A stretch of DNA of 64,000 nt, taken from contig VFJY01000046.1 in NCBI GenBank assembly GCA_009885825.1, positions 13,409-77,408 of the forward strand, in the 5' to 3' direction. The stretch is from Rhodobiaceae bacterium (GTDB taxonomy: Bacteria > Pseudomonadota > Alphaproteobacteria > Rhizobiales > Aestuariivirgaceae). This document shows positions 1-64,000 of the stretch, piece by piece; positions within the stretch are counted from its first letter, which is position 1; the number at the start of each line of letters is the position of its first letter. Below the pieces are notes generated by a model. That model saw nothing but the letters and a program-made list of their open reading frames with translations. It had not been told where the DNA came from and ran no database searches. Made by a program: the position numbers and the translations under genes.

Positions 1-330
1 CTGGAGGTCAGCCGCGATCTTGATGGTGGAGGTTGGTTCGGCTGTTGAGCAATCGGCAATGATCAGGCCATCGCGCAGGGCCTCGCCTATCCCCTTCGCC
101 CCATAGATAGCCTCTTCCACTTGTGGTGTTCCGGTGACGCACAGGATCACCAGATCGGAAGCCTTGGCTATTTCGGCGGGCGAAACAAATTCCGTGGCGC
201 CCAATGAGACTAGGCTGTCGACGGGTACGCGGTTCTTGTGAGCCATCAATGAGAGAGAAAACCCTTTCGCCAATATGTTCTTGCCGATACCATGGCCCAT
301 AAGGCCGACGCCGATCAAACCAACACGCAT
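1..330 (-). CDS. NAD(P)-dependent oxidoreductase, 3-hydroxyisobutyrate/6-phosphogluconate dehydrogenase family (partial, runs off window start)
   Basis: Manual translation from ATG at 330: MRVGLIGVGLMGHGIGKNILAKGFSL...VILCVTGTPQVE...IIADCST; GxGxxG Rossmann motif. Not in the ORF track. Confidence 0.85.
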   Translation of the reverse strand, partial: MRVGLIGVGLMGHGIGKNILAKGFSLSLMAHKNRVPVDSLVSLGATEFVSPAEIAKASDLVILCVTGTPQVEEAIYGAKGIGEALRDGLIIADCSTAEPTSTIKIAADLQ

Positions 331-331
331 A

Positions 332-802
332 CTACTCTCCCCTTATGAATTTGTTCAGGCCATCTTGTTCCAGAATGAATAGTCTGTCTTCCAGTTTCTT
401 TTTGAAGCCGAGGCGCTCATAAAACCGGGCACCGCCTTCATTGGCGTGGTCAACTTCCAACTTTATGAATTTTGCGCCGTTGCGCGATGCAATCCTCGAT
501 GCTTCCTTTAGCAGCGCTAATCCGATGTTGCGGTTGCGGGCGGTTGCCTCGATGAAGAGATCGACAACATACATCCCTTTGGCGGCGCGGAAGGTTGAAT
601 AGGTCATGAGATAGAGGCAGGCTCCCAGAAGCTTCCCCTGTTCACTGGCAACAACCACATTCACAAGTTCGCGGGCTTCAACGAGTTTGGCTCCGGTCAG
701 GTTGGGAACAACACCGAGTGCCAAATCACGGGCCAGGCCGTGCACCATATCAGCCACGCCTTGGGCTTCATGATCCGCCATGGCCCGGATTTCGAGACTC
801 AT
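332..802 (-). CDS. GNAT N-acetyltransferase, diamine/spermidine acetyltransferase-like
   Basis: TYSTFRAAKGMYVVDLFI, RNRNIGLALL acetyl-CoA loop, N..GARFYERLGF motif. Confidence 0.85.
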   Translation of the reverse strand: MSLEIRAMADHEAQGVADMVHGLARDLALGVVPNLTGAKLVEARELVNVVVASEQGKLLGACLYLMTYSTFRAAKGMYVVDLFIEATARNRNIGLALLKEASRIASRNGAKFIKLEVDHANEGGARFYERLGFKKKLEDRLFILEQDGLNKFIRGE

Positions 803-1830
803 GCGCCGAGGCCCCGCAGCAGCGAAGCCAAATTGCGGCCGAGGCTTGGGCTGGGGTAGCCGCCTTCCTGCACCACCAGTTTTGGAGCGGGCAATTGCGC
901 TATCATTTTGCCAATCGTTGCAAATTCCGGAGTTTCAATGGCAAATCCCCTGAAGGGATCGTCAACCGCGATATCCAGGCCAGCCGCCACAACAACAGCA
1001 TCCGGCCTGAACTCGGTGACCTTTTGCAGGGCCGTTTCGAGGCTTCGACAGTAATCCGCAATCAAAGTTCCCCGTTCCATCGGCAAATTCAGATTGAAGC
1101 CTTCGCCCTCGCCCCTGCCGGTTTCGTGTTCGTAACCCCAAAAGAAGGGATAGAACCGCTTGGGGTGCGCGTGGATGGAAACGGTCAGCACATCGGCGCG
1201 GTCATAGAATATCGCCTCGGTGCCATTGCCGTGATGAACGTCAATATCCAGGATCGCCGTGCGCTGGCCGGCCCGGGTGAAAACTTCCGCCGCCAAGGCC
1301 GAATTGTTGAAATAGCAAAAGCCTGCGGCCACGTCCGAAGCTGCATGGTGGCCTGGAGGGCGGCACAGGGCGTAAACCAGTTTTTCACTCCCTAGCACAA
1401 GGCTCGCGCCATGAACGGCGCTGGCAGCGCTTCCCAGGGCTGCCGTGAGCGTTGTGGGCGTCACTGGGCAGGCGCCATCGCCCAGATGATAGCCCACCTG
1501 CCCCACTACGGATTCAGGATAGCTGGCAGGCGCCAAGGTCGATCTTCCCATGGCATAGGTGTTGGGCAGCGGGATTTCACTGGCGTCGGGAATATGGCTC
1601 CAGCGCTCCAGCAGGGTTTCGAGGAAAGCCAGGTAGCGCTGGTCATGGACAAGCCCCACGGTTTCCATGCCAATCGCTGGCGGGGCAACCACATTCGAGC
1701 CGATTTCCAGCACCCCCTGCAGCAGCATATCAATACGCGCCGGGGTTTCAGGAATTGGCTGCGGCTTCCCCGACACGATGAATGTGCTGGGCGCATGAAG
1801 GCGTTGTGTTTCGTCAAATACGGTAATCAT
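799..1830 (-). CDS. Histone deacetylase family, acetylpolyamine amidohydrolase-like
   Basis: RPPGHHA, GFCYFNN, DIDVHHGNGT and QEGGY zinc-deacetylase motifs. Confidence 0.92.
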   Translation of the reverse strand: MITVFDETQRLHAPSTFIVSGKPQPIPETPARIDMLLQGVLEIGSNVVAPPAIGMETVGLVHDQRYLAFLETLLERWSHIPDASEIPLPNTYAMGRSTLAPASYPESVVGQVGYHLGDGACPVTPTTLTAALGSAASAVHGASLVLGSEKLVYALCRPPGHHAASDVAAGFCYFNNSALAAEVFTRAGQRTAILDIDVHHGNGTEAIFYDRADVLTVSIHAHPKRFYPFFWGYEHETGRGEGEGFNLNLPMERGTLIADYCRSLETALQKVTEFRPDAVVVAAGLDIAVDDPFRGFAIETPEFATIGKMIAQLPAPKLVVQEGGYPSPSLGRNLASLLRGLGA

Positions 1831-1902
1831 GGGTTTGCGGTTTCTTCCCTGTTTCTGCTAGTAGCGCATGAAGAACATCCGTTCTGCAAGAGGGAATTAA
1901 AC

Positions 1903-3228
1903 ATGACTGCCCTGCCACGCACCATCATTTCGACCGAGCACCTGCCTAAAGTATCATGGGCCAAGGGCTGCTATATTTACGATGTTGACGGCAAGCAATA
2001 TATCGACGGTTCCGGCGGGCCAGCGGTTTATTGCATCGGACATTCAAACACGGAAGTGAATGACGCCATCAAGGCGCAATTGGACCGCGTCGCCCATGGC
2101 TATCGGTACTTTTTTACGTCCACTGCCCTGGAAGAACTTTCCGATATTGTCCGAGGCCAATGTGGCGGCACACTCAAACATTTTGTTTATGTGACTGGCG
2201 GTTCTGAAGCGGTGGAATCCTGCCTCAAAATTGCGCTGCAATATCATGCGGCGCGGGGGGAAATGAGCCGCAGGCGCTTCATTGCGAGGGAGAGAAGTTG
2301 GCATGGCAGCACGATTGGTGCACTTTCGGTCTCTGGCTTTCTTGAACGGGTGGCGCCCTTTGAAGGCTCTCTCCTTGATGTTTCGCACCTTTCTCCCGCC
2401 AATGACTATCGGCCTATAGGAGAACCCAATGGTGCGGCCTGTGCCCAAGAACTGGAAGATGAAATCCTGAGGCTCGGTGCTGACAAGGTTGCAGCCTTCA
2501 TTTTTGAACCCGTTGTGGGCGCGGCAGGCGGCTGCGTTCCAGCCCCTGCGGGTTACGCCAAACGTGTGCGCGAGATTTGTGACAAATACGGCGTGCTGAT
2601 GATCGCCGATGAAGTGATGTGCGGTGCGGGGCGCTGCGGCACCTGGCGGGCGCTGGAAACTGATGGAGTTGAGCCGGATATCATGTCGGTCGCCAAGGGC
2701 CTTGCTGCGGGCTATCTGCCATTGGGCGCTGCCATCTATTCTGACAAGATCTCAGACACGATCATGCGCGTTCATGGCACCATCATGACCGGCCACACTT
2801 TCACTGGCCACACGGCCTGCTGTGCGGCAGGCGTTGCGGTTCAGAAAATTGTTGCGCGTGACGGCCTGATTGCCAAAGTTCGCGCCAATGAACCGAAGAT
2901 CAAGAAAATGATCACCGAGGCCCTGCAGGGCGTCGAAGCGGTTGGCGATATCAGGGGCCGTGGCCATTTCATCGCGGTGGAGTTGGTGCAGAACCGCGAA
3001 ACAAAAAAACCGTTCGGCGGATTGCATAAGCTTTTCATGCATGTGCGGCAACGGGCGCTGGAAAACGGCCTGATCTGCTATCCCGTCGGCGGGAATGTCG
3101 ATGGCGTGAATGGCGATGTCGTGATCCTGGCCCCACCCTATAATTCCACCGACGCCGAGCTGACCGAAATGGTGGACAAGATGGCAATGTCGATCAAGCA
3201 GGTGCTGGCGGAAAAGGCATTGGGGTAG
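1903..3228 (+). CDS. Class III PLP-dependent aminotransferase (omega-amino acid/putrescine-type)
   Basis: SWHG, FIFEPVVG, IADEVMCG and AKGL (PLP lysine) motifs; start moved from 1411 to ATG 1903 after an AGGG-containing RBS. Confidence 0.92.
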   Translation: MTALPRTIISTEHLPKVSWAKGCYIYDVDGKQYIDGSGGPAVYCIGHSNTEVNDAIKAQLDRVAHGYRYFFTSTALEELSDIVRGQCGGTLKHFVYVTGGSEAVESCLKIALQYHAARGEMSRRRFIARERSWHGSTIGALSVSGFLERVAPFEGSLLDVSHLSPANDYRPIGEPNGAACAQELEDEILRLGADKVAAFIFEPVVGAAGGCVPAPAGYAKRVREICDKYGVLMIADEVMCGAGRCGTWRALETDGVEPDIMSVAKGLAAGYLPLGAAIYSDKISDTIMRVHGTIMTGHTFTGHTACCAAGVAVQKIVARDGLIAKVRANEPKIKKMITEALQGVEAVGDIRGRGHFIAVELVQNRETKKPFGGLHKLFMHVRQRALENGLICYPVGGNVDGVNGDVVILAPPYNSTDAELTEMVDKMAMSIKQVLAEKALG

Positions 3229-3235
3229 CCATATA

Positions 3236-3336
3236 TCTCCCATGCCGAGGTGCGGGCAACGCGAGCCTCGAAGCATCCGTTGCAGCTGCAACCAACCCTT
3301 CGGGACATTGCTCCGCAAGGCACCTCAGGGTGAGGG
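3236..3336. repeat. ~100-bp palindromic intergenic repeat (REP/RIME-like family A), copy 1
   Basis: Reverse complement aligns by eye with 37024-37127 (CTCACCCTGAGGTGCCTTG...GAAGGGTTG...GGATGCTTCGAGGCTCGCG...GCACCTC.GCATG); sits between convergent genes. Confidence 0.8.
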
Positions 3337-3337
3337 T

Positions 3338-4345
3338 TTAGAGGTTTGGCGTCCACAGCACCTGATCAATCCGCGTCGCTCCCGTTGCCAGCAAGATCAG
3401 GCGATCCAAACCCAGCGCCACTCCGGAGGCTGGTGGCATGATTTCCAAGGCCGCCAGCAAATCTTCATCGATTGGGTAGCGTTCGCCGTAGAGTTGTTCT
3501 TTCAAATCCATCTCGGCTTCAAATCTCCGGCGTTGCTCCACTGCATCGGTGAGTTCACCAAAACCATTGGCGAGCTCCACACCACAAGCGTAGAGTTCGA
3601 AGCGTTCGGCGACGCGGGGGTCATGGATGCAGACGCGGGCGAGCGCTGCTTCCCGCGCGGGGTATTCGTAGAGGACCGTGATCGCACCATTTCCCAGATT
3701 TGGCTCGACCTTCTCGACGAGAATGCGGCTGAACATATCGGCCCAGGAATCCTGCTCGGTGAATCTGACAGGGCATTGGCTGGCCAAATCATCGCGGTTC
3801 AGCGCGTTGAGCAAATCAACGCCGGCAAACTTTTGGAATGCATCGGCGACCGTCAGCCATTCAGGTTCAGCAGAGGGTTCGACCACCCTGCCCCGCCAAT
3901 TGAACCGCTTGGTGCCTGCAACATCGGCAGCGAGCCCTACCAGTGACACACTATCTTCAATGATTGCCGCATAGGGTTCATTGGCGCGATACCATTCCAG
4001 CATGGTGAATTCAGGGGAATGGGTCAGCGCGCGCTCGCGGTTGCGGAACACATGTCCCAGATTGAAAATGCGGGATTCACCCGCCGCGAGGAGTTTCTTG
4101 CAGGCAAATTCCGGCGACGTGTGGAGATAGCGGCGTTCGCGGCTCCCATCGGGCTGGATCAAATCTGTTGCAAAAGCATGGAGATGGGTTTCATTGCCGG
4201 GCGACACCTGGAGGGCGGCGCAGTCCACTTCCAGAAATCCCCGCTGGTCAAACCAATAACGGATGGCTGCCACAATCTTGTTCCGAGACAGCAGGAATGG
4301 CCGCCGATCCTTATGTTTTTCCGGTGAAAACCAGGGAGAAACCAT
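3338..4345 (-). CDS. epmA: EF-P lysine aminoacylase EpmA (GenX/PoxA)
   Basis: LHTSPEFACKKLL, FRNRE..HSPEFTMLEWY, ERFELYACGVELANGFGEL, GVALGLDRL; adjacent to efp. Confidence 0.95.
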   Translation of the reverse strand: MVSPWFSPEKHKDRRPFLLSRNKIVAAIRYWFDQRGFLEVDCAALQVSPGNETHLHAFATDLIQPDGSRERRYLHTSPEFACKKLLAAGESRIFNLGHVFRNRERALTHSPEFTMLEWYRANEPYAAIIEDSVSLVGLAADVAGTKRFNWRGRVVEPSAEPEWLTVADAFQKFAGVDLLNALNRDDLASQCPVRFTEQDSWADMFSRILVEKVEPNLGNGAITVLYEYPAREAALARVCIHDPRVAERFELYACGVELANGFGELTDAVEQRRRFEAEMDLKEQLYGERYPIDEDLLAALEIMPPASGVALGLDRLILLATGATRIDQVLWTPNL

Positions 4346-4431
4346 TAAATCCTCGCAGGGGTTGGCTTATCAGGCTGACGCTGCTATTACCTGCCCCAAT
4401 CCAAATCAGCAATTCATGAAAGTTACAACCA

Positions 4432-5004
4432 GTGGTTAAAGTTATTGCAAGCGGCGTTCGCAAGGGCAACGTGATCGAACATGAGGACGGCAAGCTTTAT
4501 GTCGTGCTCAAGGCCGAAAGCATGCATCCCGGCAAGGGCACGCCCACAACAACCATCGATATGCGCCGCATTTCTGACGGCGTGAAAACCACGGTACGGT
4601 ACAAGACGACCGACGCCATGGAGCGGGCCTTCGTTGAAACCATCACCCATGGCTATCTCTATCTCGATGGCGAAATGTACGTGTTCATGAACCCTGAGAC
4701 GTTTGAGCAGATCAGCCTGCATGCGGACATGGTGGGCGACTCATCGCCCTTCCTGCAGGAAGGCATGGAATGCCAGATCGCCCTGTTCAATGGCGCGCCA
4801 ATTTCCATCGAATTGCCACAGCGGGTGACACTGGAAATTACTGAAACTGAGCCGGCGATCAAGAACCAGACGGCATCCTCGTCATTTAAGCCGGCTCTTC
4901 TTTCCAATGGGGTTCGCACGCTGGTTCCGCCGCATATTGCTGCGGGCACACGGATTGTAGTTGAAACGGCTGACGGCTCCTATGTGGAGCGGGCGAAGGA
5001 TTAA
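4432..5004 (+). CDS. efp: Elongation factor P
   Basis: HPGKG loop (modified Lys), [23 protein letters not shown]-terminus; GTG start. Confidence 0.96.
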
Positions 5005-6176
5005 CGGCTGAAGGCCGCCACTATTTCCACATGCGATGTGTATTTGAACTGGTCAACAGCCGTCAGGGATTTCAGTTTGTAGCCGCCGTTCATCAGGATT
5101 TCCGCATCCCGTGCAAAGCTTGCCGGATCGCATGAGACGGCTACCACTGTTTTTACTGACGACTTTGCCAGTTGCCTGGCTTGGGCTTCGGCGCCAGCGC
5201 GGGGTGGATCAAATACCACTGCATCAAATTCCTTTAATTCAATTGCCACCACGGGTTCGCGCATCAGATCACGAACTTCGGCCTTGAGTGGCTTAAGTCC
5301 AGTGCCGAGCCGCACGGCCTGTGCGAGCGCCGCAATTGCGGGCTTGTCACTATCCACTGCCAAAACCTTAGCCTGCTCAGCAATTCGAAATGCGAAGGGA
5401 CCGATGCCACAAAAGAGATCGGCCACGAATTTGCTTTTTCCGAGCGACGCCAGAACAAGACTGGCGAGCGCTTCTTCACCCAGTTTTGTGGCCTGCAAAA
5501 ATGAACCGGGCGGCAGTTGCACGAGGCCCCTGCCGATCGCAATAGCGGGAACGCCATGGGTTGCCACCATGTCGCCATTGATTGTCAGGCGCAGCAGATT
5601 GAGTTCGCTCACGAGAGCCGCCAGCTTTGGCATCTGCTCATCCGCGATTTTGCGTTCCGCCTTGATCGATACATCAAGCCCGTTATCGGCAGTGGTGAGC
5701 GACACATCGCAATCACCAAGCTTTGCGCCGAACTTGCGGGCGATATCTGTGGCGTTCGCGAGCGCGGGAGCCAGAACCGGGCACTGGTCAATATCAACGA
5801 GTTCATGGCTGCGCGCCGCCATGAAACCTGCGGTTACCACGCCGTCCTTGCGGCGCACATGGAGACTGACCCGTCTGCGGCCTGTCCCATGGGCATCAAT
5901 GAGTTGGCTCACGGTCGCTTCAATGCCGCGTTTCACCAGAGCGGTTGTTATGAGGTTTTTCTTCCAGCGCTGATAGGGGTCAGCTTGCCAATGCTGCAAT
6001 TGGCACCCACCGCATTTTTCGAAATATTTGCAGAAGGTCGCGATGCGTTCGGGCGATGCCCTGACGACGTGACCAGTGGTCGAATCGATTGTCTCACCCG
6101 CCAGAACATTGCAAAATATTTGGCCTTCACCCACGCCTTCGCCGCGCCAGTTCAAATGTTCAATGACGACGTTCAT
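5001..6176 (-). CDS. RNA m5U methyltransferase, TrmA/RlmD family
   Basis: [14 protein letters not shown] Fe-S motif, [35 protein letters not shown]. Confidence 0.92.
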
Positions 6177-6808
6177 GCGGGATAGGCAAAGAGAATGCCG
6201 GTGCCGCCCGTCAGAGACATCGTGATTGGGCCCAGCGCGACATTAGACATGGTGAAACTTGAACCGAGCGCTGTGGTTCTGTTTTTGAGCGGCCATTTCA
6301 CGCCGACAATTTCAAGGCCTGTGATCTCACCCCATGGCACAATGCTGAAAACCCATTGTGGACCGAAATCATACTCATGATTTCCCGCAATGAGCGGATA
6401 GGCTTCCTCGTTCCCATTTGTCACAATACACGTCAAGCCGGATTGAGCTAACGATAACGCCAGACCCAGATGCGCCGTGGCGTGATCGGCCTGGCCGCCC
6501 AGACCGCCTAGCATGATGATTTCAGTTGCGCCCAATTTCAGGGCTTCACGCACGGCAATCTCGCCATCGGTTGAATCCTTTTCCCTGGGGTGCGTTTGCC
6601 GCGGAACCAGCGCGTAGTCGATTTGCAGTTCGGAACCCGCGCTATCGAAATCGCCCACCCAAAGTTCGGGCACAAGGCCCAGGGCTCTGGCGTGTTTCAT
6701 GCCGCTGTCAGCGGCAATGATCCGCGCGCCCGCTATCTGCTGGCGAAGGCGTGGCGTGACCGAGAGATCGCCACTGAGGAGAATGACGAAGCGAGGCATG
6801 GTCGCCAT
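6173..6808 (-). CDS. thiN: Thiamine pyrophosphokinase
   Basis: IAADSG, WVGDFDS, EKDSTDGEIA, GGQADH motifs; divergent from thiBPQ. Confidence 0.92.
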   Translation of the reverse strand: MATMPRFVILLSGDLSVTPRLRQQIAGARIIAADSGMKHARALGLVPELWVGDFDSAGSELQIDYALVPRQTHPREKDSTDGEIAVREALKLGATEIIMLGGLGGQADHATAHLGLALSLAQSGLTCIVTNGNEEAYPLIAGNHEYDFGPQWVFSIVPWGEITGLEIVGVKWPLKNRTTALGSSFTMSNVALGPITMSLTGGTGILFAYPA

Positions 6809-6861
6809 CTAGCAAAAACAACTTGAAAAAGCACGTTCATAAGTTTAGGTGTGTTTCTGCT

Positions 6862-6950
6862 CTCAACGGGGTGCCGCATTCGCGGCTGAGAGGAACCCAA
6901 AGTTCCAACCCGCTGAACCTGATCCGGATTATGCCGGCGGAGGGATTGCG
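6862..6950 (+). promoter_or_regulatory. TPP (THI-box) riboswitch
   Basis: GGGGTGCC...GGCTGAGAG...ACCCGCTGAACCTGATCCGGATTATGCCGGCGGAGGGA matches the aptamer consensus; anti-SD CTCCTTC (6981-6987) can pair with GAAGGAG (6999-7005). Confidence 0.95.
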
Positions 6951-7010
6951 AGCGGAACTTTTTCACCCGAAGTTCCCTTCCTCCTTCTGAAATTGTTTGA
7001 AGGAGTTGTG

Positions 7011-8003
7011 ATGAAAATCCTCATGGCCGTGCTTGTATTTCTGCTTTCCGTTTCGGCCGTTCAGGCCAGGGAAACGCTGACCATCTATACCTATGAAAGC
7101 TTCGTTTCCGAATGGGGGCCTGGTGCCAAGATCAAGGAATCCTTCGAGAAAGCCTGTGATTGCACCGTTGAATGGGTGGGACTGGGAGACGGGGTGGCGG
7201 TGCTTAACCGCCTCAAGCTGGAAGGTTCTAACACCAAGGCAGATGTGGTTTTGGGGCTCGACACCAGCCTGACGGCCGAGGCCGTCGCCACGGGGCTGTT
7301 CGGCAAGCACGGCGTTGACAGAACGCTGGCCAAAACGCCGGAACCATGGGCGGACGATGTGTTCATGCCCTATGACTACGCCCATTTTGCAGTGATCTAT
7401 GACACCGAAAAAATGACCACTCCGCCCAAGAGCCTCGACGAGTTGATCAATGGCGACCCAACCCAAAAAATTGTTTTGCAGGATCCTCGCTCATCAACGC
7501 CCGGGCTCGGGTTTCTGCTGTGGATGAAATCTGTCTATGGCGACAAGGCGGCAGACGCCTGGACAAGACTGCAGCCGCGTATTCTCACGTTCACGCCCGG
7601 CTGGAGCGAGGCCTACGGTATTTTCACCAAGGGCGAGGCGACAATGGTGCTGTCCTACACCACTTCCCCGGCCTATCATATGGTGGCTGAAAATTCATCG
7701 CGCTATCAGGCTACGGCTTTCAGTGAAGGGCACTATCTGCAGATCGAAGTTGCCGGGTTGATTGAGGCGTCGCCAGAGAAGGCGCTGGCCCAGAAATTCC
7801 TCAGTTTCATGATGACGCCGGGATTTCAGGATTTCGTCCCGACTTACAACTGGATGCTTCCTGCAGGCGCCACCCACGAAGCTCTCCCCGAAGCCTTTGG
7901 AAAACTGGTCGTGCCTTCAAAGACACTGCTGTTTTCGGCTGAAGACGTGGCCAAAAACCATCGCGCCTGGGTGGATGAGTGGCTGAATGCGCTGAGCAAA
8001 TGA
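7011..8003 (+). CDS. thiB: Thiamine ABC transporter substrate-binding protein
   Basis: Signal peptide, [32 protein letters not shown]; ATG 7011 downstream of the riboswitch. Confidence 0.95.
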
Positions 8004-9514
8004 CGCCTGCCAAAATCCGGGCTGCGATTGCGCTTGGACTCGTTCTGGGAGCGGTTGCGTTTGGTTTTGTTCCATTGCTCTGGCTTGGCATGGCCCAGGG
8101 GTTTTCAGGCTTCGATGCCTATTTGCCGCGCGTTGTAAGCTTCACATTGCAGCAGGCTTTTCTCTCAACAGTGATTTCACTCTTGATCGCACTGCCCGTG
8201 GCGCGGGCAATAGCGCGGCGTAATTTTTGGGGTCGTGGCGTGTTGCTGAAACTGTTTTTCTTGCCGATCGCCCTGCCGGCTATTGTCGCCATTCTGGGGA
8301 TAATCGGTGTCGCCAGCGGCGTAGTTTCGATCTATGGGCTTCACGGAATCATCTTCGCCCATGTGTTCTTCAACACGCCGCTTGCGGTTCGGCTGATGCT
8401 CACACGGCTTGACGCCATCCCGGCGGAGAATTTCCGTCTCGCGGCGCAGCTGAATTTCTCCGACCGTGATGTATTCAACAAAATTGAGTGGCCCCAACTG
8501 GCGAGCGCCATGACAGGCGTCGCCAGCCTGATCTTTCTACTTTGCACGGCGGGCTTTGCAGTCGTGCTGATTCTCGGCGGCGGCCCGCAAGCCACAACCC
8601 TTGAAGTTGCCATCTATCAGTCCTTGCGTTTGGATTTCGATCCAGCGCGGGCTTCGGTTCTGGCCCTGGCGCAGTTTGTGTTGTGTGGAATTCTGGTGCT
8701 GCTTGCCGGACGTTTTGCCACTGAAAGCGAAGTGTTTCCACGAACAGTCGCCACGACTGTCAGATATGATGGCAAGAGCCTCTCTTCCCAAGTGATGGAT
8801 TGCCTTGCCATTGCCGTTGCCGCGCTCATTGTACTGCCGCCCCTGTTGAGTATCGTGGTGGCGGGTCTCTGGAAAATTCAATTCACGGAAACGCTTTTGC
8901 GCGCAGCAGGGACAAGCCTTTTCATCGGTTTTTCGGCGGCGTGTGTGAGTTTGTTGTTGGGCTGGACCCTTGCCGACGCGGCGGCGCGGCAACAACTTGG
9001 AGTGGTGCGTCCCGTTATTATGCTCGCCAGTCTTGCAGCCCTCATCATGCCGCCCGCCGTATTGGCCACGGGCTGGTTTGTGGCCTTGAGCCAATTTGCC
9101 GATGTCGGCACTTATACGATTGTGCTGGTTGTCTGGCTCAACGCCCTGATGGCGCTGCCATTCATCTGGTCTCCGCTGTATCCGGCGATTATCGAGGCAA
9201 ATCAGCGGCATGACAGGCTATGCGCGAGTCTTGGTTTAACCGGCTGGCCGCGCTTGAAACGCATCGATTTCCCGGTGTTGCGCCGTCCCCTGGGCCTCGC
9301 CTTTCTGATGGGCATGATTGTCTCTCTCGGCGACCTTTCGGCCATCGTGCTTTTCGGCAGCGACAAGCTTGTAACACTCCCTGCCCTCATCTATCGCCAA
9401 ATGGGCAGCTACCGGATGGAGGCGGCTGCGGGCACAGCGCTTGTGCTGGCCCTTCTATGCTTCGGCCTGACGTCACTGGCGCAACGACGGAGCGCCTCCC
9501 GTGATCAAGCTTGA
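8000..9514 (+). CDS. thiP: Thiamine ABC transporter permease
   Basis: Duplicated multi-TM permease, [24 protein letters not shown]; ATGA overlap with thiB. Confidence 0.93.
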
Positions 9515-10199
9515 GGCCGTCAAGTTTCGCTATGAAGACATGCTGATGGAGTTCAACTTCCACATGCCGAGAGGCGAATTCGTCGGCGTTATCGGCCCCA
9601 GCGGAGCCGGAAAATCAACCCTCCTCTCGCTGATCGCAGGTTTCGAAACGCCACTGTCAGGCCGCATCAGGTTCGCGGGCATTGACATGGCGGACCGCCC
9701 GCCAGACCAGCGCCCTGTCACCATGATCTTTCAAGACCACAACAGCTTCGCCCATCTCGACGTCTGGACCAATGTCGCCCTGGGAATATCGCCCCGCTTG
9801 AAGCTGAGTGAGGAGAAACGGGCGCGCGTTGATGACGCACTGGAGCGCGTCGGACTTTCAGATTGCAAGTCCCGCAAACCCACCGAAATTTCCGGCGGCG
9901 AAAAACAACGCATAGCAATCGCTCGCGCATTGGTCAGGGACAAGCCGGTTCTCCTGCTGGACGAACCCTTCACCGCCCTGGGCCCAGCTCTCCGCCGCGA
10001 AATGCTGGATTTGATCCGCGCAATCCAAAGGTCGCATAATCTCACGGTATTGATGGTGACGCACCAGCCGGAAGACACGGAATATGCCGCATCAAGGGTA
10101 GCTTTCGTCGAGAATGGCAAGATTGCGCATCTGCTGCCAACAGCCGATTTCTTTGCCGCATCGGCGCCAAAGGAAATTCGCAGCTATTTGGGAGGATAA
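9501..10199 (+). CDS. thiQ: Thiamine ABC transporter ATP-binding protein
   Basis: GPSGAGKST Walker A, SGGEKQR, LLLDEPF. Confidence 0.93.
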   Translation: MIKLEAVKFRYEDMLMEFNFHMPRGEFVGVIGPSGAGKSTLLSLIAGFETPLSGRIRFAGIDMADRPPDQRPVTMIFQDHNSFAHLDVWTNVALGISPRLKLSEEKRARVDDALERVGLSDCKSRKPTEISGGEKQRIAIARALVRDKPVLLLDEPFTALGPALRREMLDLIRAIQRSHNLTVLMVTHQPEDTEYAASRVAFVENGKIAHLLPTADFFAASAPKEIRSYLGG

Positions 10200-10214
10200 A
10201 GCCGAAGCCGTGGC

Positions 10215-11195
10215 TCAGGAAAACCCGGCGACTGCGTGCGGAACATATGGCGCTTCAAGCGCTCCTGTTTCCTCCGCTGTCAGCTTCAAGGCCAGTGCCG
10301 CAACCGCGTCATCAAGATGCTGGGGCTTAGTGGCACCAATGATGGGTGACGTGATGCCGGGCTTGGCCAACACCCAGGCCAATGCCACCTGCGCCATGGG
10401 CACGCCCCGCTTGTTGGCCAAGGCCTCAACGGCCTTGATGACTTTGCGGTCAGCGTCTTCAGTTTTGGCGAAGAGCGTGTTTGAGTAGGCGTCGCTGCCC
10501 GAGCGGTTTGTGGCAATGCCAGTGCCGCGTGCAAGCTTGCCGCGGGCCAGCGGGCTCCACGGCATCACGCCGATCCCTTCTGCCAAGCAAAGCGGCAGCA
10601 TCTCGCGCTCTTCCTCGCGGTAGATCAGGTTCACCATATTCTGCATGCTGACAAAACGGGTCCGGCCATTTTGCGCCGCCACATGAAGCGCCTTGGCAAA
10701 TTGCCAGGCGAACATGGACGAGGCACCTATATAGCGCGCCTTCCCTGCTTTCACCACGTCATGCAACGCCTCCATGGTTTCGGCGATAGGCGTATCATGG
10801 TCCCAGCGATGGATTTGATAGAGGTCCACATGATCAGTGCCAAGGCGGCGGAGGCTATTGTCAATCTCGGCCATGATGGCGCGGCGCGACAGGCCCGCCC
10901 CATTGGGTCCGGGCCGCATTCGCCCATGCACCTTGGTGGTGATCACAACTTCATCGCGGCGGGCAAAATCCTTGAGCGCCTTGCCGATGATCTCTTCGCT
11001 GGTGCCATCCGAATAGATATTGGCGGTGTCGAAGAAATTGATGCCAAGTTCCAAGGCCTGCTTGATGAAAGGGCGGGCCGCCTCTTCACCCAATGTCCAT
11101 TCATGGCTGCCGCGCTTGGGTTCGCCATAACTCATGCAGCCCAGGCACAGGCGCGAGACATCAAGACCTGTGGTTCCGAGTTTCACATATTCCAT
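10215..11195 (-). CDS. Aldo/keto reductase (YajO-like)
   Basis: GINFFDTANIY, TKVHG, DLYQIHRWD, PWSPLARG motifs. Confidence 0.93.
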   Translation of the reverse strand: MEYVKLGTTGLDVSRLCLGCMSYGEPKRGSHEWTLGEEAARPFIKQALELGINFFDTANIYSDGTSEEIIGKALKDFARRDEVVITTKVHGRMRPGPNGAGLSRRAIMAEIDNSLRRLGTDHVDLYQIHRWDHDTPIAETMEALHDVVKAGKARYIGASSMFAWQFAKALHVAAQNGRTRFVSMQNMVNLIYREEEREMLPLCLAEGIGVMPWSPLARGKLARGTGIATNRSGSDAYSNTLFAKTEDADRKVIKAVEALANKRGVPMAQVALAWVLAKPGITSPIIGATKPQHLDDAVAALALKLTAEETGALEAPYVPHAVAGFS

Positions 11196-11258
11196 TGTTT
11201 TACGTTACAACAATGAGGGCTGGAGAACCAGACAACAATCAGCTAACCACCGCCACAT

Positions 11259-13061
11259 ATGGCAAAACTTCTTCTGAATCTCCAAAATATCCGGCTGACC
11301 TTTGGCGGTCGGCCTTTGCTTAATGGCACAGATTTGATGCTGGCTGATGACGAGCGCATGTGCCTTGTGGGGCGCAATGGCTCGGGCAAGTCCACCCTTC
11401 TCAAAATCGCGGCTGGGTTGATTGAACCTGATGCTGGCGAGGTCTGGTTGCAGCCCGGCACCACCGTTCGCTATTTGCCGCAGGAACCGGATTTTACCGG
11501 ATTTTCGAATGTGCTTGACTACGTTGAGGCAGGCCTTGGCCCCGCAGACAGTCCCTATCGTTGCCGGCATTACCTGAATGAGTTGGGCCTGAGCGGCGAG
11601 GAAAATCCGGCAACGCTTTCCGGCGGTGAAATGCGCCGCGCCGCGCTTGCTCGAACGCTCGCCCCTGCCCCTGATATTCTGCTGTTGGATGAGCCCACAA
11701 ACCATTTGGATTTGCCCGCCATTGAGTGGCTGGAGACTGAACTCAAATCCCTGCGCTCGGCTTTCATCCTGATCAGCCATGACAGGCGGTTTCTCGGGAA
11801 TTTGTCAAACCGGACCGTGTGGCTTGATCGTGGGTCCGCTAAGCGCATGGACCGGGGCTTTTCCGAGTTTGAAGAATGGCGCGATCAGGTTCTGGAAGAA
11901 GAGCAGATCGAGCAACACAAATTGGCTCAACGTATCGCCACGGAAGAACACTGGATGCGCTATGGCGTGACCGCGCGGCGCAAACGCAATGTTCGCCGGG
12001 TTGGATTGCTGTCCACGTTGCGATCAGAGCGGCGTGAGCATGTGGGCAGCCTGGGCAGCGTCAGCCTCACGGCTTCAACGGGGGACGCATCCGGCCGTCT
12101 GGTTGCCGAGGCCAAGAAAATTTCGAAATCATTTGGCGAACAGGATATAGTTTCCAACCTCGATCTTCTGGTGTTGCGGGGCGACAGGCTTGGCATTGCG
12201 GGCCCTAATGGCGCTGGCAAGACGACGCTGATCAAAATGCTGACGGGGGCACTGCAGCCCGATAGTGGCTCCATCCGGCTCGGCACCAACCTGCAGATGG
12301 TGGCGCTCGATCAAAGCCGCCAGAGTCTTGATCCCGATGCCCTGCTCGCGGATGTGATCACGGACCGGCGCGGGCAATCCGTCACCATAAACGGCGAAAC
12401 CAAGCATGTTGTTGGCTACATGAAGGATTTTCTGTTCAAGCCCGAGCAGGCGCGAACCCCGGTGTCGGTGCTGTCTGGTGGTGAACGCGCCCGCCTCATT
12501 CTGGCGCGCGAATTGGCCAAGCCTTCCAATTTCCTGATCCTCGACGAACCCACTAATGATCTTGATCTCGAAACGCTGGATCTGCTGCAGGAAATGCTTG
12601 GCGATTACACGGGAACGATCCTGCTGGTGAGCCATGACCGTGATTTTCTGGACCGGGTGGCGACATCCATCCTGATGTTTGAAGGCGATGGCAAGTGGAC
12701 CGAATATGCCGGCGGCTATTCGGACATGGTGGCCCAGCGCGGTGCCGGCGTTGAAGCGAGCGATATGAAGGTTGCCGAGCGGGAACGCAGTTCATCCGCG
12801 CAAGTTTCAAAACCGCAGGCCAAGCGAAAGCTTTCCTTCAAGGAGAAATTCGCGCTTGAGTCATTGCCAGTGAAGATGACGGCACTGGGCCTCGAGCTAT
12901 CTACGCTCGAGCAGAAATTATCCGACGCCAATCTCTTTGCGCGCGATCCCAAGGGTTTCGAAAAGATCATGGCGCGCCTAGCCGCCGTTCAGGCGGAAAA
13001 AACCAACGCTGAAGAGCAATGGCTGGAGCTTGAAATGATGCGGGAAGAACTGGAGAATTAG
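11259..13061 (+). CDS. uup: ABC-F family ATPase Uup
   Basis: Two ABC domains (GRNGSGKST, GPNGAGKTT), RYGVTARRKRN linker, C-terminal KLSFKEK coiled coil. Confidence 0.9.
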   Translation: MAKLLLNLQNIRLTFGGRPLLNGTDLMLADDERMCLVGRNGSGKSTLLKIAAGLIEPDAGEVWLQPGTTVRYLPQEPDFTGFSNVLDYVEAGLGPADSPYRCRHYLNELGLSGEENPATLSGGEMRRAALARTLAPAPDILLLDEPTNHLDLPAIEWLETELKSLRSAFILISHDRRFLGNLSNRTVWLDRGSAKRMDRGFSEFEEWRDQVLEEEQIEQHKLAQRIATEEHWMRYGVTARRKRNVRRVGLLSTLRSERREHVGSLGSVSLTASTGDASGRLVAEAKKISKSFGEQDIVSNLDLLVLRGDRLGIAGPNGAGKTTLIKMLTGALQPDSGSIRLGTNLQMVALDQSRQSLDPDALLADVITDRRGQSVTINGETKHVVGYMKDFLFKPEQARTPVSVLSGGERARLILARELAKPSNFLILDEPTNDLDLETLDLLQEMLGDYTGTILLVSHDRDFLDRVATSILMFEGDGKWTEYAGGYSDMVAQRGAGVEASDMKVAERERSSSAQVSKPQAKRKLSFKEKFALESLPVKMTALGLELSTLEQKLSDANLFARDPKGFEKIMARLAAVQAEKTNAEEQWLELEMMREELEN

Positions 13062-13062
13062 G

Positions 13063-14964
13063 CTACCAACCCGAACCGCCGCCGCCGCCGCCGCCGCCAC
13101 CGGATGAACCTCCGCCTCCAGAGCCTGAACTGGAACTTGGCGCCGCCGAAGCTGAAGCCGCACTTGAAGCAAGGCTTGATCCCAGACGGTCAGTGAAACC
13201 ACCCATATTGCCGGAGTTCCAGTTATTGCCGGAATACCAGGCGGGTGCCGTTGCTCCGGCCACCGCAGCGGCCGCCAGCACCGCCGCGAACTTCGCGTTC
13301 CATTCATTTTCGCAATCCAGGGCCAGCGCATAGGGTAAGTATTTTTCGAAGAGCGCCGGGGTTTTCTCCGGAGGGTTGAGTATATTCAACCGCTCCTCTT
13401 CGGCGGTTTTCATGTACATGCGAAAACCTTCCACCTGATCCAACAACCTGCGCCCGGAAACCGTTGGGGCACGCAGGAGCCTGTGGAAAACCAGATTCAT
13501 TACCCCAAGTCCAACGGCGGTGCCCAGCAACATGGCAACACCGGCCGTCATCCCGCCACCAAACAACATGATGGCAGGCACCGCGACGCCTGCAATAGCA
13601 AAGGGTATCAAAAACAGAAGGGACATTACCGAACCAACTTTGCGCATGAAGCCTCGGCCGCTCGCGACGCCGCTCAGGGAGCTCCATGCCACCGTCAAAA
13701 TCACGCCCCACCAGATTCCGGACCATCCGGCAGCAAACAGTCCCGCGAATCCCTCCTCCAGCGGCAGCAGCAAAGCGGACAGCAACAGGCCACCGACCGA
13801 CAACAGTCCCCCCACCCAGAACCACCCTATGTTTCGAACAAATGCCGAATCTTCGTATTCCTTGGTGAGTTGCGCCTCCAGCGCATCCTGCATGCGGCTG
13901 ATCGTTGCGTGATTTATATTTCTGAGCGTGGTCTTGCCGGAAGGAATCGCGGTCAAAAGGACATTCTCGCTGCGGGTGAGTGATGAACCTATCGAATTCT
14001 GCCTGATAATGCTAAATTCTTCCTCTTCATCACTGATCTTCAAATGGCCTTTAACGGCGAGCCCCACCAGGGCAGCGGCAAATGCCTTGTCGTCAAAATC
14101 CTGCTTCCATATAAATCTTGCCGCCGCCGGACCAAGGGCCGGGGGCGGAGAAAATAGAGGCACAATGGTGCCCTTTGGTGGATCGCGACCAACCTTGTTC
14201 CATGCATAAAAATAATACAGAACAACGCCGAGAAGAGTGGCCAGCAGTCCAATTGACCCCGCGTTGTCGCTCAAAAACCACATGTTCCTTTCGCTGTTCG
14301 ATGGCGCCGCAACAATTCCCTTCTGCCACGCCACAGCGATTGTTAAGCCCTCACCAGGCGCAAAACCTCGGGTGGATACGGCGCGGTATTCCTTGCCTGA
14401 TCCGCTGATGACAGTGAAATCCCTGCCGCTCTCGCCTTGATGGCCGGTGTAGGCCTGGTGCTGAACTATTGAGGCTCCCGGAGGCAGGCGCACAATGGCG
14501 GTGGCGTTGTCGATGGGAAATGTCCAGCCGTTGCCCGTGGCGTTCCAATAGAGCTCGTCATAATCCTCAAAGAAACCGAGCTGCCGCGTGGTGCTGTATT
14601 TTATTTCATAAATGTGCAGGCCATGTTCGAGAAAGGCGTCAGCGCTGCCGATCCGTATGCGCTTGCCGTTTGAAATGCTTTCAAGCGCATAGTTCTCGTC
14701 CTGACCGTTCCGTTTGACGGATGTCACGTCAAAGCCGACAACCACCCGCAGCCCGTTCCTGTCTTCATAGATCGTCGGAAAATCCCGCAGAATTCCGCGC
14801 TTGATCTGGGCGCCCTCGGCGATGATGTCTATTGCTTCAGTGACATCAACCGAGGCGTCGACATTCACCTGCGCATCACTTGTAAACTTCAGGATTCGCT
14901 CATCAGCCCAAGCAGATGAATGCGCCAACCAGAGCGCCAGCAGGAAACCAATGAGAAAGCGCAT
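13063..14964 (-). CDS. DUF2207 family membrane protein
   Basis: ELYWNATGNGW, FEKYLPYALAL, Gly-rich SSGGGGGGGGGSGW tail; downstream of lemA. Confidence 0.92.
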   Translation of the reverse strand: MRFLIGFLLALWLAHSSAWADERILKFTSDAQVNVDASVDVTEAIDIIAEGAQIKRGILRDFPTIYEDRNGLRVVVGFDVTSVKRNGQDENYALESISNGKRIRIGSADAFLEHGLHIYEIKYSTTRQLGFFEDYDELYWNATGNGWTFPIDNATAIVRLPPGASIVQHQAYTGHQGESGRDFTVISGSGKEYRAVSTRGFAPGEGLTIAVAWQKGIVAAPSNSERNMWFLSDNAGSIGLLATLLGVVLYYFYAWNKVGRDPPKGTIVPLFSPPPALGPAAARFIWKQDFDDKAFAAALVGLAVKGHLKISDEEEEFSIIRQNSIGSSLTRSENVLLTAIPSGKTTLRNINHATISRMQDALEAQLTKEYEDSAFVRNIGWFWVGGLLSVGGLLLSALLLPLEEGFAGLFAAGWSGIWWGVILTVAWSSLSGVASGRGFMRKVGSVMSLLFLIPFAIAGVAVPAIMLFGGGMTAGVAMLLGTAVGLGVMNLVFHRLLRAPTVSGRRLLDQVEGFRMYMKTAEEERLNILNPPEKTPALFEKYLPYALALDCENEWNAKFAAVLAAAAVAGATAPAWYSGNNWNSGNMGGFTDRLGSSLASSAASASAAPSSSSGSGGGGSSGGGGGGGGGSGW

Positions 14965-14970
14965 CGGTTC

Positions 14971-15534
14971 CTACCTGGTCTTGAAATCAACCTTCGGAAC
15001 TTCGCGGGCCGCTGCGTCGCCAATTTCGAAAAACTCGGCGGCTGTGAACTTGAAATAATTGGCGACAAAATTGCTGGGAAAGGACTGGATCATGTTGTTC
15101 AAATTGCGCACGGCGCCATTGTAGTACCGGCGCGAAAGCTGGATTTCATCTTCGATGGCGGAGAGCTTGTCTTGCAAGTCCCTGAAATTTGCATCGGCCT
15201 TCAATTCAGGATAGGCCTCCGCGATCGCAAACAACCTGCCCAACGCGCCGCTCATGGCCTGGCCAATGGCAGATTGCTCGGCGACGGTTCCTCCTCCAAT
15301 GCTCTTGGCGCGAAGTTCCGCGATATCGCGGAAAAGCTTGTCTTCGTGAGACGCATAGCCCTTGACGGTTTCAATGAGATTCGGAATGAGGTCAGCGCGG
15401 CGGCGCAATTGTACGTCAATTCCACTCCAGCCCTCGGCCACAAGATTTTTGTTATTTACCAGTGCGTTGTAGACATAAATGAGATAGGCGGCGATGACGA
15501 CAATGAGACCAATAAGACCATAGCCGAAAGTCAT
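14971..15534 (-). CDS. lemA: LemA family protein
   Basis: N-terminal TM, WSGIDVQLRRRADLIPNL, EAYPELKA, RRYYN. Confidence 0.95.
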   Translation of the reverse strand: MTFGYGLIGLIVVIAAYLIYVYNALVNNKNLVAEGWSGIDVQLRRRADLIPNLIETVKGYASHEDKLFRDIAELRAKSIGGGTVAEQSAIGQAMSGALGRLFAIAEAYPELKADANFRDLQDKLSAIEDEIQLSRRYYNGAVRNLNNMIQSFPSNFVANYFKFTAAEFFEIGDAAAREVPKVDFKTR

Positions 15535-15621
15535 AACTTATTCTCCTGAGTGGCCGAGCGGACTGTTATCGCAGTATTTGTGGAAGTTTGCCAGTCAGGT
15601 TTTTTCTGCCATAACCCTTCT

Positions 15622-16509
15622 ATGACAAAACACATGCGGATACTCCAGCCCAGCAGGACTGTTTACGCCTATTTTGATGGCCGGGTGGCAGGTTACCGTT
15701 TTGCACCCGGGGATAACTGGGTGGATGATGGAGCACTCTCGCTCGGCATCGCCAGCTATGCCATTGTGGATGCGAATGAAGCAGTTGTTTACGATACCCA
15801 TGTTTCAGTGGCGCACGGAAATTTTGTTCGCAATCACCTGAGGCAACTGGGTGCTGAAAAGATTACTGTGGTATTGAGCCATCATCATCTCGATCATGTC
15901 GCGGGAACTTCTGCATTCAGGGATTGCCCCGTTGTTTCCAATGCCCGTACGGCCGCTCATATGACGCGAACCCGGACCGCCATTGAAAACGGCACGCATG
16001 ACGGTCTGCCAGCGATCAATCCTCTGGTCATGCCAACACAGATATTTGAAAACCGGATGCAGCTTCGCGTGGGTTCACTTCAACTTGATTTGATTGAAGC
16101 CAACATCCACAGCGATGATGCGACAGTTATCTGGATTGCCGATGAGGGACTTTTGCTTGCAGGCGACACAATGGAGGATACCATCACCTATGTCGCGGAA
16201 CCGGAAGGATTCGACATTCATCTGAAGGATCTGGACCAGCTGTGGGAACTGCAACCGGAAAGAATATTGCCCAATCATGGTGATCCGGAAATCATGGCCC
16301 TGGGTGGCTATGAGAAAACATTTATCCGCGCCACCCAGCAGTATATTCGCATGTTGAAGCGCATGGTGAGTGAGCCGGAGCTTCGGGAGAAGCCATTGAA
16401 TGAAATCATCCGAGGGCCGCTCGACGCGGGGTGGGTGAATCTATTTAAGCCCTATGAAGCCGTTCACAAGCGCAACATAGAAGCCGTTCTCGCGGCGAAG
16501 TTGAGTTAG
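15622..16509 (+). CDS. Metallo-beta-lactamase-fold hydrolase
   Basis: SHHHLDHVAG (HxHxDH), HSDD, AGD and PNHG motifs; start uncertain (15622 or 15634). Confidence 0.88.
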   Translation: MTKHMRILQPSRTVYAYFDGRVAGYRFAPGDNWVDDGALSLGIASYAIVDANEAVVYDTHVSVAHGNFVRNHLRQLGAEKITVVLSHHHLDHVAGTSAFRDCPVVSNARTAAHMTRTRTAIENGTHDGLPAINPLVMPTQIFENRMQLRVGSLQLDLIEANIHSDDATVIWIADEGLLLAGDTMEDTITYVAEPEGFDIHLKDLDQLWELQPERILPNHGDPEIMALGGYEKTFIRATQQYIRMLKRMVSEPELREKPLNEIIRGPLDAGWVNLFKPYEAVHKRNIEAVLAAKLS

Positions 16510-16523
16510 GTCTGGAGACGCTG

Positions 16524-17678
16524 ATGAAACTGTCATTCAATGGGCCCCCTGGCCAGGAGGACATGCCCTATCTTCTGACGCCTGGGCCGCTCACCACGTC
16601 GCGCAATGTAAAGCTTGCCATGCTGGCCGACTGGGGTTCGCGCGATGTGGAATTTCGGCAGCTTGTCGCCGATATGTGCAAGCGCCTGCTAGAACTCGCC
16701 AATTGCGACAGCCGTTATGAATGCGTGATCATGCAGGGGTCCGGAACATTCGCAATTGAGGCGGCTCTCGGCAGCCTCTGTCCAGTGTTTCGTCAAAAAA
16801 CCCTGGTCGTCGCCAATGGCGCCTATGGCGACAGGGCCGCGCAAATTCTCAAGAGGCTGAACCGTCCCTTTGCAAAAATCGACAAGGGCGACAGCGCCGC
16901 GCCAACTGTTGGGGAAATTGTCGAAGTGCTCGAAGCCGACGCAGGCATAAGCCATGTATGGATGATTCACTGCGAAACAACTTCCGGAATCGTGAACCCC
17001 ATCATCGAAATCGGGCTAGCCGTCAAGCAGCGCGGACTAACCTTCATGGTGGACGCCATGTCGTCCTTTGGCGCAATTCCGATTGACATGGCTGGAATGG
17101 ACATGGACGTGATGGTGTCGTCCTCCAACAAGTGCATCGAAGGCGTTCCAGGATTTTCCTATGTGCTGGTGAAGCGCGAGTTGCTGGAAGCTGGCGCTGG
17201 CGTTTCCCATTCTGTGGTTCTTGATCTTCATGAGCAGTGGCGAGGACTGCAGGCCAATGGCCAATTCAGGTTTACGCCACCAACGCATGCGCTTGTGGCT
17301 TTTCACCAGGCGCTTAAAGAACATGAAGCACAGGGTGGCGTCGCCGCGCGCGGCGCACGCTACGCCCGCAACGCGGATGCTCTGATTGACGGCATGCGCG
17401 AAATGGGATTTTCAACGCTGCTGGACGATAACATGGCCGGCCCCATCATTCAGACATTTCTGACACCCCGCGACCCCAATTTTTACTTTGAGTCATTCTA
17501 TAAAGCGCTGCGCAAACGGGGCTTTGCCATTTATCCCGGAAAGCTCACCAAGCGGCCAAGCTTCCGCATTGGCACCATTGGGCAAATAGATGAAATTGTT
17601 ATCGCCGCAGCGCTTGCCGCCGTCCGCGAGGTGCTGGGTGAGATGAATGTGACAGACTTGGCGCCGCTGGAGAGCTGA
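16524..17678 (+). CDS. phnW: 2-aminoethylphosphonate:pyruvate transaminase
   Basis: PYLLTPGPLTTS, HCETTSG, DAMSSFG, SSNKCIEGVPG, QFRFTPPTH. Confidence 0.96.
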   Translation: MKLSFNGPPGQEDMPYLLTPGPLTTSRNVKLAMLADWGSRDVEFRQLVADMCKRLLELANCDSRYECVIMQGSGTFAIEAALGSLCPVFRQKTLVVANGAYGDRAAQILKRLNRPFAKIDKGDSAAPTVGEIVEVLEADAGISHVWMIHCETTSGIVNPIIEIGLAVKQRGLTFMVDAMSSFGAIPIDMAGMDMDVMVSSSNKCIEGVPGFSYVLVKRELLEAGAGVSHSVVLDLHEQWRGLQANGQFRFTPPTHALVAFHQALKEHEAQGGVAARGARYARNADALIDGMREMGFSTLLDDNMAGPIIQTFLTPRDPNFYFESFYKALRKRGFAIYPGKLTKRPSFRIGTIGQIDEIVIAAALAAVREVLGEMNVTDLAPLES

Positions 17679-17681
17679 AGC

Positions 17682-18920
17682 ATGAAATCAGTGATGGCAA
17701 ATGGCCGTGTTTATCAATGGCCCAAGGCTCCACTTGTGGTCATTTGTTGCGATGGCAGCGAGCCTGACTACATGGAAATCGCCATGGCCGAAGGCTTGAT
17801 GCCAAACCTCAAAAAAATTATCGCGAAAGGCGAAAACCGCCGCGGGCTTTCCGTCATCCCAAGTTTCACGAATCCCAACAATCTTTCAATTGTCACCGGA
17901 GCGCCGCCCTCTGTGCATGGGATTTGCGGCAATTATCTAATTGACCCCGACACCGGCAAGGAAACCATGATGAACGACCCCGCATGGTTGCGGGCACCCA
18001 CGATCTTCGAAAAATTCCAGCAGGCGGGCGCCAAGGTTGCCGTGGTGACCGCCAAGGACAAACTGCGGTTGCTGCTTGGCAAGGGCTTAGAATTTGACGG
18101 AACAGCTGTCGCATTTTCTTCCGAGCGCGCGGACAAGGTAACACTGGCCGCGAATGGCATTGAAGATATTTGCCGGACCGTAGGCATGGCTGTGCCCAAT
18201 GTCTATTCGGCGGAGCTTTCCGAGTTCGTCTTTGCCGCAGGCGTGAAGCTGCTCGCCACCATGCGGCCCGACCTCATGTATCTTTCCACCACAGACTACG
18301 TGCAGCACAAACATCCGCCGGGTTCTGCAGGCGCCAATGGTTTCTACAAAATGATGGATGCCTATCTGGGCCCGCTCGACACCCAGGGCACTATCATTGT
18401 GATCGTGGCCGACCATGGCATGAGGGACAAGCATTTGAGCAATGGCGCGCCTGATGTGATTTATCTTCAGGATGTTCTTGACGGAGAATTTGGCGCTGGT
18501 TCCACACGGGTTATTCTGCCGATCACCGATCCCTATGTGGTCCATCACGGGGCACTGGGTTCGTTTGCCACGGTTTATGTAAAAGAGCAGTCTGCTGAAA
18601 AAGTGAGCGCGCTGATTGCTGCGCTTGAAGGCATTGATGCGGTCCACACGAGAGCTGAAGGTTGCGCCCGCTTCGAACTGCCGCCCGACCGCATGGGCGA
18701 TTTCATCGTTTTGTCCGGTGGACCGCAAGGGTCCAAAGTGATTGGCACAAGCCGCGCCAGGCATGACCTCTCCGGTCTGACTGAACCCTTGCGGTCGCAT
18801 GGCGGGCTGACCGAGCAAATCATTCCGATAATCGTGAACCGTAAAGTCCAAGACTTTCCGCAGCACCCACGAAATTTCGACGCCTTCTTCATAGGCTGCA
18901 ACTGCATCAGCGAGACCTGA
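17682..18920 (+). CDS. phnA: Phosphonoacetate hydrolase
   Basis: [41 protein letters not shown]. Confidence 0.96.
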
Positions 18921-18921
18921 C

Positions 18922-20358
18922 ATGATGATAAGAGAGAGCATGCGAATTGGCGGCAAGAAGGTGCAAGCGGAAGGCGTGGTGCCGGTGCATTACCCCTACA
19001 CCAATGAAATCATCGGCACGGTTCCAGCAGGCCGCGCCGAACATGCGGCGCGCGCCTTTGAAATCGCCGCTGGCTTCAAGCCGAAACTCACACGCTACGA
19101 GCGCCAGCAAATTCTGTTCAACGCCGCTGAACTCATTCGCCAGCGCAAGGACGCGCTTGCCAAATTGATCACACTGGAACTCGGCCTTTCGATGAAGGAT
19201 TCGGCTTACGAATGTGGCCGCGCCCATGATGTGTTCATGCTGGCGGGCCAGCTCTGCATCCTCGATGATGGCCAGATTTTTTCCTGCGATCTAACACCAC
19301 AGGGAAAGGCCCGCAAGATTTTCACCAAGCGCGAACCTGTTGGCGTTATCTCGGCAATCACGCCGTTCAATCATCCGCTCAACATGGTGTCGCACAAAAT
19401 AGCGCCGGCCATCGCCACAAATAATTGCGTTGTATGCAAGCCCACGGAGCTCACCCCGCTCACTGCCCTGGCGCTGGCTGATATTCTTTATGATGCGGGT
19501 TTGCCGCCTGAAATGTTCCAGGTGGTGACGGGATGGCCGGATGATATTGGCGATGAGATGGTGACCAATGCCAACATCGGCGTCATCACATTCACCGGCG
19601 GTGTGCGGGTTGGAAAACTCATTGCGGCGAAAGCAGGTTACAAACGCGCGGCCCTGGAGCTGGGCGGCAATGACCCCCTGATCATTCTCCATGATCTCAG
19701 CGATGATGATTTGGACACGGCAGCGGAGCTGGCAGTCGCCGGGGCCACCAAGAATTCCGGCCAGCGCTGCACGGCGGTGAAGCGCATTCTGGTTCAGAAT
19801 CGGGTGGCGGACAAGTTTGTGGCGCTGGTTCTGGAGAAGGCCAAAAAGATAACGTTTGGTGACCCGCAGAATCCTGAAACTGATCTGGGGTGCGTGGTGC
19901 ACGAGGAGGCGGCAAAGGTCTTTGAGGCCCGCGTTCACAAGGCTGCGGCACAGGGTGCAAAAATTCTTTATAATCCCGGTCGCAAGGGAGCGGTGTTGCC
20001 ACCCATCACCGTGGATTTTGTGCCCCATCAGTCAGAACTGGTTTTTGAGGAAACTTTTGGCCCCATCATCCCCATCGTGCGGGTGCCCGATGATGATGGC
20101 GAAGTTATCCGCATTTCCAACTCCACCCCCTTCGGGTTGTCCTCCGGCGTCTGCACCAATAATCTCTCGCGCATCACGCGCTTCATCGAGGGCCTGAATG
20201 TGGGCACGGTAAACATCTGGGAAGTGCCGGGCTACCGGATCGAAATGTCGCCCTTTGGGGGAATCAAGGACTCAGGTAATGGTGTCAAGGAGGGAGTCAT
20301 GGAAGCCATGAAGTTTTTCACCAATGTAAAAACCTGGTCTTTGCCGTGGCCGCAGTGA
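18922..20358 (+). CDS. phnY: Phosphonoacetaldehyde dehydrogenase
   Basis: ALDH motifs [38 protein letters not shown]; follows phnA. Confidence 0.95.
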
Positions 20359-20364
20359 AATGAA

Positions 20365-22044
20365 TTGAACCCAGGCACACTTGTTATTGTCAATCTTCTG
20401 GGGGGCATTGCTCTTCTCCTCTGGGGCGTTCGCATGGTTCGCACTGGCGTCATGCGGGCCTGGGGAGACCGCCTCAAGCTGTTCATTGAACATCGCCTGG
20501 GAAACCGCATGTCAGCCTTTTTTGCAGGCGCCACCGCAACCGCTATTCTGGGCAGCGGAACAGCGACAACTCTTATCGTGGCGGGCATTGCGGCCAGCGG
20601 AGCCATCGGAACATCGCTGGGCCTGGCAGTGCTGCTCGGCGCTGATGTGGGATCTGCCATTGTATCTGCGCTTTTTGCGTCGGGCAGTTCGTTTGCCCTG
20701 TGGGCTTCCCCGGTTTTGATATTTTTGGGTTATGTGACATTCAGCGTTTCGCGCGAGTACAAGCCGCACAGCATTGGGCGCATGATGATTGGCATCGGCC
20801 TGATGCTGATGGCCCTCAAGCTCATTTCAGTTGCGACAGCGCCTTTACGGGAAACCAGTCTCTTTCACGACGTGTTGGCCGCAATTGGCCAGGAACCATT
20901 GCTGGCCTTTTTCACTGGCGCCGTGATGGCGTGGGGGTTTCATTCGACGCTCGCGGTCATCTTGCTCATTGCCCTGTTTGTCGCCAATGGCAGCCTGGAG
21001 CTGGTCGGCGCATTCGGATTTATTTTGGGACTGAATTTCGGTGGCGGCCTGCCTGCGATCACCTCCACACTGGCCTTGCCACCCGCCGGGCGCCGCTTGC
21101 CGGTGGCCAACCTTCTGTGCCGGGGGGTGGCCTCGCTCATTGGGTTGTCGTTTGTTCAGCGCATTTCAGGTCTCGCCCTGCTTGCTCCCATGGACCCGGT
21201 AGCCGTGGCGCTGGCCTTTCACGCTGCTTTCAACGTGGCTGTTGGCTTGCTTTTCCTGCCGCTTACCGGTTGGGTTGGAAAGCTTTCGGCAAAACTGGTG
21301 CCTGACGAAAAGCTCGAGGCAGATCAAATCGCAACGCCCCGCTACCTTGACCTCAAATCGCTGGAGTCACCCTCAGTTGCCCTTTCCAACGCGCTTCTCG
21401 AAACCGTGCGCATGAGCGAGGTTCTCAACCGCATGTTTGACACGGCCCTTTCAGCCTTGCGCAGCAAGAGCACCGAAACGCTCAAGCTGCTCAAGGCGCT
21501 GGACGAACGGTTGAACACCTTTCAAACCGCAATCCAGTCCTATCTTGTCGAACTGACGCAAACGCAGCTCAGCGCCGTGGAGGCTCGCCGCTCCTTGGAG
21601 ATAACCCTCTACGTCAGCAACCTGGAACATGCTGGCGACATCATCCATCTCAACCTGTCCGACCGGATAAAAGCCAGAGCCAAGGAAAGCATCGAGTTCA
21701 GCATTGAAGAGCAGTCAGCCTTGGACAATCTCTGCCTGATCATTCACGATAACATCAGGCTGGCCACTGGCGTTCTCAGTTCGGGCGACGTTGATGGGGC
21801 CAAAAGGCTGATCGCGCAGAAGGATGCCTTTCGCAAGCTCGAGAATGCGGTTTTGGACGAGCACTTCAGAAGCGACAAGCAGGCCAAGCGCGGGGCGCTC
21901 CGGCGAAGCGCGCTTTATGTCGACATGATCAGGGATCTGCACCGCATAAATTCACATATTGTATCGGCGGGCTATCCCATCGTTGAAGCGGCGGGATTGC
22001 TGCGTGGTTCGCGCTTGCGAAACGAGGCAAAGACCTCACAATGA
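20365..22044 (+). CDS. Na/Pi cotransporter family protein with C-terminal PhoU-like domain
   Basis: Repeated LGADVG / LGLNFG hairpin motifs, many TMs, helical C-terminus LEHAGD...HRINSH; TTG start. Confidence 0.9.
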   Translation: MNPGTLVIVNLLGGIALLLWGVRMVRTGVMRAWGDRLKLFIEHRLGNRMSAFFAGATATAILGSGTATTLIVAGIAASGAIGTSLGLAVLLGADVGSAIVSALFASGSSFALWASPVLIFLGYVTFSVSREYKPHSIGRMMIGIGLMLMALKLISVATAPLRETSLFHDVLAAIGQEPLLAFFTGAVMAWGFHSTLAVILLIALFVANGSLELVGAFGFILGLNFGGGLPAITSTLALPPAGRRLPVANLLCRGVASLIGLSFVQRISGLALLAPMDPVAVALAFHAAFNVAVGLLFLPLTGWVGKLSAKLVPDEKLEADQIATPRYLDLKSLESPSVALSNALLETVRMSEVLNRMFDTALSALRSKSTETLKLLKALDERLNTFQTAIQSYLVELTQTQLSAVEARRSLEITLYVSNLEHAGDIIHLNLSDRIKARAKESIEFSIEEQSALDNLCLIIHDNIRLATGVLSSGDVDGAKRLIAQKDAFRKLENAVLDEHFRSDKQAKRGALRRSALYVDMIRDLHRINSHIVSAGYPIVEAAGLLRGSRLRNEAKTSQ

Positions 22045-22826
22045 AATTTGTGCACGTCACCGATCTCCATCTTGTGCCTCCTTCGCAAAAGCTCTGGGGA
22101 CTTGACCCGCTTGAGCGCTTCGATCTTTGCCTCAAGGACATCGAGCGCCATCACGGGGATGCTGCGTTCTGCGCCATAACTGGCGATCTGGCCGAACGCG
22201 GAGAAATTGCGGCCTATGAGGCCCTGAAAGAACGCCTGGCCAGTTTTTCCATTCCCACCCATCTCATGCTTGGCAATCATGACGACCGCACCAACTATTT
22301 GAAGGTGTTTGGCGGTTCCCCGCAAGGAACCTTGAGGAAAAACAACAGCCATTTCATGTTTCTGGATACGCTGAAGGGCGGCCCCTCCTCTGCTGGCCTT
22401 TATGATGCGCCCCGGCGCGAATGGTTGAACGCACGATTGGCGGAAGCCAATGGCGACCCCATACATATCTTCATGCACCACCCGCCTTTCGACATTCATC
22501 ATGAGCTCATGGATTTGATCAAGCTCAAGGATGGCGAAGGCTTTGGTGACTTGCTGAAAGGCCACAATGTCCGCCACATGTTTTTCGGCCACGCGCATCG
22601 CTCAATTTCCGGCCAATGGCGCGGCATTTCGTTTTCAGCGCTGCCCAGCCTCAATCACCAATTGCCACTGGTGGGCGGATCGGTGCCCACGGTTTATAGC
22701 AACGAACCGCCGATGTATTCGGTGGTGCATTTGAACGACGGGCAAATCACGGTGCATTCCGACGCGTTCATGCATCGGGCTCCAGCTGAAATGCCGCGCG
22801 ATGCGGAGCGCGGGGACTGGAGTTAA
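22041..22826 (+). CDS. Metallophosphoesterase (CpdA/GpdQ-like phosphodiesterase)
   Basis: TDLH, TGDL, GNHD, MHHPP and GHAH calcineurin-like motifs. Confidence 0.92.
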   Translation: MKFVHVTDLHLVPPSQKLWGLDPLERFDLCLKDIERHHGDAAFCAITGDLAERGEIAAYEALKERLASFSIPTHLMLGNHDDRTNYLKVFGGSPQGTLRKNNSHFMFLDTLKGGPSSAGLYDAPRREWLNARLAEANGDPIHIFMHHPPFDIHHELMDLIKLKDGEGFGDLLKGHNVRHMFFGHAHRSISGQWRGISFSALPSLNHQLPLVGGSVPTVYSNEPPMYSVVHLNDGQITVHSDAFMHRAPAEMPRDAERGDWS

Positions 22827-22828
22827 CG

Positions 22829-23929
22829 TTAAACCTCAGACTTCCGATACTTCGCGGCGTCAAGCCACTTCGGGTTGATGTCGATGCCCCAGCCTGGACC
22901 GTCCGGGATTTGCACGTGGCCATCTCTTGTGACGATATCCTGCAGGAACAGACCCTGCTGCCAGGGGTAGTAATCCTCGCCCTCAATGGAAAATTCCAGA
23001 TAGGGGCCGGCGTTGGGAATAGCGCCCAAAAGGTGCAGCGTGAAAATTGACACCATGGAAAGATTGGCCGCATGGGGCGTCACCGGCAGGCCGGCTTGCC
23101 TTGCCATCTCCACAACTTTCAACGTGCGGCAGATGCCACCGAGATAGCAGATGTCGGGTTGGGCCACATCAACGGCGCGCATATCCATGGCGAATTTCCA
23201 CAGAGCGAGATCGCAATCCTGCTCGCCGCCCGTCACATCAAGAGAGAGCGTGTCGGTCACTTCCTTGGTCCAGTCATACTCCCAATAGGGGCAAGGCTCT
23301 TCAAAATGGGCGACGCCGTATTGTTCCAGCATGCGGCCCACTTCGATGGCTTTTTTAGGCGTATAGCCACTGTTGGCATCCACTAGCAGGATGGCGTTGC
23401 CGCCAAGCGCCTCCCTGACCATGGGCACAATCTTGTCCGTGCGGCCCGGCCATTCATCTTCATCATGGCCGCATTCCTTGCCCACACGGAACTTGAAGGC
23501 CTTGTAGCCATACGTGTCCTGAAGGCGCTTCAGCCGCACTGCTTCATCTTCCGGAGTGATTTCTCCGCGCTTCATGCTGGAGGCATAGGCTGGAAACGGC
23601 CGGGGTTTGCCGCCGAGCAACTCGCAAACGCTTTTTCCTTCGATCTTGCCGCGCATGTCCCACAGGGCCGTGTCTATCCCCGTGATTGCACGCATCAGAT
23701 AGGAGCCGGGGAACTTGTGCTCGCGCTCGGGGATCAACGTCACCAGTGCTTCTATATCAAGCGCATCAGCACCGAGGCTCCAGCGCGCCACCTGACGGTG
23801 AAAAATATCGCAAGTGATGTCGGCGTTGTAGGTTGAGACTTGGCCCCAGCCCTGGCTCCCGTCGTCCGCAGTCACCCGCACGAAACCCACGTACTGGGTG
23901 CAGAACGTTTCGAGAGACTTTATTTTCAT
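22829..23929 (-). CDS. Mandelate racemase/muconate lactonizing enzyme (enolase superfamily) protein
   Basis: IDTALWD, KFR, DAN...EEP...GEQ metal ligands, PH near C-terminus. Confidence 0.92.
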   Translation of the reverse strand: MKIKSLETFCTQYVGFVRVTADDGSQGWGQVSTYNADITCDIFHRQVARWSLGADALDIEALVTLIPEREHKFPGSYLMRAITGIDTALWDMRGKIEGKSVCELLGGKPRPFPAYASSMKRGEITPEDEAVRLKRLQDTYGYKAFKFRVGKECGHDEDEWPGRTDKIVPMVREALGGNAILLVDANSGYTPKKAIEVGRMLEQYGVAHFEEPCPYWEYDWTKEVTDTLSLDVTGGEQDCDLALWKFAMDMRAVDVAQPDICYLGGICRTLKVVEMARQAGLPVTPHAANLSMVSIFTLHLLGAIPNAGPYLEFSIEGEDYYPWQQGLFLQDIVTRDGHVQIPDGPGWGIDINPKWLDAAKYRKSEV

Positions 23930-24750
23930 TCCTTTGTGGCGGCTGCATCCAGCGCCTGCTGCCGGATCTGCTCGCGGCGGCGTTTGATTTCATAAGCAAA
24001 TGCTGCGACAATTGTAAACAATATCAGTATAAGCGCCAGGGCATTGATCGTCGGAGTAATGCCTGAGCGTATTTTCGAACCCACGTAGACAGTCAGCGTA
24101 TCGGAATTGCCACGTGTGAACAACGTTACGTTGAAATTTTCAGCCGACTGGAAAAACGCGATCAAGGCCCCTGCCCCGATGGCTGGATAGAGATGCGGAA
24201 TGAGAATGCGGCGCATGACCTGCGCATGCGAAGCGCCCAAATCCATGGCGGCTTCCTCAAGGCCAAAATCAAAACTCTGCAACCTCGCCAGAACCAGCAG
24301 CATGACATAGGCCGCGATAAATGAGACCTGCCCCAAAATCGAAAGGTGCAGGCCTGCCGGAACGTTGAACTGGTTCCAAAACAACAGGGTTGATATGCCG
24401 ATAACAGCGCCAGGCGTCAGGATTGGCGCTACCATGAAACCATAAAGGAATGAGCGCGTCCGGGCTTGCACACTGTTGATGAGAATAGCCGCCGCTGTGC
24501 CGATGGGAACCGATATTGCAACGACGGCGAGACCGACAAGAATTGTGTTGCGGGCGGAACCCCACATGCGTTCGTCGGTCCAGAGATCAACAAACCAGCG
24601 ATCCGTCAGGCCCATCCAGGGATAGATCGAAGGAAACTTGGTATCGTTGAATGCAGCGCCACCCATGATGACCAGCGGCAGCAGCATGAAGGCCAGAAAA
24701 ATAACGATATAGGCCCGGATCAGAAACGCGCCAAAAGCTTTGGATGTCAT
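23926..24750 (-). CDS. ABC transporter permease, PotC-like
   Basis: LEEAAMDLGA EAA loop; start set at ATG 24750 behind GAGGG. Confidence 0.9.
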   Translation of the reverse strand: MTSKAFGAFLIRAYIVIFLAFMLLPLVIMGGAAFNDTKFPSIYPWMGLTDRWFVDLWTDERMWGSARNTILVGLAVVAISVPIGTAAAILINSVQARTRSFLYGFMVAPILTPGAVIGISTLLFWNQFNVPAGLHLSILGQVSFIAAYVMLLVLARLQSFDFGLEEAAMDLGASHAQVMRRILIPHLYPAIGAGALIAFFQSAENFNVTLFTRGNSDTLTVYVGSKIRSGITPTINALALILILFTIVAAFAYEIKRRREQIRQQALDAAATKE

Positions 24751-24760
24751 GACGCCGCCC

Positions 24761-25645
24761 TCACTTCGCAATGTCCACGAGGCGCACGTTCAGCACCCGC
24801 ATGACGATGCTCACGAACAGGATGCAAAGCACCAGCAGCAGGAACGCATAAGCGGAGCCCACATTCCAATCCAGCCCTTCAAACATCCACTGCTGAATGA
24901 TTTCTGTGAACCAGCGGGAGTTGGGCGCGGCCAACGTGCTGGGCACGATCACGGAGCCGGCGCACAGCATGAATACCATCACGCAGCCCGAAGCGATTCC
25001 GGGCTTGGCATGGGGAATGACCACGCGCCAGTGGGTGCGCCAAAGCGGCGCGCCGAGGTCTTCGGAGGCTTCGATCTGGTTGGAATCCAGCGAGGAAATG
25101 GCGTTGTAGACTGGGAACAGCATGAACAGGATGTAGGAGTAGATCAGGCCGATGATCACGCCGTTGAACCCCGAAATCCAGCGTATGGGTTTGCCGATAA
25201 TTCCGATGCCCAGCAGCAAAGCGTTCAACGGACCCTGGAAAGACAGGATGATAAACCAGGCGAAGGAACGCAGAATTTCGCTGACCCAAAGTGGAATGAG
25301 CAGCAGAAGAAATATTGTCGGAGCATTCTCAATCCGAATGACCTTTGCCAGATAAAAGGCTACCGGGTAACTCATGCAAAGGCAAAGCAGCGTAACCAGA
25401 CTGCTGTAAATTATCGTTTGAAAAAATATGCGGATATGAATGGGGCTGTAAATAAAAGTCTCGTAATTCTTCAGCGAATAAACATCCAGCGGCCCGCCAA
25501 GTTGGTCAACCGGCAGGTAGGATTCGAACGAGAATTCAAATAATACGATGTTGGGAATAATCACCAGCGCCAGCAGCCAGAATGCCGTCAGCAGGATCAT
25601 GATCAAGGTGAGCAATTTGCCATATCTGCGGTAAAGCTCGCTCAT
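24761..25645 (-). CDS. ABC transporter permease, PotB-like
   Basis: YPVAFYLA, IEASEDLGA EAA loop, GSAYAF. Confidence 0.92.
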   Translation of the reverse strand: MSELYRRYGKLLTLIMILLTAFWLLALVIIPNIVLFEFSFESYLPVDQLGGPLDVYSLKNYETFIYSPIHIRIFFQTIIYSSLVTLLCLCMSYPVAFYLAKVIRIENAPTIFLLLLIPLWVSEILRSFAWFIILSFQGPLNALLLGIGIIGKPIRWISGFNGVIIGLIYSYILFMLFPVYNAISSLDSNQIEASEDLGAPLWRTHWRVVIPHAKPGIASGCVMVFMLCAGSVIVPSTLAAPNSRWFTEIIQQWMFEGLDWNVGSAYAFLLLVLCILFVSIVMRVLNVRLVDIAK

Positions 25646-25648
25646 GGC

Positions 25649-26743
25649 CTAGCTCTGGCTTGAGGTTGCGGCGGCTGCCAGGACAACGGCGTGTTCCGGG
25701 GCGAACACCATGTGCATTTTTGAGCCATTCGCCGGCAGCGCGATATTCGGATCGTTCTGCGCCTGGATCATGTGTGTGCCCCCCAGCCTGTCGCGCACGA
25801 AGATGTTCACAAAATTGCCCTCAAACGCCACGTCGCCCACTTCAACTGGAACGCTGTTGGCCTTGGGCGCCGTCGTTTTTTGCAACGCCGTGTGCTCGGG
25901 GCGCACATAGATTTTTGCTTTGGACCCGGCCGCAACACCTTTGCCGAGTCTTGTTTCAAAATTTCCAAGAGCCGTCGCAAAACTTGCGACACCAGCCTTG
26001 ACGGACTTCACAGTGCCTTCAAAAATATTGTTCTCGCCAACAAAGGAAGCCACAAAGCCATTGGCCGGATTGTTGTAGATCTCCATCGGCGTCCCTACCT
26101 GCTGGAGAATGCCCTGCGACATGACGCCAACACGGTCTGACATGGCCAAGGCTTCGCCCTGATCATGGGTGATGTAGATGAAAGTAACGCCTGTGCGTTT
26201 TTGAATGGCGCGGAGTTCGGCCCGCATATGCTGTCTGAGTTTCAAGTCGAGCGCCGAAAGCGGCTCGTCAAGCAGCATCACCTTTGGCTCAACGGCAAGT
26301 GCGCGGGCAATGGCCACGCGCTGCTTCTGGCCGCCGCTGAGCTGGCTGATCTTCTTATCGGCTGAGTCATAGAGTTCAACCAGATTCAGGAGTTCCTCGG
26401 CCTTGGCGCGGCGTGTCGCTTTGTCAACGCCGCGAACTTCCAGTCCGAAAGAAATATTCTCCCAGACGGGCATGAGCGGAAAAAGCGCCAGGTTCTGAAA
26501 TATCAGGGCAGTCGGCCGGGCATTCGGCCTGATGCCGATCATGTCGACGCCACCAATTTTTACGGCGCCCTCGGTTGGGTCCATAAAGCCCGAAATCAGG
26601 CGGAGGATGGTGGTTTTCCCACACCCCGAAGGCCCGAGAAACGAAAAGAACTCGCCCGCCTTGATCGTGACGTCAACCTTGTTGACGGCCCGAAACTGGG
26701 CGAAATCCATCGAGACTTTGGACAATTCTACCGCTTCGCTCAT
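25649..26743 (-). CDS. ABC transporter ATP-binding protein, PotA-like
   Basis: GPSGCGKTT, LSGGQKQRVAIARAL, DEPLSALD, C-terminal TOBE-like region. Confidence 0.94.
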   Translation of the reverse strand: MSEAVELSKVSMDFAQFRAVNKVDVTIKAGEFFSFLGPSGCGKTTILRLISGFMDPTEGAVKIGGVDMIGIRPNARPTALIFQNLALFPLMPVWENISFGLEVRGVDKATRRAKAEELLNLVELYDSADKKISQLSGGQKQRVAIARALAVEPKVMLLDEPLSALDLKLRQHMRAELRAIQKRTGVTFIYITHDQGEALAMSDRVGVMSQGILQQVGTPMEIYNNPANGFVASFVGENNIFEGTVKSVKAGVASFATALGNFETRLGKGVAAGSKAKIYVRPEHTALQKTTAPKANSVPVEVGDVAFEGNFVNIFVRDRLGGTHMIQAQNDPNIALPANGSKMHMVFAPEHAVVLAAAATSSQS

Positions 26744-26786
26744 CTTCCCCGCTACCCACCCTTAGCTGATGACCGGACTATGTAAC

Positions 26787-26817
26787 AAAAAAACGACGGG
26801 CGCTAGTCACCCGTCGT
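26787..26817 (-). terminator. Intrinsic terminator / stabilising hairpin after the SBP gene
   Basis: ACGACGGG-N9-CCCGTCGT stem followed by a 7-U run on the minus strand. Confidence 0.75.
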
Positions 26818-26833
26818 CTCAGATTTAACGTGA

Positions 26834-27991
26834 TTATGCCGCGATGAACTTGTCGGCGTATTCAGCGCGCAGCTTCAGGAATGAGCTGGTTTGAGTTGGC
26901 CACCACCACAGCTTTGATGACGCGTCGCCGGGGAAGGCGTCAGCATAGAATTTCGCCACCGCTGGATCGAGCAATTCAATGCTACCCTTGGCAACCGGAT
27001 TGGCCGAATAAACCTTGGCCATTGAGGCCGCGCCCTCGGGGGTTAGAACGAACTTGACCCATTCATGGCCCTGCTCAATATTTTTGGCATTGATCATGAG
27101 CATATAGCCCTGATTCCAGGCGATAGCGCCTTCCTTGGGGGCGATATAGCCGTAAGGACCTTCTTTGCCCATGTTAAAGCCGGTCGAATCCCAGCAATGG
27201 CCAAGCACGCAGCCGTTGGTGCGGAAGGCCGCCTGCGCTTCGTTTTCTCCCTTCCAGAACTGGGCAATGTTGCCCTTGTGCTTGACAGCTTCGGCAAGGA
27301 TCACGTCCCAGATTTCCTTCATGGCTTCGTCGTTCTTGTAGCCTTCAAGGAATGGCTTTGGCAGCTTACCTTCCGCATCTAGGACGCGGCCCAGTGTTGC
27401 AAGCGCGGAATGAGCGCGAACGGTGACTTTGCCTTCGAGATTTGGACCCCAGAGGTCAGCCAGGCTGGCCTTGCCATACTCAAGTGGGAAAAGCTCCTTG
27501 TGGAACACCAGCGCTTCCGTGCCCCATACGCCAGGCACAAAATAACGCTTGCCATCGACCTGCGCCATTTCGCCGGCTAGGCCATCCGCCATGCCAGGCA
27601 GATAATTATCCATCGGGAATTTGGCGGTATCCCATGGCTGGACCAAGCCATTTTCAACATAGGATTGCGTGCGATCAACAACAGGCTCGATCACGTCGAA
27701 AGCGCCGGTCTGCAGCGAAAGCTTGGCCTGGGCAAAAATAGTGTCGTTGTCTGGCTGCTCGGTGAAGTTCACCTTGATGCCGGTAGCACCGGTAAATGCT
27801 TCAATGAACGGCTTATAGTCATAGCCAGCCCAGCCCATGTAGTTCATCTCACCCGAAGACGAGAAAGCGTTCTTCACGTAGATGGGGCTGGCGAAGCCGA
27901 CGGCGCCGAGGGCGACGCTGGCTTTGAGTAGCGAGCGGCGTGAAATCATCGCCGAGCGCATGGTTTCCTGTGTAGATGTCAGTTTTTTCAT
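26834..27991 (-). CDS. PotD/PotF-family substrate-binding protein with Tat signal
   Basis: SRRSLLK twin-arginine motif; WAGY, WGTE, WD and PKEG motifs. Confidence 0.9.
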   Translation of the reverse strand: MKKLTSTQETMRSAMISRRSLLKASVALGAVGFASPIYVKNAFSSSGEMNYMGWAGYDYKPFIEAFTGATGIKVNFTEQPDNDTIFAQAKLSLQTGAFDVIEPVVDRTQSYVENGLVQPWDTAKFPMDNYLPGMADGLAGEMAQVDGKRYFVPGVWGTEALVFHKELFPLEYGKASLADLWGPNLEGKVTVRAHSALATLGRVLDAEGKLPKPFLEGYKNDEAMKEIWDVILAEAVKHKGNIAQFWKGENEAQAAFRTNGCVLGHCWDSTGFNMGKEGPYGYIAPKEGAIAWNQGYMLMINAKNIEQGHEWVKFVLTPEGAASMAKVYSANPVAKGSIELLDPAVAKFYADAFPGDASSKLWWWPTQTSSFLKLRAEYADKFIAA

Positions 27992-28089
27992 TTTGATTTT
28001 CCTTTGGCATTCGGGGCGGAATGCCCCCTGTTTTCCTCAAAATCCTTACGTCCGGTTTGTTCCGGCCTCTTCACTAATTTCAGCGTAGT

Positions 28090-28107
28090 ATGACAATGGC
28101 GTGACAA
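28090..28107 (-). promoter_or_regulatory. PHO-box-like direct repeat
   Basis: Minus strand TTGTCAC-GCCA-TTGTCAT (7-4-7) versus PhoB consensus CTGTCAT-N4-CTGTCAT; ~100 nt upstream of the SBP start. Confidence 0.5.
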
Positions 28108-28218
28108 TCTGGCAATGGCCTTGTTGGCTGGCCCGATGACCTTAATGCTGCTGGCTCCATGGCTCGCGTTCGGATTTCAATTGCTGTAGGACTGGCTCGA
28201 ACCACAATGGAGAGCCAA

Positions 28219-29430
28219 ATGCCCGGACCACTGTCCAATATTCGTGTTCTTGATCTCACGCGGGTATTGGCGGGGCCATGGGCCACACAAATGCTGGCGG
28301 ATCTTGGCGCCGAGGTGATCAAGATTGAAAAACCCGGCGAGGGCGATGATACGCGGGGCTGGGGGCCGCCCTTCATCAGGAACGCCGACGGCGGCAACGG
28401 CGACGCGGCCTATTTCCTTTCCGCCAATCGCGGCAAAACCTCGGTGTGCATTGATATGGCCGAGCCCGAGGGTCAGAAGCTCATCCGCGATCTGGCGGCC
28501 AAATCCGATGTGGTGATTGAAAATTTCAAGGTGGGTGGCTTGAAGAAGTATGGGTTGGATTACAACAGCCTGAAACATTTCAATCCCAAGCTCATCTATT
28601 GCTCCATAACAGGCTTTGGCCAGGATGGCCCCTATGCCCGGCGCGCCGGTTATGATTTCATGATCCAGGGCATGGCCGGTTCCATGTCGATCACCGGTGA
28701 GCCTGACGGGCCACCCATGAAAAGTGGGGTTGCTTACGCCGATATTTTTACCGGCCTGCACGCCGTTATTGGCATAACCTCCGCCCTTTATCACCGGGAG
28801 CGGACGGGCGTTGGTCAATATCTTGATTTGTCGCTGCTCGACTCGCAGGTTGCGGTTCTCGCCAATCAAGCGTCCAATTATCTTGTGGGCGGCAAGGTGC
28901 CTGGCCGCCTTGGCAATGCGCATCCCAATATCGTTCCCTACCAGACATTCGAAACCGCTGATGGCCACATGATCGTTGCGGTCGGCAATGACCGTCAGTT
29001 CACGGAGTTCTGCGCGATCATTGGCGCTGCTGAACTGGCCAGGGACAGCCGCTTCGAAACCAATCAGGGCCGCGTGGAAAACCGCGCGCAGCTTGTTCCG
29101 TTGCTCACAGGCCCTATGAAAACCCGCGCAACTTCGGAGTGGATAGCGGCATTTGAGGCTGCATCTGTCCCCTGCGGTCCCATCAACACCATCACCCAGA
29201 TGTTCGCCGACCCGCAAGTTCTGGCGCGGGGCCTGCAAATCGGGCTGACCAGTGAAGACGGCGTTCAGATCCCGGGCGTAGCCAACCCCATCCGGTTTTC
29301 CGAAACGCCCGTGGAATATGACAAACCGCCGCCGAAGCTGGGAAATGGAACGGAGCGGGTGCTGGCGGACGTGCTGGAACTTTCAGACAGTAGAATTGCC
29401 AATTTGCGCGCGGTTGGCGTTATTGAATAG
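28219..29430 (+). CDS. CaiB/BaiF family III CoA-transferase
   Basis: VLDLTRVLAGPWATQMLADLGAEVIKIE, GDDTR, NRGK, GYDF; ATG 28219 behind GGAGAG. Confidence 0.94.
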   Translation: MPGPLSNIRVLDLTRVLAGPWATQMLADLGAEVIKIEKPGEGDDTRGWGPPFIRNADGGNGDAAYFLSANRGKTSVCIDMAEPEGQKLIRDLAAKSDVVIENFKVGGLKKYGLDYNSLKHFNPKLIYCSITGFGQDGPYARRAGYDFMIQGMAGSMSITGEPDGPPMKSGVAYADIFTGLHAVIGITSALYHRERTGVGQYLDLSLLDSQVAVLANQASNYLVGGKVPGRLGNAHPNIVPYQTFETADGHMIVAVGNDRQFTEFCAIIGAAELARDSRFETNQGRVENRAQLVPLLTGPMKTRATSEWIAAFEAASVPCGPINTITQMFADPQVLARGLQIGLTSEDGVQIPGVANPIRFSETPVEYDKPPPKLGNGTERVLADVLELSDSRIANLRAVGVIE

Positions 29431-29486
29431 GTCTAATTTTCCATCCGGCTTTTGGCTGCCCTTTTCCGTCAGAAGGCTCACCAGTT

Positions 29487-30257
29487 CTATTCGCCCATAG
29501 CTTCGACGATCTTTTTTGCCGTTTCAGCGCCGGAGAAATTCTGCTGGCCCGTTACCAGATTGCCGTCGCGCACTGCGAAGCTGCGCCAGAGGCCCGCCTG
29601 GATAAAATTGGCGCCGAGCTTCTTGAGTTCGTCCTCGATACGCCAGGGCATCACATGCTTGTCGCGCGGCAAAAGTCCCATGCCCCAGACCGCATTGTCG
29701 GCAAAGTCTTCCTCGACATTGGCAAAGCCAGTCACTGTCTTGCCTTTGACAAGAAGTTCACCATTTGAAAGCTTGGCGTATCTGAGAATGGCAGTGCCGT
29801 GGCAGAGAGCTGCGGCAACCTTGCCTGCCTCATAAAACTCTGAGAATTTCTTCTGCAAGTCTTTGGCTTTGTCAAAGTTGAACATTGGCGCCTGACCGCC
29901 GGCCACGACAATTGCGTCATAATTTGCCACCTTGAGATCGGCAATCCTGGCTGTGTTCTCGATTTTTGAGGCAAGTTCAGGCGTGGCGATGAAGCCCATG
30001 CTGATGAGATCGGTTGTTGAGTATCTCGAGGGGTCGCGCGGATCGCTCATCGCATCCGCTTCGCACTTGCCACCGTCTGGTGAAAAGATTTCCACATCAT
30101 ATCCTTGCTCGGCGAAAGCATAGTAGGGGTGCGAAAGTTCTGCCCACCAAAAGCCAACGGGCCAACCCGTGGTTGTTGAAGTTGCCGGGTTGGCGATGAC
30201 GATGGCCACGCGCTTACGGTGCTTGGCGTCGACAGTGTTTGGATCACGAAGGCTCAT
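29487..30257 (-). CDS. DJ-1/PfpI (class I glutamine amidotransferase-like) protein
   Basis: GFWWAELSHPY (Glu), AGGQAPM, ALCHG nucleophile elbow, LVTGQQ. Confidence 0.92.
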   Translation of the reverse strand: MSLRDPNTVDAKHRKRVAIVIANPATSTTTGWPVGFWWAELSHPYYAFAEQGYDVEIFSPDGGKCEADAMSDPRDPSRYSTTDLISMGFIATPELASKIENTARIADLKVANYDAIVVAGGQAPMFNFDKAKDLQKKFSEFYEAGKVAAALCHGTAILRYAKLSNGELLVKGKTVTGFANVEEDFADNAVWGMGLLPRDKHVMPWRIEDELKKLGANFIQAGLWRSFAVRDGNLVTGQQNFSGAETAKKIVEAMGE

Positions 30258-30276
30258 TCAATTCTCCTTTTTTCTA

Positions 30277-30834
30277 TCAGGTTAAGTTCGGATAAATACA
30301 GCGGGCAAAGAGCCGGGTCAGTCGGGGCATCAAAAGGTAGGTCATCAGAAAAACCTCGAGCGTGATGGTTATGAGCAAGCGCAGCGGATATGGCCATGCA
30401 TCGAGGATTTGGTCGACTGACCAACCGATCATGAGCACGAGGATGAAAACAACAGCTATCAAGAGCAACGACATCCGAAACGGAGAGGGCTGTGGCACTT
30501 TCGTGTGGGCCGGTGGTGAAAACCAGAATTCCAGGCCTGTCATCCGTTCCCATTGGGCGTCGGCCTCAACAAAGAGGGCAACTTCAGCAAGATAGCGTTG
30601 GCACAATCCGGATCTTTCGAATGCTTCGAAATTGGCAAGGTTGTCAAAACGGAAAACGCTTACATATTCGCGGCGCCCGGCGGTTGCGGGTCGATGAAAT
30701 TCGGCACCAAGATATCCTGCCAGAGATTTTGCATCATTCGTGAGGCGGTTAAGCCAGTCCTCATACTTCGATTCAAAACCCGCCTTCACGCTGCGCCGGA
30801 CAACGACGGTGACGGGTTCAGAGGCGGCTTTCAT
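30277..30834 (-). CDS. ABM (antibiotic biosynthesis monooxygenase)-like domain with C-terminal TM hairpin
   Basis: VTVVVRRSVKAG..YEDW, GYLG, TGLEFWF, then two hydrophobic helices ending LMPRLTR; ATG 30834. Confidence 0.8.
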   Translation of the reverse strand: MKAASEPVTVVVRRSVKAGFESKYEDWLNRLTNDAKSLAGYLGAEFHRPATAGRREYVSVFRFDNLANFEAFERSGLCQRYLAEVALFVEADAQWERMTGLEFWFSPPAHTKVPQPSPFRMSLLLIAVVFILVLMIGWSVDQILDAWPYPLRLLITITLEVFLMTYLLMPRLTRLFARCIYPNLT

Positions 30835-30903
30835 ATTTTTCTCCTCAAGTCTCCAGACAAGTGATATGAGGTTTTGTGATATTAATTCTACTGAATATGA
30901 TTC

Positions 30904-31839
30904 ATGAGTGATATTGATTTCGTTCAATTAAGGCGCCTGGATATGATGATGCTCATGGTCTTTTCCCAAACCATGCGGCACCGGAAATTGACGCTGGTGG
31001 CGAAACAACTGGGGCTTACCCAGTCCGCTATCAGCCACAGTCTCGCGCGGCTTCGAGATGTGTTTGAGGATCCGCTGTTTCTGAGGCGGCCCCATGGTCT
31101 GGAGCCGACAGCCCGCGCCATCCAACTCGACCCCCAGATCGAAGCCATACTTTCCCTCACTCAATTATCATTGAAGGATTTGGCGCGTTTCGACCCGGCG
31201 ACCGTCCGACGGCGCTTTAGGATTGGCGCACTTGATTATGCCGCTTCAATATTTGGGGCACCGCTCTGCCGTTTGTTCCAGCAATCCGCGCCCGGCATCG
31301 ATCTTGCCATCCGCGCCGCCGCCCGAACGGAAGCTCTTGATCTTCTCAATGGTGGAGACGTCGACATCATCCTCGGTTTCGTGCCGGGGCTTCCGGCAAG
31401 CTACCCTGTTGCCGAACTCTATCGGGAAAACTATGCCGTGGTCGCGCGAAGCAATCATCCGTCGTTTGATGGTTCAATGCAGGCCTATGTGGAGAACCGG
31501 CACCTGCTGGTTTCGATACCCGGAGATGCGCTTGGGATTGTTGATCAGGTCCTTGAGAAAAAGGGGCTTGAGCGCAAAGTTGCCGCCGTATTTCCCCTCT
31601 TTATGCCGGGTCTGGCAACTGTCGCGGAAACCGATCTGATTGCCACGATTCCGCGCCGGCTTGCCGAACAGAATGCCATCCGTTTCAATCTCAAAGTATT
31701 TGAGCCACCCATGGAAATTAGGCCTTTCCCTGTGCAGGCGATTTGGCATCGTCGAAATGCGAAGGACCCTGGGGTGATTTGGCTATTGGATGAAATACAA
31801 AAAATGGCTGATGCCCAAGCGTCCGCAGATGGTGGTTAA
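30904..31839 (+). CDS. LysR-family transcriptional regulator
   Basis: N-terminal HTH AKQLGLTQSAISHSLARLR..FEDPLF.R; divergent from the ABM-PfpI pair. Confidence 0.95.
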   Translation: MSDIDFVQLRRLDMMMLMVFSQTMRHRKLTLVAKQLGLTQSAISHSLARLRDVFEDPLFLRRPHGLEPTARAIQLDPQIEAILSLTQLSLKDLARFDPATVRRRFRIGALDYAASIFGAPLCRLFQQSAPGIDLAIRAAARTEALDLLNGGDVDIILGFVPGLPASYPVAELYRENYAVVARSNHPSFDGSMQAYVENRHLLVSIPGDALGIVDQVLEKKGLERKVAAVFPLFMPGLATVAETDLIATIPRRLAEQNAIRFNLKVFEPPMEIRPFPVQAIWHRRNAKDPGVIWLLDEIQKMADAQASADGG

Positions 31840-31881
31840 TCGCGTCTTATCAATGCTTCAATCTCAGGAACGCCCGAACAT

Positions 31882-32988
31882 TCAAATATCCAGGTCGACA
31901 TAAATGGCGCCATGGTCGGAGGCGGCCTCCACTTCCCTGGTGAGGGTCTCGTAGACCTCCCATTTCCTGGGCCTGACGCCCGGCCACATGCCTTGGCGGA
32001 AGACGCCGCCGCCGGTGACCCTGTCATGCAGCCCCGGCGAAAGCAGAATGTAGTCGATCTTGTTGCTGGCGGTGCTTCCGCCATAGGTTCCCGGAAATCC
32101 CCCATCGTCAAAATTTGAGAATGTGGATGCGTCTTTCAATTCGGTCGAAAGCAGGGGCTCCAGTGGCGCGCTGGCTGGCGTGTCATTGAGATCGCCGACG
32201 ATGGCCACATGCGCCTCACCCCGGCCACGAAGCTCCGCATAGATTTCGGCAACACGCGTGGCCTGGGCTTTGCGCTTGGCGTTTGAGGCGCGCTGGTCAC
32301 CCACCTTGCTCTTGAAGTGATTGACCAGCAGCCACAATCTGCTTCCGGTCGGCGTTGTGATCGCAAATTCCGGACAGTCGCGCGAGAAGACAGGTTCGCC
32401 GTCGGGCTTCAACTCATCGACATGCGAACGGATGTCGCCAATCGGAAATCCCTCTCGCGTCATCAAGCCAACATCGATGCCACGCTCGTCATTGCCGTCG
32501 ATCAGCATGACATGGCGATAGGGCGCGCCGCCTTCGCCCTTGAGCAGGGTTTCATTGAAGCGTTTGAGGGCGACGCGGTTTTCCGCTTCGATGGCGGCGA
32601 AAATGTCAGCGTTAACGTCGCGCACCACATCGGCCGTATGCAGCAAGGCGCGTTCGTTCACGGCTTCGGTGCGAAGCTCAATCCAGCCAAGCCAGTCGGC
32701 GCGCCCATTGGCGATAATCTCCAAGCCGCCGCTCCGTGGCCGCCTGACGAAACGGCCGCGATTTTGCCGCAAAGTGACATATTTTCCGCTGTCGGAATTT
32801 ACCAGGTCCAGCGTCTCGAGCAGCTTCAGCATCCGGGCCTTGTCGCTTGCCGCATAGGCGGGTTTGTCAATCAGCCCATTCAATTCGCTGAATTGATCGA
32901 GCACAGGGTTGCTGCCCTCGTCCATCTCGCCGTTGAGGGCGCGGGCGCGGTTGAACAGGTTTTCGACGTTGTAGGAGGCAATCCGCAT
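31882..32988 (-). CDS. Endonuclease/exonuclease/phosphatase family protein
   Basis: IASYNVENLF, NHFKSK, GDLND, IDYIL, SDH motifs; ATG 32988. Confidence 0.92.
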   Translation of the reverse strand: MRIASYNVENLFNRARALNGEMDEGSNPVLDQFSELNGLIDKPAYAASDKARMLKLLETLDLVNSDSGKYVTLRQNRGRFVRRPRSGGLEIIANGRADWLGWIELRTEAVNERALLHTADVVRDVNADIFAAIEAENRVALKRFNETLLKGEGGAPYRHVMLIDGNDERGIDVGLMTREGFPIGDIRSHVDELKPDGEPVFSRDCPEFAITTPTGSRLWLLVNHFKSKVGDQRASNAKRKAQATRVAEIYAELRGRGEAHVAIVGDLNDTPASAPLEPLLSTELKDASTFSNFDDGGFPGTYGGSTASNKIDYILLSPGLHDRVTGGGVFRQGMWPGVRPRKWEVYETLTREVEAASDHGAIYVDLDI

Positions 32989-33143
32989 GGTCACTCTGCG
33001 CCTCGCGTTAAGAACTATGACATTCTCCGAATTCTTTGACGAAATAATGACTACCGGCTTCTTGGGAAGCAATTTCGGGCCATCTTCCGGGTGCGTCGCT
33101 TTTGGGCTATTCGCCGTTTTTGAACACTGGCATAACGTTGGCC

Positions 33144-33446
33144 ATGGCTAACCTCATCATCACCTATTGGCGCGATATTCCTTCGCAAGTTGCGGTAAAA
33201 CTCGGCCGCAAGGAAGAAAAACGCATGCTGGACAACCGCTTCATGGAAGCCATCGACATGGCCGCCATGCGGGGCGGCGCCACCGATACGGATGCCTACC
33301 TCGCCGACTGGCGGCGCGCCGATCCGATCCCGGTGGGCGATGATCTCACAGCCGAAGTGGAAAAAGCCAAGGCCGAGCTCGAATCGACCTATGATCAGGA
33401 ACGGATCAAAACCCTCATTGCCAATGGAGGCAAGCTCTCGTCATGA
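33144..33446 (+). CDS. Small conserved protein ('Virulence factor' PF13769-like) found with corrinoid methyltransferase genes
   Basis: YWRDIPSQV...RFMEAIDMAAMR...DAYLADWRR signature; ATGA overlap with MeTr. Confidence 0.8.
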   Translation: MANLIITYWRDIPSQVAVKLGRKEEKRMLDNRFMEAIDMAAMRGGATDTDAYLADWRRADPIPVGDDLTAEVEKAKAELESTYDQERIKTLIANGGKLSS

Positions 33447-34399
33447 CCCACACTCTCGTCGCCTCGGCCACCCGCAGCCATATCATCGGCTTTGACCGCC
33501 CCTTCACGGTGATCGGCGAGCGCATCAACCCCACGGGCCGCAAGAAACTGGCCGCCGAAATGCAGGCCGGAAACTTTGAAACCGTGATCCGGGATGCGCT
33601 GGCGCAGATGGCCGCTGGCGCTCACATTCTCGATGTGAATGCCGGTGTGACCGCCGTCAACCCTAACGAAACCGAGCCGCCGCTGATGCGCCAGACCCTG
33701 GAAATCGTGCAGTCGCTGGTTGACCTGCCGCTCTGCATCGACTCGTCGGTGACCTCCGCCCTGAAAGCGGGCCTCGAAACCGCCAAAGGGCGGCCGCTGG
33801 TGAATTCGGTGACTGGTGAGGAAGAAAAGCTCGAAGCCATCCTGCCGCTCATTGCAAAATACAATGTGCCCGTCGTCGCCATCTCCAATGACGAGACGGG
33901 CATTTCCGAAGACCCGGACGTGCGCTTTGCGGTGGCGAAAAAGATTGTGGAGCGGGCCGCCGATTTCGGCATCAAGCCGGAAGACATTGTGGTCGATCCG
34001 CTGGTGATGCCCATCGGCGCCATGGGCACGGCGGGCCAGCAGGTGTTCCGCCTGGTGCGCCGCCTGCGTGAAGAGTTGAAAGTGAACACCACCTGCGGGG
34101 CATCGAATGTCTCCTTCGGCATGCCGAACCGCCGGGCGCTGACCGGATATTTCCTCGCCATGGCCGCTAGCCACGGCATGACATCAGCCATCATGAATCC
34201 GTTGCATGATGAAGACATGCACGCCATCTATGGTGCCAACGTGCTGAACGGCACCGACGCCCATTGTAAATTCTGGACCAACCGTTTCCGCGAAATGACC
34301 GCAGCGCCATCGAAAGCCGCGCAGGCAGCGGGCGAGATTTCATCCAATGAAGAGATTGAAGCACGGCGCGCGGCAAGAGAGGCAAGGCGGAGGAGATAG
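33443..34399 (+). CDS. Methyltetrahydrofolate:corrinoid methyltransferase (stand-alone pterin-binding MetH module)
   Basis: IGERINPTGRK, LDVNAG, CIDSS, NSV, DPL, GASNVSFG. Confidence 0.93.
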   Translation: MTHTLVASATRSHIIGFDRPFTVIGERINPTGRKKLAAEMQAGNFETVIRDALAQMAAGAHILDVNAGVTAVNPNETEPPLMRQTLEIVQSLVDLPLCIDSSVTSALKAGLETAKGRPLVNSVTGEEEKLEAILPLIAKYNVPVVAISNDETGISEDPDVRFAVAKKIVERAADFGIKPEDIVVDPLVMPIGAMGTAGQQVFRLVRRLREELKVNTTCGASNVSFGMPNRRALTGYFLAMAASHGMTSAIMNPLHDEDMHAIYGANVLNGTDAHCKFWTNRFREMTAAPSKAAQAAGEISSNEEIEARRAAREARRRR

Positions 34400-34402
34400 G
34401 AA

Positions 34403-34448
34403 GCGAATAGCAGTTTTCCCATTCGCAATTCGCCATTCGCCATTCGCT
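34403..34448. repeat. Heptamer (CATTCGC) tandem repeat with one inverted GCGAATAG unit
   Basis: GCGAATAG-N9-CATTCGC AATTCGC CATTCGC CATTCGC between MeTr and RACo. Confidence 0.7.
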
Positions 34449-34456
34449 AATAGATC

Positions 34457-36487
34457 ATGACCGATAAATCCGACGCCCTCATCGTCTTCACGCCCTCCGG
34501 CAAGCGGGGCCGGTTTCCGCTCGGCACGCCGGTGCTGCAAGCCGCACGCACCCTTGGCGTGGATATCGACAGCGTTTGCGGGGGCCGCGCCATTTGCGGG
34601 CGGTGCCAGATCAATGTGGGCGAAGGCGAGTTTGCCAAGCATGGCATAACGTCGGCGGTCGATCACTTAAGTGCGTTCTCAAAAGTCGAAGAGCGCTACG
34701 ACAAGCTGCGGGGCCTTGCCTCAGGCCGCCGTCTCTCCTGCCAGACACAACTGCTCGCCGATGTCGTGATCGACGTGCCACCCGAATCCCAGGTGCACAA
34801 ACAGGTGGTGCGCAAAGCCGCCGAAGTGCGCGATATTGAAATGGACCCCGCCACCCGTCTCTTCTACATCGAAGTGGAAGAGCCCGACATGCACAAGCCC
34901 TCGTCGGATTTGGAGCGCGTGTTCAAGGCGCTCGCCGAGCAATGGCAGGTCGATCACCTCACCTGCAATCTCGCCATCATCGCGCTGCTGCAAGCCACGC
35001 TCAAAAAGGGCCAGTGGAAAATCACCTGTGCCATTAACTCGCGCTCCACATCGGGTGCGACGGAACTCGTCGCCATCTGGCCCGGCTTCCATGACAAGGT
35101 TTTCGGCCTCGCGGTGGACGTGGGCTCCACCACGGTTGCCGCCCACCTCACCAATCTCGCGAGCGGCGAAGTCGCCGCATCGGCTGGCCTGATGAACCCG
35201 CAAATCCGCTTCGGCGAAGATTTGATGAGCCGGGTTTCCTACGTGATGATGAATCCCGGCGGCGAAAAAGAAATGACCGCCGTTATCCGCGAGGCATTGA
35301 ATACGCTGGCGCAGCAGGTGGCGACGCAAGCGCAGATTGACCTCAGCGACATTCTGGAAATCGTGCTCGTCGGCAATCCCGTCATGCACCACCTGTTCCT
35401 TGGCATTGATCCTACGGAGCTTGGCGGCGCACCCTTCGCGCTGGCCACGGGGCTTGCCATCACCTGCCCCGCCCGCGAGCTGGATTTGAAATTGAACCCC
35501 GGTGCGCAATGCTACGTGCTGCCCTGCATCGCGGGCCATGTGGGGGCGGATGCGGCAGGCGTGGTGCTTTCCGAAGCGCCGCAGGATTCGGACGAAATCA
35601 TTCTCGCGGTTGATGTGGGCACCAATGCCGAAATCATTCTGGGTTCCAAAGCCCGCCTGCTCGCCTGCTCGTCGCCCACCGGCCCCGCCTTTGAAGGCGC
35701 GCAGATTTCCTGCGGCCAGCGCGCCGCACCGGGCGCTATCGAGCGCATCCGCATCGACCCCGTAACTTTGGAGCCACGCTTCCGCGTCATCGGAAGTGAT
35801 CTGTGGTCGGACGATCCGGGCTTTGACGCGGCGGTGGCGGGAACCGGCGTCACCGGCATTTGCGGTTCCGGCATCATCGAAGTGATCGCGGAGATGTATC
35901 TGGCCGGCATCATCAATCAGGATGGCCAGGTGGACGGCGGCATGTCCGCCATTAGCCCCCGCGTCCGCGCCAACGGCCGCACGTTCACCTATGTGGTGCG
36001 CGACGGCGAACCGCTGATCTCCATCACCCAAAACGACGTCCGCGCCATCCAGCTGGCCAAGGCAGCTTTGTATGCGGGCGTGCGCCTGCTGATGGACAAG
36101 CTCGGCTTGGACCACGTTGATAAAATCAGACTGGCCGGCGCCTTCGGCACCCACATCGATGTTAAGTATGCGATGATCCTGGGGTTGATCCCCGACGCGC
36201 CGTTGGAACACGTCTCCTCAGCGGGCAACGCCGCAGGCACGGGCGCTAGGATTGCCCTGCTCAATAAAGCCGCGCGGGATGAAATCGAGGCGGTCGTTCG
36301 CCGAATAGAAAAGATTGAAACGGCGGTGGAGCCAAAATTCCAGCAGCATTTCGTGGAGGCGATGGCGATACCTCACAAGACAGCAGTGTTCGAGAATTTG
36401 ATGAAGGTTGTGACCCTGCCGCCCATCAAGGAAATCTCGACGCTGGATGATGGCGGCGGGGAGAGACGGAAGAGAAGAAGGGGGTAG
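34457..36487 (+). CDS. RACo/ASKHA reductive activator of corrinoid proteins with N-terminal 2Fe-2S domain
   Basis: CGGRAICGRC...RLSCQ ferredoxin motif, DVGSTT, DVGTNAE, GPAFEG, GICGSG, LAGAFG. Confidence 0.94.
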   Translation: MTDKSDALIVFTPSGKRGRFPLGTPVLQAARTLGVDIDSVCGGRAICGRCQINVGEGEFAKHGITSAVDHLSAFSKVEERYDKLRGLASGRRLSCQTQLLADVVIDVPPESQVHKQVVRKAAEVRDIEMDPATRLFYIEVEEPDMHKPSSDLERVFKALAEQWQVDHLTCNLAIIALLQATLKKGQWKITCAINSRSTSGATELVAIWPGFHDKVFGLAVDVGSTTVAAHLTNLASGEVAASAGLMNPQIRFGEDLMSRVSYVMMNPGGEKEMTAVIREALNTLAQQVATQAQIDLSDILEIVLVGNPVMHHLFLGIDPTELGGAPFALATGLAITCPARELDLKLNPGAQCYVLPCIAGHVGADAAGVVLSEAPQDSDEIILAVDVGTNAEIILGSKARLLACSSPTGPAFEGAQISCGQRAAPGAIERIRIDPVTLEPRFRVIGSDLWSDDPGFDAAVAGTGVTGICGSGIIEVIAEMYLAGIINQDGQVDGGMSAISPRVRANGRTFTYVVRDGEPLISITQNDVRAIQLAKAALYAGVRLLMDKLGLDHVDKIRLAGAFGTHIDVKYAMILGLIPDAPLEHVSSAGNAAGTGARIALLNKAARDEIEAVVRRIEKIETAVEPKFQQHFVEAMAIPHKTAVFENLMKVVTLPPIKEISTLDDGGGERRKRRRG

Positions 36488-36491
36488 AAGA

Positions 36492-37007
36492 TTGGTCAGT
36501 CGTTCCAAGTATAACGAGAACAACCTCATTCCTGTACTTCGCAAAGCGGCCAAATTCAGGAATGAATTAATAAAAGCGGGCTTTACCGACAACGGCGGTG
36601 CGATTCACAGTGCCGAACGTATTCTTGATATATTAAGTTGCCGAATAAAATACCTAGGGCTCACGCACATAAACAATGTCAAGAACCATACCGCTGCAGA
36701 ATTTTCAAAGGCTGCAATGGAATCGCTTGATCGAGGAGAGCGTGTTTTCATAGAGCATGTTGCCCCTCTACGTGCTCTCACAAGGGCAATAATTTCTGCA
36801 ATTGATGCCGGAAAGAGCGACCGACAACTGATAAACTTTATCAAGAAACATTATCGATTGGTTTTACTGACCGCAGAAGAAACGAAGCGGTTGAACAAAA
36901 TAAATCGTTCTGAAATACATGACGACCGGTTGGGTCAGGCCAAAATCATCATGGTCCGATCAAGAAAAAGATCTCTCAAGAATCCCCAAAATGAGGAGTT
37001 GCGGTAA
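36492..37007 (+). CDS. Hypothetical low-GC protein with EH..P...L motif (possible His-Me/HNH-like fold)
   Basis: Open frame with about 44% GC by hand count of six lines; IEHVAPL...RLVLLTAEETKRLN; TTG start inferred. Confidence 0.6.
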   Translation: MVSRSKYNENNLIPVLRKAAKFRNELIKAGFTDNGGAIHSAERILDILSCRIKYLGLTHINNVKNHTAAEFSKAAMESLDRGERVFIEHVAPLRALTRAIISAIDAGKSDRQLINFIKKHYRLVLLTAEETKRLNKINRSEIHDDRLGQAKIIMVRSRKRSLKNPQNEELR

Positions 37008-37023
37008 CTGCACTTATTTTCAT

Positions 37024-37127
37024 TCTCACCCTGAGGTGCCTTGGTGAAGCCAAGGCCTCGAAGGGTTGCTTGACGTCTCAGGATGCTTCGAGGCTCGCGC
37101 TGGCGCGTGAGCACCTCAGCATGAGAG
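37024..37127. repeat. ~100-bp palindromic repeat (family A), copy 2
   Basis: Homologous, in inverse orientation, to 3236-3336. Confidence 0.8.
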
Positions 37128-37137
37128 AAGAAAGAGT

Positions 37138-37296
37138 CCCTCATCCGCCCTGTCGGGCACCTTCTCCCATGCAAAGGGGCACGGGAGAAGGCGATGAAGT
37201 TTGAAATTCTTTTAGATGCGATGCAGGTCTTTGTGATTATCGCCTTCGCCTGTTTGCGCAGCAAATGGGAGAAGGTGCCCGAAGGGCGGATGAGGG
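37138..37296. repeat. Inverted pair of REP-like elements (family B) around an AT-rich spacer
   Basis: CCCTCATCCGCCCT(G)TCGGGCACCTTCTCCCAT at 37138-37170 and its near-exact reverse complement ending at 37296. Confidence 0.85.
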
Positions 37297-37310
37297 TTCT
37301 TGCTTCGCTG

Positions 37311-37790
37311 TTACAAGCTCACCCGCACCATCAGCATCAACGGATCAAGCGGCGACTCCACAAAGCCAGACCGCTTGTAAAATTCCGCCGCCTCTTCGTC
37401 CTTCGCATGGACCAGCAGCGCGCGGATTCCAGCAACCTTCGCCACCTCCTGTGTGCGTTCCAGCGCGTGGAGCAGCAGCATGGGACCTACACCGCGTTTC
37501 TGAAACCCCAAGTCCACCGCCAGTCTGCCCAGCACCAAAACCGGAATGGGTTCCGGCATGTTGCGGCGGATTTTTCCGGGAGTGGCGGCGTGCTGGATGG
37601 AACCGGCGGCGAGGCAGTAATAGGCGGCAATGTGTTTGCCGCTCATGGCCACATAGGTGCGGGATGCGCCGGAGAGGTGGTTGAGAAGGGCGCGGCGTTT
37701 CAGCCACGTGTTCAGGACGTCGACACCACAATCGAAGGCCAGCGTTTCATCGCCGGCCTGCAGCAGCCGCGGCGCTGCTATTTCTTCCAC
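37311..37790 (-). CDS. tacT: GNAT acetyltransferase toxin, TacT/AtaT family
   Basis: FDCGVDVLNTWL, PEPIPVLVLGRLAVD..QKRGVG, VHAKDEEAAEFY. Confidence 0.92.
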   Translation of the reverse strand: MEEIAAPRLLQAGDETLAFDCGVDVLNTWLKRRALLNHLSGASRTYVAMSGKHIAAYYCLAAGSIQHAATPGKIRRNMPEPIPVLVLGRLAVDLGFQKRGVGPMLLLHALERTQEVAKVAGIRALLVHAKDEEAAEFYKRSGFVESPLDPLMLMVRVSL

Positions 37791-38044
37791 GGGCTGGGCC
37801 GCCTTTTCAGTTTCCTGATCACGTCCGTTGACCTGGGTGCGGCCTTCAACGCCTTCTCAAACTTCTTGAACTCCGCAGACCCCAAAACGAAGAGATTGCG
37901 GTCGAGCAAAGCATCAGCCGCTGCCGCCCGCGCGCTATCCAGCAAAAATTCCGTGCGGGTTTTGTGGGTGGCTTCGGCGGCGCGGTCAATCAACATGCGG
38001 TCTTTCGCCGATATGCGGAGGCTCAGGGCAGATGAGGCGGTCAT
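37778..38044 (-). CDS. tacA: DUF1778 ribbon-helix-helix antitoxin, TacA/AtaR family
   Basis: LSLRI...IDRAA...RTEFLLDSA..AA..ALLD...PSPW; overlaps the toxin start. Confidence 0.92.
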   Translation of the reverse strand: MTASSALSLRISAKDRMLIDRAAEATHKTRTEFLLDSARAAAADALLDRNLFVLGSAEFKKFEKALKAAPRSTDVIRKLKRRPSPWKK

Positions 38045-38068
38045 GACGGGAATCCTTGTGTATATGCG

Positions 38069-38080
38069 ATGTATATACAT
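38069..38080. promoter_or_regulatory. Perfect 12-bp palindrome ATGTATATACAT, candidate TA autorepression operator
   Basis: 25 nt upstream of the antitoxin ATG; related half-site TGTATAT at 38059-38065. Confidence 0.55.
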
Positions 38081-38110
38081 TATTTCCTCGCCTTGTAAAG
38101 ACGCCACCCC

Positions 38111-38755
38111 TCAAACCGTGAAATCCCCCACCTCGCGCAGCAGTTTTCCGGTCATGGCCTCCTTGAAGGACTGCATGTTCGCCGCTGGCATCAGGAAGGC
38201 TCCGGGGCCGCCGATGACCTGGGTGCGGTAGTAAGACATAAGAATGCTGGAGCCGCTGAGGATCGGCAGGCCATTAATGGTGATGCCGCGCGCTACGGCC
38301 GCGTCTCTTGCCAATCCCGCGTCACCACCGTCATTGTCTTCGCCATCGCCCGAGACGTCGATCACGCGGCGGCTGGCCAGAACGGGCAAAGTTTCCAACA
38401 ACGCGATGCTGAAGGTGATGGCCGCCGCAAGCCCGGTTCCGCCGGGCAGCCATTCCCGTTTGGCCTTTTCGGTTTCTTGCGCGAAAGCCTCAAGCTCGGC
38501 GCGCTCGCCCACCACGCGCCATTCAACTGTCACCTCCTGGCTTTGCCAGCTCGACCACTGCAGCAACGTCACAGCGATGCGGCGGAAATTTCCCGCCGCG
38601 ATGGCGTCAAGCAGCGGCGGATTGCGGAGCGCCGCCGCGATGCCGTCCATCTGCATGCGGAAATCGCCCTCGTCCACGCTGCTTGAGCAGTCCACGGCCA
38701 GCACCAAAGCGAGATCGACGGCCACCGCAGATGGCATTTGCGCTCCAATCGGCAT
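38111..38755 (-). CDS. DUF1194 (vWA-like) protein
   Basis: LVLAVDCSSSVD MIDAS-like motif, IDVSGDG, GITINGLPI, VIGGPGAF. Confidence 0.9.
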   Translation of the reverse strand: MPIGAQMPSAVAVDLALVLAVDCSSSVDEGDFRMQMDGIAAALRNPPLLDAIAAGNFRRIAVTLLQWSSWQSQEVTVEWRVVGERAELEAFAQETEKAKREWLPGGTGLAAAITFSIALLETLPVLASRRVIDVSGDGEDNDGGDAGLARDAAVARGITINGLPILSGSSILMSYYRTQVIGGPGAFLMPAANMQSFKEAMTGKLLREVGDFTV

Positions 38756-38962
38756 TTCCCTGTAGGCCCAGGCGGCGAAGGCTAAGCGAAAGCGGGCCCC
38801 CTTGCAAGCTCACCCGGTGTTGCACCATGGCAATAGCCGATTGGATTTAAGCGATGCGGCTCTTTCAAGCTGCCTTGCGCTCAACGGACGGAACTTGCAA
38901 TTTTGGAGAATAGCCGTTTATAGCCCAATCACCGCGCGGTGTCAAGGACTATTTTCCTCTTC

Positions 38963-39673
38963 CTATTTCGCGGGCTTGGCGTTTTCCGCGCCCGCCGCCA
39001 AGCCCTTCAGCTTGTCCGGCACCAGGCGTTCGGCGAAGCCTGCGGCGAAGCACCAGATCAGGGTCCGGGCATAGTCGGTGGCGTCCTTCGGGCCGAAATT
39101 ATAGATGAAGTTCTCGAAGGTGCCGCACGTGCCGTCGCCCAGTTCGCAGGCATAGGTCGGGAACAAGGCGCCGCCTTCAAGGATTCCGGCGGCGAAGATG
39201 ATGAACAGGATGCTGGCCGAGATAATGCCGACAACGGGCGGCACCAGCGCGTAAACCGTGAGATCCCATTTCTTCAAGCCGGGAAATTCCGGGCTGTTGA
39301 GGAACTTCGCAAACTGCGCGTCCTTGTAAATGCGGATCAGGGAACTCATGAACGCGCCCAGGGCGCCTGCCAAAACGGCGAAGGCATAGAATGGCGGCTG
39401 GCCCGAGCTGGTGGAAGCGTACATGAGGCCCGCGAGCAGGCCTATCAGTATCACAGTCGAGCCGAATGACCAGCGCACCACCTGCGCGTAGGTCGTCATC
39501 GGATTTTTCGCCACAACAGGCGTTTTGACCTTCACAGCCTTTGCCTTCTTGGCTGTTTGCGGCCTGACAAACGCAAATGAAGTTGAACGCGGCGGGGTCC
39601 GCTCCATCGCGCGTGGAACAACAGACGTTGGCGCGTCTATGTCATCATCAGGATTGAAGGGGTCATCGGTCAT
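38963..39673 (-). CDS. Hypothetical membrane protein (about four TM segments)
   Basis: Disordered N-terminus, then AGALGAFMSSL...FAAGFAERLVPD hydrophobic segments. Confidence 0.75.
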   Translation of the reverse strand: MTDDPFNPDDDIDAPTSVVPRAMERTPPRSTSFAFVRPQTAKKAKAVKVKTPVVAKNPMTTYAQVVRWSFGSTVILIGLLAGLMYASTSSGQPPFYAFAVLAGALGAFMSSLIRIYKDAQFAKFLNSPEFPGLKKWDLTVYALVPPVVGIISASILFIIFAAGILEGGALFPTYACELGDGTCGTFENFIYNFGPKDATDYARTLIWCFAAGFAERLVPDKLKGLAAGAENAKPAK

Positions 39674-39795
39674 GCGCGGCCTCACGTTGAAAAAAGTTGC
39701 GATAGTTTCACCCCGTGTCGCCGCGACTGAGGTGAGTCGGCCAAAACTATCGGCCTATGCCGCAACATGCAAGAAAATTCACCTGAGCAAATGTG

Positions 39796-41319
39796 TCAGA
39801 AATCTGTCGGCTCGCCGCCCTGCTCCACGCGCCTGGCGACAAAGGCATCAATGGATTCGAGTCGCGACGGTTCGAGATACGGCGTTTCATATTCGGCCAG
39901 CGCCTGCTTCCACAGCGCGTTGGCTTTCTGGTGCGCCTGTGGCGAGCCAGCGGCTTCCCATTGCGGAAAATTTCGCCAGTCAGAAATCAGCGGCGTGTAA
40001 AAAGCGGTGGAATATCTTTCCATGGTTTGCCGCGCGCCGAAGAAATGCCCGCCGGGGCCAACTTCCATTATGGCGTCAAAGCCCATCGTGTCTTTTGAAA
40101 CCTCAAGCGGCTTCAAAAATTCCGTCACCATCTGCAGCAGATCGATATCGAGCGCGAATTTTTCGTAAGACGCCACGAGCCCGCCTTCCATCCAGCCCGC
40201 GGCATGCTGAATGATGTTGCCGCCGCCCATGATGGCGCCCCACAGCGAGAATACGGATTCATAAGCGGCCTGCGCATCGACGCTGTTGGCGGCGTTGGTG
40301 TTGCTGGTGCGATAGGGAAGCTTGTAGCGCCTCGCCAATTGGCCACCAATGATGCAGGCCTTCATGTATTCCGGCGTTCCAAATGCCGGCGCTCCGGATT
40401 TCATGTCGACGTTCGACGTGAAGCCGCCGTAAACAAAAGGGGCGCCTGGATTGGCGAGCTGCGAGAGTGAAAGGCCCGCCAGCGCTTCGGCATTCTGCTC
40501 AACCACAGCGCCCGCCAGCGTTATCGGGGCCATGGCGCCAGCGAGTGTGAAGGGTGTGACCACGCAGATCTGGTTCATCCGGGCCATTTCAATGATGCCC
40601 ATGGCCATGGGGCCATCAAGCTTCAGCGGCGAATTGGTGTTGATCACCGTGTAGGTCGATGGTTCGGTCAGAAGTTGTTCCTGCGAAATGCCGCGCGCCA
40701 GACGGACAATCTCAATGGCGTCAAACAGCCGGTGACGGCCGGTGGACGAAGCGAACGGCACCTTGTCGGAATAGACCATCTTGTTGCGCGTGATGTGGAG
40801 ATGGCGGATTGAAGCATGCACATCGAGCGCATCCACGGAAGCGCCACCCGCCGTGTGAACCGTGTTGAAAAACTGCGACAGCTTCACAAAATTCCCGCAG
40901 TCCTCCAGCGTGCCGGGCCTGCGGCCCCTGTCAAGATCAGAGCAATTGGGCGGCCCGCCCACCGGCGCAAAGGCAATCCATTTGCCGCCAATGCGAATGT
41001 CACGCGCGGGGTTTCTGGCGTGAAAAGTGAATTCGGATGGCGGCGTTTTCAGCGCCTGCTCCACAATCTCGCGGCCAATGCGAACCCGGTCGCCCTTCAC
41101 GCTTGCTCCGGCCCGGCCCAGAATTTCCCGCGCTTCCGGATAGGTCATATCCATGCCAATTTCTTCCAGCACGCGCAGAGACTCGAGATGGATGGATTCG
41201 AGATGATCGCCTGACAAAACGCGCGAAGGTTCAAGGGTAAGTTGCGGCTGTCCCCATGGCAATTGGTTGATCGGCTGCTTGGCGCTTTCCATCCGGCGTC
41301 CACGCCGCTGGGTGTTCAT
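39796..41319 (-). CDS. MttB (trimethylamine methyltransferase) superfamily, non-pyrrolysine, paralog 1
   Basis: NTNSPLKLD, TPFTLAGAMAP, FTSNVDMKSGAPAFGTPEY, HAAGWMEGGL; no in-frame TAG. Confidence 0.93.
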   Translation of the reverse strand: MNTQRRGRRMESAKQPINQLPWGQPQLTLEPSRVLSGDHLESIHLESLRVLEEIGMDMTYPEAREILGRAGASVKGDRVRIGREIVEQALKTPPSEFTFHARNPARDIRIGGKWIAFAPVGGPPNCSDLDRGRRPGTLEDCGNFVKLSQFFNTVHTAGGASVDALDVHASIRHLHITRNKMVYSDKVPFASSTGRHRLFDAIEIVRLARGISQEQLLTEPSTYTVINTNSPLKLDGPMAMGIIEMARMNQICVVTPFTLAGAMAPITLAGAVVEQNAEALAGLSLSQLANPGAPFVYGGFTSNVDMKSGAPAFGTPEYMKACIIGGQLARRYKLPYRTSNTNAANSVDAQAAYESVFSLWGAIMGGGNIIQHAAGWMEGGLVASYEKFALDIDLLQMVTEFLKPLEVSKDTMGFDAIMEVGPGGHFFGARQTMERYSTAFYTPLISDWRNFPQWEAAGSPQAHQKANALWKQALAEYETPYLEPSRLESIDAFVARRVEQGGEPTDF

Positions 41320-41321
41320 GG

Positions 41322-42347
41322 CTAAACCGGAAACGGGTTGCGTTCCGCAAAACCCTCCTGATGCCAATAGGGGTAAGCCTTCGTGGTGGCGCTGGCGGCA
41401 TTGAGTTTCGCCATCTGTTCCTTCGTCAAGCTCCAGCCAACGCTGCCGAGATTTTGCTTGAGCTGTTCTTCATTGCGGGCGCCAATGATGACCGTCGACA
41501 CCGTGGGCCGATGAAGAAGCCAGTTGATGGCAATTTGCGGAACGGATTTGCCCGTCTCCTTGGCAATCTCATCGATCGCGTCCATGACACGGAACAGGTG
41601 CTCCTCGGCAACCGGCGGGCCATCATCAGCGGTCACATGCAGCCGGCTTGTCGCTGGCAGCCCCGTTCCGCGCCGGATTTTGCCCGTGAGCCTGCCCCAG
41701 CCCAGAGGACTCCAGACCACCGCACCCACACCTTGATCAAGGCCGAGCGGCATCAGCTCCCATTCATAGGAACGGCCCACCAGCGAGTAATAGGCCTGGT
41801 GCGCAACATGGCGGGTGAGGCCAAGTTTTTCCGATGTGGCCAGAGATTTCATCAAATGCCAGCCTGAGAAGTTGGAGCAGCCGGTGTAGCGGATTTTTCC
41901 GGCGCGGACGAAATCATCAAGGCAGCCCAGCACTTCTTCCTGCGGCGTCATGGCGTCAAAGCCATGCAGCTGGAACAGATCGATATAATCCGTGCCCAGA
42001 CGTTTCAGCGCGGCATCGACGGCTTGCGTCAGATGGGCGCGCGAGGAACCCACGTCATTGGGCCGGTCGCTGAAACGGAAGGTCGCTTTGGTGGAAATGA
42101 TCACCTTATTGCGGCGGCCCTTGATGGCCGCGCCCAAAGCCTCTTCGGCCAAGCCTTTGGAATAGACATCGGCGCTGTCAAACATGGAAATGCCGGCATC
42201 GAGGCACACGTCAATCAGCCGCGTCGCGCCCTTGGCATCGGTCGAGCCCCAGGCTTTGAAGAAGTCCGTGCCGCCACCAAAAGTCGCGGTGCCAAAACTC
42301 AAGGCAGGAACCATAAATCCTGATCCGCCGAGTTGACGATACTCCAT
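41322..42347 (-). CDS. Aldo/keto reductase
   Basis: FDSADVYS, STK, DYIDLFQLH, WSPLGWG, GARNEEQL. Confidence 0.93.
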   Translation of the reverse strand: MEYRQLGGSGFMVPALSFGTATFGGGTDFFKAWGSTDAKGATRLIDVCLDAGISMFDSADVYSKGLAEEALGAAIKGRRNKVIISTKATFRFSDRPNDVGSSRAHLTQAVDAALKRLGTDYIDLFQLHGFDAMTPQEEVLGCLDDFVRAGKIRYTGCSNFSGWHLMKSLATSEKLGLTRHVAHQAYYSLVGRSYEWELMPLGLDQGVGAVVWSPLGWGRLTGKIRRGTGLPATSRLHVTADDGPPVAEEHLFRVMDAIDEIAKETGKSVPQIAINWLLHRPTVSTVIIGARNEEQLKQNLGSVGWSLTKEQMAKLNAASATTKAYPYWHQEGFAERNPFPV

Positions 42348-42351
42348 TGTT

Positions 42352-43272
42352 TCACTCCTCTGACTTGGTGAAGGCTACCGCAATTTCGGCGGCAACGACG
42401 GCGTTATTTTTGACCAGCGCGATATTGGCCTTGAGGGAGCGCCCGCCGGTGGCCTCAGCCAGCTTGGCCAGCAGGAATGGCGTTACGCTCTTTCCCGAAA
42501 TGCCGAGGCTTTTGGCTTCGGCGACCGCCTTTTCAATCACGGGCGCAATTTCGGAGGCAATGATTTCGTTTGCCTCGGGGATGGGATTTGCGACCACAAT
42601 ACCGCCCTTCAACCCCATGCCCCATTTCGCGCGGGCGAGATTTGCAACTTCGCTCGCACTGTCGCAACGCATGGGAACCTCGAGGCCGGATTGCCGTGAA
42701 TAGAAGGCCGGGAAATCATCCGTGCCAAAACCCACCACCGGAACACCCAGCGTTTCCAGCGTTTCAAGTGTCAGCGCCAAATCCAGAATGGCCTTCGCCC
42801 CCGCGGTCACTACAATCACATCGCTTTCGGCGAATTCAGTCAGATCGGCGGAGATATCGAAGCTGCGATCAGCTCCCCGGTGCGCGCCGCCAATGCCGCC
42901 AGTTGCGAAAACCTGAATGCCCGCCATCGCCGCAATGCGCATGGTGGAGGCGACTGTGGTGGCGCCATCCAGCTTTCGCGCGACCACGTGTGGCAAGTCG
43001 CGAGTTGATACCTTGGCGATATCTGAGCCTGCGATCGCAAAATTCTTGAGTTCCTCCGCTGTCAGTCCGACGCGCAATGCGCCACCCACAATTGCGACAG
43101 TTGCCGGAACAGCGCCGACATTGCGAATGATAGCCTCCACTTCAACCGCCATTTCAAAATTGGCGGGATATGGCATGCCGTGGGCGATAATGGTTGACTC
43201 CAGCGCCACCACCGGCCTTCCGGCGGCGATTGCCGAAGAGACTTCTTCGGTGATCTTCAAATGCCTATTCAT
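42352..43272 (-). CDS. psuG: Pseudouridine-5'-phosphate glycosidase
   Basis: VVALESTIIAHGMPYP, KVSTRD, ATTVASTM, TGGIGG.HRG, DISADL, KAILD, TPFLL; ATG 43272. Confidence 0.95.
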   Translation of the reverse strand: MNRHLKITEEVSSAIAAGRPVVALESTIIAHGMPYPANFEMAVEVEAIIRNVGAVPATVAIVGGALRVGLTAEELKNFAIAGSDIAKVSTRDLPHVVARKLDGATTVASTMRIAAMAGIQVFATGGIGGAHRGADRSFDISADLTEFAESDVIVVTAGAKAILDLALTLETLETLGVPVVGFGTDDFPAFYSRQSGLEVPMRCDSASEVANLARAKWGMGLKGGIVVANPIPEANEIIASEIAPVIEKAVAEAKSLGISGKSVTPFLLAKLAEATGGRSLKANIALVKNNAVVAAEIAVAFTKSEE

Positions 43273-44149
43273 GCCGCGCTTCCACAATTGCCAGCAATCT
43301 TGACTCACTTAGCCCCACAGCCGTTGACGAAATCGAGGCGACAGCTAAGCTCGCCGCAGCCTGGCCAAACCGCGCGGCGTCAAATAATTCATAGCCTTTG
43401 AATAGCCCATAAACCAAACCGGCAACAGCGGCATCGCCTGCTCCGGTTACGTCCCTGACATGCGATGCGGCAAGGCTGGGAACCTGCTGTTTGATTCTCG
43501 CGGTTGAGGCGCGCGAGCCTTCCTTGCCCAAGTGGATCACCAGATTATGCAACCCGCGCCCGTGCAAATCGCTGCCCAATGCCGCGAGCTGATCGCGGTT
43601 GGGCGTGGCGAGATAGATTTCGTGTTTCTCAAGCACGGCCTTCAACTTCTGGGATTTAGTGACTGAGACAGGTTCAACAATCAGTTTCCCGCCACAATGC
43701 AGCGCCAGCCACTCCAACACCTCAATCGAAACATTGCAATCAACAACAATGTATTTCGCGGCCGCAAGATTGGCTTTATGCTTGTCCAAATGATCGGGCT
43801 TCAAGCGTTCCAGAATGCGCATGTCATTTACGGCGGAGATGAGCTCTCCAGCCTCATCGAGCACGGCGACATAGGCTCCTGTTGCCGCGTCGCTTCGCAA
43901 GGCCATGGAGAGGTCAACGCCTGCATCGCCAGTTGCCTTGAACGCAATTTCGCCCGGCGCATCATTGCCAATCACTGAAATAAGCGCCGTGTTCACACCC
44001 AGCATTGCAAGATTATGCGCAATGTTGCGGGCCACGCCACCCGGCGTGAACGTAACCTCGCACGGATTTGAAGTGGCAGGCAAAAACGGTCCAATAGCCT
44101 TGGCCTTGATATCAATGTTCATGCCGCCAATAACAACTATGTCAAACAC
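43265..44149 (-). CDS. psuK: PfkB-family carbohydrate kinase, probable pseudouridine kinase
   Basis: GGMNIDI, PGGVARNIAHNL, DVTGAGDA; overlaps psuG. Confidence 0.85.
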   Translation of the reverse strand: MFDIVVIGGMNIDIKAKAIGPFLPATSNPCEVTFTPGGVARNIAHNLAMLGVNTALISVIGNDAPGEIAFKATGDAGVDLSMALRSDAATGAYVAVLDEAGELISAVNDMRILERLKPDHLDKHKANLAAAKYIVVDCNVSIEVLEWLALHCGGKLIVEPVSVTKSQKLKAVLEKHEIYLATPNRDQLAALGSDLHGRGLHNLVIHLGKEGSRASTARIKQQVPSLAASHVRDVTGAGDAAVAGLVYGLFKGYELFDAARFGQAAASLAVASISSTAVGLSESRLLAIVEARHE

Positions 44150-44157
44150 GAGTGCCC

Positions 44158-45726
44158 TCAGAAATCCGTTGGCGCGCCGCCTTCACGTTTGCGCTTTTCC
44201 ACGAATGCATCAAGCTCTTCGCGGATTGCCGGGTCAAGGATTGGTTCAACATATTCAGCCAGGGCCTGCTTGTAGACCGCGTTTGTCCGCTGCGCCGCCT
44301 CGGGTTTTCCGGCGGCTTCCCACTGCTGGTTGTTGCGCCAGTCAGATATAATTGGCGAGTAGAACGCGGTGGAATAGCGGGCGAGCGTATGCTGAGCCCC
44401 GAAGAAATGTCCGCCGGGTCCAACTTCACGGATAGCATCAACACCCAGCGCGTCTTCGCTGGTATCAAGCGGTTGCAGAAATTCCGAAACCATCTGGATG
44501 AGATCGCAATCGAGCACGAATTTTTCGAAGCTGGCGACTAGGCCACCCTCCAGCCAGCCCGCGCCGTGCATGATAAAGTTACCCCCTCCCATGGTGAGAC
44601 CCCACATGGAGAAAACACTTTCATAGGCGGCCTGGGCATCAACGGTATTGGCAGCGCACGTGTTCGATGTGCGGTAAGGCAAATTGTAGCGCCGCGCCAT
44701 TTGCCCGCCAACGATGCAGGCCTTCATGTATTCCGGTGTGCCGAAGGCGGGGGCGCCCGACTTCATGTCGACGTTTGAAGTGAACCCGCCATAGATTACA
44801 GGCGCGCCTTTGCGGACAACTTGGGTGAATGCCAGGCCGGCGAGAGCTTCGGCGTTTTGCTCGACGATGGCTCCGGCGACAGTCACCGGCGCCATGGCGC
44901 CAGCCAGCGTGAACGGCGTGATGCAAACGATCTGGTTGCGGGACGACATTTCGATGATGCCGCGCAGCATCGGCAGATCCAGTTTCAGCGGAGAATTTGT
45001 GTTCACAATCGTGAACAGAGAAGGCTCGCGCTCCAATTGCTCCAGCGAAATGCCACGCCCAATCCTCGCGATCTCAATGCCGTCGAGAATTCTTTCGCTG
45101 CCGAGCGAGTAAGCGTGGAATGGCTTGTCTGTAAGCACGACCATATCGCGCAACGCTTCAAGATGCCGGACAGAAGCATGAATATCAACCGGCTCAACCG
45201 GATACCCGGCGATGAAGCCAATGCAATTGAAATATTGCGCGAGCTTCAGGAACTTGCGGTAATCGGCCTGGTTCCCCGTGCGGCGGCCGCCTTCGAGATC
45301 GGAACAATTGGGCGGGCTTCCAACTGTGCCAAACAGCATGTTGGGGCCGCCGATGACCGCATTGTTCTCGGCGTTGCGGGCATGGAACGTGAATTTCGGC
45401 GGAGCCGATTTCATCAGCTTCTCGATCATTGCCGGATCGAAGCGCACCCGCTCGCCGGAAATATTCGCGCCCGCCTTCCTGAGCATGTCACGGGCTTCCG
45501 GAAGCGCGAAATCCATGCCGATTTCAGAAAGCACTCTCAACGAGGCATGGTGGATGGCTTCAACCTCATCGGCGGAGATGATTTCCATTGGCGGAAAGGC
45601 GCGTGCTGTGTTGCGGCGCGGCAACTGTGGAATTGCGCCCTTGACGCCAGCGCCTGCACCCCGGCGATTTGCCGCCTCCCGCCGCCCCCGGCGGGAATTT
45701 TCCGGACTGAGAGCTTCTTCGCTCAT
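44158..45726 (-). CDS. MttB superfamily methyltransferase, non-pyrrolysine, paralog 2
   Basis: Same motifs as paralog 1 (NTNSPLKLD, HGAGWLEGGL); Arg-rich N-terminus. Confidence 0.93.
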   Translation of the reverse strand: MSEEALSPENSRRGRREAANRRGAGAGVKGAIPQLPRRNTARAFPPMEIISADEVEAIHHASLRVLSEIGMDFALPEARDMLRKAGANISGERVRFDPAMIEKLMKSAPPKFTFHARNAENNAVIGGPNMLFGTVGSPPNCSDLEGGRRTGNQADYRKFLKLAQYFNCIGFIAGYPVEPVDIHASVRHLEALRDMVVLTDKPFHAYSLGSERILDGIEIARIGRGISLEQLEREPSLFTIVNTNSPLKLDLPMLRGIIEMSSRNQIVCITPFTLAGAMAPVTVAGAIVEQNAEALAGLAFTQVVRKGAPVIYGGFTSNVDMKSGAPAFGTPEYMKACIVGGQMARRYNLPYRTSNTCAANTVDAQAAYESVFSMWGLTMGGGNFIMHGAGWLEGGLVASFEKFVLDCDLIQMVSEFLQPLDTSEDALGVDAIREVGPGGHFFGAQHTLARYSTAFYSPIISDWRNNQQWEAAGKPEAAQRTNAVYKQALAEYVEPILDPAIREELDAFVEKRKREGGAPTDF

Positions 45727-46655
45727 TTTGCTTTTCCTTTTTCACGATAGGCCTCAAGAGCAGGGTCGCTGGCCACCTGCTTCACCAGCCAATCCTCGAA
45801 GCGCTTGATTTTGGGTTTCATGCGGTCTTCGCCATTGCAGGCAAATTGCCACTGGTGGCGATGGGGCACAAAATCCGGGAATGGCTGAACCAGGCGACCC
45901 GACTTCAGCTCCTCCGTGGCAAAGGGACCAACGGTCATGGCAACCCCCCTGCCCTCAATGGCTGCTTCCTGCGCCAGAATATGACTGTCAAACGCCAGGC
46001 GATCCGAAAGCTTTACGCCCTTGACACCATGGGCCTCAAACCAGATTTGCCAGTCTTCTTCCGCCGTATAAACGTAAAGCAGCTTGTGCTTTGTCAAATC
46101 CTGAGGCGTCTTGATGGCGTTTGGGCCCCTGATCAATTCAGGTGAGCACACGGGTGCGAGAAGCGAACGAAACAAAGGGCGGTAATAGTGTTGGGGCGAC
46201 CTGTTGCGCGCAAGTATGAAGCCTGCATCCACGTTTTTCTCGTCAAAATCCCAATCGAAGTAGGACGTGGACATGCGGATTTTCATGTCGGGGTAGCGCC
46301 GCTCGAAATCATGCAATCGCGGAATAAGCCATTTCAGAGCTACGGTGACATAGACCTGAATGATGAGTTCATTGTCATTTGCCGTTGGGCGAAGGGCGCG
46401 GGTTTGTGATTCAATCTGGTCAAAGGCATCGCGAATGGCGGGGTAATAGACATGACCAATCTGGGTGAGTTCGGCGCGTCTCGCATCCCTGCGAAAAAAT
46501 TGAACACCCAGCCGCTGTTCCAATGCCTTGACCTGATGGCTTACAGCCGAGCGCGTGATTCCAAGCTCAGTTGAAGCAAGGCGGAAACTGCCAAGGCGCG
46601 CCGCGGCCTCAAAAGCCGTCAAAGCGCGGAGCGGGGGCAATTCACGTTTAGGCAA
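45723..46655 (-). CDS. LysR-family regulator, GcvA-like
   Basis: LPPLRALTAFEAAARLGSF...SAVSHQVKALE; WLIPRL; TTG start. Confidence 0.92.
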   Translation of the reverse strand: MPKRELPPLRALTAFEAAARLGSFRLASTELGITRSAVSHQVKALEQRLGVQFFRRDARRAELTQIGHVYYPAIRDAFDQIESQTRALRPTANDNELIIQVYVTVALKWLIPRLHDFERRYPDMKIRMSTSYFDWDFDEKNVDAGFILARNRSPQHYYRPLFRSLLAPVCSPELIRGPNAIKTPQDLTKHKLLYVYTAEEDWQIWFEAHGVKGVKLSDRLAFDSHILAQEAAIEGRGVAMTVGPFATEELKSGRLVQPFPDFVPHRHQWQFACNGEDRMKPKIKRFEDWLVKQVASDPALEAYREKGKAK

Positions 46656-46731
46656 AATTCTTCACCACTGGGATGTTTCCAACCCTCATAGCATCCCACA
46701 AATGAGGACGTTAAGCGAAATTCCATATTTT

Positions 46732-46752
46732 ATGGTGAATCAAATTCACCAT
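46732..46752. promoter_or_regulatory. Inverted repeat ATGGTGAAT-CAA-ATTCACCAT, LysR-type operator
   Basis: Perfect 9-3-9 dyad containing T-N11-A, between the divergent LysR and mttB3 genes. Confidence 0.7.
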
Positions 46753-46823
46753 CAAAGCAATTTTTATGCCTTTGCAACGCAACTGCGGATTGGCACATAA
46801 TAGGGTGAACCTGGAGCCATGAA

Positions 46824-48404
46824 ATGAGCGTAGTCGAAGACCTTTCCAAGCGGCGCGGCGGGCGCGACGCCAGGCGCGCTTTGCGGGCCCGCGCTATCCC
46901 CATGAGTGAGGCGGCGGTTCGCCCCGGCATGGAAGGAGGACAATACAAGCCCCTTTCCCAGCATGACTTGGAGCGCATTCACCAGGCAGCCCTGACGCTT
47001 TTAGAAACAGTCGGCTTTGCCCAGGCCATTCCAAGTTGCGTCGAAGCCATGACAGCGCGCGGCTGCACCATGACCGACAAGGGCCGCATGCTCATCCCAA
47101 GATCGCTCACCGAAGACATCCTGGCATCCTGCGCCCGAAACTTCCTGCTGCACGGGCGCGATCCGCAGCATGATATGCTGCCCAGCGGAAACAAGGTCTA
47201 TTTCGGCACGGCGGGAGCCGCCGTGCACGTGGTTGAACCTGAAACACGCACCTACCGCGAGTCGTTGCTGGTTGATCTCTATGACGCGGGCCGGATTGTT
47301 GACACGTGCGAACATATTCATTTCTTCCAGCGCTGTCTCACGGCGCGCGACATGATCACGGGCCACGATCTGGACATCAACACACTCTACGCCTGTTTGG
47401 CGTCAACCCAAAAACACGTGGGAACGTCGATGGTGGACCCGACCCATGTGGATGAATGCCTGCAGATGCTGCATTTCGTGGCAGGCAGTGAAGAGAAATG
47501 GCGCGAGCGCCCGTTTGTTTCGCAATCCAATTGCTTTGTTGTGCCACCGATGAAATTCGCCGAGGACGCCTGCCGTTGCCTGGAAGTCGCAGCGCGTGGC
47601 GGCATGCCGGTACTGTTGCTATCGGCCGCCCAGGCTGGGGCCACATCGCCCGCCGCCCTTGCCGGAACCTTGGTTCAGGCAGTCTCCGAATGCCTGTTTG
47701 GATTGGTCTACATTAATTGCATCGTGCCAGGTGCTGTTGCCATCTGGGGGCCGTGGCCGTTTGTTTCCGATCTCCGCACGGGGGCCATGTCCGGCGGTTC
47801 CGGCGAGCAGGCGCTCATCACCTCGGGCTGCGCGCAGATGGGGCATTTCTATAATCTCACGGTTGGATCAGCCGCAGGCATGTGCGATTCCAAAATGCCG
47901 GACATGCAGGCTGGGTATGAAAAAGGGGTGACAGCTGGCATCTCGGCCATGACGGGTGTCAACCTGCTCTATGAAAGCGCTGGCATGCACGCCTCGCTTC
48001 TCGGTTTCTGCCTCGAAAGCTTGCTGATCGACAACGACATGCTGGGGTCCATCAATCGCAACGTGCGCGGCATTGAAGTGAACGAGGACACTTTGTCGGT
48101 TGAGGTTATCCGCGAGGTCTGCCTCAATGGCCCTGGCCACTTCCTTGGCAGCAACCAAACGCTGAACCTGATGCAAAAGGAATATGTTTATCCGGCGATC
48201 GCCAATCGCATGAGCCCCAAGGAATGGAACGAGGCTGGCAAGCCCGATCTGGTGGAACGGGCGGCCGCTCGCAAGCATGAAATCCTGTCAACCTATTATC
48301 CGGACTATCTGCCGCGCCAAATGGATGACGTGATTCGGGCGAAGCACGACATCAAGCTGCCGCGTGAGGTTATGGAGATCGGCGACCCGCGCTGGATGAA
48401 GTAA
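46824..48404 (+). CDS. MttB superfamily methyltransferase, non-pyrrolysine, divergent paralog 3
   Basis: YFGTAG, GPWPFVSDLRTG, DSKMPDMQAGYEK, GPGHFLG. Confidence 0.93.
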   Translation: MSVVEDLSKRRGGRDARRALRARAIPMSEAAVRPGMEGGQYKPLSQHDLERIHQAALTLLETVGFAQAIPSCVEAMTARGCTMTDKGRMLIPRSLTEDILASCARNFLLHGRDPQHDMLPSGNKVYFGTAGAAVHVVEPETRTYRESLLVDLYDAGRIVDTCEHIHFFQRCLTARDMITGHDLDINTLYACLASTQKHVGTSMVDPTHVDECLQMLHFVAGSEEKWRERPFVSQSNCFVVPPMKFAEDACRCLEVAARGGMPVLLLSAAQAGATSPAALAGTLVQAVSECLFGLVYINCIVPGAVAIWGPWPFVSDLRTGAMSGGSGEQALITSGCAQMGHFYNLTVGSAAGMCDSKMPDMQAGYEKGVTAGISAMTGVNLLYESAGMHASLLGFCLESLLIDNDMLGSINRNVRGIEVNEDTLSVEVIREVCLNGPGHFLGSNQTLNLMQKEYVYPAIANRMSPKEWNEAGKPDLVERAAARKHEILSTYYPDYLPRQMDDVIRAKHDIKLPREVMEIGDPRWMK

Positions 48405-49060
48405 TGGAGCATCCCGTTCTCGCCAGCATCAGGCGCTCCGGCTTTATGCCTATGGGATGGTTTGAACCTTCCACTGATGACCGTGTTCCGCATGATGCGA
48501 AGTTCGTGGTCCTTGTTGGCAATGCTGGACCCGATATGTTCCGCCGCTTTGCGCGGGAGCGAAATCCGTTGACCGATGCGATTGATGACTGGACACGGGA
48601 TATTTTAGAAAGCCTCGCTGTGGATCTTTCGGCGCAGGTCGTGTTTCCGTTTGACAGGCCGGCGCTGCCGTTCTTGAGCTGGGCGCGGCGGGCGGGTGCA
48701 GGACATGTCTCGCCCCTCGGGCTCAACATCCATTCCACTTATGGTCTATGGCATGCCTATCGCGCCGCGTTGCTGTTTCCTGTGGCATTCGACATTCCGC
48801 CCCAATCTGCAGGCGCGCATCCCTGTGAAACATGCCCAGACAAGCCCTGCCTGACCGCCTGCCCGGTCGGTGCATTCGACGGAACGTCCTATGCGGTTGA
48901 TACGTGTGCATCCCACGTGGAATCGCCCGCAGGGGCGGATTGCCTTGTCAATGGATGCCTGGCCAGGCGCGCCTGCCCTGTCGGCCAAGGCTTCACCTAT
49001 CATCCCTATCAGGCGCAATTCTTCATGCGCGCGTTCATTGAGTCCCGCCGCGGTGTATAG
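48404..49060 (+). CDS. 4Fe-4S ferredoxin-like protein (QueG/CblC-like N-terminal part)
   Basis: SPLGLNIH..YGLWHAYR, CETCPDKPCLTACP, C..GCLARRACP. Confidence 0.8.
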   Translation: MEHPVLASIRRSGFMPMGWFEPSTDDRVPHDAKFVVLVGNAGPDMFRRFARERNPLTDAIDDWTRDILESLAVDLSAQVVFPFDRPALPFLSWARRAGAGHVSPLGLNIHSTYGLWHAYRAALLFPVAFDIPPQSAGAHPCETCPDKPCLTACPVGAFDGTSYAVDTCASHVESPAGADCLVNGCLARRACPVGQGFTYHPYQAQFFMRAFIESRRGV

Positions 49061-49964
49061 GAATGTTCAGCGCAAACTGGATGCGGGCCAGAACATTATT
49101 CTTGATGGCGGCACGGGAACAGATATCCAAAGACGCGGCGCACCGATGAGCGGCGAGACCTGGTGCGCCGATGTCAACCTGACCCATCCCGAAATCGTTC
49201 AAATGGTGCATGAAGATTATATCCGCGTGGGAGCCGATGTGATCTGCGCCAACACTTTTGCAACCAGCGCCCTCTCCTTCAATGTCTATGGTCGAGATAA
49301 AGAACTTTTGAAAATAGATGCCACGGCGGTTGCCATTGCGAAGAAGGCGGCGGCCGGGACACAGGTTGCCGTCGCGGGCTCAATCTCCACCATGCGACCC
49401 GTAGCTGCTGGCTCCGACCGCACCCTGAAAGATGTCGAATGGACAGAGCCTGAAGCGCGCGAACTGTTCCGTCGCAAGGCGGAGAATCTGGCTGTCACCG
49501 GCATTGACCTCATCATGATGGAGATGATGAGGGACGAGGACTATTCGCTGTTCGCCACCGAGACGGCAATGGCAACCGGACTTCCAGTCTGGGTGGGAAT
49601 TTCCGTAGAAAGGCGCGAAGACGGCAAGCTTTCGGGCTTTGGGCGGAATGACCAGTTGCTGGACGATATTGCGCGGGCATTGTCGGCTACGGGGCCGGCG
49701 GCCATGAGCATCATGCACACCTCTCCCAATGATACGGACGAGGCTTTGCAGATTTTGCGTAAATATTGGGATGGCCCACTGGCCGCCTATCCCGAATGCG
49801 GTTATTTCAAAAGCCCCAACTGGCAATTTGTTGATGTGATTGCGCCTGATGATCTTGTGGCCAAGGCGCAAGACTGGCAGAAACTGGGCGTTTCCATATT
49901 TGGCGGCTGCTGTGGCCTGGGACCCGGCCACATTGCGGCGCTGGCAAAGGAGTTCAAACAATGA
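49053..49964 (+). CDS. Homocysteine S-methyltransferase family protein
   Basis: LDGGTGT, GADVICANTF, C-terminal GGCCG zinc ligands; GTG start inferred. Confidence 0.9.
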   Translation: MYRNVQRKLDAGQNIILDGGTGTDIQRRGAPMSGETWCADVNLTHPEIVQMVHEDYIRVGADVICANTFATSALSFNVYGRDKELLKIDATAVAIAKKAAAGTQVAVAGSISTMRPVAAGSDRTLKDVEWTEPEARELFRRKAENLAVTGIDLIMMEMMRDEDYSLFATETAMATGLPVWVGISVERREDGKLSGFGRNDQLLDDIARALSATGPAAMSIMHTSPNDTDEALQILRKYWDGPLAAYPECGYFKSPNWQFVDVIAPDDLVAKAQDWQKLGVSIFGGCCGLGPGHIAALAKEFKQ

Positions 49965-50344
49965 AGACTGGATCATGCCTGTGTGGGGCGGTGAGGTATA
50001 AGGCACAAAACTTGCGCGATGTTGTCGCCTGCCACTGCGGGCAGTGCCGCAAGCAGACTGGCACCTATATGTCAGCCACCGGTGTCTTGGACACTGATTT
50101 GAACATTATCGAATCACGTGGGCTCAAATGGTTTCGCTCAAGCCGCACCGCCCAACGGGGATTCTGCCAGGAATGCGGCTCAGTCTTGTTCTGGAAGGGC
50201 GATGGCAAGGACTACACTGCCATTTCAGCTGGCTCGCTGGATGGCAAAACGGACCTCAAACTTGAAGGCCATATCTATTGCGATGATGCGGGCGACTATT
50301 ACGAGATTGCCGGTGGTGGGTACAAGTTGGCCCAGTGGAACTAA
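49961..50344 (+). CDS. GFA/CENP-V family zinc protein
   Basis: GSCLCG...CHCGQCRK...RGFCQECGS. Confidence 0.93.
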   Translation: MKTGSCLCGAVRYKAQNLRDVVACHCGQCRKQTGTYMSATGVLDTDLNIIESRGLKWFRSSRTAQRGFCQECGSVLFWKGDGKDYTAISAGSLDGKTDLKLEGHIYCDDAGDYYEIAGGGYKLAQWN

Positions 50345-50347
50345 GTG

Positions 50348-50490
50348 AGGAGGAGACAGTTGCAGGCAGGCAACCATCTCCTTGAAATCACTCCAAACGA
50401 ACAATACGTTTCCGGCGCTGGGCGACTAAAGCAGGAAACTCTCAGGTTTGCCGGGAAGCCAATACTTTAGCGCGCCCGAGAGTGATCCCT
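50348..50490 (-). ncRNA. Candidate structured RNA element, copy 1 (most diverged)
   Basis: Terminal hairpin 50352-50381; closing stem ATCACTC (50387-50393) / GAGTGAT (50480-50486); inner TTTCC..GGAAA stem; homologous to copies 2 and 3. Confidence 0.5.
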
Positions 50491-50499
50491 TTTCAATAG

Positions 50500-50805
50500 T
50501 TATTTAGGACAGCCTGCTTTGCCCACATCATCAGGACCGTCACAGCCGCTGTCGTCCGTTTCGCCTTCATCATTGTCGTTATCATCATCGTCGTCATCAT
50601 GGTCATCATGATCATTGTCATGGCCACCGTGACCCGAGTTATCGCTTGGACCGGAATTGTCGCTATCCGAACCGCTGCCTGAGCTATCCGATCCCTTCGC
50701 ATAGGCTTGCGATGGGCCAAATGGGTCAAAATTTGTGAAAATTGGACCTGCGGTGAGAATGCCAAGCCCGAGGAGTAAACCAAGAATTGAAGTTGAGTTG
50801 CGCAT
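50500..50805 (-). CDS. Small secreted Ser/Gly/His/Asp-rich protein
   Basis: Signal-like N-terminus ending AYA, then GHGGHDNDHDDHDDDDDD and a C-terminal Cys pair. Confidence 0.7.
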   Translation of the reverse strand: MRNSTSILGLLLGLGILTAGPIFTNFDPFGPSQAYAKGSDSSGSGSDSDNSGPSDNSGHGGHDNDHDDHDDDDDDNDNDEGETDDSGCDGPDDVGKAGCPK

Positions 50806-50939
50806 GTTTTTAGACCTCTCATTGTTTCCTTTGAAACCAGACCCCCTGGTTCATTTGCCAGAGATACCAATGTTCAGATGAGGAGGCCCTGAAACCGGTT
50901 TTCAGCGAACTGTCATCTTGAGCAGCCAACCAAATCAAA

Positions 50940-51083
50940 TAGAAAGGAGACGGTTGCGGGCAAGCAACCATCTCCATGAAATCACTCAGTTTACCAAGAT
51001 TTCCCCGCGCTGGGCAGCGTTATTGGAAACTTTTTAAGCTTGGCAGACAGGTCAAGGGCAATCGACCTGACATGGAGTGACTG
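50940..51083 (-). ncRNA. Candidate structured RNA element, copy 2
   Basis: Hairpins at 50946-50975 and 51048-51069 both carry a UUGCCC loop on the minus strand; closing stem ATCACTC/GAGTGA. Confidence 0.55.
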
Positions 51084-51210
51084 GTTCTGAACCGGCAGCA
51101 GGCCAGATGTCCGAATCTGAATACAGGAACTTATCGTCCCCACGAGCCTCTAAAATGGGGACGAATTGTTGTTTCAAAACCACATTGAAGTGACCGAATT
51201 TCAGGTCCGC

Positions 51211-51489
51211 TTACTGAACCTCAGTGACAGTTAACTTTCCATTTACGCGTTCAGCGGTGAACTTGATTTTTGTGCCCGGCTTGAACTTGGGCAGCATGGT
51301 CGCATCCTTGACTGCAAACACCATGGTCATGGCGCCCATGTCGAGATTCTTGAGCGGTTCATGCTTTATGGTGACCTTCAGCTGTTTTTCGTCAACTTTC
51401 TTGACAAGACCGCTCGTCATCTCAGTGCCACTAGCCGATGTCGAAAGCATTGCAGCAAGCAGGGCTGATACAGTGAGTAGCTTCTTCAT
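51211..51489 (-). CDS. CusF-like periplasmic copper-binding protein
   Basis: Signal peptide; KVTIKHEPLKNLDMGAMTMVF (H/M/M site). Confidence 0.92.
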   Translation of the reverse strand: MKKLLTVSALLAAMLSTSASGTEMTSGLVKKVDEKQLKVTIKHEPLKNLDMGAMTMVFAVKDATMLPKFKPGTKIKFTAERVNGKLTVTEVQ

Positions 51490-51544
51490 GATTGTATCCT
51501 TCACAATAGACAGTTGTTGATGGTTGTTGCTTTGAATCTGATTA

Positions 51545-52039
51545 TCAATTCTTGGTGACTTTCAGCGGCCCGTGCATTCCGGATTCGTAGTGGCCGGGAA
51601 TGAGGCACGCGAAGGTGTAATCTCCAGACTTCGAGAAGGTCCAGATGATCTGGCCCGTTTCACCAGGAGCAAGCCGCAATGAGTTGTCATCTGCATGTTC
51701 CATGTCGGGGTTCTTTTCCATCTCGACCTTGTGAGCTAGAACATTGGCTTCGGTGTCCATGACAAACTCGTGATCCGCCTCTCCTTTGTTAGTGAAGTTC
51801 AGGACCACAGTTTCACCTTCCCGGAATTGCAGTTTCTTGGGCTCAAAAATCATCTTTCCGTCATTGGTTTCGCGCATTGTGATGTTAATGGTGCGCTTGG
51901 CCTTAGCCTTTGCGCCCGCCATGCCCAGGGAATACTCATCATGATCCTCCTCATGAGTGCCGGTGGCAAACGCGCCATTTCCCAGTGCCAAAGCTGCAGT
52001 CATGGACGCAATAATCAGTAACCTCATAGTTTTCCTCAT
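51545..52039 (-). CDS. Cupredoxin (plastocyanin/azurin-like) periplasmic protein
   Basis: HEF...FACLIPGHYESGM type-1 copper ligands; signal peptide. Confidence 0.92.
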   Translation of the reverse strand: MRKTMRLLIIASMTAALALGNGAFATGTHEEDHDEYSLGMAGAKAKAKRTINITMRETNDGKMIFEPKKLQFREGETVVLNFTNKGEADHEFVMDTEANVLAHKVEMEKNPDMEHADDNSLRLAPGETGQIIWTFSKSGDYTFACLIPGHYESGMHGPLKVTKN

Positions 52040-52082
52040 TGGTTGATGAATAATTCAAAGTGTCTTGAGATGGGTTTCAGTT

Positions 52083-53426
52083 CTATCCGACAGTTTTCCT
52101 TGGCGGCGCGGTTTTGGCATCGCCAGACTTGACCGGCTCTGGCAGATCGCCTGTCCACTCGTATGCGACCGTACCTTCGGGATGCTTGTACCAACCCGGA
52201 TCGGCGTAGTCGCCGGCTGACAAGCCCTCACGGACTTTGACAACTGAGAACATGCCACCCATTTCAATGGCGCCGAACTGACCAAAGCCAGTCATCATCG
52301 GCAGAGTGTTGTCTGGAAGCGGCATTTCCATCTCGGCCATGTCAGCCATGCCATTCTCACCCATTGGCATGTACTCCTCTTGCACCTTTTGGATTTTTTC
52401 TGCGATTTTGGACTTGTCCGTGCCGATAAAAGTGGGAATGTCATGCCCCATGGCGTTCATGGTGTGATGCGACTTGTGGCAATGGATGGCCCAGTCGCCT
52501 TCGTATTTTGCGTCGAATTCGTAGGCCCGCATACCGCCGACTGGAATGTCAATCGTTACCTCCGGCCATCTTGCTTCAGGCCGCACCCAACCACCGTCAG
52601 TGCAGGTTACTTCAAAATCATAGCCATGCATGTGGATGGGATGGTTTGTCATAGTCAGATTGCCAACGCGCACACGCACCTTGTCATTCTTGCCAACAAC
52701 TAAATGACTGATGCCGGGAAACACACGGCTATTCCAAGACCATATATTAAAGTCGACCATGGTCATGATCTTGGGCATGTAAGAACCAGGATCAATGTCA
52801 TAAGCATTCAGCAGAAACACGAAGTCCCGGTCCACGCGCATGAACTTCGGGTCTTTGGGATGAATGACAAAGAATCCCATCATACCCATGGCCATCTGAG
52901 TCATCTCGTCAGCATGAGGGTGGTACATAAATGTACCGCTCTTTACGAGATCGAACTCGTACACGAAGGTCTTTCCAGCGGGAATACCGGGCTGGGTTAA
53001 CCCAGTCACACCATCCATTCCTGACGGCAAAATCATGCCGTGCCAGTGGACTGATGTATGTTCCTTGAGTTTGTTCGTGACGAAAATGCGCACACGGTCA
53101 CCTTCGACGGCTTCAATCGTCGGTCCAGGCGACTGTCCGTTATAGCCCCAGAGATGCGCCACCATGCCCGGTGCGAACTCTCTATTTACTGGCTCCGCCA
53201 CAAGGTGGAACTCCTTCACTCCGTTGTTCATGCGGTGTGGAAGTGTCCACCCATTCAGTGTCACAACGGGTTGATAGTCAGGCCCGCTGATAGGAAAAAT
53301 CGGCGGCTGCATGTCGGGGGATTTCATGATGGCTGCCTCAGGCAGGGACATTGCCATGGTTTTTGTCCATGCGGCCGCACTGGCTAGAACCGCCCCTGCG
53401 CCGATGATGCTACGACGATTGATCAT
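52083..53426 (-). CDS. Tat-exported multicopper oxidase
   Basis: NRRSII Tat motif; HWHG, MYHPH, HPIHMHG, HCHKSHH..M; ATG 53426. Confidence 0.95.
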   Translation of the reverse strand: MINRRSIIGAGAVLASAAAWTKTMAMSLPEAAIMKSPDMQPPIFPISGPDYQPVVTLNGWTLPHRMNNGVKEFHLVAEPVNREFAPGMVAHLWGYNGQSPGPTIEAVEGDRVRIFVTNKLKEHTSVHWHGMILPSGMDGVTGLTQPGIPAGKTFVYEFDLVKSGTFMYHPHADEMTQMAMGMMGFFVIHPKDPKFMRVDRDFVFLLNAYDIDPGSYMPKIMTMVDFNIWSWNSRVFPGISHLVVGKNDKVRVRVGNLTMTNHPIHMHGYDFEVTCTDGGWVRPEARWPEVTIDIPVGGMRAYEFDAKYEGDWAIHCHKSHHTMNAMGHDIPTFIGTDKSKIAEKIQKVQEEYMPMGENGMADMAEMEMPLPDNTLPMMTGFGQFGAIEMGGMFSVVKVREGLSAGDYADPGWYKHPEGTVAYEWTGDLPEPVKSGDAKTAPPRKTVG

Positions 53427-53454
53427 GTTTGTTTCTCCAAAAATATCATGTGCT

Positions 53455-54903
53455 TCAATGGCCAGCGCTCCCACCTTCGGCGAGTGACACGCCGCCACCG
53501 CCACTGCTGCCGCCGTATCCGCCATGAATGGCAGAGCGCAGATCAACTTCAGCCAACCAAAAATTCTGTTTGGCATTGACGGACATGAGCCTGGCATTGG
53601 TAGAGGCCCGCGTGTCGTTAAGCATCTCAAATGTGCTGGAAATCATGCCGTTGTACTCGAGCAGGACCTCCTGCTTGATGACGTCACGCAATGGCACAAT
53701 CTTGTCCCGGTAATGCAGCGCAATCTCATGGCTTGACTTGTATTTGTCGTAGGCGCCACGGGCTTCAGAACGAATGTTCACTGCTTTCTCGGCAAGACGG
53801 TTGGCCGCGCGCATGTACATGAACTCGGCTTTGCGCATCCGCGCTTTACCAGAGTCAAATATTGGAATCGCAAACTCAAGCTCAATCCGCTTCTTGGTCA
53901 GTTCGGTCGGCCCGCCAGCTTTCGGCTTTTCAAGCTCAACGGCAGCAACAAGTTCCAGGTCGGTGAGATAGCGCGTGGCATTTTCAAGTTTGTGTTCGCG
54001 TGCAACAGCTTCCAGTTCATACTTGGCGATTTGGAGATCAACGCGCGTCCGCAATGCTTCCGTTTCAATGCCGGTTTTCACAATTGTCCGAGCGGGCAGT
54101 TTTGGCAAGGATGATGACAACAAGTAATTTAAGTCGTCGCCCCAAACACCCATAAGCCTGTTCAGTGCTTCCCGCGCCTCACGTTCACTGATGCGAGATT
54201 CGGAAAGTTGCCCAGAGATCTCGGCAAATACGACGTGTTCACGTGCTTGCGCGGCCTTATTGAACGCGCCTGTGCGGCCCAGTTCCTTTGCGAGTTCAGA
54301 GCTTGCATCTGAGGCCGTCTGGGCTTGAAGCAAATAGGAAACGGTCTCCTTCGCTGCCACCGCCTTGATCCAAGCCCGCTGCGTATCAAAAGCGAGCTTC
54401 AATGCGGAGTACGCGGCCTGATGTTGCGCCTCCCTGAATTTCGCTTCGGCAATATCGACGCGTTTCTCCCGAGTGATCAGCGCGAGAAGATTGCCGACAA
54501 TCGCAGACTCAAAAATCCGGACTGTGGCCTTTTCGGCGGTGCCGATGGAAACGACTGGATTCATTAGCATCGTTTCCTGCCACATTTCGGCAGACGAAAT
54601 GCCAATCTCCGCGAGGTCTGCTTGCAAGCCCTTGTTGTTGAGAATGGCAACACGCATAGCCATGTCCCGCGTCAAGGTTTTGTTTTTCAAAATAGCGCGT
54701 GTTTGGGACGCCGCTCTCTGCGCTTCCTCCTGAGACTGCACCCAGACAGGTCGCTTGCCCGTTGCCGCGACAATGTGGGCCGAAGCGCCCTGAAGCCCAT
54801 ACTTCGAGTCTTCAAGCCGTTTCCAGTCAGAATTCGAAGCACAACCAGCCAATAGGCCAGATGTGAGAATCGCAAAGACGGCCTTATTGAGGGCTACATT
54901 CAT
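53455..54903 (-). CDS. TolC-like outer-membrane lipoprotein of the copper cluster
   Basis: LLAGC lipobox, AILNNKGLQA, IPIFDSG, YNGM..S.FEML; ATG 54903. Confidence 0.9.
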   Translation of the reverse strand: MNVALNKAVFAILTSGLLAGCASNSDWKRLEDSKYGLQGASAHIVAATGKRPVWVQSQEEAQRAASQTRAILKNKTLTRDMAMRVAILNNKGLQADLAEIGISSAEMWQETMLMNPVVSIGTAEKATVRIFESAIVGNLLALITREKRVDIAEAKFREAQHQAAYSALKLAFDTQRAWIKAVAAKETVSYLLQAQTASDASSELAKELGRTGAFNKAAQAREHVVFAEISGQLSESRISEREAREALNRLMGVWGDDLNYLLSSSLPKLPARTIVKTGIETEALRTRVDLQIAKYELEAVAREHKLENATRYLTDLELVAAVELEKPKAGGPTELTKKRIELEFAIPIFDSGKARMRKAEFMYMRAANRLAEKAVNIRSEARGAYDKYKSSHEIALHYRDKIVPLRDVIKQEVLLEYNGMISSTFEMLNDTRASTNARLMSVNAKQNFWLAEVDLRSAIHGGYGGSSGGGGVSLAEGGSAGH

Positions 54904-55144
54904 TTTTCTCTCCCTCTGGCTTTTCGCACTTCTCCTTTTCCGCACCGTCTTCCGGGACCCATGCTTCCGGTACAACAGGCTCGCGATGGGTGTAGCCTGT
55001 TAACGTCGCGTGATGGTGTGTCCTCGGCACTTTTGCGCCCGCTTTGACAGGTGATTTGTGTGGCAAGACCTCGGGGAGAGGGCTTGGCGATGCGCACCCA
55101 GCAAGCAGCAAAGGCACAACGACGACAAACAGCGTTGCTTTCAT
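54884..55144 (-). CDS. Small lipoprotein
   Basis: LLLAGC lipobox, HHH, two C-terminal Cys. Confidence 0.7.
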   Translation of the reverse strand: MKATLFVVVVPLLLAGCASPSPLPEVLPHKSPVKAGAKVPRTHHHATLTGYTHREPVVPEAWVPEDGAEKEKCEKPEGEKNECSPQ

Positions 55145-55221
55145 GATAGTTCCGACAATGAAAAAAATGACGATGGGTGAGCTAGGGCGAGCCTAACTCA
55201 AGGCGGATTCCGAGTATGGAA

Positions 55222-55587
55222 TCACGCGCGAGGGGGCCGCTTCAGGCCAAAGTTGATGCGCGAAGTCAGCTGATCGGCTTCAAGCATACTATGAACTACA
55301 AAGTTAGAGGCGAATGCAATAGCAGAACCAGATTCAATCATGTCAACCGTCGAGCAAACCATGTCGCAACAGTCCGTGTTCGTCTTGCTCGACTGGCCAC
55401 CCGATTTCTCTTCGCAAGGCGCACTTACCGCAGCAGCGTGACCATGCCCGGTTGCAGGAGTTATCTTGGCATCCATGGTATGATGAAACGCCATAGCCTG
55501 CTGCGACAACGAAGAAGAGAACGCAAACGAAAACATGACACAGAGTGCCACGATCAATCTTACATATCGCGCCAAGTCGAATCTCAT
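55222..55587 (-). CDS. Small putative metal-binding protein (CopL/DUF2946-like)
   Basis: Hydrophobic N-terminus, HHTM/HGH, DCCDMVC, RPPR end. Confidence 0.65.
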   Translation of the reverse strand: MRFDLARYVRLIVALCVMFSFAFSSSLSQQAMAFHHTMDAKITPATGHGHAAAVSAPCEEKSGGQSSKTNTDCCDMVCSTVDMIESGSAIAFASNFVVHSMLEADQLTSRINFGLKRPPRA

Positions 55588-55649
55588 GGGAGTTGCATAT
55601 AGAAAAATCCTGTGGGGTCAAGTTACACTTTGGTCACGACCACGTTACC

Positions 55650-55880
55650 CTCGCCGCATGCCCTGTTGCATCACTCTGATCAGAACAGCCAATATGCCAG
55701 TAAGCAGTTCCGCAGACTGATGGAAGACAATGATGTCACCTGTTCGATGAGCAGGTCAAGGAACGTGCGGGACAATGCCGCGATGGAGAGCTTTTTCTCT
55801 TGCTCAAGACGGAACGAACAGCGCGTAAAGTCTATCGATCACGTGACCAGGCCAAAGCCCATGTGTTCAGCAGCCCATAT
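55650..55880 (+). mobile_element. IS3-family transposase (integrase core) remnant, frameshifted
   Basis: LLHHSDQNSQYAS...TCSMSRSRNVRDNAAMESFFS, then a frame change to LKTERTARKVYRSRDQAKAHVF; truncated on both sides. Confidence 0.9.
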
Positions 55881-55944
55881 AGCTATGATGCGGCCAATGA
55901 TGGGCACCTGAAACGCATTGTCAGCACGCCGTCATCGAAGCCTG

Positions 55945-56095
55945 AAATAAAAAGGAGATGGTTGCGGGCAAGCAACCATCTCCACTAAATCACTCTCTTC
56001 TGCAAACTTTTTTCCCTCGCTGGACGGCGAAACTGGGAAATTTACTAAGCTCGCTAAGGAAGGTCGAGGGCAATCAACCTGCCGTAGAGTGATTA
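55945..56095 (-). ncRNA. Candidate structured RNA element, copy 3
   Basis: Perfect 12-bp hairpin 55954-55983 with UUGCCC loop plus U-run on the minus strand; closing stem AATCACTCT (55988-55996) / AGAGTGATT (56086-56094); hairpin 56061-56080. Confidence 0.6.
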
Positions 56096-56167
56096 TTTCT
56101 CAAAACTTTTATTTACTAAACTTACTACACATACCAACTCACGATTTCCGTCCGGTATGATTAATAA

Positions 56168-56857
56168 CTACAATACATTGCCTGACGAAACCGTGAGCGG
56201 CGCTGTCAGCATTTTGTCAGTTTGCGAGAGGGCCTCCAAATCCGTCTCCAGTTCGCCATAGCCGGTAAAACGGTATTCAAAGGCCAAGCCCAGTTTTTCA
56301 GCTGATTTTCTAGCGTTTTCAATTATTTGCTCATCATGAACCTGGGCAAGATAGACAATTTTTGTATAGTTCCCGAAGTAGGAGGACAGCAATTCCGGGT
56401 GCCGATCCAGCCCCAGGCCAGCCCAAATTAGCCTGTCAAAATGTCGCGCCAGATAGTCCGTCAGGTAAAAGGCTGTGAATTCATCCTCTGATTTTGCAGC
56501 AAATTCGGGGTTTCCGGAGAAAAACGCATAGCAATGGGGCCCGTCGATTCGCTCGACGCCCTCTTCGTCCAGCATTTTGTCGAGCAAGCCGCCGGTGCCG
56601 CAATCGCCATAAAGCACAAAAATGGACTTGTATTTGTCCCGATTGGCCCGGATTTTCTCACGCACTGCGGGAACGATGAAGTGTGGCGTATTGTGCCATT
56701 TGGCGGGCAGGCACTGTACATCAAAGGCCGTCCAGCGGTTGCGCTCAATGAGGTCAACAATCTCACGGGCCAGGGCCCCGCAGGCGATCAGCAGCACATC
56801 ACCGTTGCCCGTGGCAAACTGGAACTCTTCCGATGGCTTGAGGTCTACGGTCGTCAA
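56168..56857 (-). CDS. DUF1638 family protein
   Basis: LIACGALAREI, CLPAKWHN, YGDCGTGG, GPHCYAFF, FYLTDYL, YFGNY. Confidence 0.9.
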   Translation of the reverse strand: MTTVDLKPSEEFQFATGNGDVLLIACGALAREIVDLIERNRWTAFDVQCLPAKWHNTPHFIVPAVREKIRANRDKYKSIFVLYGDCGTGGLLDKMLDEEGVERIDGPHCYAFFSGNPEFAAKSEDEFTAFYLTDYLARHFDRLIWAGLGLDRHPELLSSYFGNYTKIVYLAQVHDEQIIENARKSAEKLGLAFEYRFTGYGELETDLEALSQTDKMLTAPLTVSSGNVL

Positions 56858-56862
56858 GGGAT

Positions 56863-57564
56863 TTAGCCCTTGGCCAATTGATTGTGCTTGCGCGCCATAA
56901 AGGCCTTGGCGGTTTCAACGGCCACGGCCGCGTCACGGCAATATGCATCTGCGCCAATGGCCTTGGCGAATTCTTCGTTGAGGGGAGCGCCGCCCACCAT
57001 CACCACGTAGTCATCGCGCATGCCTTTTTCCTTCAAGGTATCAATGACGACTTTCATATAGGGCATTGTGGTGGTGAGAAGCGCCGACATGCCGAGAATA
57101 TCGGGCTGATGCTCTTCAATAGCGGCCAGATATTTTTCAACAGAATTGTTAATGCCCAAATCGATGACTTCGAAGCCCGCGCCTTCCATCATCATGCCAA
57201 CGAGGTTTTTGCCGATGTCATGAATGTCGCCCTTGACGGTGCCTATCACCATTTTGCCCAGGCGCGGCGCGCCTGTCGCTATCAGAAGCGGCCGCAAAAT
57301 GAACATGCCAGCTTTCATGGAATTGGCGGCCAGCAAGACTTCCGGCACAAACAGAATGCCATCGCGGAAATCAATGCCGACGATGCGCATGCCTTCAACC
57401 AGCGCTTCCGTCAAAACCCTATAGGGAGCCCAGCCGCGGCCCAGCAGAATGTTAACGGCGGTTTCAACCTCTTCCTTCAAACCGTCATAGAGATCGTCAT
57501 GGACCTGCAGCACCAGATCTTCATCATTAAGGGAGTTCAGATCAAGTTCGCCGTCATCGCTCAT
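56863..57564 (-). CDS. Cobalamin-binding corrinoid protein (cap + B12-binding domains)
   Basis: GTVKGDIHDIGKNLV (DxHxxG), SALLTTT, VGGAP. Confidence 0.96.
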   Translation of the reverse strand: MSDDGELDLNSLNDEDLVLQVHDDLYDGLKEEVETAVNILLGRGWAPYRVLTEALVEGMRIVGIDFRDGILFVPEVLLAANSMKAGMFILRPLLIATGAPRLGKMVIGTVKGDIHDIGKNLVGMMMEGAGFEVIDLGINNSVEKYLAAIEEHQPDILGMSALLTTTMPYMKVVIDTLKEKGMRDDYVVMVGGAPLNEEFAKAIGADAYCRDAAVAVETAKAFMARKHNQLAKG

Positions 57565-57726
57565 GGGGGGACTCCGAGGGTCTATTTATCTTTAATACAA
57601 TAGGGCAATTGCTGCGCCAAACCGGGTCATCACGCGACATTCACATGCCGGAAAGCGACGGTTGAAGCAAGCGCAAATGACGGCTATTGGTAACGCCCTC
57701 CTGCCCCTTTCCCGGAAAGATTTGAC

Positions 57727-58968
57727 GTGGCCGCACCCCTCGACATCGCAAGCATCCGCGCCCAGTTTCCTGCTCTGGCAATCAATGATGGGAACGCGCC
57801 CCGCGTCTATTTCGACAATCCGGCGGGAACCCAGGTTCCCAGCCAGGTGATTGACCGGACAGTTGATACGCTGACTTCGAAAAACGCAAATCTCGGCGGC
57901 TATTTCACCACCACACGCGAGGCCGGAGCCATGGTGGACATGGCGCACCAGGCATGCGCTGATTTCTACAATGCCCGGAGCGCATCCGAAATTGTCTTCG
58001 GGCAGAACATGACAACATTGACACTGCACATGTCGCGCTGCCTGGGCCGAAAGTTCAAACGCGGAGATGAAATCGTGCTGTCGCGAATGGACCATGATGC
58101 CAACGTGGCCCCCTGGCTGCTGCTCGCCGATGATCTTGAACTGGTTGTGAAGTGGATGGATTTTGACCCGGAAACTTACGAGTTCCCGGAAGATGCTCTC
58201 CGCAAGGTGCTTTCGGACAAAACGCGCCTTGTGGCTCTGGGGCTGGCTTCAAATTGCACCGGCACCGTGAACGACGTGAAGACATTTGCGCTGGAAGCCA
58301 AAGCTGCCGGCGCGCTGGTTTATGTGGACGCGGTTCAATATGCGCCGCATTACGCCATCGACGTGCAAGCGCTGGGGGCTGATGTTCTGGTGTCATCCGC
58401 TTACAAATGGTTTGGGCCCCACATGGGAATTTTATGGGCGCGCGAAGAACTGCTGACGGAAACTTTCGCCTATAAGGTGCGGCCTGCGGGCGATGATCTG
58501 CCCCACAAATTTGAAACCGGCACCTTGAGCCATGAAGGCATGGCTGGGTGTTTGGGGGCCGTCGAATATCTTGAGCAGTTCGGCCAGGGAGATACACGGG
58601 CCAAACGCATCTCCACCGCATGGGACAAGCTTGTTGCCCATGAGCACGAAATCACACTGAAGTTGATGGACGGCTTGCGAAGTGTCAAAGGCCTGACGAT
58701 CCGCGGGCTGACATCGGCCAATGCCTTGCACCGCCGGGTTCCAACCGTTTCATTCACGCTGGATGGCCACCACCCCAATGCCCTGGCGCAAGGCTTTGCG
58801 GCGGAGAACATGTTTGTTTGGTCTGGCCATAACTATGCCATCGAGCCCGTCGGCCGCATGGGGCTTCTGGAAAAAGGCGGCGTGTTGCGCGTGGGCCTGG
58901 CGCATTACAATACAACGAATGAAGTTGAGCAGTTTCTTTCCTGCCTCACCCGCATCATCAGGAATTAG
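57727..58968 (+). CDS. Cysteine desulfurase-like class V PLP protein
   Basis: YFDNPAGTQVP, DHDANVAPW, DAVQYAPH, SAYKWFGPH, FETGT. Confidence 0.92.
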   Translation: MAAPLDIASIRAQFPALAINDGNAPRVYFDNPAGTQVPSQVIDRTVDTLTSKNANLGGYFTTTREAGAMVDMAHQACADFYNARSASEIVFGQNMTTLTLHMSRCLGRKFKRGDEIVLSRMDHDANVAPWLLLADDLELVVKWMDFDPETYEFPEDALRKVLSDKTRLVALGLASNCTGTVNDVKTFALEAKAAGALVYVDAVQYAPHYAIDVQALGADVLVSSAYKWFGPHMGILWAREELLTETFAYKVRPAGDDLPHKFETGTLSHEGMAGCLGAVEYLEQFGQGDTRAKRISTAWDKLVAHEHEITLKLMDGLRSVKGLTIRGLTSANALHRRVPTVSFTLDGHHPNALAQGFAAENMFVWSGHNYAIEPVGRMGLLEKGGVLRVGLAHYNTTNEVEQFLSCLTRIIRN

Positions 58969-58971
58969 CAC

Positions 58972-59901
58972 ATGGCCTATAGAATCGCAGTTATCGGTCT
59001 TGGCAAAATTGCGATGGACCAGCATCTGCCCTGCATTGCGAAGAACAAGGACTTTCAACTTGTTGCTGGCGTGAGCCGCAATGCGAAGCTTGATAGTGTT
59101 CCGTGCTTTGAATCTCTTGCAGCACTTATAGCGGGCGGCATCGCCGTTGATGCGGTGGCGCTATGCACCCCGCCATCGGTGCGGTTGGCCATGGCGCGGC
59201 AAGCGCTTGATGCAGGTTATCATGTTCTCATCGAAAAGCCACCGACACCCACGGTTGGGGAAATGGTGGCGATGATAGATTATGCGCGCGCGAAGAAACG
59301 TGTGCTCTATGCGACGTGGCATTCGCGTTACAACAAGGCGGTTGACGAGGCCAAAGCGAGGCTTGCGGGCAAGCACATAACGAAAATGAAAGTCATCTGG
59401 CGCGAGGATGTCAGGCGCTGGCATCCCAATCAGGAATGGATTTGGGAGCCCGGCGGCTTCGGCGTCTTCGATCCTGGCATCAATGCGTTGTCTATTGTCA
59501 CCAAGATCATGCCGGAGCCGATTTTTGTTGAGCGTGCCGTGATTGAAGTGCCGTCCAACAAGGCAACGCCGATTGCCGCGCAGATAAAGTTCAAACATGC
59601 TGATGGGGGTTCGGCTAACATGTCCGCCGATTTCGACTGGCGTCAAACCGGCGAGCAAACCTGGGAGATTGAGATCGCCACAGCGGATGGAATGTCGCTG
59701 TTTCTGAAACGCGGCGGATCTATCCTCGAAATCAACGGTAAGCAGATCATGGAAGCGCCATTGGAAGAATACGAATTGATCTACGAACACTTCCCCGAGT
59801 TGCTCAAGCGAGGAGAGACGTTTGCCGATGTAGCACCCCTGCAGCTTGTCTGTGATTGCTTCATGCTGGGCAGGCCGGCGCTGGTTGAGGCTTTTGTTTA
59901 G
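58972..59901 (+). CDS. Gfo/Idh/MocA oxidoreductase, galactose/arabinose 1-dehydrogenase-like
   Basis: GLGKIAMDQH, CTPP, EKPP, WREDVRRWHP.Q.WIW..GGFGVFDPGINALS. Confidence 0.9.
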   Translation: MAYRIAVIGLGKIAMDQHLPCIAKNKDFQLVAGVSRNAKLDSVPCFESLAALIAGGIAVDAVALCTPPSVRLAMARQALDAGYHVLIEKPPTPTVGEMVAMIDYARAKKRVLYATWHSRYNKAVDEAKARLAGKHITKMKVIWREDVRRWHPNQEWIWEPGGFGVFDPGINALSIVTKIMPEPIFVERAVIEVPSNKATPIAAQIKFKHADGGSANMSADFDWRQTGEQTWEIEIATADGMSLFLKRGGSILEINGKQIMEAPLEEYELIYEHFPELLKRGETFADVAPLQLVCDCFMLGRPALVEAFV

Positions 59902-60529
59902 AGGCCCGGCTCCAACAACATTTCAAGCATTCGCTCAGGGCGGTTCAAAAAATCGCGCGTGATCTGATAATGTTCAGTGTCTTTGTATTCCACCCGCTCC
60001 AACCCTCTGGAGCTGATCTGATAAATCCAGGCATCGGGATATGCCATCAATATCGGCGAGTGCGTAGCAATGACGAAAAAGACTCTCCATGCGATTGCTT
60101 GTGGAGGGAGACCCCGCCAAACGAGTCAATTATTGGCGGTGAGTTCGCGGGTTCGCTATCCAATCTTTCTATTTCAGTTGCGACATTGAAATAGCTTTCT
60201 GCGCGCAGAAAAAAACCGTCGCGCGCGCGCTTTACGGATTTCACCAATCTCAGGACTTTATGCAAATCCGAATGTGCCTTATGTGTATTGAAATTGAAGT
60301 TCTTTGAGCCCCCCTCGGCGTTAAATCCCCATGCCATTGCAATTGCTTCTATAACGGTTGATTTTCCAGAACCATTTTCGCCAATCAGGAAAGTCACGTT
60401 TGGATGGAATTCAACTTCGTGAAATTTGGATATGGCCGGCAAGGAAAACGGGAATTCAGTCCGGTTATCGACACCATCCCATAACAGCCTTGCTTTCAAG
60501 AGGTAGTGCTCTGCCTCATAAGATTTCAT
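59898..60529 (-). pseudogene. Predicted AAA/ABC-type ATPase disrupted by an internal deletion and frameshift
   Basis: GENGSGKST...SHGESF jumps into a different frame reading FVIATHSPILMAYPDA...EPGL*; the Walker B (DEPE) segment is absent. Confidence 0.85.
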
Positions 60530-60591
60530 GTTGAAATGATAGCTGCACGATGCCAGTTAACGCAAATGCGGTGCGCTTATTTGGTTAGCGG

Positions 60592-61608
60592 TTAATTCCC
60601 CCGACGCCGCTCCCGTTTCGCGGCACCTTCGGCGGCGGTGTCAATGCCTTTGGCCAATACCGAGACCGGACCCAGGCGCTCTTCGATGAGCTCAATCGAA
60701 GGCCTTGAGCCCCTGGTGTAGCCTTCCAGCGACTTCCGCATGGCGGCCAGATGGTGCGGGCTGGTGCCGCAGCAGCCGCCAATGATTTTGGCGCCGGCGT
60801 CGAGGGCGATGCGGGCGTAGTCGGCCATCAGTTCGGGGGTTCCGGTGTAGTGGATGTGGCCATCCTTGTATTGGGGAATGCCGCAATTGCCTTTGGCGAC
60901 GACCGCCGCATCCGGACGGGCCTCACTGATTCCCAAAATCGTTGCGATCAACTCCGATGCGCCAACACCGCAGTTGGCGCCGATGGCCACGGGCTGGGTT
61001 GAAAGCGAGCCTGCAAGCGCGCCAAAAGCCTTGGGCGTGATGCCCATCATGGTACGGCCGTTGGTGTCAAAACTCATGGTGGTCACAAGTGGCAGGCCAG
61101 CCTTGGCAGCCCCTTCAACGGCGGCGCGCAACTCTTCCTCGGAAGACATGGTTTCAATCCAGAGCACATCAACACCACCCTCTTTCAAGGCCATGGCCTG
61201 TTCTTCAAAGGCGGAGACACCCTCTTCGTGGGGCATGGTGCCGACGGGCATGAAAATTTCGCCCGTGGGGCCAATGGAGCCTGCCACATAGACAGCGCGG
61301 CTAACGGCACCCGCTTCGGCGCGGGCGAGCTTTGCCGCCGCCATGTTGATTTCGCGAACCTTGTCCTGATCATTGTGAAGCTTCAGGCGATGGCGATTGC
61401 CACCAAAGGTATTGGTGAGAATGATATCGGCGCCAGCCTCGATGAATTCCCGATGGAGCTTTCGCACCCGGTCCGTGTGCTGAAAATTCCAGAACTCCGG
61501 CGCATCGCCTGAAACCAGGCCCATCTGGAAATAGTTGGTTCCGGTCGCCCCATCGGCCAGGAGCCAGGGCCGGGTGGCAAGTGCTTCAGTGAATGATGGA
61601 TGCGCCAT
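60592..61608 (-). CDS. bmt: Stand-alone homocysteine methyltransferase (betaine-homocysteine MT / MetH Hcy module)
   Basis: LADGATGT, GADIILTNTFG, IETMS, GANCG, GNCG, GGCCG. Confidence 0.88.
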   Translation of the reverse strand: MAHPSFTEALATRPWLLADGATGTNYFQMGLVSGDAPEFWNFQHTDRVRKLHREFIEAGADIILTNTFGGNRHRLKLHNDQDKVREINMAAAKLARAEAGAVSRAVYVAGSIGPTGEIFMPVGTMPHEEGVSAFEEQAMALKEGGVDVLWIETMSSEEELRAAVEGAAKAGLPLVTTMSFDTNGRTMMGITPKAFGALAGSLSTQPVAIGANCGVGASELIATILGISEARPDAAVVAKGNCGIPQYKDGHIHYTGTPELMADYARIALDAGAKIIGGCCGTSPHHLAAMRKSLEGYTRGSRPSIELIEERLGPVSVLAKGIDTAAEGAAKRERRRGN

Positions 61609-61620
61609 GGAAACCTCTCA

Positions 61621-61640
61621 ATATAAAGAACTCTTTATAT
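61621..61640. promoter_or_regulatory. Palindrome ATATAAAG-AACT-CTTTATAT upstream of bmt, candidate methionine/SAM-cycle regulator site
   Basis: Perfect dyad 12 nt upstream of the bmt ATG; AT-rich in a GC-rich background. Confidence 0.7.
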
Positions 61641-61664
61641 GGTATCCAACCGCTTTGCAAAGCC

Positions 61665-61922
61665 CTATTGCGCTGGCAGATCCACCGCAACCCGCAGGAT
61701 GGACAGCCTATCGCGCCGCTCGATTCTGACCTTCACAGCCTCCGGCGTGACTGAGACATGCCGGGTAATGGCATCAATGATATCTTTCCTCATCTCGCTC
61801 AGCAGATTCATCCGGCTGGAGTTGGCGCGTTCGTGGGTGAGCAAAACCTGCAACCGTTCGCGGGCAACGGGCGCCGTGCCCGGTTGCAGATCACGGCGCT
61901 TGAACAAACCAAAAAAACTCAT
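61665..61922 (-). CDS. minE: Cell division topological specificity factor MinE
   Basis: TAPVARERLQVLLTHER...MRKDIIDAITRHV. Confidence 0.95.
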   Translation of the reverse strand: MSFFGLFKRRDLQPGTAPVARERLQVLLTHERANSSRMNLLSEMRKDIIDAITRHVSVTPEAVKVRIERRDRLSILRVAVDLPAQ

Positions 61923-62734
61923 GCCGCTCTCCCGCCGAAGATCTTGTTGATCAGATTGAAGCGGTCATGCGGAACATTCATTGCGACACTCTCGCCGATA
62001 AGCCTGCGGGCCGCGTCGGCATAGGCGCGCGCCGGTGCCGAGAGCGGATTTGCCAGTGTCACGGGCTGGCCCAGGTTTGAGGCGCGCAACACCTGGTCAC
62101 TTTCCGGAATGATGCCGAGGAGCGGCACGGACAAAATATCCATCACGTCTTCCACCCGCAGCATGTCGCCCCGCCCGGCGCGAGCCGGATCAAAGCGGGT
62201 GATCAGCAGGTGTTTTTCAACCAACTCGCCCTTTGCCGCCCTTTCAGTCTTGGCATCGAGAAGTCCGATGATGCGATCTGAATCGCGCACTGATGAAACT
62301 TCCGGGTTGGTCACAATCACCGCCGCATCGGCATGGCGCATGGCCATGACGGCGCCGCGTTCAATGCCTGCGGGGCTGTCGCAAATGATCCAGTCAAATT
62401 GCCCGCGCAATTCCTTGATGACACGGGCCAGGCCCTTTTCGCTCAGGGCATCCTTGTCGCGCGTTTGCGAGGCCGCAAGCAGGGACAGGGTTTCAATGCG
62501 CTTGTCCTTGATCAGCGCTTGATGCAGCTTGGCGTTGCCCTGGGCCACGTTGATGAGATCATAAACCACGCGGCGCTCCGCCCCCATGACGAGATCGAGA
62601 TTGCGCAAGCCAACGTCGAAATCGACGACGACGACATTTTTTCCACTAAGTGCGAGGGCGGCGCCCAAGGCAGCGGTGGAGGTTGTTTTGCCCACGCCTC
62701 CCTTGCCAGACGTTACGACGACAACTTTCGACAT
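61919..62734 (-). CDS. minD: Septum site-determining ATPase MinD
   Basis: TSGKGGVGKTT, DFDVGLRNLD, DSPAGIERG, NPEVSSVRDSDR. Confidence 0.97.
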   Translation of the reverse strand: MSKVVVVTSGKGGVGKTTSTAALGAALALSGKNVVVVDFDVGLRNLDLVMGAERRVVYDLINVAQGNAKLHQALIKDKRIETLSLLAASQTRDKDALSEKGLARVIKELRGQFDWIICDSPAGIERGAVMAMRHADAAVIVTNPEVSSVRDSDRIIGLLDAKTERAAKGELVEKHLLITRFDPARAGRGDMLRVEDVMDILSVPLLGIIPESDQVLRASNLGQPVTLANPLSAPARAYADAARRLIGESVAMNVPHDRFNLINKIFGGRAA

Positions 62735-62754
62735 TGGAATTGCTCCTGACATTT

Positions 62755-63492
62755 TCAGTTCATTGTTTCGATATTCATGATGTCTTGATTGAGCCGCGCC
62801 TGCACCGAAGTGCCGCGCAATTTGGGATCAAAGTCATCCGCCGTTTTGTAGAGGCCGTCGATCACCAGGATCTCGGCATCAAATTTATTGCAGAATATGC
62901 GCGCGCTGGCATTGCCATTGGTGCCCGCGAAAGCCCGGCCGCGCAGGCTGCCATAAACATGGATTGAACCACCCGCGATGATTTCCGCGCCCGACGCCAC
63001 AGAGCCAACAACGGTCACATCGCCATGGGGGAAAATAATCGATTGGCCGGAGCGCACCGGATAATCGATCAGCAGTGCCGAGCAGTCGGGAACGGCGGGT
63101 TCAAGTGGTTCATTATCGACAATCTTCAGCGGTTCAGGCCGGACCGGTTTGCGCTCTTCCGGTGGCTGGAAAATGCCGCCGGGCTGGGCGGCGCCAGGCA
63201 GTGGCGCCAGCCTTGCCGGCAGCCATTGTGGGTTCACGCCTTCCACCGCGATGAGCCTGAGATCGCGGCTTTCAATATGAGCCACGATCTCAAATGCTTC
63301 TTCCCTGGTGACGGCGATGTTGTGCAGATCGAGCACAATGGGCCGGTTTGAAAAAAAGCTCGGAGACTTGGTCTCCCAGCGGTCCAGCTCGGCGAGCCAC
63401 TCATCCAGAGGGCGCTCGGGAGACAGGGCGAAGGCCAGATAAGAACGGCCCAATAAACGAAATGATATCCGCGACTTAACAGCTACTGACAC
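62755..63492 (-). CDS. minC: Septum site-determining protein MinC
   Basis: FFSNRPIVLD, PVRSGQ, GAEIIAGGSIHVYGSLRGRAFAG; GTG start inferred. Confidence 0.95.
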   Translation of the reverse strand: MSVAVKSRISFRLLGRSYLAFALSPERPLDEWLAELDRWETKSPSFFSNRPIVLDLHNIAVTREEAFEIVAHIESRDLRLIAVEGVNPQWLPARLAPLPGAAQPGGIFQPPEERKPVRPEPLKIVDNEPLEPAVPDCSALLIDYPVRSGQSIIFPHGDVTVVGSVASGAEIIAGGSIHVYGSLRGRAFAGTNGNASARIFCNKFDAEILVIDGLYKTADDFDPKLRGTSVQARLNQDIMNIETMN

Positions 63493-63586
63493 GATGAACA
63501 CCCTCAAACACAACGCACCCCAGACCTGAGATTTCGCCAGATTATGGTTAATAAAGGGTTAACGAAATGTTACAGAGCGGGATAAA

Positions 63587-64000
63587 TCATCGCGCTGATC
63601 GACCACTCCAGCATGCATAGGCCGCCTCGCTCGCCAGCAAATTCATCTTCTCGTTGATGACTGACTCCGCCGGTTTTTCACCGGACGCCTTGAGTTTCAG
63701 CAGCGCCGTTTCAAGGTCGCAAATATCGGAAAACCGCATCACCGGAGCAAAATATTTTTCCTCGTTGTTTTCTTTTCCATGGGCGCAGAAAATTTCTGTC
63801 TGCGCGCTGATAAGAGCAAGCAGGCGCTGCGTCGAAGCGAGATAGTCATGCAAATCAGATCCCGGCACTTGGGCATAAAGCGGGCCGGGGTAGATGAAAT
63901 CCGCGGCAAACAGGATATTCGCGTCGGCCTCCCACAGGGAAATTGAATCAGGTGAGTGACCCGGCGTGTGGACCAGCTCAACCTTGCGCCCACCCAGATC
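63587..64000 (-). CDS. MBL-fold metallo-hydrolase (partial, start lies beyond the window)
   Basis: Manual translation DLGGRKVELVHTPGHSPDSISLW...LFAADFIYPGPLY...FCAHG. Confidence 0.88.
   Translation of the reverse strand, partial: DLGGRKVELVHTPGHSPDSISLWEADANILFAADFIYPGPLYAQVPGSDLHDYLASTQRLLALISAQTEIFCAHGKENNEEKYFAPVMRFSDICDLETALLKLKASGEKPAESVINEKMNLLASEAAYACWSGRSAR

Follow-up and report, generated by a model that had tools for sequence, protein, structure and literature searches.

In the window, the 64-kb stretch of DNA analyzed here, a pseudouridine kinase gene (psuK) and a pseudouridine-5'-phosphate glycosidase gene (psuG) are packed between two mttB genes, an arrangement that is real and conserved. 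We somewhat favor, at slightly better than even confidence, the explanation that a LysR-controlled transcript is shared by two independent modules, an orphan pair of quaternary-amine methyltransferases and ordinary pseudouridine salvage. The initial annotation had proposed instead that the operon demethylates N-methylpseudouridine or methyluracil. Its anatomy, gene identities, and corrinoid framework stood; the demethylation, for which the adjacency of the genes is the one support, did not. Its statement that no link between MttB enzymes and pseudouridine had been described was also upheld, as no paper connecting them was found.

Organization of the operon

Six minus-strand genes, lysR, mttB, psuK, psuG, AKR, and mttA, occupy positions 39796 to 46655 (Table 1); mttA, mttB, and mttC (products MttA, MttB, and MttC) denote mttB_A, mttB_B, and mttB_C, respectively. 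The open reading frames and family matches agreed with this order, and every gene identity claimed previously was recovered with Pfam and NCBIfam. The junctions of -4, +8, -8, +4, and +2 bp were likewise confirmed directly from the DNA. An ATGA overlap joins lysR to mttB (-4), the TGA of mttB is followed by 8 nt and the GTG of psuK (+8), psuK and psuG overlap in ATGAATAG (-8), the TGA of psuG is followed by AACA and the AKR ATG, with GAGGAG ahead of that ATG (+4), and the TAG of AKR is followed by CC and the ATG of mttA (+2). No internal terminator or promoter signals were found in the operon above shuffled controls. From the overlapping or 2-to-8-nt junctions and one conserved regulator site, we infer that the operon is cotranscribed.

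The LysR protein matched NCBIfam NF008352 at 288.5 bits (cutoff, 288). The palindrome between the divergent lysR and mttC genes is likely a LysR box; a further TCACC half-site lies at 46662-46666, and the GGTGA-N7-TCACC core is kept in at least 90% of 69 distinct family intergenic regions. The aldo-keto reductase gene is restricted to the subclade of the window and is variable in position, being absent or located after mttA at other loci, and its dS relative to locus L082 is 4 to 5 times below that of its neighbors. AKR is best described as a recent, mobile accessory.

Table 1. Features of the operon and of the associated corrinoid genes in the window
Feature	Assignment	Coordinates	Strand	Evidence
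lysR	LysR-type regulator (GcvA subfamily), first operon gene	45723..46655	-	Pfam HTH_1 + LysR_substrate
mttB (mttB_B)	Non-Pyl MttB-superfamily putative substrate:corrinoid methyltransferase (MT1)	44158..45726	-	PF06253, 657.7 bits
psuK	Pseudouridine kinase-like PfkB kinase, GTG start	43265..44149	-	PfkB (Pfam)
psuG	Pseudouridine-5'-phosphate glycosidase	42352..43272	-	PF04227, 419.5 bits
AKR	Aldo-keto reductase, accessory gene	41322..42347	-	PF00248; NCBIfam subfamily matches weak
mttA (mttB_A)	Second non-Pyl MttB-superfamily putative MT1	39796..41319	-	PF06253, 645.4 bits
Palindrome	GGTGAATCAAATTCACC, divergent lysR/mttC intergenic region	46734..46750	.	Putative LysR box (T-N11-A)
mttC (mttB_C)	Third, divergent MttB-superfamily MT1	46824..48404	+	PF06253, 349 bits; TIGR02369, 363 bits
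Cys-rich protein	218 aa, Fe-S-like motif	48404..49060	+	Weak QueG likeness; conserved synteny
MtgE-like MT2	Homocysteine S-methyltransferase-domain protein	49053..49964	+	PF02574, 161 bits
GFA-family protein	Glutathione-dependent formaldehyde-activating-like	49961..50344	+	PF04828; conserved synteny
MtgD-like MT2	Pterin-binding methyltransferase (methyl-corrinoid:THF)	33443..34399	+	PF00809
RACo	RACo-type reductive activator of corrinoid proteins	34457..36487	+	Fer2 + RACo_linker + Raco_middle + RACo_C_ter
DUF1638 protein		56168..56857	-	PF07796
MtgC-like protein	Corrinoid protein	56863..57564	-	B12-binding_2 + B12-binding; DxHxxG...SxL...GG motif
Second MtgE-like protein	Homocysteine S-methyltransferase-domain protein	60592..61608	-	PF02574, 215 bits

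Distribution of the psuG-mttB linkage

The initial annotation had allowed that the linkage might be unique to this genome; a synteny survey found it kept across the family Aestuariivirgaceae, whose 68 informative, distinct loci carried it in 59 cases; Aestuariivirga litoralis and Taklimakanibacter lacteus, both in culture, are among the family members that have it. The family is one of freshwater and soil bacteria. A plain psuK-psuG pair occurs in about 60 other bacterial loci, none of these PsuG loci (0 of about 60) carried the psuG-mttB link, and neither psuG nor psuK was present at the loci of the nearest MttB homologues outside the family (0 of 102). Among the loci surveyed, the link is confined to Aestuariivirgaceae. 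Since the same core recurs in so many family loci and across divergences of dS > 1.5, the arrangement is more than chance.

Several of these features count against two independent modules. The link outlasts saturation of synonymous sites, and psuG keeps its place between the two MT1 genes even at loci that have lost psuK or gained an inserted regulator. At the psuG/mttA junction, a 4-bp overlap is usually conserved and suggests that translation is coupled. Such persistence exceeds what is usually expected of unrelated passengers. All genes are under purifying selection (dN/dS, 0.05 to 0.16). On the other side, mttB-mttA occurs without psuKG in 5 loci, psuG occurs without mttA in 22 and without psuK in 9, and the odds ratio for the presence of psuG and mttA across family loci is about 1. 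The two genes are gained and lost independently, and the modules are separable.

PsuK and PsuG

The top NCBIfam match of PsuK was pseudouridine kinase, at 166.6 bits and under the equivalog cutoff of 540, and the protein evolves fast within the family (42 to 50% identity between subclades). Its closest PDB structure is E. coli PsuK (7VKP), the best structural relative in both subclades. The equivalents of N14, D16, S30, G41, V42, and N45 and the Asp of GAGD are conserved (compared with PMC9247573), and all pseudouridine-contacting residues, including Ser30, are present. PsuG aligned without gaps to E. coli PsuG (4GIJ; 347 bits, 57% identity) and has the catalytic Lys166 motif AGAK. Just three conservative positions set PsuG of the linked clade apart from 64 canonical PsuGs, and no clade-specific active-site change was found. 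Both proteins thus look canonical; the PsuK contacts and the likeness of PsuG to the canonical enzymes favor the two-module explanation. In E. coli, the genes for these two enzymes (psuK-psuG, or yeiC-yeiN) also lie side by side in one orientation, and the catalytic and substrate-contact residues are conserved. The loci differ in that here the pair sits in an MttB operon with a GcvA-type LysR regulator, a dedicated nucleoside transporter is absent, whereas psuT adjoins the pair in E. coli, and psuK is missing from nine family loci.

We also considered that PsuK and PsuG might act on a different compound, ribosyl or C-glycosyl in nature, that arises from the MttA/MttB substrate, such as a ribosylated betaine, in the manner of AlnA-type PsuG homologues active on non-uracil aglycones. 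Some C-glycosynthases belong to the PsuG fold family, among them AlnA (PDB 4EX8), which was one of the PsuG matches, and both the rapid evolution of PsuK and its subcutoff score would fit. However, PsuG scored only 195 bits against AlnA, well short of its E. coli match, and the gapless alignment, the unaltered active site, the retained contacts of PsuK, and its best structural match to E. coli PsuK make this extremely improbable.

MttB paralogues and the corrinoid system

MttA and MttB, correctly described earlier as paralogues, are 60% identical, and their genes have no in-frame stop and are therefore non-Pyl. The closest PDB structures to MttB were 4YYC and then MtgB (2QNE/9YCE). The former, a putative trimethylamine methyltransferase from Sinorhizobium meliloti, is the best solved relative (400 bits) and shares the GWLEGG loop; it differs in retaining an MtgB-like Tyr (YGPPFVRD versus G-x-PPNCSD in MttA and MttB), and its function is itself putative. 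Desulfitobacterium hafniense MtgB, a glycine betaine:corrinoid methyltransferase of the same TIM-barrel superfamily, matched over its full length at 334 bits, and its R312 and H348, the Arg/His pair that binds the betaine carboxylate (PMC13080624), are conserved in MttA and MttB, in favor of two modules. The aromatic cage of MtgB (Y97 and F356) differs, both positions being Gly here, a change not specific to psuG linkage because it is common to the whole aerobic clade. The substrate loop G-x-PPNCSD is unlike that of every characterized MttB-family enzyme; this counts against the two-module explanation, and a non-betaine substrate is therefore still allowed.

At 53 loci of the nearest MttA/MttB homologues outside the family, a DAO-FAO_M-GCV_T (dimethylglycine-dehydrogenase-like) gene was immediately adjacent in 21 and a corrinoid protein gene in 6, with TetR regulator, MR_MLE epimerase-like, and hydantoinase/oxoprolinase genes as further neighbors. 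These betaine-type neighborhoods support two modules, as does the finding of no nucleoside transporter, in the operon or elsewhere, and no pyrimidine gene in the 64 kb. Unlike these outside relatives, MttA and MttB were accompanied here by no betaine transporter or dimethylamine dehydrogenase, which counts against two modules.

The framework for methyl transfer to Met or THF proposed earlier was substantiated, the window encoding a corrinoid protein, RACo, a pterin-binding MT2, and two homocysteine MT2s. MttC, 26% identical to both MttA and MttB, is transcribed divergently from lysR, and its position next to lysR is conserved in the family. The Cys-rich protein downstream had no Pfam match and weak matches to NapG (NCBIfam) and epoxyqueuosine reductase (5D6S; E = 0.015); it possibly has a role in corrinoid reduction. 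The following MtgE-like gene likely starts at a GTG with an 8-nt overlap with the upstream stop, and the GFA-family gene is the last of this divergent operon. All three MttB paralogues presumably pass their methyl groups to the MtgC-like protein.

An aerobic MtgBCDE/split-MetH system was described in 2025, with as many as seven orphan PF06253 paralogues in one genome and with DUF1638 linked to corrinoid reactivation (PMC12478193). The full aerobic kit in the window matches it, again favoring two modules. As in Ruegeria pomeroyi and Phaeobacter inhibens (PMC12478193), the parts list of this aerobic alphaproteobacterium comprises PF06253 MT1 paralogues, a free-standing corrinoid protein, a pterin-binding MT2, a PF02574 homocysteine MT2, a RamA/RACo-type activator, and DUF1638. 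Here, however, the components lie together within ~28 kb, the LysR gene is flanked by three MT1 paralogues, two of which enclose psuK-psuG (with or without AKR), and the MT1s, whose substrate is still putative, share only ~45% identity with the homologues found in Rhodobacterales.

Discussion

Demethylation of N-methylated nucleosides is a candidate function without published precedent, and we consider it unlikely. In its serial form, MttB and/or MttA would act at N1 or N3 to demethylate methylpseudouridine, its 5'-phosphate, or 1-/3-methyluracil released by PsuG, the methyl group would pass by way of the corrinoid protein to Met or THF, and PsuK and PsuG would finish the nucleoside. The tight operon with its family-wide psuG/mttA overlap, two MT1s that could fit two methyl positions, the divergent substrate loop, and the lack of a described catabolic route for methylpseudouridines would all suit this pathway. 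Moreover, E. coli PsuK retains 6.8% of its pseudouridine activity on m1-pseudouridine, Ser30 reading N1-H (PMC9247573), and prior demethylation would make sense because that substrate is handled so poorly. However, the same Ser is kept in an otherwise canonical PsuK, alongside a canonical PsuG, the carboxylate-binding Arg/His pair is retained in MttA and MttB, and characterized MttB-family substrates are all quaternary amines or TMA, whereas N-methyl imides are neutral with a different leaving group. The surroundings of the nearest homologues are of betaine type and never include psuKG, psuG and mttA occur without each other, these nucleosides carry a minute flux, no nucleoside transporter is encoded in the operon, and the link is limited to one family even though m3-pseudouridine is, as far as is known, universal in bacterial 23S rRNA. 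We therefore regard the serial pathway as highly improbable.

A broader modified-nucleoside salvage, in which MttA and MttB would remove methyl groups from the cationic N-methyl bases or nucleosides that RNA turnover yields while PsuK and PsuG handle pseudouridine, the other abundant noncanonical nucleoside, in parallel, draws on the same operon evidence. Its candidate substrates (7-methylguanine or -guanosine, 1-methyladenine, and 3-methylcytosine) resemble quaternary amines in having a positive N-CH3 and a neutral leaving group, which would fit the Co(I) attack on N+-CH3 suggested by the family mechanism (PMC13080624), and RNA-turnover products as a common theme would leave PsuK and PsuG unchanged, in agreement with their canonical sequences. 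Against this, the literature holds no precedent, the Arg/His pair and the relatives' betaine-type neighborhoods point elsewhere, neither purine/pyrimidine salvage genes nor a nucleoside transporter are located nearby, and each module comes and goes independently of the other; we judge it quite improbable.

In the favored explanation of two modules on one transcript, each step of which is drawn from homology and context, MttA and MttB, with the divergent MttC, would be substrate-specific MT1 components of an MtgBCDE/split-MetH-type aerobic corrinoid system. Each MT1 would transfer a methyl group from a candidate quaternary amine, betaine-like and carboxylate bearing, to the Co(I) form of the MtgC-like protein, and from there it would pass to THF via the pterin-binding protein or to homocysteine via the PF02574 proteins, with Co(II) re-reduced by RACo, DUF1638, and the Fe-S protein. 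[quoted passage not shown] Fixation of this arrangement would date to the Aestuariivirgaceae ancestor.

Organization of the operon and its conservation in the Aestuariivirgaceae

ORF listing and translation placed six codirectional minus-strand genes within positions 39796 to 46655, and the five junctions reported in the initial annotation (-4, +8, -8, +4, and +2 bp) were reproduced exactly when the DNA was read directly. The two methyltransferase genes, mttB_A and mttB_B (products MttA and MttB), had also been described as paralogues, and this was borne out by 60% identity between the products, with neither gene containing an in-frame stop. A consensus scan of the operon for internal promoter or terminator signals yielded none above shuffled controls, the counts being at or below the shuffled expectation. 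Only two sediment metatranscriptomes matched the sampled words to the extent of about 7%, through short contigs of low depth from relatives, and no contig spanned a junction.

Features of the window, with coordinates, strand, and assignment
Feature	Position	Strand	Assignment
MR_MLE gene and adjoining ABC transporter genes	22829-27991		Enolase superfamily; two permeases, TOBE-domain ATPase, solute-binding protein
MT2	33443-34399		Pterin-binding methyltransferase (PF00809)
RACo	34457-36487		Reductive activase
mttB_A	39796-41319	minus	Second MttB-family protein (Pfam, NCBIfam)
AKR	41322-42347	minus	Aldo-keto reductase (Pfam, NCBIfam)
psuG	42352-43272	minus	Indigoidine_A/PsuG protein (Pfam, NCBIfam)
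psuK	43265-44149	minus	PfkB kinase; top model pseudouridine kinase (Pfam, NCBIfam)
mttB_B	44158-45726	minus	MttB-family protein (Pfam, NCBIfam)
lysR	45723-46655	minus	GcvA-type LysR regulator (Pfam, NCBIfam)
Extra half-site	46662-46666		Beside lysR start
Palindrome	46734-46750		Putative LysR operator
mttC	46824-48404	plus	Third MttB paralogue; 26% identity to MttA and MttB
Cys-rich protein gene	48404-49060	plus	218 aa; weak QueG likeness
Homocysteine methyltransferase	about 49053-49964	plus	PF02574
GFA-family protein gene	49961-50344	plus	GFA family
Lower-GC stretch	about 50400-56100		GC 0.51-0.53
Cupredoxin	51545-52039		In lower-GC stretch
Multicopper oxidase	52083-53630		In lower-GC stretch
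Outer-membrane efflux protein	53455-54975		In lower-GC stretch
DUF1638 protein	56168-56857		DUF1638
Corrinoid protein	56863-57564		MtgC-like; B12-binding, DxHxxG motif
Second homocysteine methyltransferase	60592-61608		PF02574

Exact-sequence searches of a contig index with the PsuG and AKR of the window gave no match. Genomes were scanned with PsuG and MttB_B as queries, followed by tblastn, and the best 80 loci per query were considered. The cluster was found throughout the Aestuariivirgaceae, including the cultured strains Aestuariivirga litoralis KCTC 52945 (locus L132) and Taklimakanibacter lacteus (locus L140) and a metagenome-assembled contig 99% identical to the window (L081). psuG lay directly downstream of mttB in 59 of the 68 informative, distinct family loci among those listed. 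Linkage in this genome alone, which the initial annotation had named as grounds for refuting its proposal, is thus not what was seen, and the linkage therefore deserves serious consideration. The arrangement was mttB-psuK-psuG-mttA at 23 of the 68 loci, mttB-psuK-psuG at 13, and mttB-psuG-mttA without psuK at 9; 14 loci had variants containing the AKR gene, 5 had mttB-mttA without psuKG, 3 had mttB alone, and 1 (L130) had only mttB-psuK. Wherever psuG and mttA were adjacent they overlapped by 4 bp, nearly without exception. Both psuG and mttA were present at 37 loci, psuG only at 22, mttA only at 5, and neither at 3, giving an odds ratio of about 1 that is uncorrected for phylogeny; on this uncorrected measure, gain and loss of one module is independent of the other.

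All of the genes are under purifying selection (dN/dS of 0.05 to 0.16 against the near-identical relative L082), dS being saturated at the family level. The dS of the AKR gene against L082 was 0.08, compared with 0.27 to 0.40 for neighboring genes. This gene is limited to the subclade of the window, where its position shifts, and in other relatives it follows mttA or is absent. Its low dS relative to its neighbors, together with this variable position, suggests that the AKR gene alone underwent recent recombination or transfer. In Taklimakanibacter and its relatives (L139 to L141 and L143), psuK is missing and a gene for an HxlR-family regulator lies between mttB and psuG (e.g., L140:12106-12708). 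The HxlR family includes formaldehyde-responsive regulators, and the presence of such a regulator at the locus, along with the GFA-family gene of the divergent operon, hints at a formaldehyde connection. At some loci, tblastn returned several fragments per gene (psuK in L007 and L085; mttA in L115 and L093). Such fragments may reflect frameshifts, pseudogenes, or assembly errors and could point to occasional decay of single operon members.

Outside the family, the linkage was not encountered. About 60 listed PsuG loci of other phyla contained a plain psuK-psuG pair, and none had an MttB gene within 10 kb. A search for MttA homologues returned only sequences of the same family (77 to 98% identity); outside relatives were reached by a 50%-representative search and two further genome scans, and the nearest of those listed were merely 42 to 63% identical to MttA and MttB. 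Neither psuG nor psuK occurred within 8 kb of the homologue at any of the 102 listed outside loci, which came from the Steroidobacteraceae, Rhodobacterales, Rhodospirillales, SAR324, and Actinobacteria. Directly adjacent genes were scanned at 53 of these loci. A dimethylglycine dehydrogenase-like gene (DAO-FAO_M-GCV_T) adjoined the homologue at 21 of the 53 and a corrinoid protein gene at 6; other adjoining genes encoded TetR regulators, hydantoinase/oxoprolinase, MR_MLE epimerase-like proteins, and MFS transporters. Such neighborhoods are as expected for betaine catabolism. The window has an MR_MLE gene of its own, adjoining an ABC transporter, and some outside homologues are likewise flanked by MR_MLE genes (e.g., at locus L186). 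Hydroxyproline-betaine epimerases are members of the MR_MLE superfamily, and the MR_MLE and transporter genes of the window may be a lead to a betaine substrate.

MttA, MttB, and MttC belong to the nonpyrrolysine branch

MttA, MttB, and the divergent paralogue MttC scored 645, 658, and 349 bits, respectively, against PF06253 (Pfam cutoff, 25), with alignments spanning almost the entire 500-position profile. The three ORFs are uninterrupted and contain no in-frame UAG (pyrrolysine) codon, and their scores against the pyrrolysine MttB equivalog TIGR02369 (292 to 363 bits) fall under its cutoff of 525. By these sequence measures, all three are assigned to the nonpyrrolysine branch of the MttB superfamily. 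Known substrates of the MttB family as a whole are all quaternary amines or trimethylamine (TMA). The closest solved structures to MttA and MttB are 4YYC, a putative TMA methyltransferase, and the glycine betaine methyltransferase MtgB of D. hafniense.

In MtgB, glycine betaine is bound by an aromatic cage (Y97 and F356) and by carboxylate-binding residues R312 and H348 (PMC13080624). Both residues of the cage that surrounds the trimethylammonium group are Gly in MttA and MttB, and these enzymes are therefore not classed as MtgB. The carboxylate-binding pair is retained in MttA and MttB (LPYRTSN and HxAGW) and across the aerobic clade; from a three-way alignment, MttC appears to have no equivalent of R312 or H348. 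We considered whether the pocket change was peculiar to psuG-linked enzymes, and this was rejected: the substitutions of Y97 and F356 by Gly are common to the whole aerobic clade, including homologues that adjoin dimethylglycine dehydrogenase-like genes, and are therefore independent of linkage to psuG. A substrate loop peculiar to the Aestuariivirgaceae (G-x-PPNCSD) is present in MttA and MttB.

PsuG and PsuK resemble standard pseudouridine salvage enzymes

The psuG product scored 419.5 bits against PF04227 (Pfam). It aligned without gaps to E. coli PsuG (4GIJ) with a score of 347 bits; scores for 8K05 and the C-glycosynthase AlnA were lower, at 286 and 195 bits, respectively. The AGAK motif of the catalytic Lys166, located by comparing the wild-type 4GIJ chain with the variant 4GIM chain, is retained, and the motifs ALEST, KVS.RDLP, GGIGG.HRG, and FDISADL are identical in the E. 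coli enzyme. Residues E31, K93, H137, and D149 we take to have active-site roles. When 62 distinct mttB-linked PsuG sequences were compared with 64 canonical sequences of other phyla, only three positions separated the two sets (S36A, T156S, and S167A), all of them conservative; there was no clade-specific active-site change. Each of the three alternatives also occurs in some canonical PsuGs, and the three positions were therefore not accepted as a sign of new specificity.

The closest solved relative of the psuK product is E. coli PsuK (7VKP), with which it shares N14, D16, S30', G41, V42, N45, and the catalytic Asp of GAGD, pseudouridine-contact roles being as described previously (PMC9247573). 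The same contact residues are retained in the otherwise divergent A. litoralis orthologue. In the E. coli enzyme, Ser30 reads N1-H, and activity on m1-pseudouridine is only 6.8% (PMC9247573). The score of the psuK product against the NCBIfam equivalog NF007355 (166.6 bits) did not reach the cutoff of 540, but this was still the top-scoring model, and for that reason and because psuK adjoins psuG, the protein is probably PsuK. Together, the two proteins look like standard pseudouridine salvage enzymes.

Genes of a predicted corrinoid methyl-transfer system surround the operon

Transcribed divergently from the operon is a plus-strand arm that begins with mttC, 168 bp away. The lysR product has HTH_1 and LysR_substrate domains (Pfam) and passes the GcvA model NF008352 by a borderline score (288.5 bits; cutoff, 288). 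The lysR/mttC intergenic region contains a perfect palindrome, GGTGAATCAAATTCACC, which has the T-N11-A form of a LysR-type divergent promoter and is probably a LysR operator. Among 69 distinct intergenic regions of the family, at least 90% keep its GGTGA-N7-TCACC core and the extra half-site beside the lysR start, and the conservation of the core across the family is consistent with control of both arms by a single LysR regulator.

The aerobic MtgBCDE/split-methionine-synthase system, described in 2025 in Ruegeria pomeroyi, comprises separate MtgB (PF06253), MtgC (B12-binding), MtgD (pterin-binding), and MtgE (PF02574) proteins, with RamA/RACo and DUF1638 proteins, in genomes that hold up to seven orphan PF06253 paralogues (PMC12478193). 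All six components, known here from genes, are present in the window. Since the full parts list is there and has this published counterpart, the framework of the initial annotation, in which corrinoid methyltransferases feed Met and THF, is sound. The segments at 33443 to 36487 and 56168 to 61608 enclose the operon, forming a methyl-harvest island of about 28 kb of the MtgBCDE/split-methionine-synthase type. No nucleoside transporter, pyrimidine catabolism, or other nucleoside genes were found in the whole 64-kb window.

Between mttC and the homocysteine methyltransferase gene, and strictly conserved there family-wide, lies the Cys-rich protein gene. Its product, which has no Pfam family and only faintly resembles epoxyqueuosine reductase in the Fe-S region of the latter, is a candidate for a new accessory protein in corrinoid reactivation. 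The lower-GC stretch (flanks, about 0.57) separates the GFA-family gene from the DUF1638 and corrinoid protein genes. Because L081 and L082 have no more than about 1 kb between the same flanking genes, the stretch looks like a copper-resistance insertion of about 5 kb specific to the genome of the window.

Interpretation of the psuKG-mttB linkage

Adjacency aside, all of the evidence points to two ordinary modules, because the sequences of PsuK and PsuG are canonical, the carboxylate binders are retained by MttA and MttB, whose relatives occur in betaine contexts, the modules are gained and lost independently (uncorrected for phylogeny), a nucleoside transporter is absent from the 64-kb window, and all known substrates of the MttB family are quaternary amines or TMA. 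We therefore lean toward the view that in the ancestor of the family psuKG became a fixed part of an operon for orphan quaternary-amine methyltransferases, so that the two modules are coexpressed but do not share a substrate. Given how closely both enzymes match their E. coli counterparts, a role for PsuK and PsuG on something other than pseudouridine is very improbable.

The initial annotation had proposed demethylation of m1- or m3-pseudouridine or of methyluracil, to which may be added the cationic bases m7G, m1A, and m3C, chemically easier methyl donors. MttA, MttB, or both would then be the first enzymes to demethylate N-methylated nucleosides or nucleobases by way of a corrinoid, and the operon would be a salvage unit for modified nucleosides that regains the base and the ribose phosphate and passes the methyl group to Met/THF. 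The carboxylate binders, the independent gain and loss, and the lack of a nucleoside transporter in the window argue against such substrates, as do the canonical PsuK and PsuG in the case of methylpseudouridine or methyluracil; even taken together, we regard these substrates as unlikely. They keep some share of our judgment because the arrangement is unusually persistent, the conserved psuG/mttA overlap suggests translational coupling, and the dimethylamine dehydrogenase that adjoins relatives is absent here. The initial annotation knew of no link between MttB proteins and pseudouridine, and the literature searched agrees, describing neither such a link nor catabolism of methylpseudouridine. 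Each component falls into a known family, and the system is of a known kind; what has not been described before is the arrangement.

The description of MtgBCDE left open the substrates of most MttB-superfamily paralogues of aerobic bacteria (PMC12478193). The locus offers a clean handle on that question, being conserved in the family, tightly coupled, and present in cultured strains (A. litoralis KCTC 52945 and T. lacteus SYSU D60012), with the pseudouridine enzymes as the only nonmethyltransferase passengers in its core. If these passengers mark the substrate class, the operon would extend B12 biochemistry into a new branch and provide methylated RNA nucleosides with their first catabolic route. 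Otherwise, it would be a well-documented case of long-lived operon hitchhiking and a caution on assigning function from adjacency in a single lineage.

What the first reader, a model, noticed from the sequence alone, without database searches (positions are those of the whole stretch)
50348..56095. Three diverged copies of a ~140-nt structured RNA-like element with repeated UGCCC loops: candidate new multicopy sRNA family
Seen: copies at about 50348-50490, 50940-51083 and 55945-56095 share one architecture on the minus strand. A closing stem (AUCACUC...GAGUGAU) encloses (i) a hairpin with loop UUGCCC (UUCCC in copy 1) and (ii) a UUUCC..GGAAA stem topped by a CGC/GCG hairpin with a GCCC or GUCC loop. 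It is followed by a 12-bp GGAGAUGGUUGC/GCAACCAUCUCC hairpin, again with a UUGCCC-type loop, and a U-rich tail. Copies 2 and 3 match at 42/45 nt over the 3' part but diverge between stems. Stem substitutions give G-U wobbles on the minus strand (they would be A-C mismatches on plus), including a C-G,G-U to U-G,G-C swap between copies 2 and 3, which suggests selection on RNA structure and fixes the strand. Known: alphaproteobacteria have sibling sRNAs with repeated C-rich loops (cuckoo CCUCCUCCC, AbcR), but this loop motif matches none I recognise. Inference: a sibling sRNA or protein sponge, or a cis attenuator, tied to metal-resistance cargo.
Basis: partly seen in the sequence, partly recalled or inferred. 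Interest (0 to 1): 0.85.

Follow-up and report, generated by a model that had tools for sequence, protein, structure and literature searches.

The report
New sibling small-RNA family beside secreted-protein gene
The three repeats are real copies of a previously uncatalogued, transcribed and structured small RNA. It grew out of the tail of a small secreted-protein gene in uncultured freshwater alphaproteobacteria, and its position next to copper-resistance genes here is an accident of a later insertion.

Summary

- **Copies.** Three minus-strand copies (50343-50490, 50937-51085, 55945-56097) share a closing stem, two internal hairpins and a 12-bp terminator.
- **Not catalogued.** No Rfam family matches.
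- **Structure and strand.** Across 16 distinct copies from related metagenome and MAG loci, 94% of pair cells are paired, against 43-49% in slid controls. 17 of 39 pairs change on both sides. G-U cells outnumber A-C cells 60 to 4, which fixes the strand.
- **Conserved loops.** The conserved single-stranded features are a YGCCC loop in hairpin 1 and a G(U/C)CC loop in hairpin 2. The terminator loop is not conserved.
- **Transcription.** Contigs from five independent RNA libraries cover copy 3 plus a roughly 52-nt leader but not the flanking genes. Their ends cluster at window 56144-56148, which predicts an RNA of about 200 nt.
- **Low copy number.** Only these copies exist in 64 kb. DNA read depth gives no sign of further copies.
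- **Locus.** All copies lie between a DUF1638 gene and a GFA gene, around a small secreted Asp/His-rich ORF. Copy 1 is that ORF's 3'UTR. Copies 2 and 3 are tandem duplicates that carry a copy of the ORF's upstream TGACA-repeat region.
- **Copper link.** The copper cluster was inserted between copies 3 and 2, so the metal link is secondary.
- **Function.** Untested. Most likely these are co-regulated sibling sRNAs that act through their C-rich loops.

The parts
55945..56148 (-). Copy 3 as a transcript. The predicted RNA is about 200 nt: a C-poor, mostly unpaired leader of about 52 nt (56095-56148), the structured core, and the terminator with its U-run.
   Evidence: RNA-library contigs cover 55990-56144 (X22) and 55995 to about 56144 (X23), but not the flanking genes. 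On homologous loci the contigs end at L001 3920 (X25, X27, X28) and at L002 653 (X25, X27), the same residue, which corresponds to window 56148. The fold is and the CM hit of 178.8 bits.
56086..56094 (-). Copy 3, P1 5' strand (AAUCACUCU). It pairs with 55988-55996 (AGAGUGAUU).
   Evidence: In the short 3'UTR forms of L001 and L036 the helix is CCACUGU/ACAGUGG, so pairing is kept with a different sequence.
55988..55996 (-). Copy 3, P1 3' strand.
56058..56083 (-). Copy 3, hairpin 1. Its loop UUGCCC lies at 56068-56073. The loop and closing pairs GA-UYGCCC-UC are kept in all but two of the 17 copies (window copy 1, and L058, which keeps only GCCCU).
   Evidence: The stem covaries, for example column pair 24/38 is CG in 8 copies and UA in 8.
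56002..56054 (-). Copy 3, branch 2. A basal helix and the UUUCCC/GGGAAA helix are topped by a CGCC/GCG hairpin. The apical loop contains GUCC (56021-56026).
   Evidence: The basal helix shows compensatory changes among copy-3 orthologues (CGAACUU/AAGUUCG versus CGAACC/GGUUCG).
55954..55983 (-). Copy 3, intrinsic terminator. It has a 12-bp stem and loop UUGCCC, followed by UUUUUAUUU (55945-55953).
   Evidence: The terminator scan is. All cells in this helix are paired, with 3 pairs changed on both sides.
50937..51085 (-). Copy 2. It is a full structured core with terminator (50946-50975) and loops UUGCCC at 51056-51061 and 50958-50963. In this genome the copper-island insertion cut it off from its upstream region.
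   Evidence: CM hit of 147.8 bits, terminator scan, comparison with L002. No RNA contig was seen for it.
50343..50490 (-). Copy 1. It is the 3'UTR of the small ORF. P1, branch 2 (loop GCCC) and the terminator stem are kept. Hairpin 1 has diverged and there is no U-run.
   Evidence: CM hit of 117.7 bits and fold. A contig from an RNA-type library spans 50432-50595, from the ORF 3' end into copy 1. On L001, contigs span the ORF 3' end plus copy 1.
50500..50805 (-). Small ORF of 101 aa. It has a signal peptide, an Asp/His/Gly/Ser-rich region and a C-terminal C-x(n)-C. This is the gene around which the RNA copies are organised.
   Evidence: Alignment of 10 orthologues. No Pfam or NCBIfam family matches. 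It sits in the same position in most related loci.
56179..56222 (-). Upstream motif 'M' of copy 3: AACTGACAaaatGCTGACA-N16-CGTCAGGCA. The TGACA-like repeats are spaced about 11 bp apart, and the first overlaps the usual DUF1638 stop codon. It is a putative promoter/operator.
   Evidence: The motif is kept upstream of the small ORF in loci that lack the RNA (L047, L051 and, more weakly, L054).
55897..55937 (-). Second copy of motif M, downstream of the copy-3 terminator. In L002 this copy is the upstream region of copy 2.
   Evidence: CTGACA-N16-CATCAT was flagged as promoter-like.
50868..50918 (-). Third, degenerate copy of motif M, upstream of the small ORF.
51105..55890 (.). Context only; the boundaries are approximate. 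An inserted block splits the copy 3 / copy 2 pair. It holds an outer-membrane efflux protein, a multicopper oxidase, a cupredoxin, CusF and an integrase-core fragment.
   Evidence: Pfam hits. Homology to L002 is lost after M and regained about 20 nt before the copy-2 P1.

Best explanation
**What is shown.** These are sibling small RNAs of a new, lineage-restricted family.
- The structured core has P1, two hairpins with YGCCC and G(U/C)CC loops, and an intrinsic terminator.
- It first appears as the 3'UTR of a small gene for a secreted Asp/His-rich protein. That is the position of copy 1.
- Copy 3 accumulates as a discrete RNA whose 5' end is at about 56148, so its predicted length is about 200 nt.

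**What is inferred.**
- Tandem duplication of the unit [upstream TGACA-repeat region, 5'UTR, ORF, 3'UTR], followed by loss of the ORF, produced the stand-alone genes (copies 3 and 2). Each has its own copy of the upstream region and its own terminator.
- The RNAs are therefore co-regulated with the secreted protein.
- They act in trans. The exposed C-rich loops (GA-UYGCCC-UC, complementary to GAGGGCRA) would pair with G-rich, Shine-Dalgarno-like sites of target mRNAs.
- The C-poor leader rich in A, G and U, together with the U-tail, would serve as chaperone (Hfq-type) binding sites.
- This is how CcsR/cuckoo, AbcR and CpxQ-type sRNAs work.
For: **Structure and strand**
- On the model-fitted alignment, 94.2% of cells are paired against 43-49% in slid controls. 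17 of 39 pairs change on both sides. No shuffle out of 500 reaches these values.
- An independent MAFFT/RNAalifold alignment gives the same helices: 97.6% paired, 8 of 33 pairs changed on both sides.
- G-U cells outnumber A-C cells 60 to 4.
- Loops are conserved while stems vary.

**Transcription**
- Five RNA libraries hold contigs of copy 3 plus its leader only. Flanking genes are absent from them, whereas DNA runs cover the region evenly.
- Contig ends coincide at L001 3920 (X25, X27, X28) and L002 653 (X25, X27), the same residue as window 56148. X22 and X23 end about 4 nt inside.
- One fragment carries both adapter tails. Read 1 lies on the strand opposite the element, which is the orientation expected in most stranded libraries for an RNA on the element's strand.
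- Intrinsic terminators are predicted for copies 2 and 3.

**3'UTR origin and duplication**
- Loci form a series: an empty site (L044); M plus ORF plus terminator (L051, L054, L062); ORF plus a rudimentary or full 3'UTR copy (L047 at 28 bits, L058); and added stand-alone copies (L001, L036, L049, L059, L002, window).
- On L001, contigs span the ORF 3' end into copy 1.
- In L049 the region upstream of copy 3 aligns with the region upstream of the ORF, through M to GGAACUUUU (0 of 300 shuffles reach the score).
- L063 carries a duplicated DUF1638 3' end and two ORF copies.

**Analogy**
- CcsR1-4 are tandem homologous sRNAs from the 3'UTR of a small-protein gene, with C-rich anti-Shine-Dalgarno loops (PMC8034643).
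Against: - No target is known. A duplex scan of the window's 5' regions found nothing above background. There is no GGGCRA site in the module itself.
- The covariation rests on few independent lineages, about 4 clades.
- RNA evidence comes from assembled contigs. These carry no direction of their own, have low depth (2-18x) and could include PCR duplicates.
- The strand call from the adapters assumes a dUTP-type library.
- Whether the 5' end is a transcription start or a processing site is unresolved. Two promoter readings of M are possible.
- Copy 2 has lost its upstream region here and no RNA contig was seen for it. Copy 1 has a diverged hairpin 1.
- A 4-6 nt conserved loop core is short for a seed.
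Confidence: 0.5

Rival explanations
1. The element is a cis-acting 3'UTR module. Its job is to terminate and stabilise the small ORF's mRNA, or to insulate it from the convergent GFA gene. The stand-alone copies would then be by-products of tandem duplication that are transcribed but have no trans function.
For: - The oldest and most widespread position is the ORF's 3'UTR.
- The terminator stem base GGAGAUGG/CCAUCUCC is the most conserved part.
- The locus is clearly prone to duplication.
- No targets were found.
Against: - Stand-alone copy 3 keeps its full structure through compensatory changes across several lineages.
- It is the most readily detected RNA of the locus in several libraries. 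In X27 its depth is 18.5, while the 5' part of the ORF has none.
- The loop sequences are conserved independently of the stems. A pure stabiliser does not need that.
Confidence: 0.2
2. The RNA binds, sponges or scaffolds a protein. The repeated YGCCC hairpin loops would be binding sites for an RNA-binding protein, as the GGA loops of CsrB/RsmZ are for CsrA.
For: - There are two to three similar hairpins per RNA with the same loop motif. Hairpin 1 (GGUUGA-UUGCCC-UCGACC) and the terminator (GGUUGC-UUGCCC-GCAACC) resemble each other in the window clade.
- The conserved core GCCC is short.
- There are multiple copies per locus.
Against: - The terminator loop motif is lost in the distant clade.
- No candidate binding protein is encoded in the module.
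- The only linked protein is secreted.
- No known protein recognises this motif, as far as I am aware.
Confidence: 0.15
3. The element is a riboswitch or attenuator. The three-way junction senses a ligand or a metal and controls read-through of its terminator into the small ORF.
For: - P1 encloses a junction and is followed 4 nt later by a terminator. Copies 3 and 2 lie upstream of the ORF.
- On L001 one RNA contig reaches upstream of the ORF's predicted start. This suggests some read-through.
Against: - Copy 1, and the ancestral form, lie downstream of the ORF.
- Junction nucleotides are variable in sequence and length, whereas loops and stems are conserved.
- I found no alternative antiterminator pairing on reading the sequences.
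- The ORF has its own copy of motif M between the terminator and its start codon.
Confidence: 0.07
4. The element is a mobile or repetitive DNA element (MITE, REP or IS200/IS605-type palindromic element) rather than an RNA gene.
For: - Similar hairpins lie near both ends of the unit.
- Direct repeats of motif M flank the units.
- An integrase fragment lies nearby.
Against: - There are only three copies in 64 kb, all in one locus.
- Depth at the terminator is 18 against 8.4 in the flanks, which copies 2 and 3 alone explain.
- Orthologous copies sit at the same syntenic site in different lineages.
- There is no match in plasmid or phage collections.
- A pattern scan of one genome for each of 185,579 species found only three related MAGs. 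All 30 metagenome pattern hits were chance.
- The strong G-U over A-C asymmetry indicates selection at the RNA level.
Confidence: 0.03

Closest known systems
CcsR1-4 / 'cuckoo' RNAs of Rhodobacter sphaeroides and other alphaproteobacteria (PMC8034643)
   Same: - Both are tandem homologous sRNAs linked to a small-protein gene and derived from its 3'UTR.
- Both have C-rich hairpin loops.
- In both, the locus is prone to duplication and reorganisation.
- CcsR RNAs modulate C1 metabolism. The present locus is a methyl-transfer/C1 gene cluster (MttB-family, corrinoid protein, homocysteine S-methyltransferase, GFA).
   Different: - The loop motif is YGCCC or G(U/C)CC, not CCUCCUCCC.
- Each unit is a three-way junction with its own terminator and, for copies 3 and 2, its own upstream region. 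It is not two simple hairpins cut out of one precursor.
- The linked protein is a secreted acidic protein, not a DUF1127 RNA-binding protein.
- No Rfam model hits the region.
CpxQ-type 3'UTR-derived sRNAs (enterobacterial cpxP 3'UTR; from my own knowledge)
   Same: An sRNA is embedded in the 3'UTR of an mRNA for a small periplasmic protein and shares its terminator and regulation (copy 1).
   Different: - There is no sequence or structure similarity.
- Here, extra stand-alone gene copies exist.
- Processing by RNase E is not shown.
AbcR1/2 and NfeR1 (alpha-r15, alpha-r14) sibling sRNAs of Rhizobiales (from my own knowledge; the families are in Rfam)
   Same: Both are alphaproteobacterial sibling sRNAs in tandem, with C-rich single-stranded motifs that pair with ribosome-binding sites.
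   Different: - There is no Rfam hit even at E<=10.
- The motifs, architecture and genomic context all differ.

Membership tests
Any Rfam 15 family (including cuckoo, AbcR/alpha-r15, alpha-r14 and other alphaproteobacterial sRNAs, and riboswitches) | A covariance-model match at or near the family's gathering score. | tested here: not met
   At gathering threshold the window gives only TPP and PYLIS_3, both elsewhere. At E<=10 over 49500-57000 nothing overlaps any of the three copies.
CcsR / cuckoo RNAs | CCUCCUCCC motif in each hairpin loop. | tested here: not met
   The loops are UUGCCC or UCGCCC, and GUCC or GCCC.
CcsR / cuckoo RNAs | Linked to, and co-transcribed with, a DUF1127 small-protein gene. 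| tested here: not met
   The linked ORF has a signal peptide and an acidic low-complexity region, and has no Pfam hit.
3'UTR-derived sRNA (as a kind) | The RNA lies between the stop codon and the terminator of an mRNA, and is co-transcribed with it. | tested here: met
   Copy 1 starts 10 nt after the ORF stop codon. RNA contigs span the ORF 3' end into copy 1: X26 and X27 on L001 and X18 on the window.
3'UTR-derived sRNA (as a kind) | A processed, stable 3' fragment accumulates and acts in trans. | not testable with these tools
   Contigs break at the shared terminator k-mers. No 5'-end-resolved data exist for copy 1.
Independently transcribed trans-acting sRNA | A discrete transcript with defined ends, distinct from neighbouring mRNAs. 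| tested here: met
   Contigs containing only copy 3 occur in five RNA libraries. Their ends cluster at window 56144-56148. A terminator is predicted at 55954-55983.
Independently transcribed trans-acting sRNA | Base-pairing targets, with or without chaperone dependence. | tested here: inconclusive
   The in-window duplex scan was no better than background. No complete genome or interaction data are available.
MITE / REP / palindromic repeat element | Many dispersed copies per genome, with terminal repeats and target-site duplications. | tested here: not met
   There are three copies at one locus. Read depth fits two terminator copies. Orthologues are syntenic.
Riboswitch with terminator expression platform | A 5'UTR location, conserved junction or ligand-pocket nucleotides, and an alternative antiterminator. 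| tested here: not met
   The ancestral position is a 3'UTR. The junctions are variable. I found no competing helix on reading the sequences.
Intrinsic (Rho-independent) terminator | A GC-rich stem-loop followed by a U-run. | tested here: met
   Copies 2 and 3 are flagged by the scan. Copy 1 has the stem but no U-run.

The most novel reading that the evidence does not exclude
The conserved YGCCC and G(U/C)CC hairpin loops may not be base-pairing seeds. They could be recognition sites for a protein or a small ligand. The family would then be a new RNA-protein (or RNA-ligand) regulatory device coupled to a secreted Asp/His-rich protein. The locus series would also document step by step how a 3'UTR becomes a set of autonomous sRNA genes, by duplication of promoter plus UTR with loss of the ORF.
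Probability: 0.15. Interest if true: 0.65.

Novelty: new member of a known kind. Interest (0 to 1): 0.45.

Why it matters
- It adds an uncatalogued, expressed structured sRNA family from uncultured freshwater and sediment Hyphomicrobiales-type bacteria. It was detected purely from sequence and confirmed in public metatranscriptomes.
- The related loci form a graded series: an empty site; the ORF with a plain terminator; the ORF with a structured 3'UTR; then added stand-alone copies. The series illustrates how sRNA genes can arise from a 3'UTR by tandem duplication.
- It corrects a tempting but wrong functional link to copper resistance.
- It points to an uncharacterised secreted acidic protein and a phased TGACA-repeat control region as the things to study with the RNA.

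Tried and rejected
1. **Rfam** at gathering threshold and at E<=10: no family.
2. **Exact-pattern scan of JGI metagenome contigs:** 30 hits, about the number expected by chance. Both covariance models rejected all of them.
3. **blastn of copy 3 against the plasmid and phage collections:** no match.
4. **Target search.** RNAduplex of the loop regions against -60..+30 of 66 crude ORFs in the window gave a best energy of -20.3 kcal/mol, no better than the 1% tail of random windows (-22.7). A search for GGGCRA sites within the module across loci found none that is conserved.
5. **Internal strand control.** I tried to use the ORF/copy-1 fragment of run X27. Its adapter tails were too short (10-11 nt, within the part both adapters share) to orient it.
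6. **Small peptide in the copy-3 leader.** An AUG followed by 6-7 codons is present in the window and in L001 but absent in L004, so I rejected it.
7. **Pho-box or ECF-promoter readings of motif M.** The reverse complement resembles CTGTCA-N5-CTGTCA. CTGACA-N16-CGTCA resembles ECF or sigma-70 geometry. Neither could be tested, so both stay as leads.
8. **Literature search for UUGCCC with sRNA:** only irrelevant miRNA papers.

Full report

Yes. On the minus strand the three stretches align over about 150 nt. RNAalifold gives one common fold: a closing stem P1, hairpin 1, a second branch, and a 12-bp terminator hairpin.

- The terminator pattern gives 5 matches at up to 3 mismatches: the three copies on the minus strand plus plus-strand readings of two near-palindromic terminators. 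The closing-stem pattern occurs 3 times. About 0.01 matches are expected by chance for each.
- The minus strand folds better than shuffles (z = -4.3, -5.7, -6.7). The plus strand folds less well.
- A covariance model (R1) scores the copies at 178.8, 147.8 and 117.7 bits and finds no other copy in the window.
- Copy 1 is the most diverged. Its hairpin 1 is replaced, its terminator loop is CUGCCU, and it has no U-run.

**2. Is it known?**

No.
- Rfam 15 gives only a TPP riboswitch and a PYLIS_3 hit, both elsewhere in the window.
- A permissive scan (E<=10) of 49500-57000 gives nothing that overlaps any of the three copies.
- blastn against the plasmid and phage collections finds nothing.

**3. 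Relatives and distribution**

- An exact-pattern scan of one genome per GTDB species found true copies in only three MAGs: two labelled Rhodobiaceae and one labelled uncultured alphaproteobacterium. Two further hits were chance.
- The metagenome pattern scan returned 30 hits, about the chance expectation. None is a real copy.
- I then followed synteny. Homologues of the adjacent DUF1638 protein were looked up on their contigs, as was one homologue of the small ORF.
- The conserved gene order is: corrinoid B12-binding protein, DUF1638, [module], then on the opposite strand GFA, homocysteine S-methyltransferase, a ferredoxin-like gene and an MttB-family methyltransferase.

The module between DUF1638 and GFA varies from locus to locus:

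| Loci | Content of the module |
|---|---|
| L044-46 | Empty; DUF1638 overlaps GFA |
| L056 | No small ORF |
| L051/52, L054/55, L062 | Upstream motif plus small secreted acidic ORF plus plain terminator; no RNA element |
| L047 | ORF with a rudimentary 3'UTR element (28 bits) |
| L058 | ORF with a full 3'UTR element only |
| L001, L036-38, L049/50, L059/60, L063 | A stand-alone copy upstream of the ORF plus a 3'UTR copy (L061 shows the upstream copy only; its contig ends within the ORF) |
| L002, window | Two stand-alone copies upstream of the ORF |

The family is therefore tied to this one locus and to a narrow clade. It is not dispersed.
- In a DNA run whose contigs match the window almost exactly (X1), only the contigs of copy 3 and copy 2 map to the element.
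- Depth at the terminator is 18, against 8.4 in the flanks. Two copies account for that.

**4. Structure and strand**

*Model-fitted alignment (17 hits, 16 distinct).*
- 94.2% of pair cells form standard pairs, against 43-49% when the partners are slid.
- 17 of 39 pairs change on both sides.
- None of 500 shuffles reaches the observed values.

*Independent MAFFT/RNAalifold alignment of 14 full-length copies.*
- It predicts the same four helices.
- 97.6% of cells are paired, and 8 of 33 pairs change on both sides (1 of 500 shuffles reaches this).

*Other points.*
- The short 3'UTR forms in L001 and L036 replace the P1 helix AUCACUC/GAGUGAU with CCACUGU/ACAGUGG.
- In paired columns there are 60 G-U cells and 4 A-C cells. 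Selection therefore acts on the strand that also carries the ORF and the U-runs.
- Caveat: the variation comes from about four clades, so the number of independent events is small.

*What stays constant while the stems vary*:
- the loop and closing pairs of hairpin 1 (GA-UUGCCC-UC or GA-UCGCCC-UC; L058 keeps only GCCCU);
- a GUCC or GCCC loop on branch 2;
- most of P1;
- the base of the terminator (GGAGAUGG/CCAUCUCC).

The UUGCCC loop of the terminator is confined to the window clade. The junctions vary in sequence and length.

**5. Transcription**

The word index found RNA-type runs that hold the sequence.

*On the window.*
- X22 (155 nt, 100% identical, 55990-56144) and X23 (153 nt) cover only copy 3 and about 50 nt upstream of P1.
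- Nothing covers DUF1638, copy 2, CusF or the other neighbours. The only matches within the small ORF are to its Asp-codon repeat and are spurious.
- DNA run X1 covers everything at about 9x.

*On L001 and L002.*
- X25, X27 and X28 give the same picture.
- Contig ends coincide at L001 3920 (X25, X27, X28) and L002 653 (X25, X27). These are the same residue and correspond to window 56148, the G of ACG|GAAAUCG.
- X22 and X23 end about 4 nt inside.
- Contigs break near the terminator. Its 31-mers are shared between copies, so assembly cannot cross it.

*Strand from adapters.*
- The X27 contig still carries adapter tails. ACGACGCTCTTCCGATCT is on the 522 side and AGATCGGAAGAGCACACG on the 653 side of L002.
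- Read 1 therefore reads the strand opposite the element. In most stranded libraries this is the orientation expected for an RNA on the element's strand with its 5' end at 653.
- This assumes the library type. An internal control using the ORF fragment failed because its adapter tails were too short.

*The other copies.*
- The ORF 3' end and copy 1 lie on the same contigs (X26 and X27 on L001; X18 on the window). Copy 1 is therefore co-transcribed as a 3'UTR.
- On L001 one contig (X25, 3388-3685) reaches upstream of the ORF's likely start, which suggests some read-through from copy 3.

*The predicted copy-3 RNA.* It runs from 56148 to about 55950, roughly 200 nt. Its C-poor leader is rich in A, G and U, contains GUAAGU/UAGUUAGU-type repeats, and stays mostly unpaired in the fold.

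**6. Upstream motif and origin by duplication**

A motif that I call M precedes every unit. Its form is AACTGACA-N4-GCTGACA-N16-CGTCAGGC, with TGACA-like elements about 11 bp apart.
- It overlaps the normal DUF1638 stop codon.
- It recurs after the terminators of copy 3 and copy 2, that is, in front of the next unit.
- It is also upstream of the ORF in loci that lack the RNA (L047, L051 and, more weakly, L054). It therefore belongs to the ORF's control region.

Evidence for duplication:
- In L049 the region upstream of copy 3 aligns with the region upstream of the ORF, from M to GGAACUUUU (0 of 300 shuffles reach the score).
- L063 holds a duplicated, decayed DUF1638 3' end, two ORF copies and the RNAs. 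This shows segmental tandem duplication at work.

Two promoter readings fit the data, and I could not decide between them:
- (a) CTGACA-N16-nnTCAn acts as the -35 and -10 elements (one copy was flagged), and the transcript is then processed to 56148.
- (b) The TGACA repeats are activator sites upstream of TCAGGC / TCATAC, and 56148 is the transcription start. The block ATCATACCGGACGG is invariant among copy-3 orthologues.

**7. The copper link**

- In L002 the homologues of copies 3 and 2 are about 100 nt apart.
- In the window, homology to L002 stops shortly after the M that follows copy 3 and resumes about 20 nt before the copy-2 P1.
- The roughly 4.8 kb in between holds an outer-membrane efflux protein, a multicopper oxidase, a cupredoxin, CusF and an integrase-core fragment.
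- The copper genes are therefore a later insertion. It also separated copy 2 from its upstream region.
- The native neighbourhood is methyl-group/C1 metabolism: three MttB-family paralogues, a corrinoid protein, homocysteine S-methyltransferases and GFA.

**8. Mechanism**

*Shown:* a conserved fold on a fixed strand; conserved loops; a discrete abundant copy-3 RNA; copy 1 as a 3'UTR; shared upstream motifs; origin by duplication.

*Inferred:* co-regulation with the secreted acidic protein, and trans action through the C-rich loops. GA-UYGCCC-UC is complementary to GAGGGCRA, which resembles a Shine-Dalgarno site. The leader and U-tail may bind a chaperone.

- No target could be found with the sequence at hand.
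- The rivals are a cis-only 3'UTR module with inert duplicates, a protein-binding RNA, a riboswitch, and a mobile repeat. They are weighed in their own sections.

**9. Comparison with known systems**

- The closest analogue is the CcsR1-4/cuckoo system. These are tandem homologous sRNAs from the 3'UTR of a small-protein gene, with C-rich loops and a role in C1 metabolism (PMC8034643).
- CpxQ-type 3'UTR sRNAs are also similar in kind.
- Membership in those families fails on every defining feature tested: loop motif, linked protein and Rfam model.
- I therefore rate it a new family of a known kind.

**10. Verdict**

The finding is real and new as a family, but of a familiar type. The proposed metal connection is not supported. 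Interest is moderate. Its main value is the clear evolutionary series and the environmental expression evidence. Function is still open.

Noticed in passing
window 51105-55890 (approximate boundaries): A copper-resistance block has been inserted into the sRNA locus. It holds an OEP-family outer-membrane protein (53455-54975), a multicopper oxidase (52083-53630), a cupredoxin (51545-52039) and CusF (51211-51504), all on the minus strand. On the plus strand it holds an integrase-core fragment (55612-55911) and an unassigned 128-aa ORF (55216-55602). The multicopper oxidase is 72-77% identical in DNA to plasmid-borne copper oxidases of Rhizobium, Sinorhizobium and Agrobacterium.
   Followed up: partly
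window 50500-50805 (-); orthologues in L001, L036, L047, L049, L051, L054, L058, L059, L062, L063: This is an uncharacterised family of small secreted proteins. Each has a signal peptide ending near ALA-D, an Asp/His/Gly/Ser/Asn-rich region of variable length, and a C-terminal C-x(5-10)-C. There is no Pfam or NCBIfam hit. It is conserved between DUF1638 and GFA in many Hyphomicrobiales-type metagenome contigs.
   Followed up: partly
window 56168-56222 (-): The DUF1638 ORF in the window is 229 aa, against 211-218 aa in its homologues. A 2-nt difference just before the usual TGA stop, which lies inside the first TGACA of motif M, lets the frame run on for 17 more codons across the motif.
   Followed up: partly
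window 56179-56222, 55897-55937, 50868-50918 (-); also L047, L049, L051, L054: TGACA-like repeats are spaced about 11 bp apart: AACTGACA-N4-GCTGACA-N16-CGTCAGGC. The last element is inverted relative to GCTGAC. The reverse complement resembles a Pho-box-type direct repeat, and the geometry also fits an ECF or sigma-70 promoter. The regulator is unknown.
   Followed up: partly
L063 9190-9560: A decayed duplicate of the DUF1638 3' end, together with a second copy of the small ORF (8731-9106), lies between DUF1638 and the sRNA units. This is direct evidence of segmental tandem duplication at this locus.
   Followed up: partly
window 6857-6962 (+): A TPP riboswitch: 75.2 bits against a gathering score of 54.3.
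   Followed up: no
window 47880-47979 (+): There is an Rfam PYLIS_3 hit (48.1 bits) inside an uninterrupted 526-aa MttB-family ORF (46824-48404). It probably reflects similarity of the coding sequence in a non-pyrrolysine MttB homologue rather than a working pyrrolysine insertion element.
   Followed up: no
window 39796-41367 (-), 44158-45726 (-), 46824-48404 (+): There are three MttB-family methyltransferase paralogues in 9 kb. The first two share a 300-nt stretch at 75% identity (repeat D1). A LysR regulator lies at 45723-46655 and two homocysteine S-methyltransferase genes lie nearby. This looks like a quaternary-amine demethylation island.
   Followed up: no
window 51133-51161 (-): Downstream of cusF and just upstream of copy 2 there is a GC-rich hairpin, CGUCCCCAUUUUAGAGGCUCGUGGGGACG, with no U-run. 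It may mark the end of the inserted operon.
   Followed up: no
window 60047-60529 (-): A 160-aa ORF matches only the N-terminal P-loop part of AAA_23 / SMC_N-type ATPases. It may be a truncated gene.
   Followed up: no
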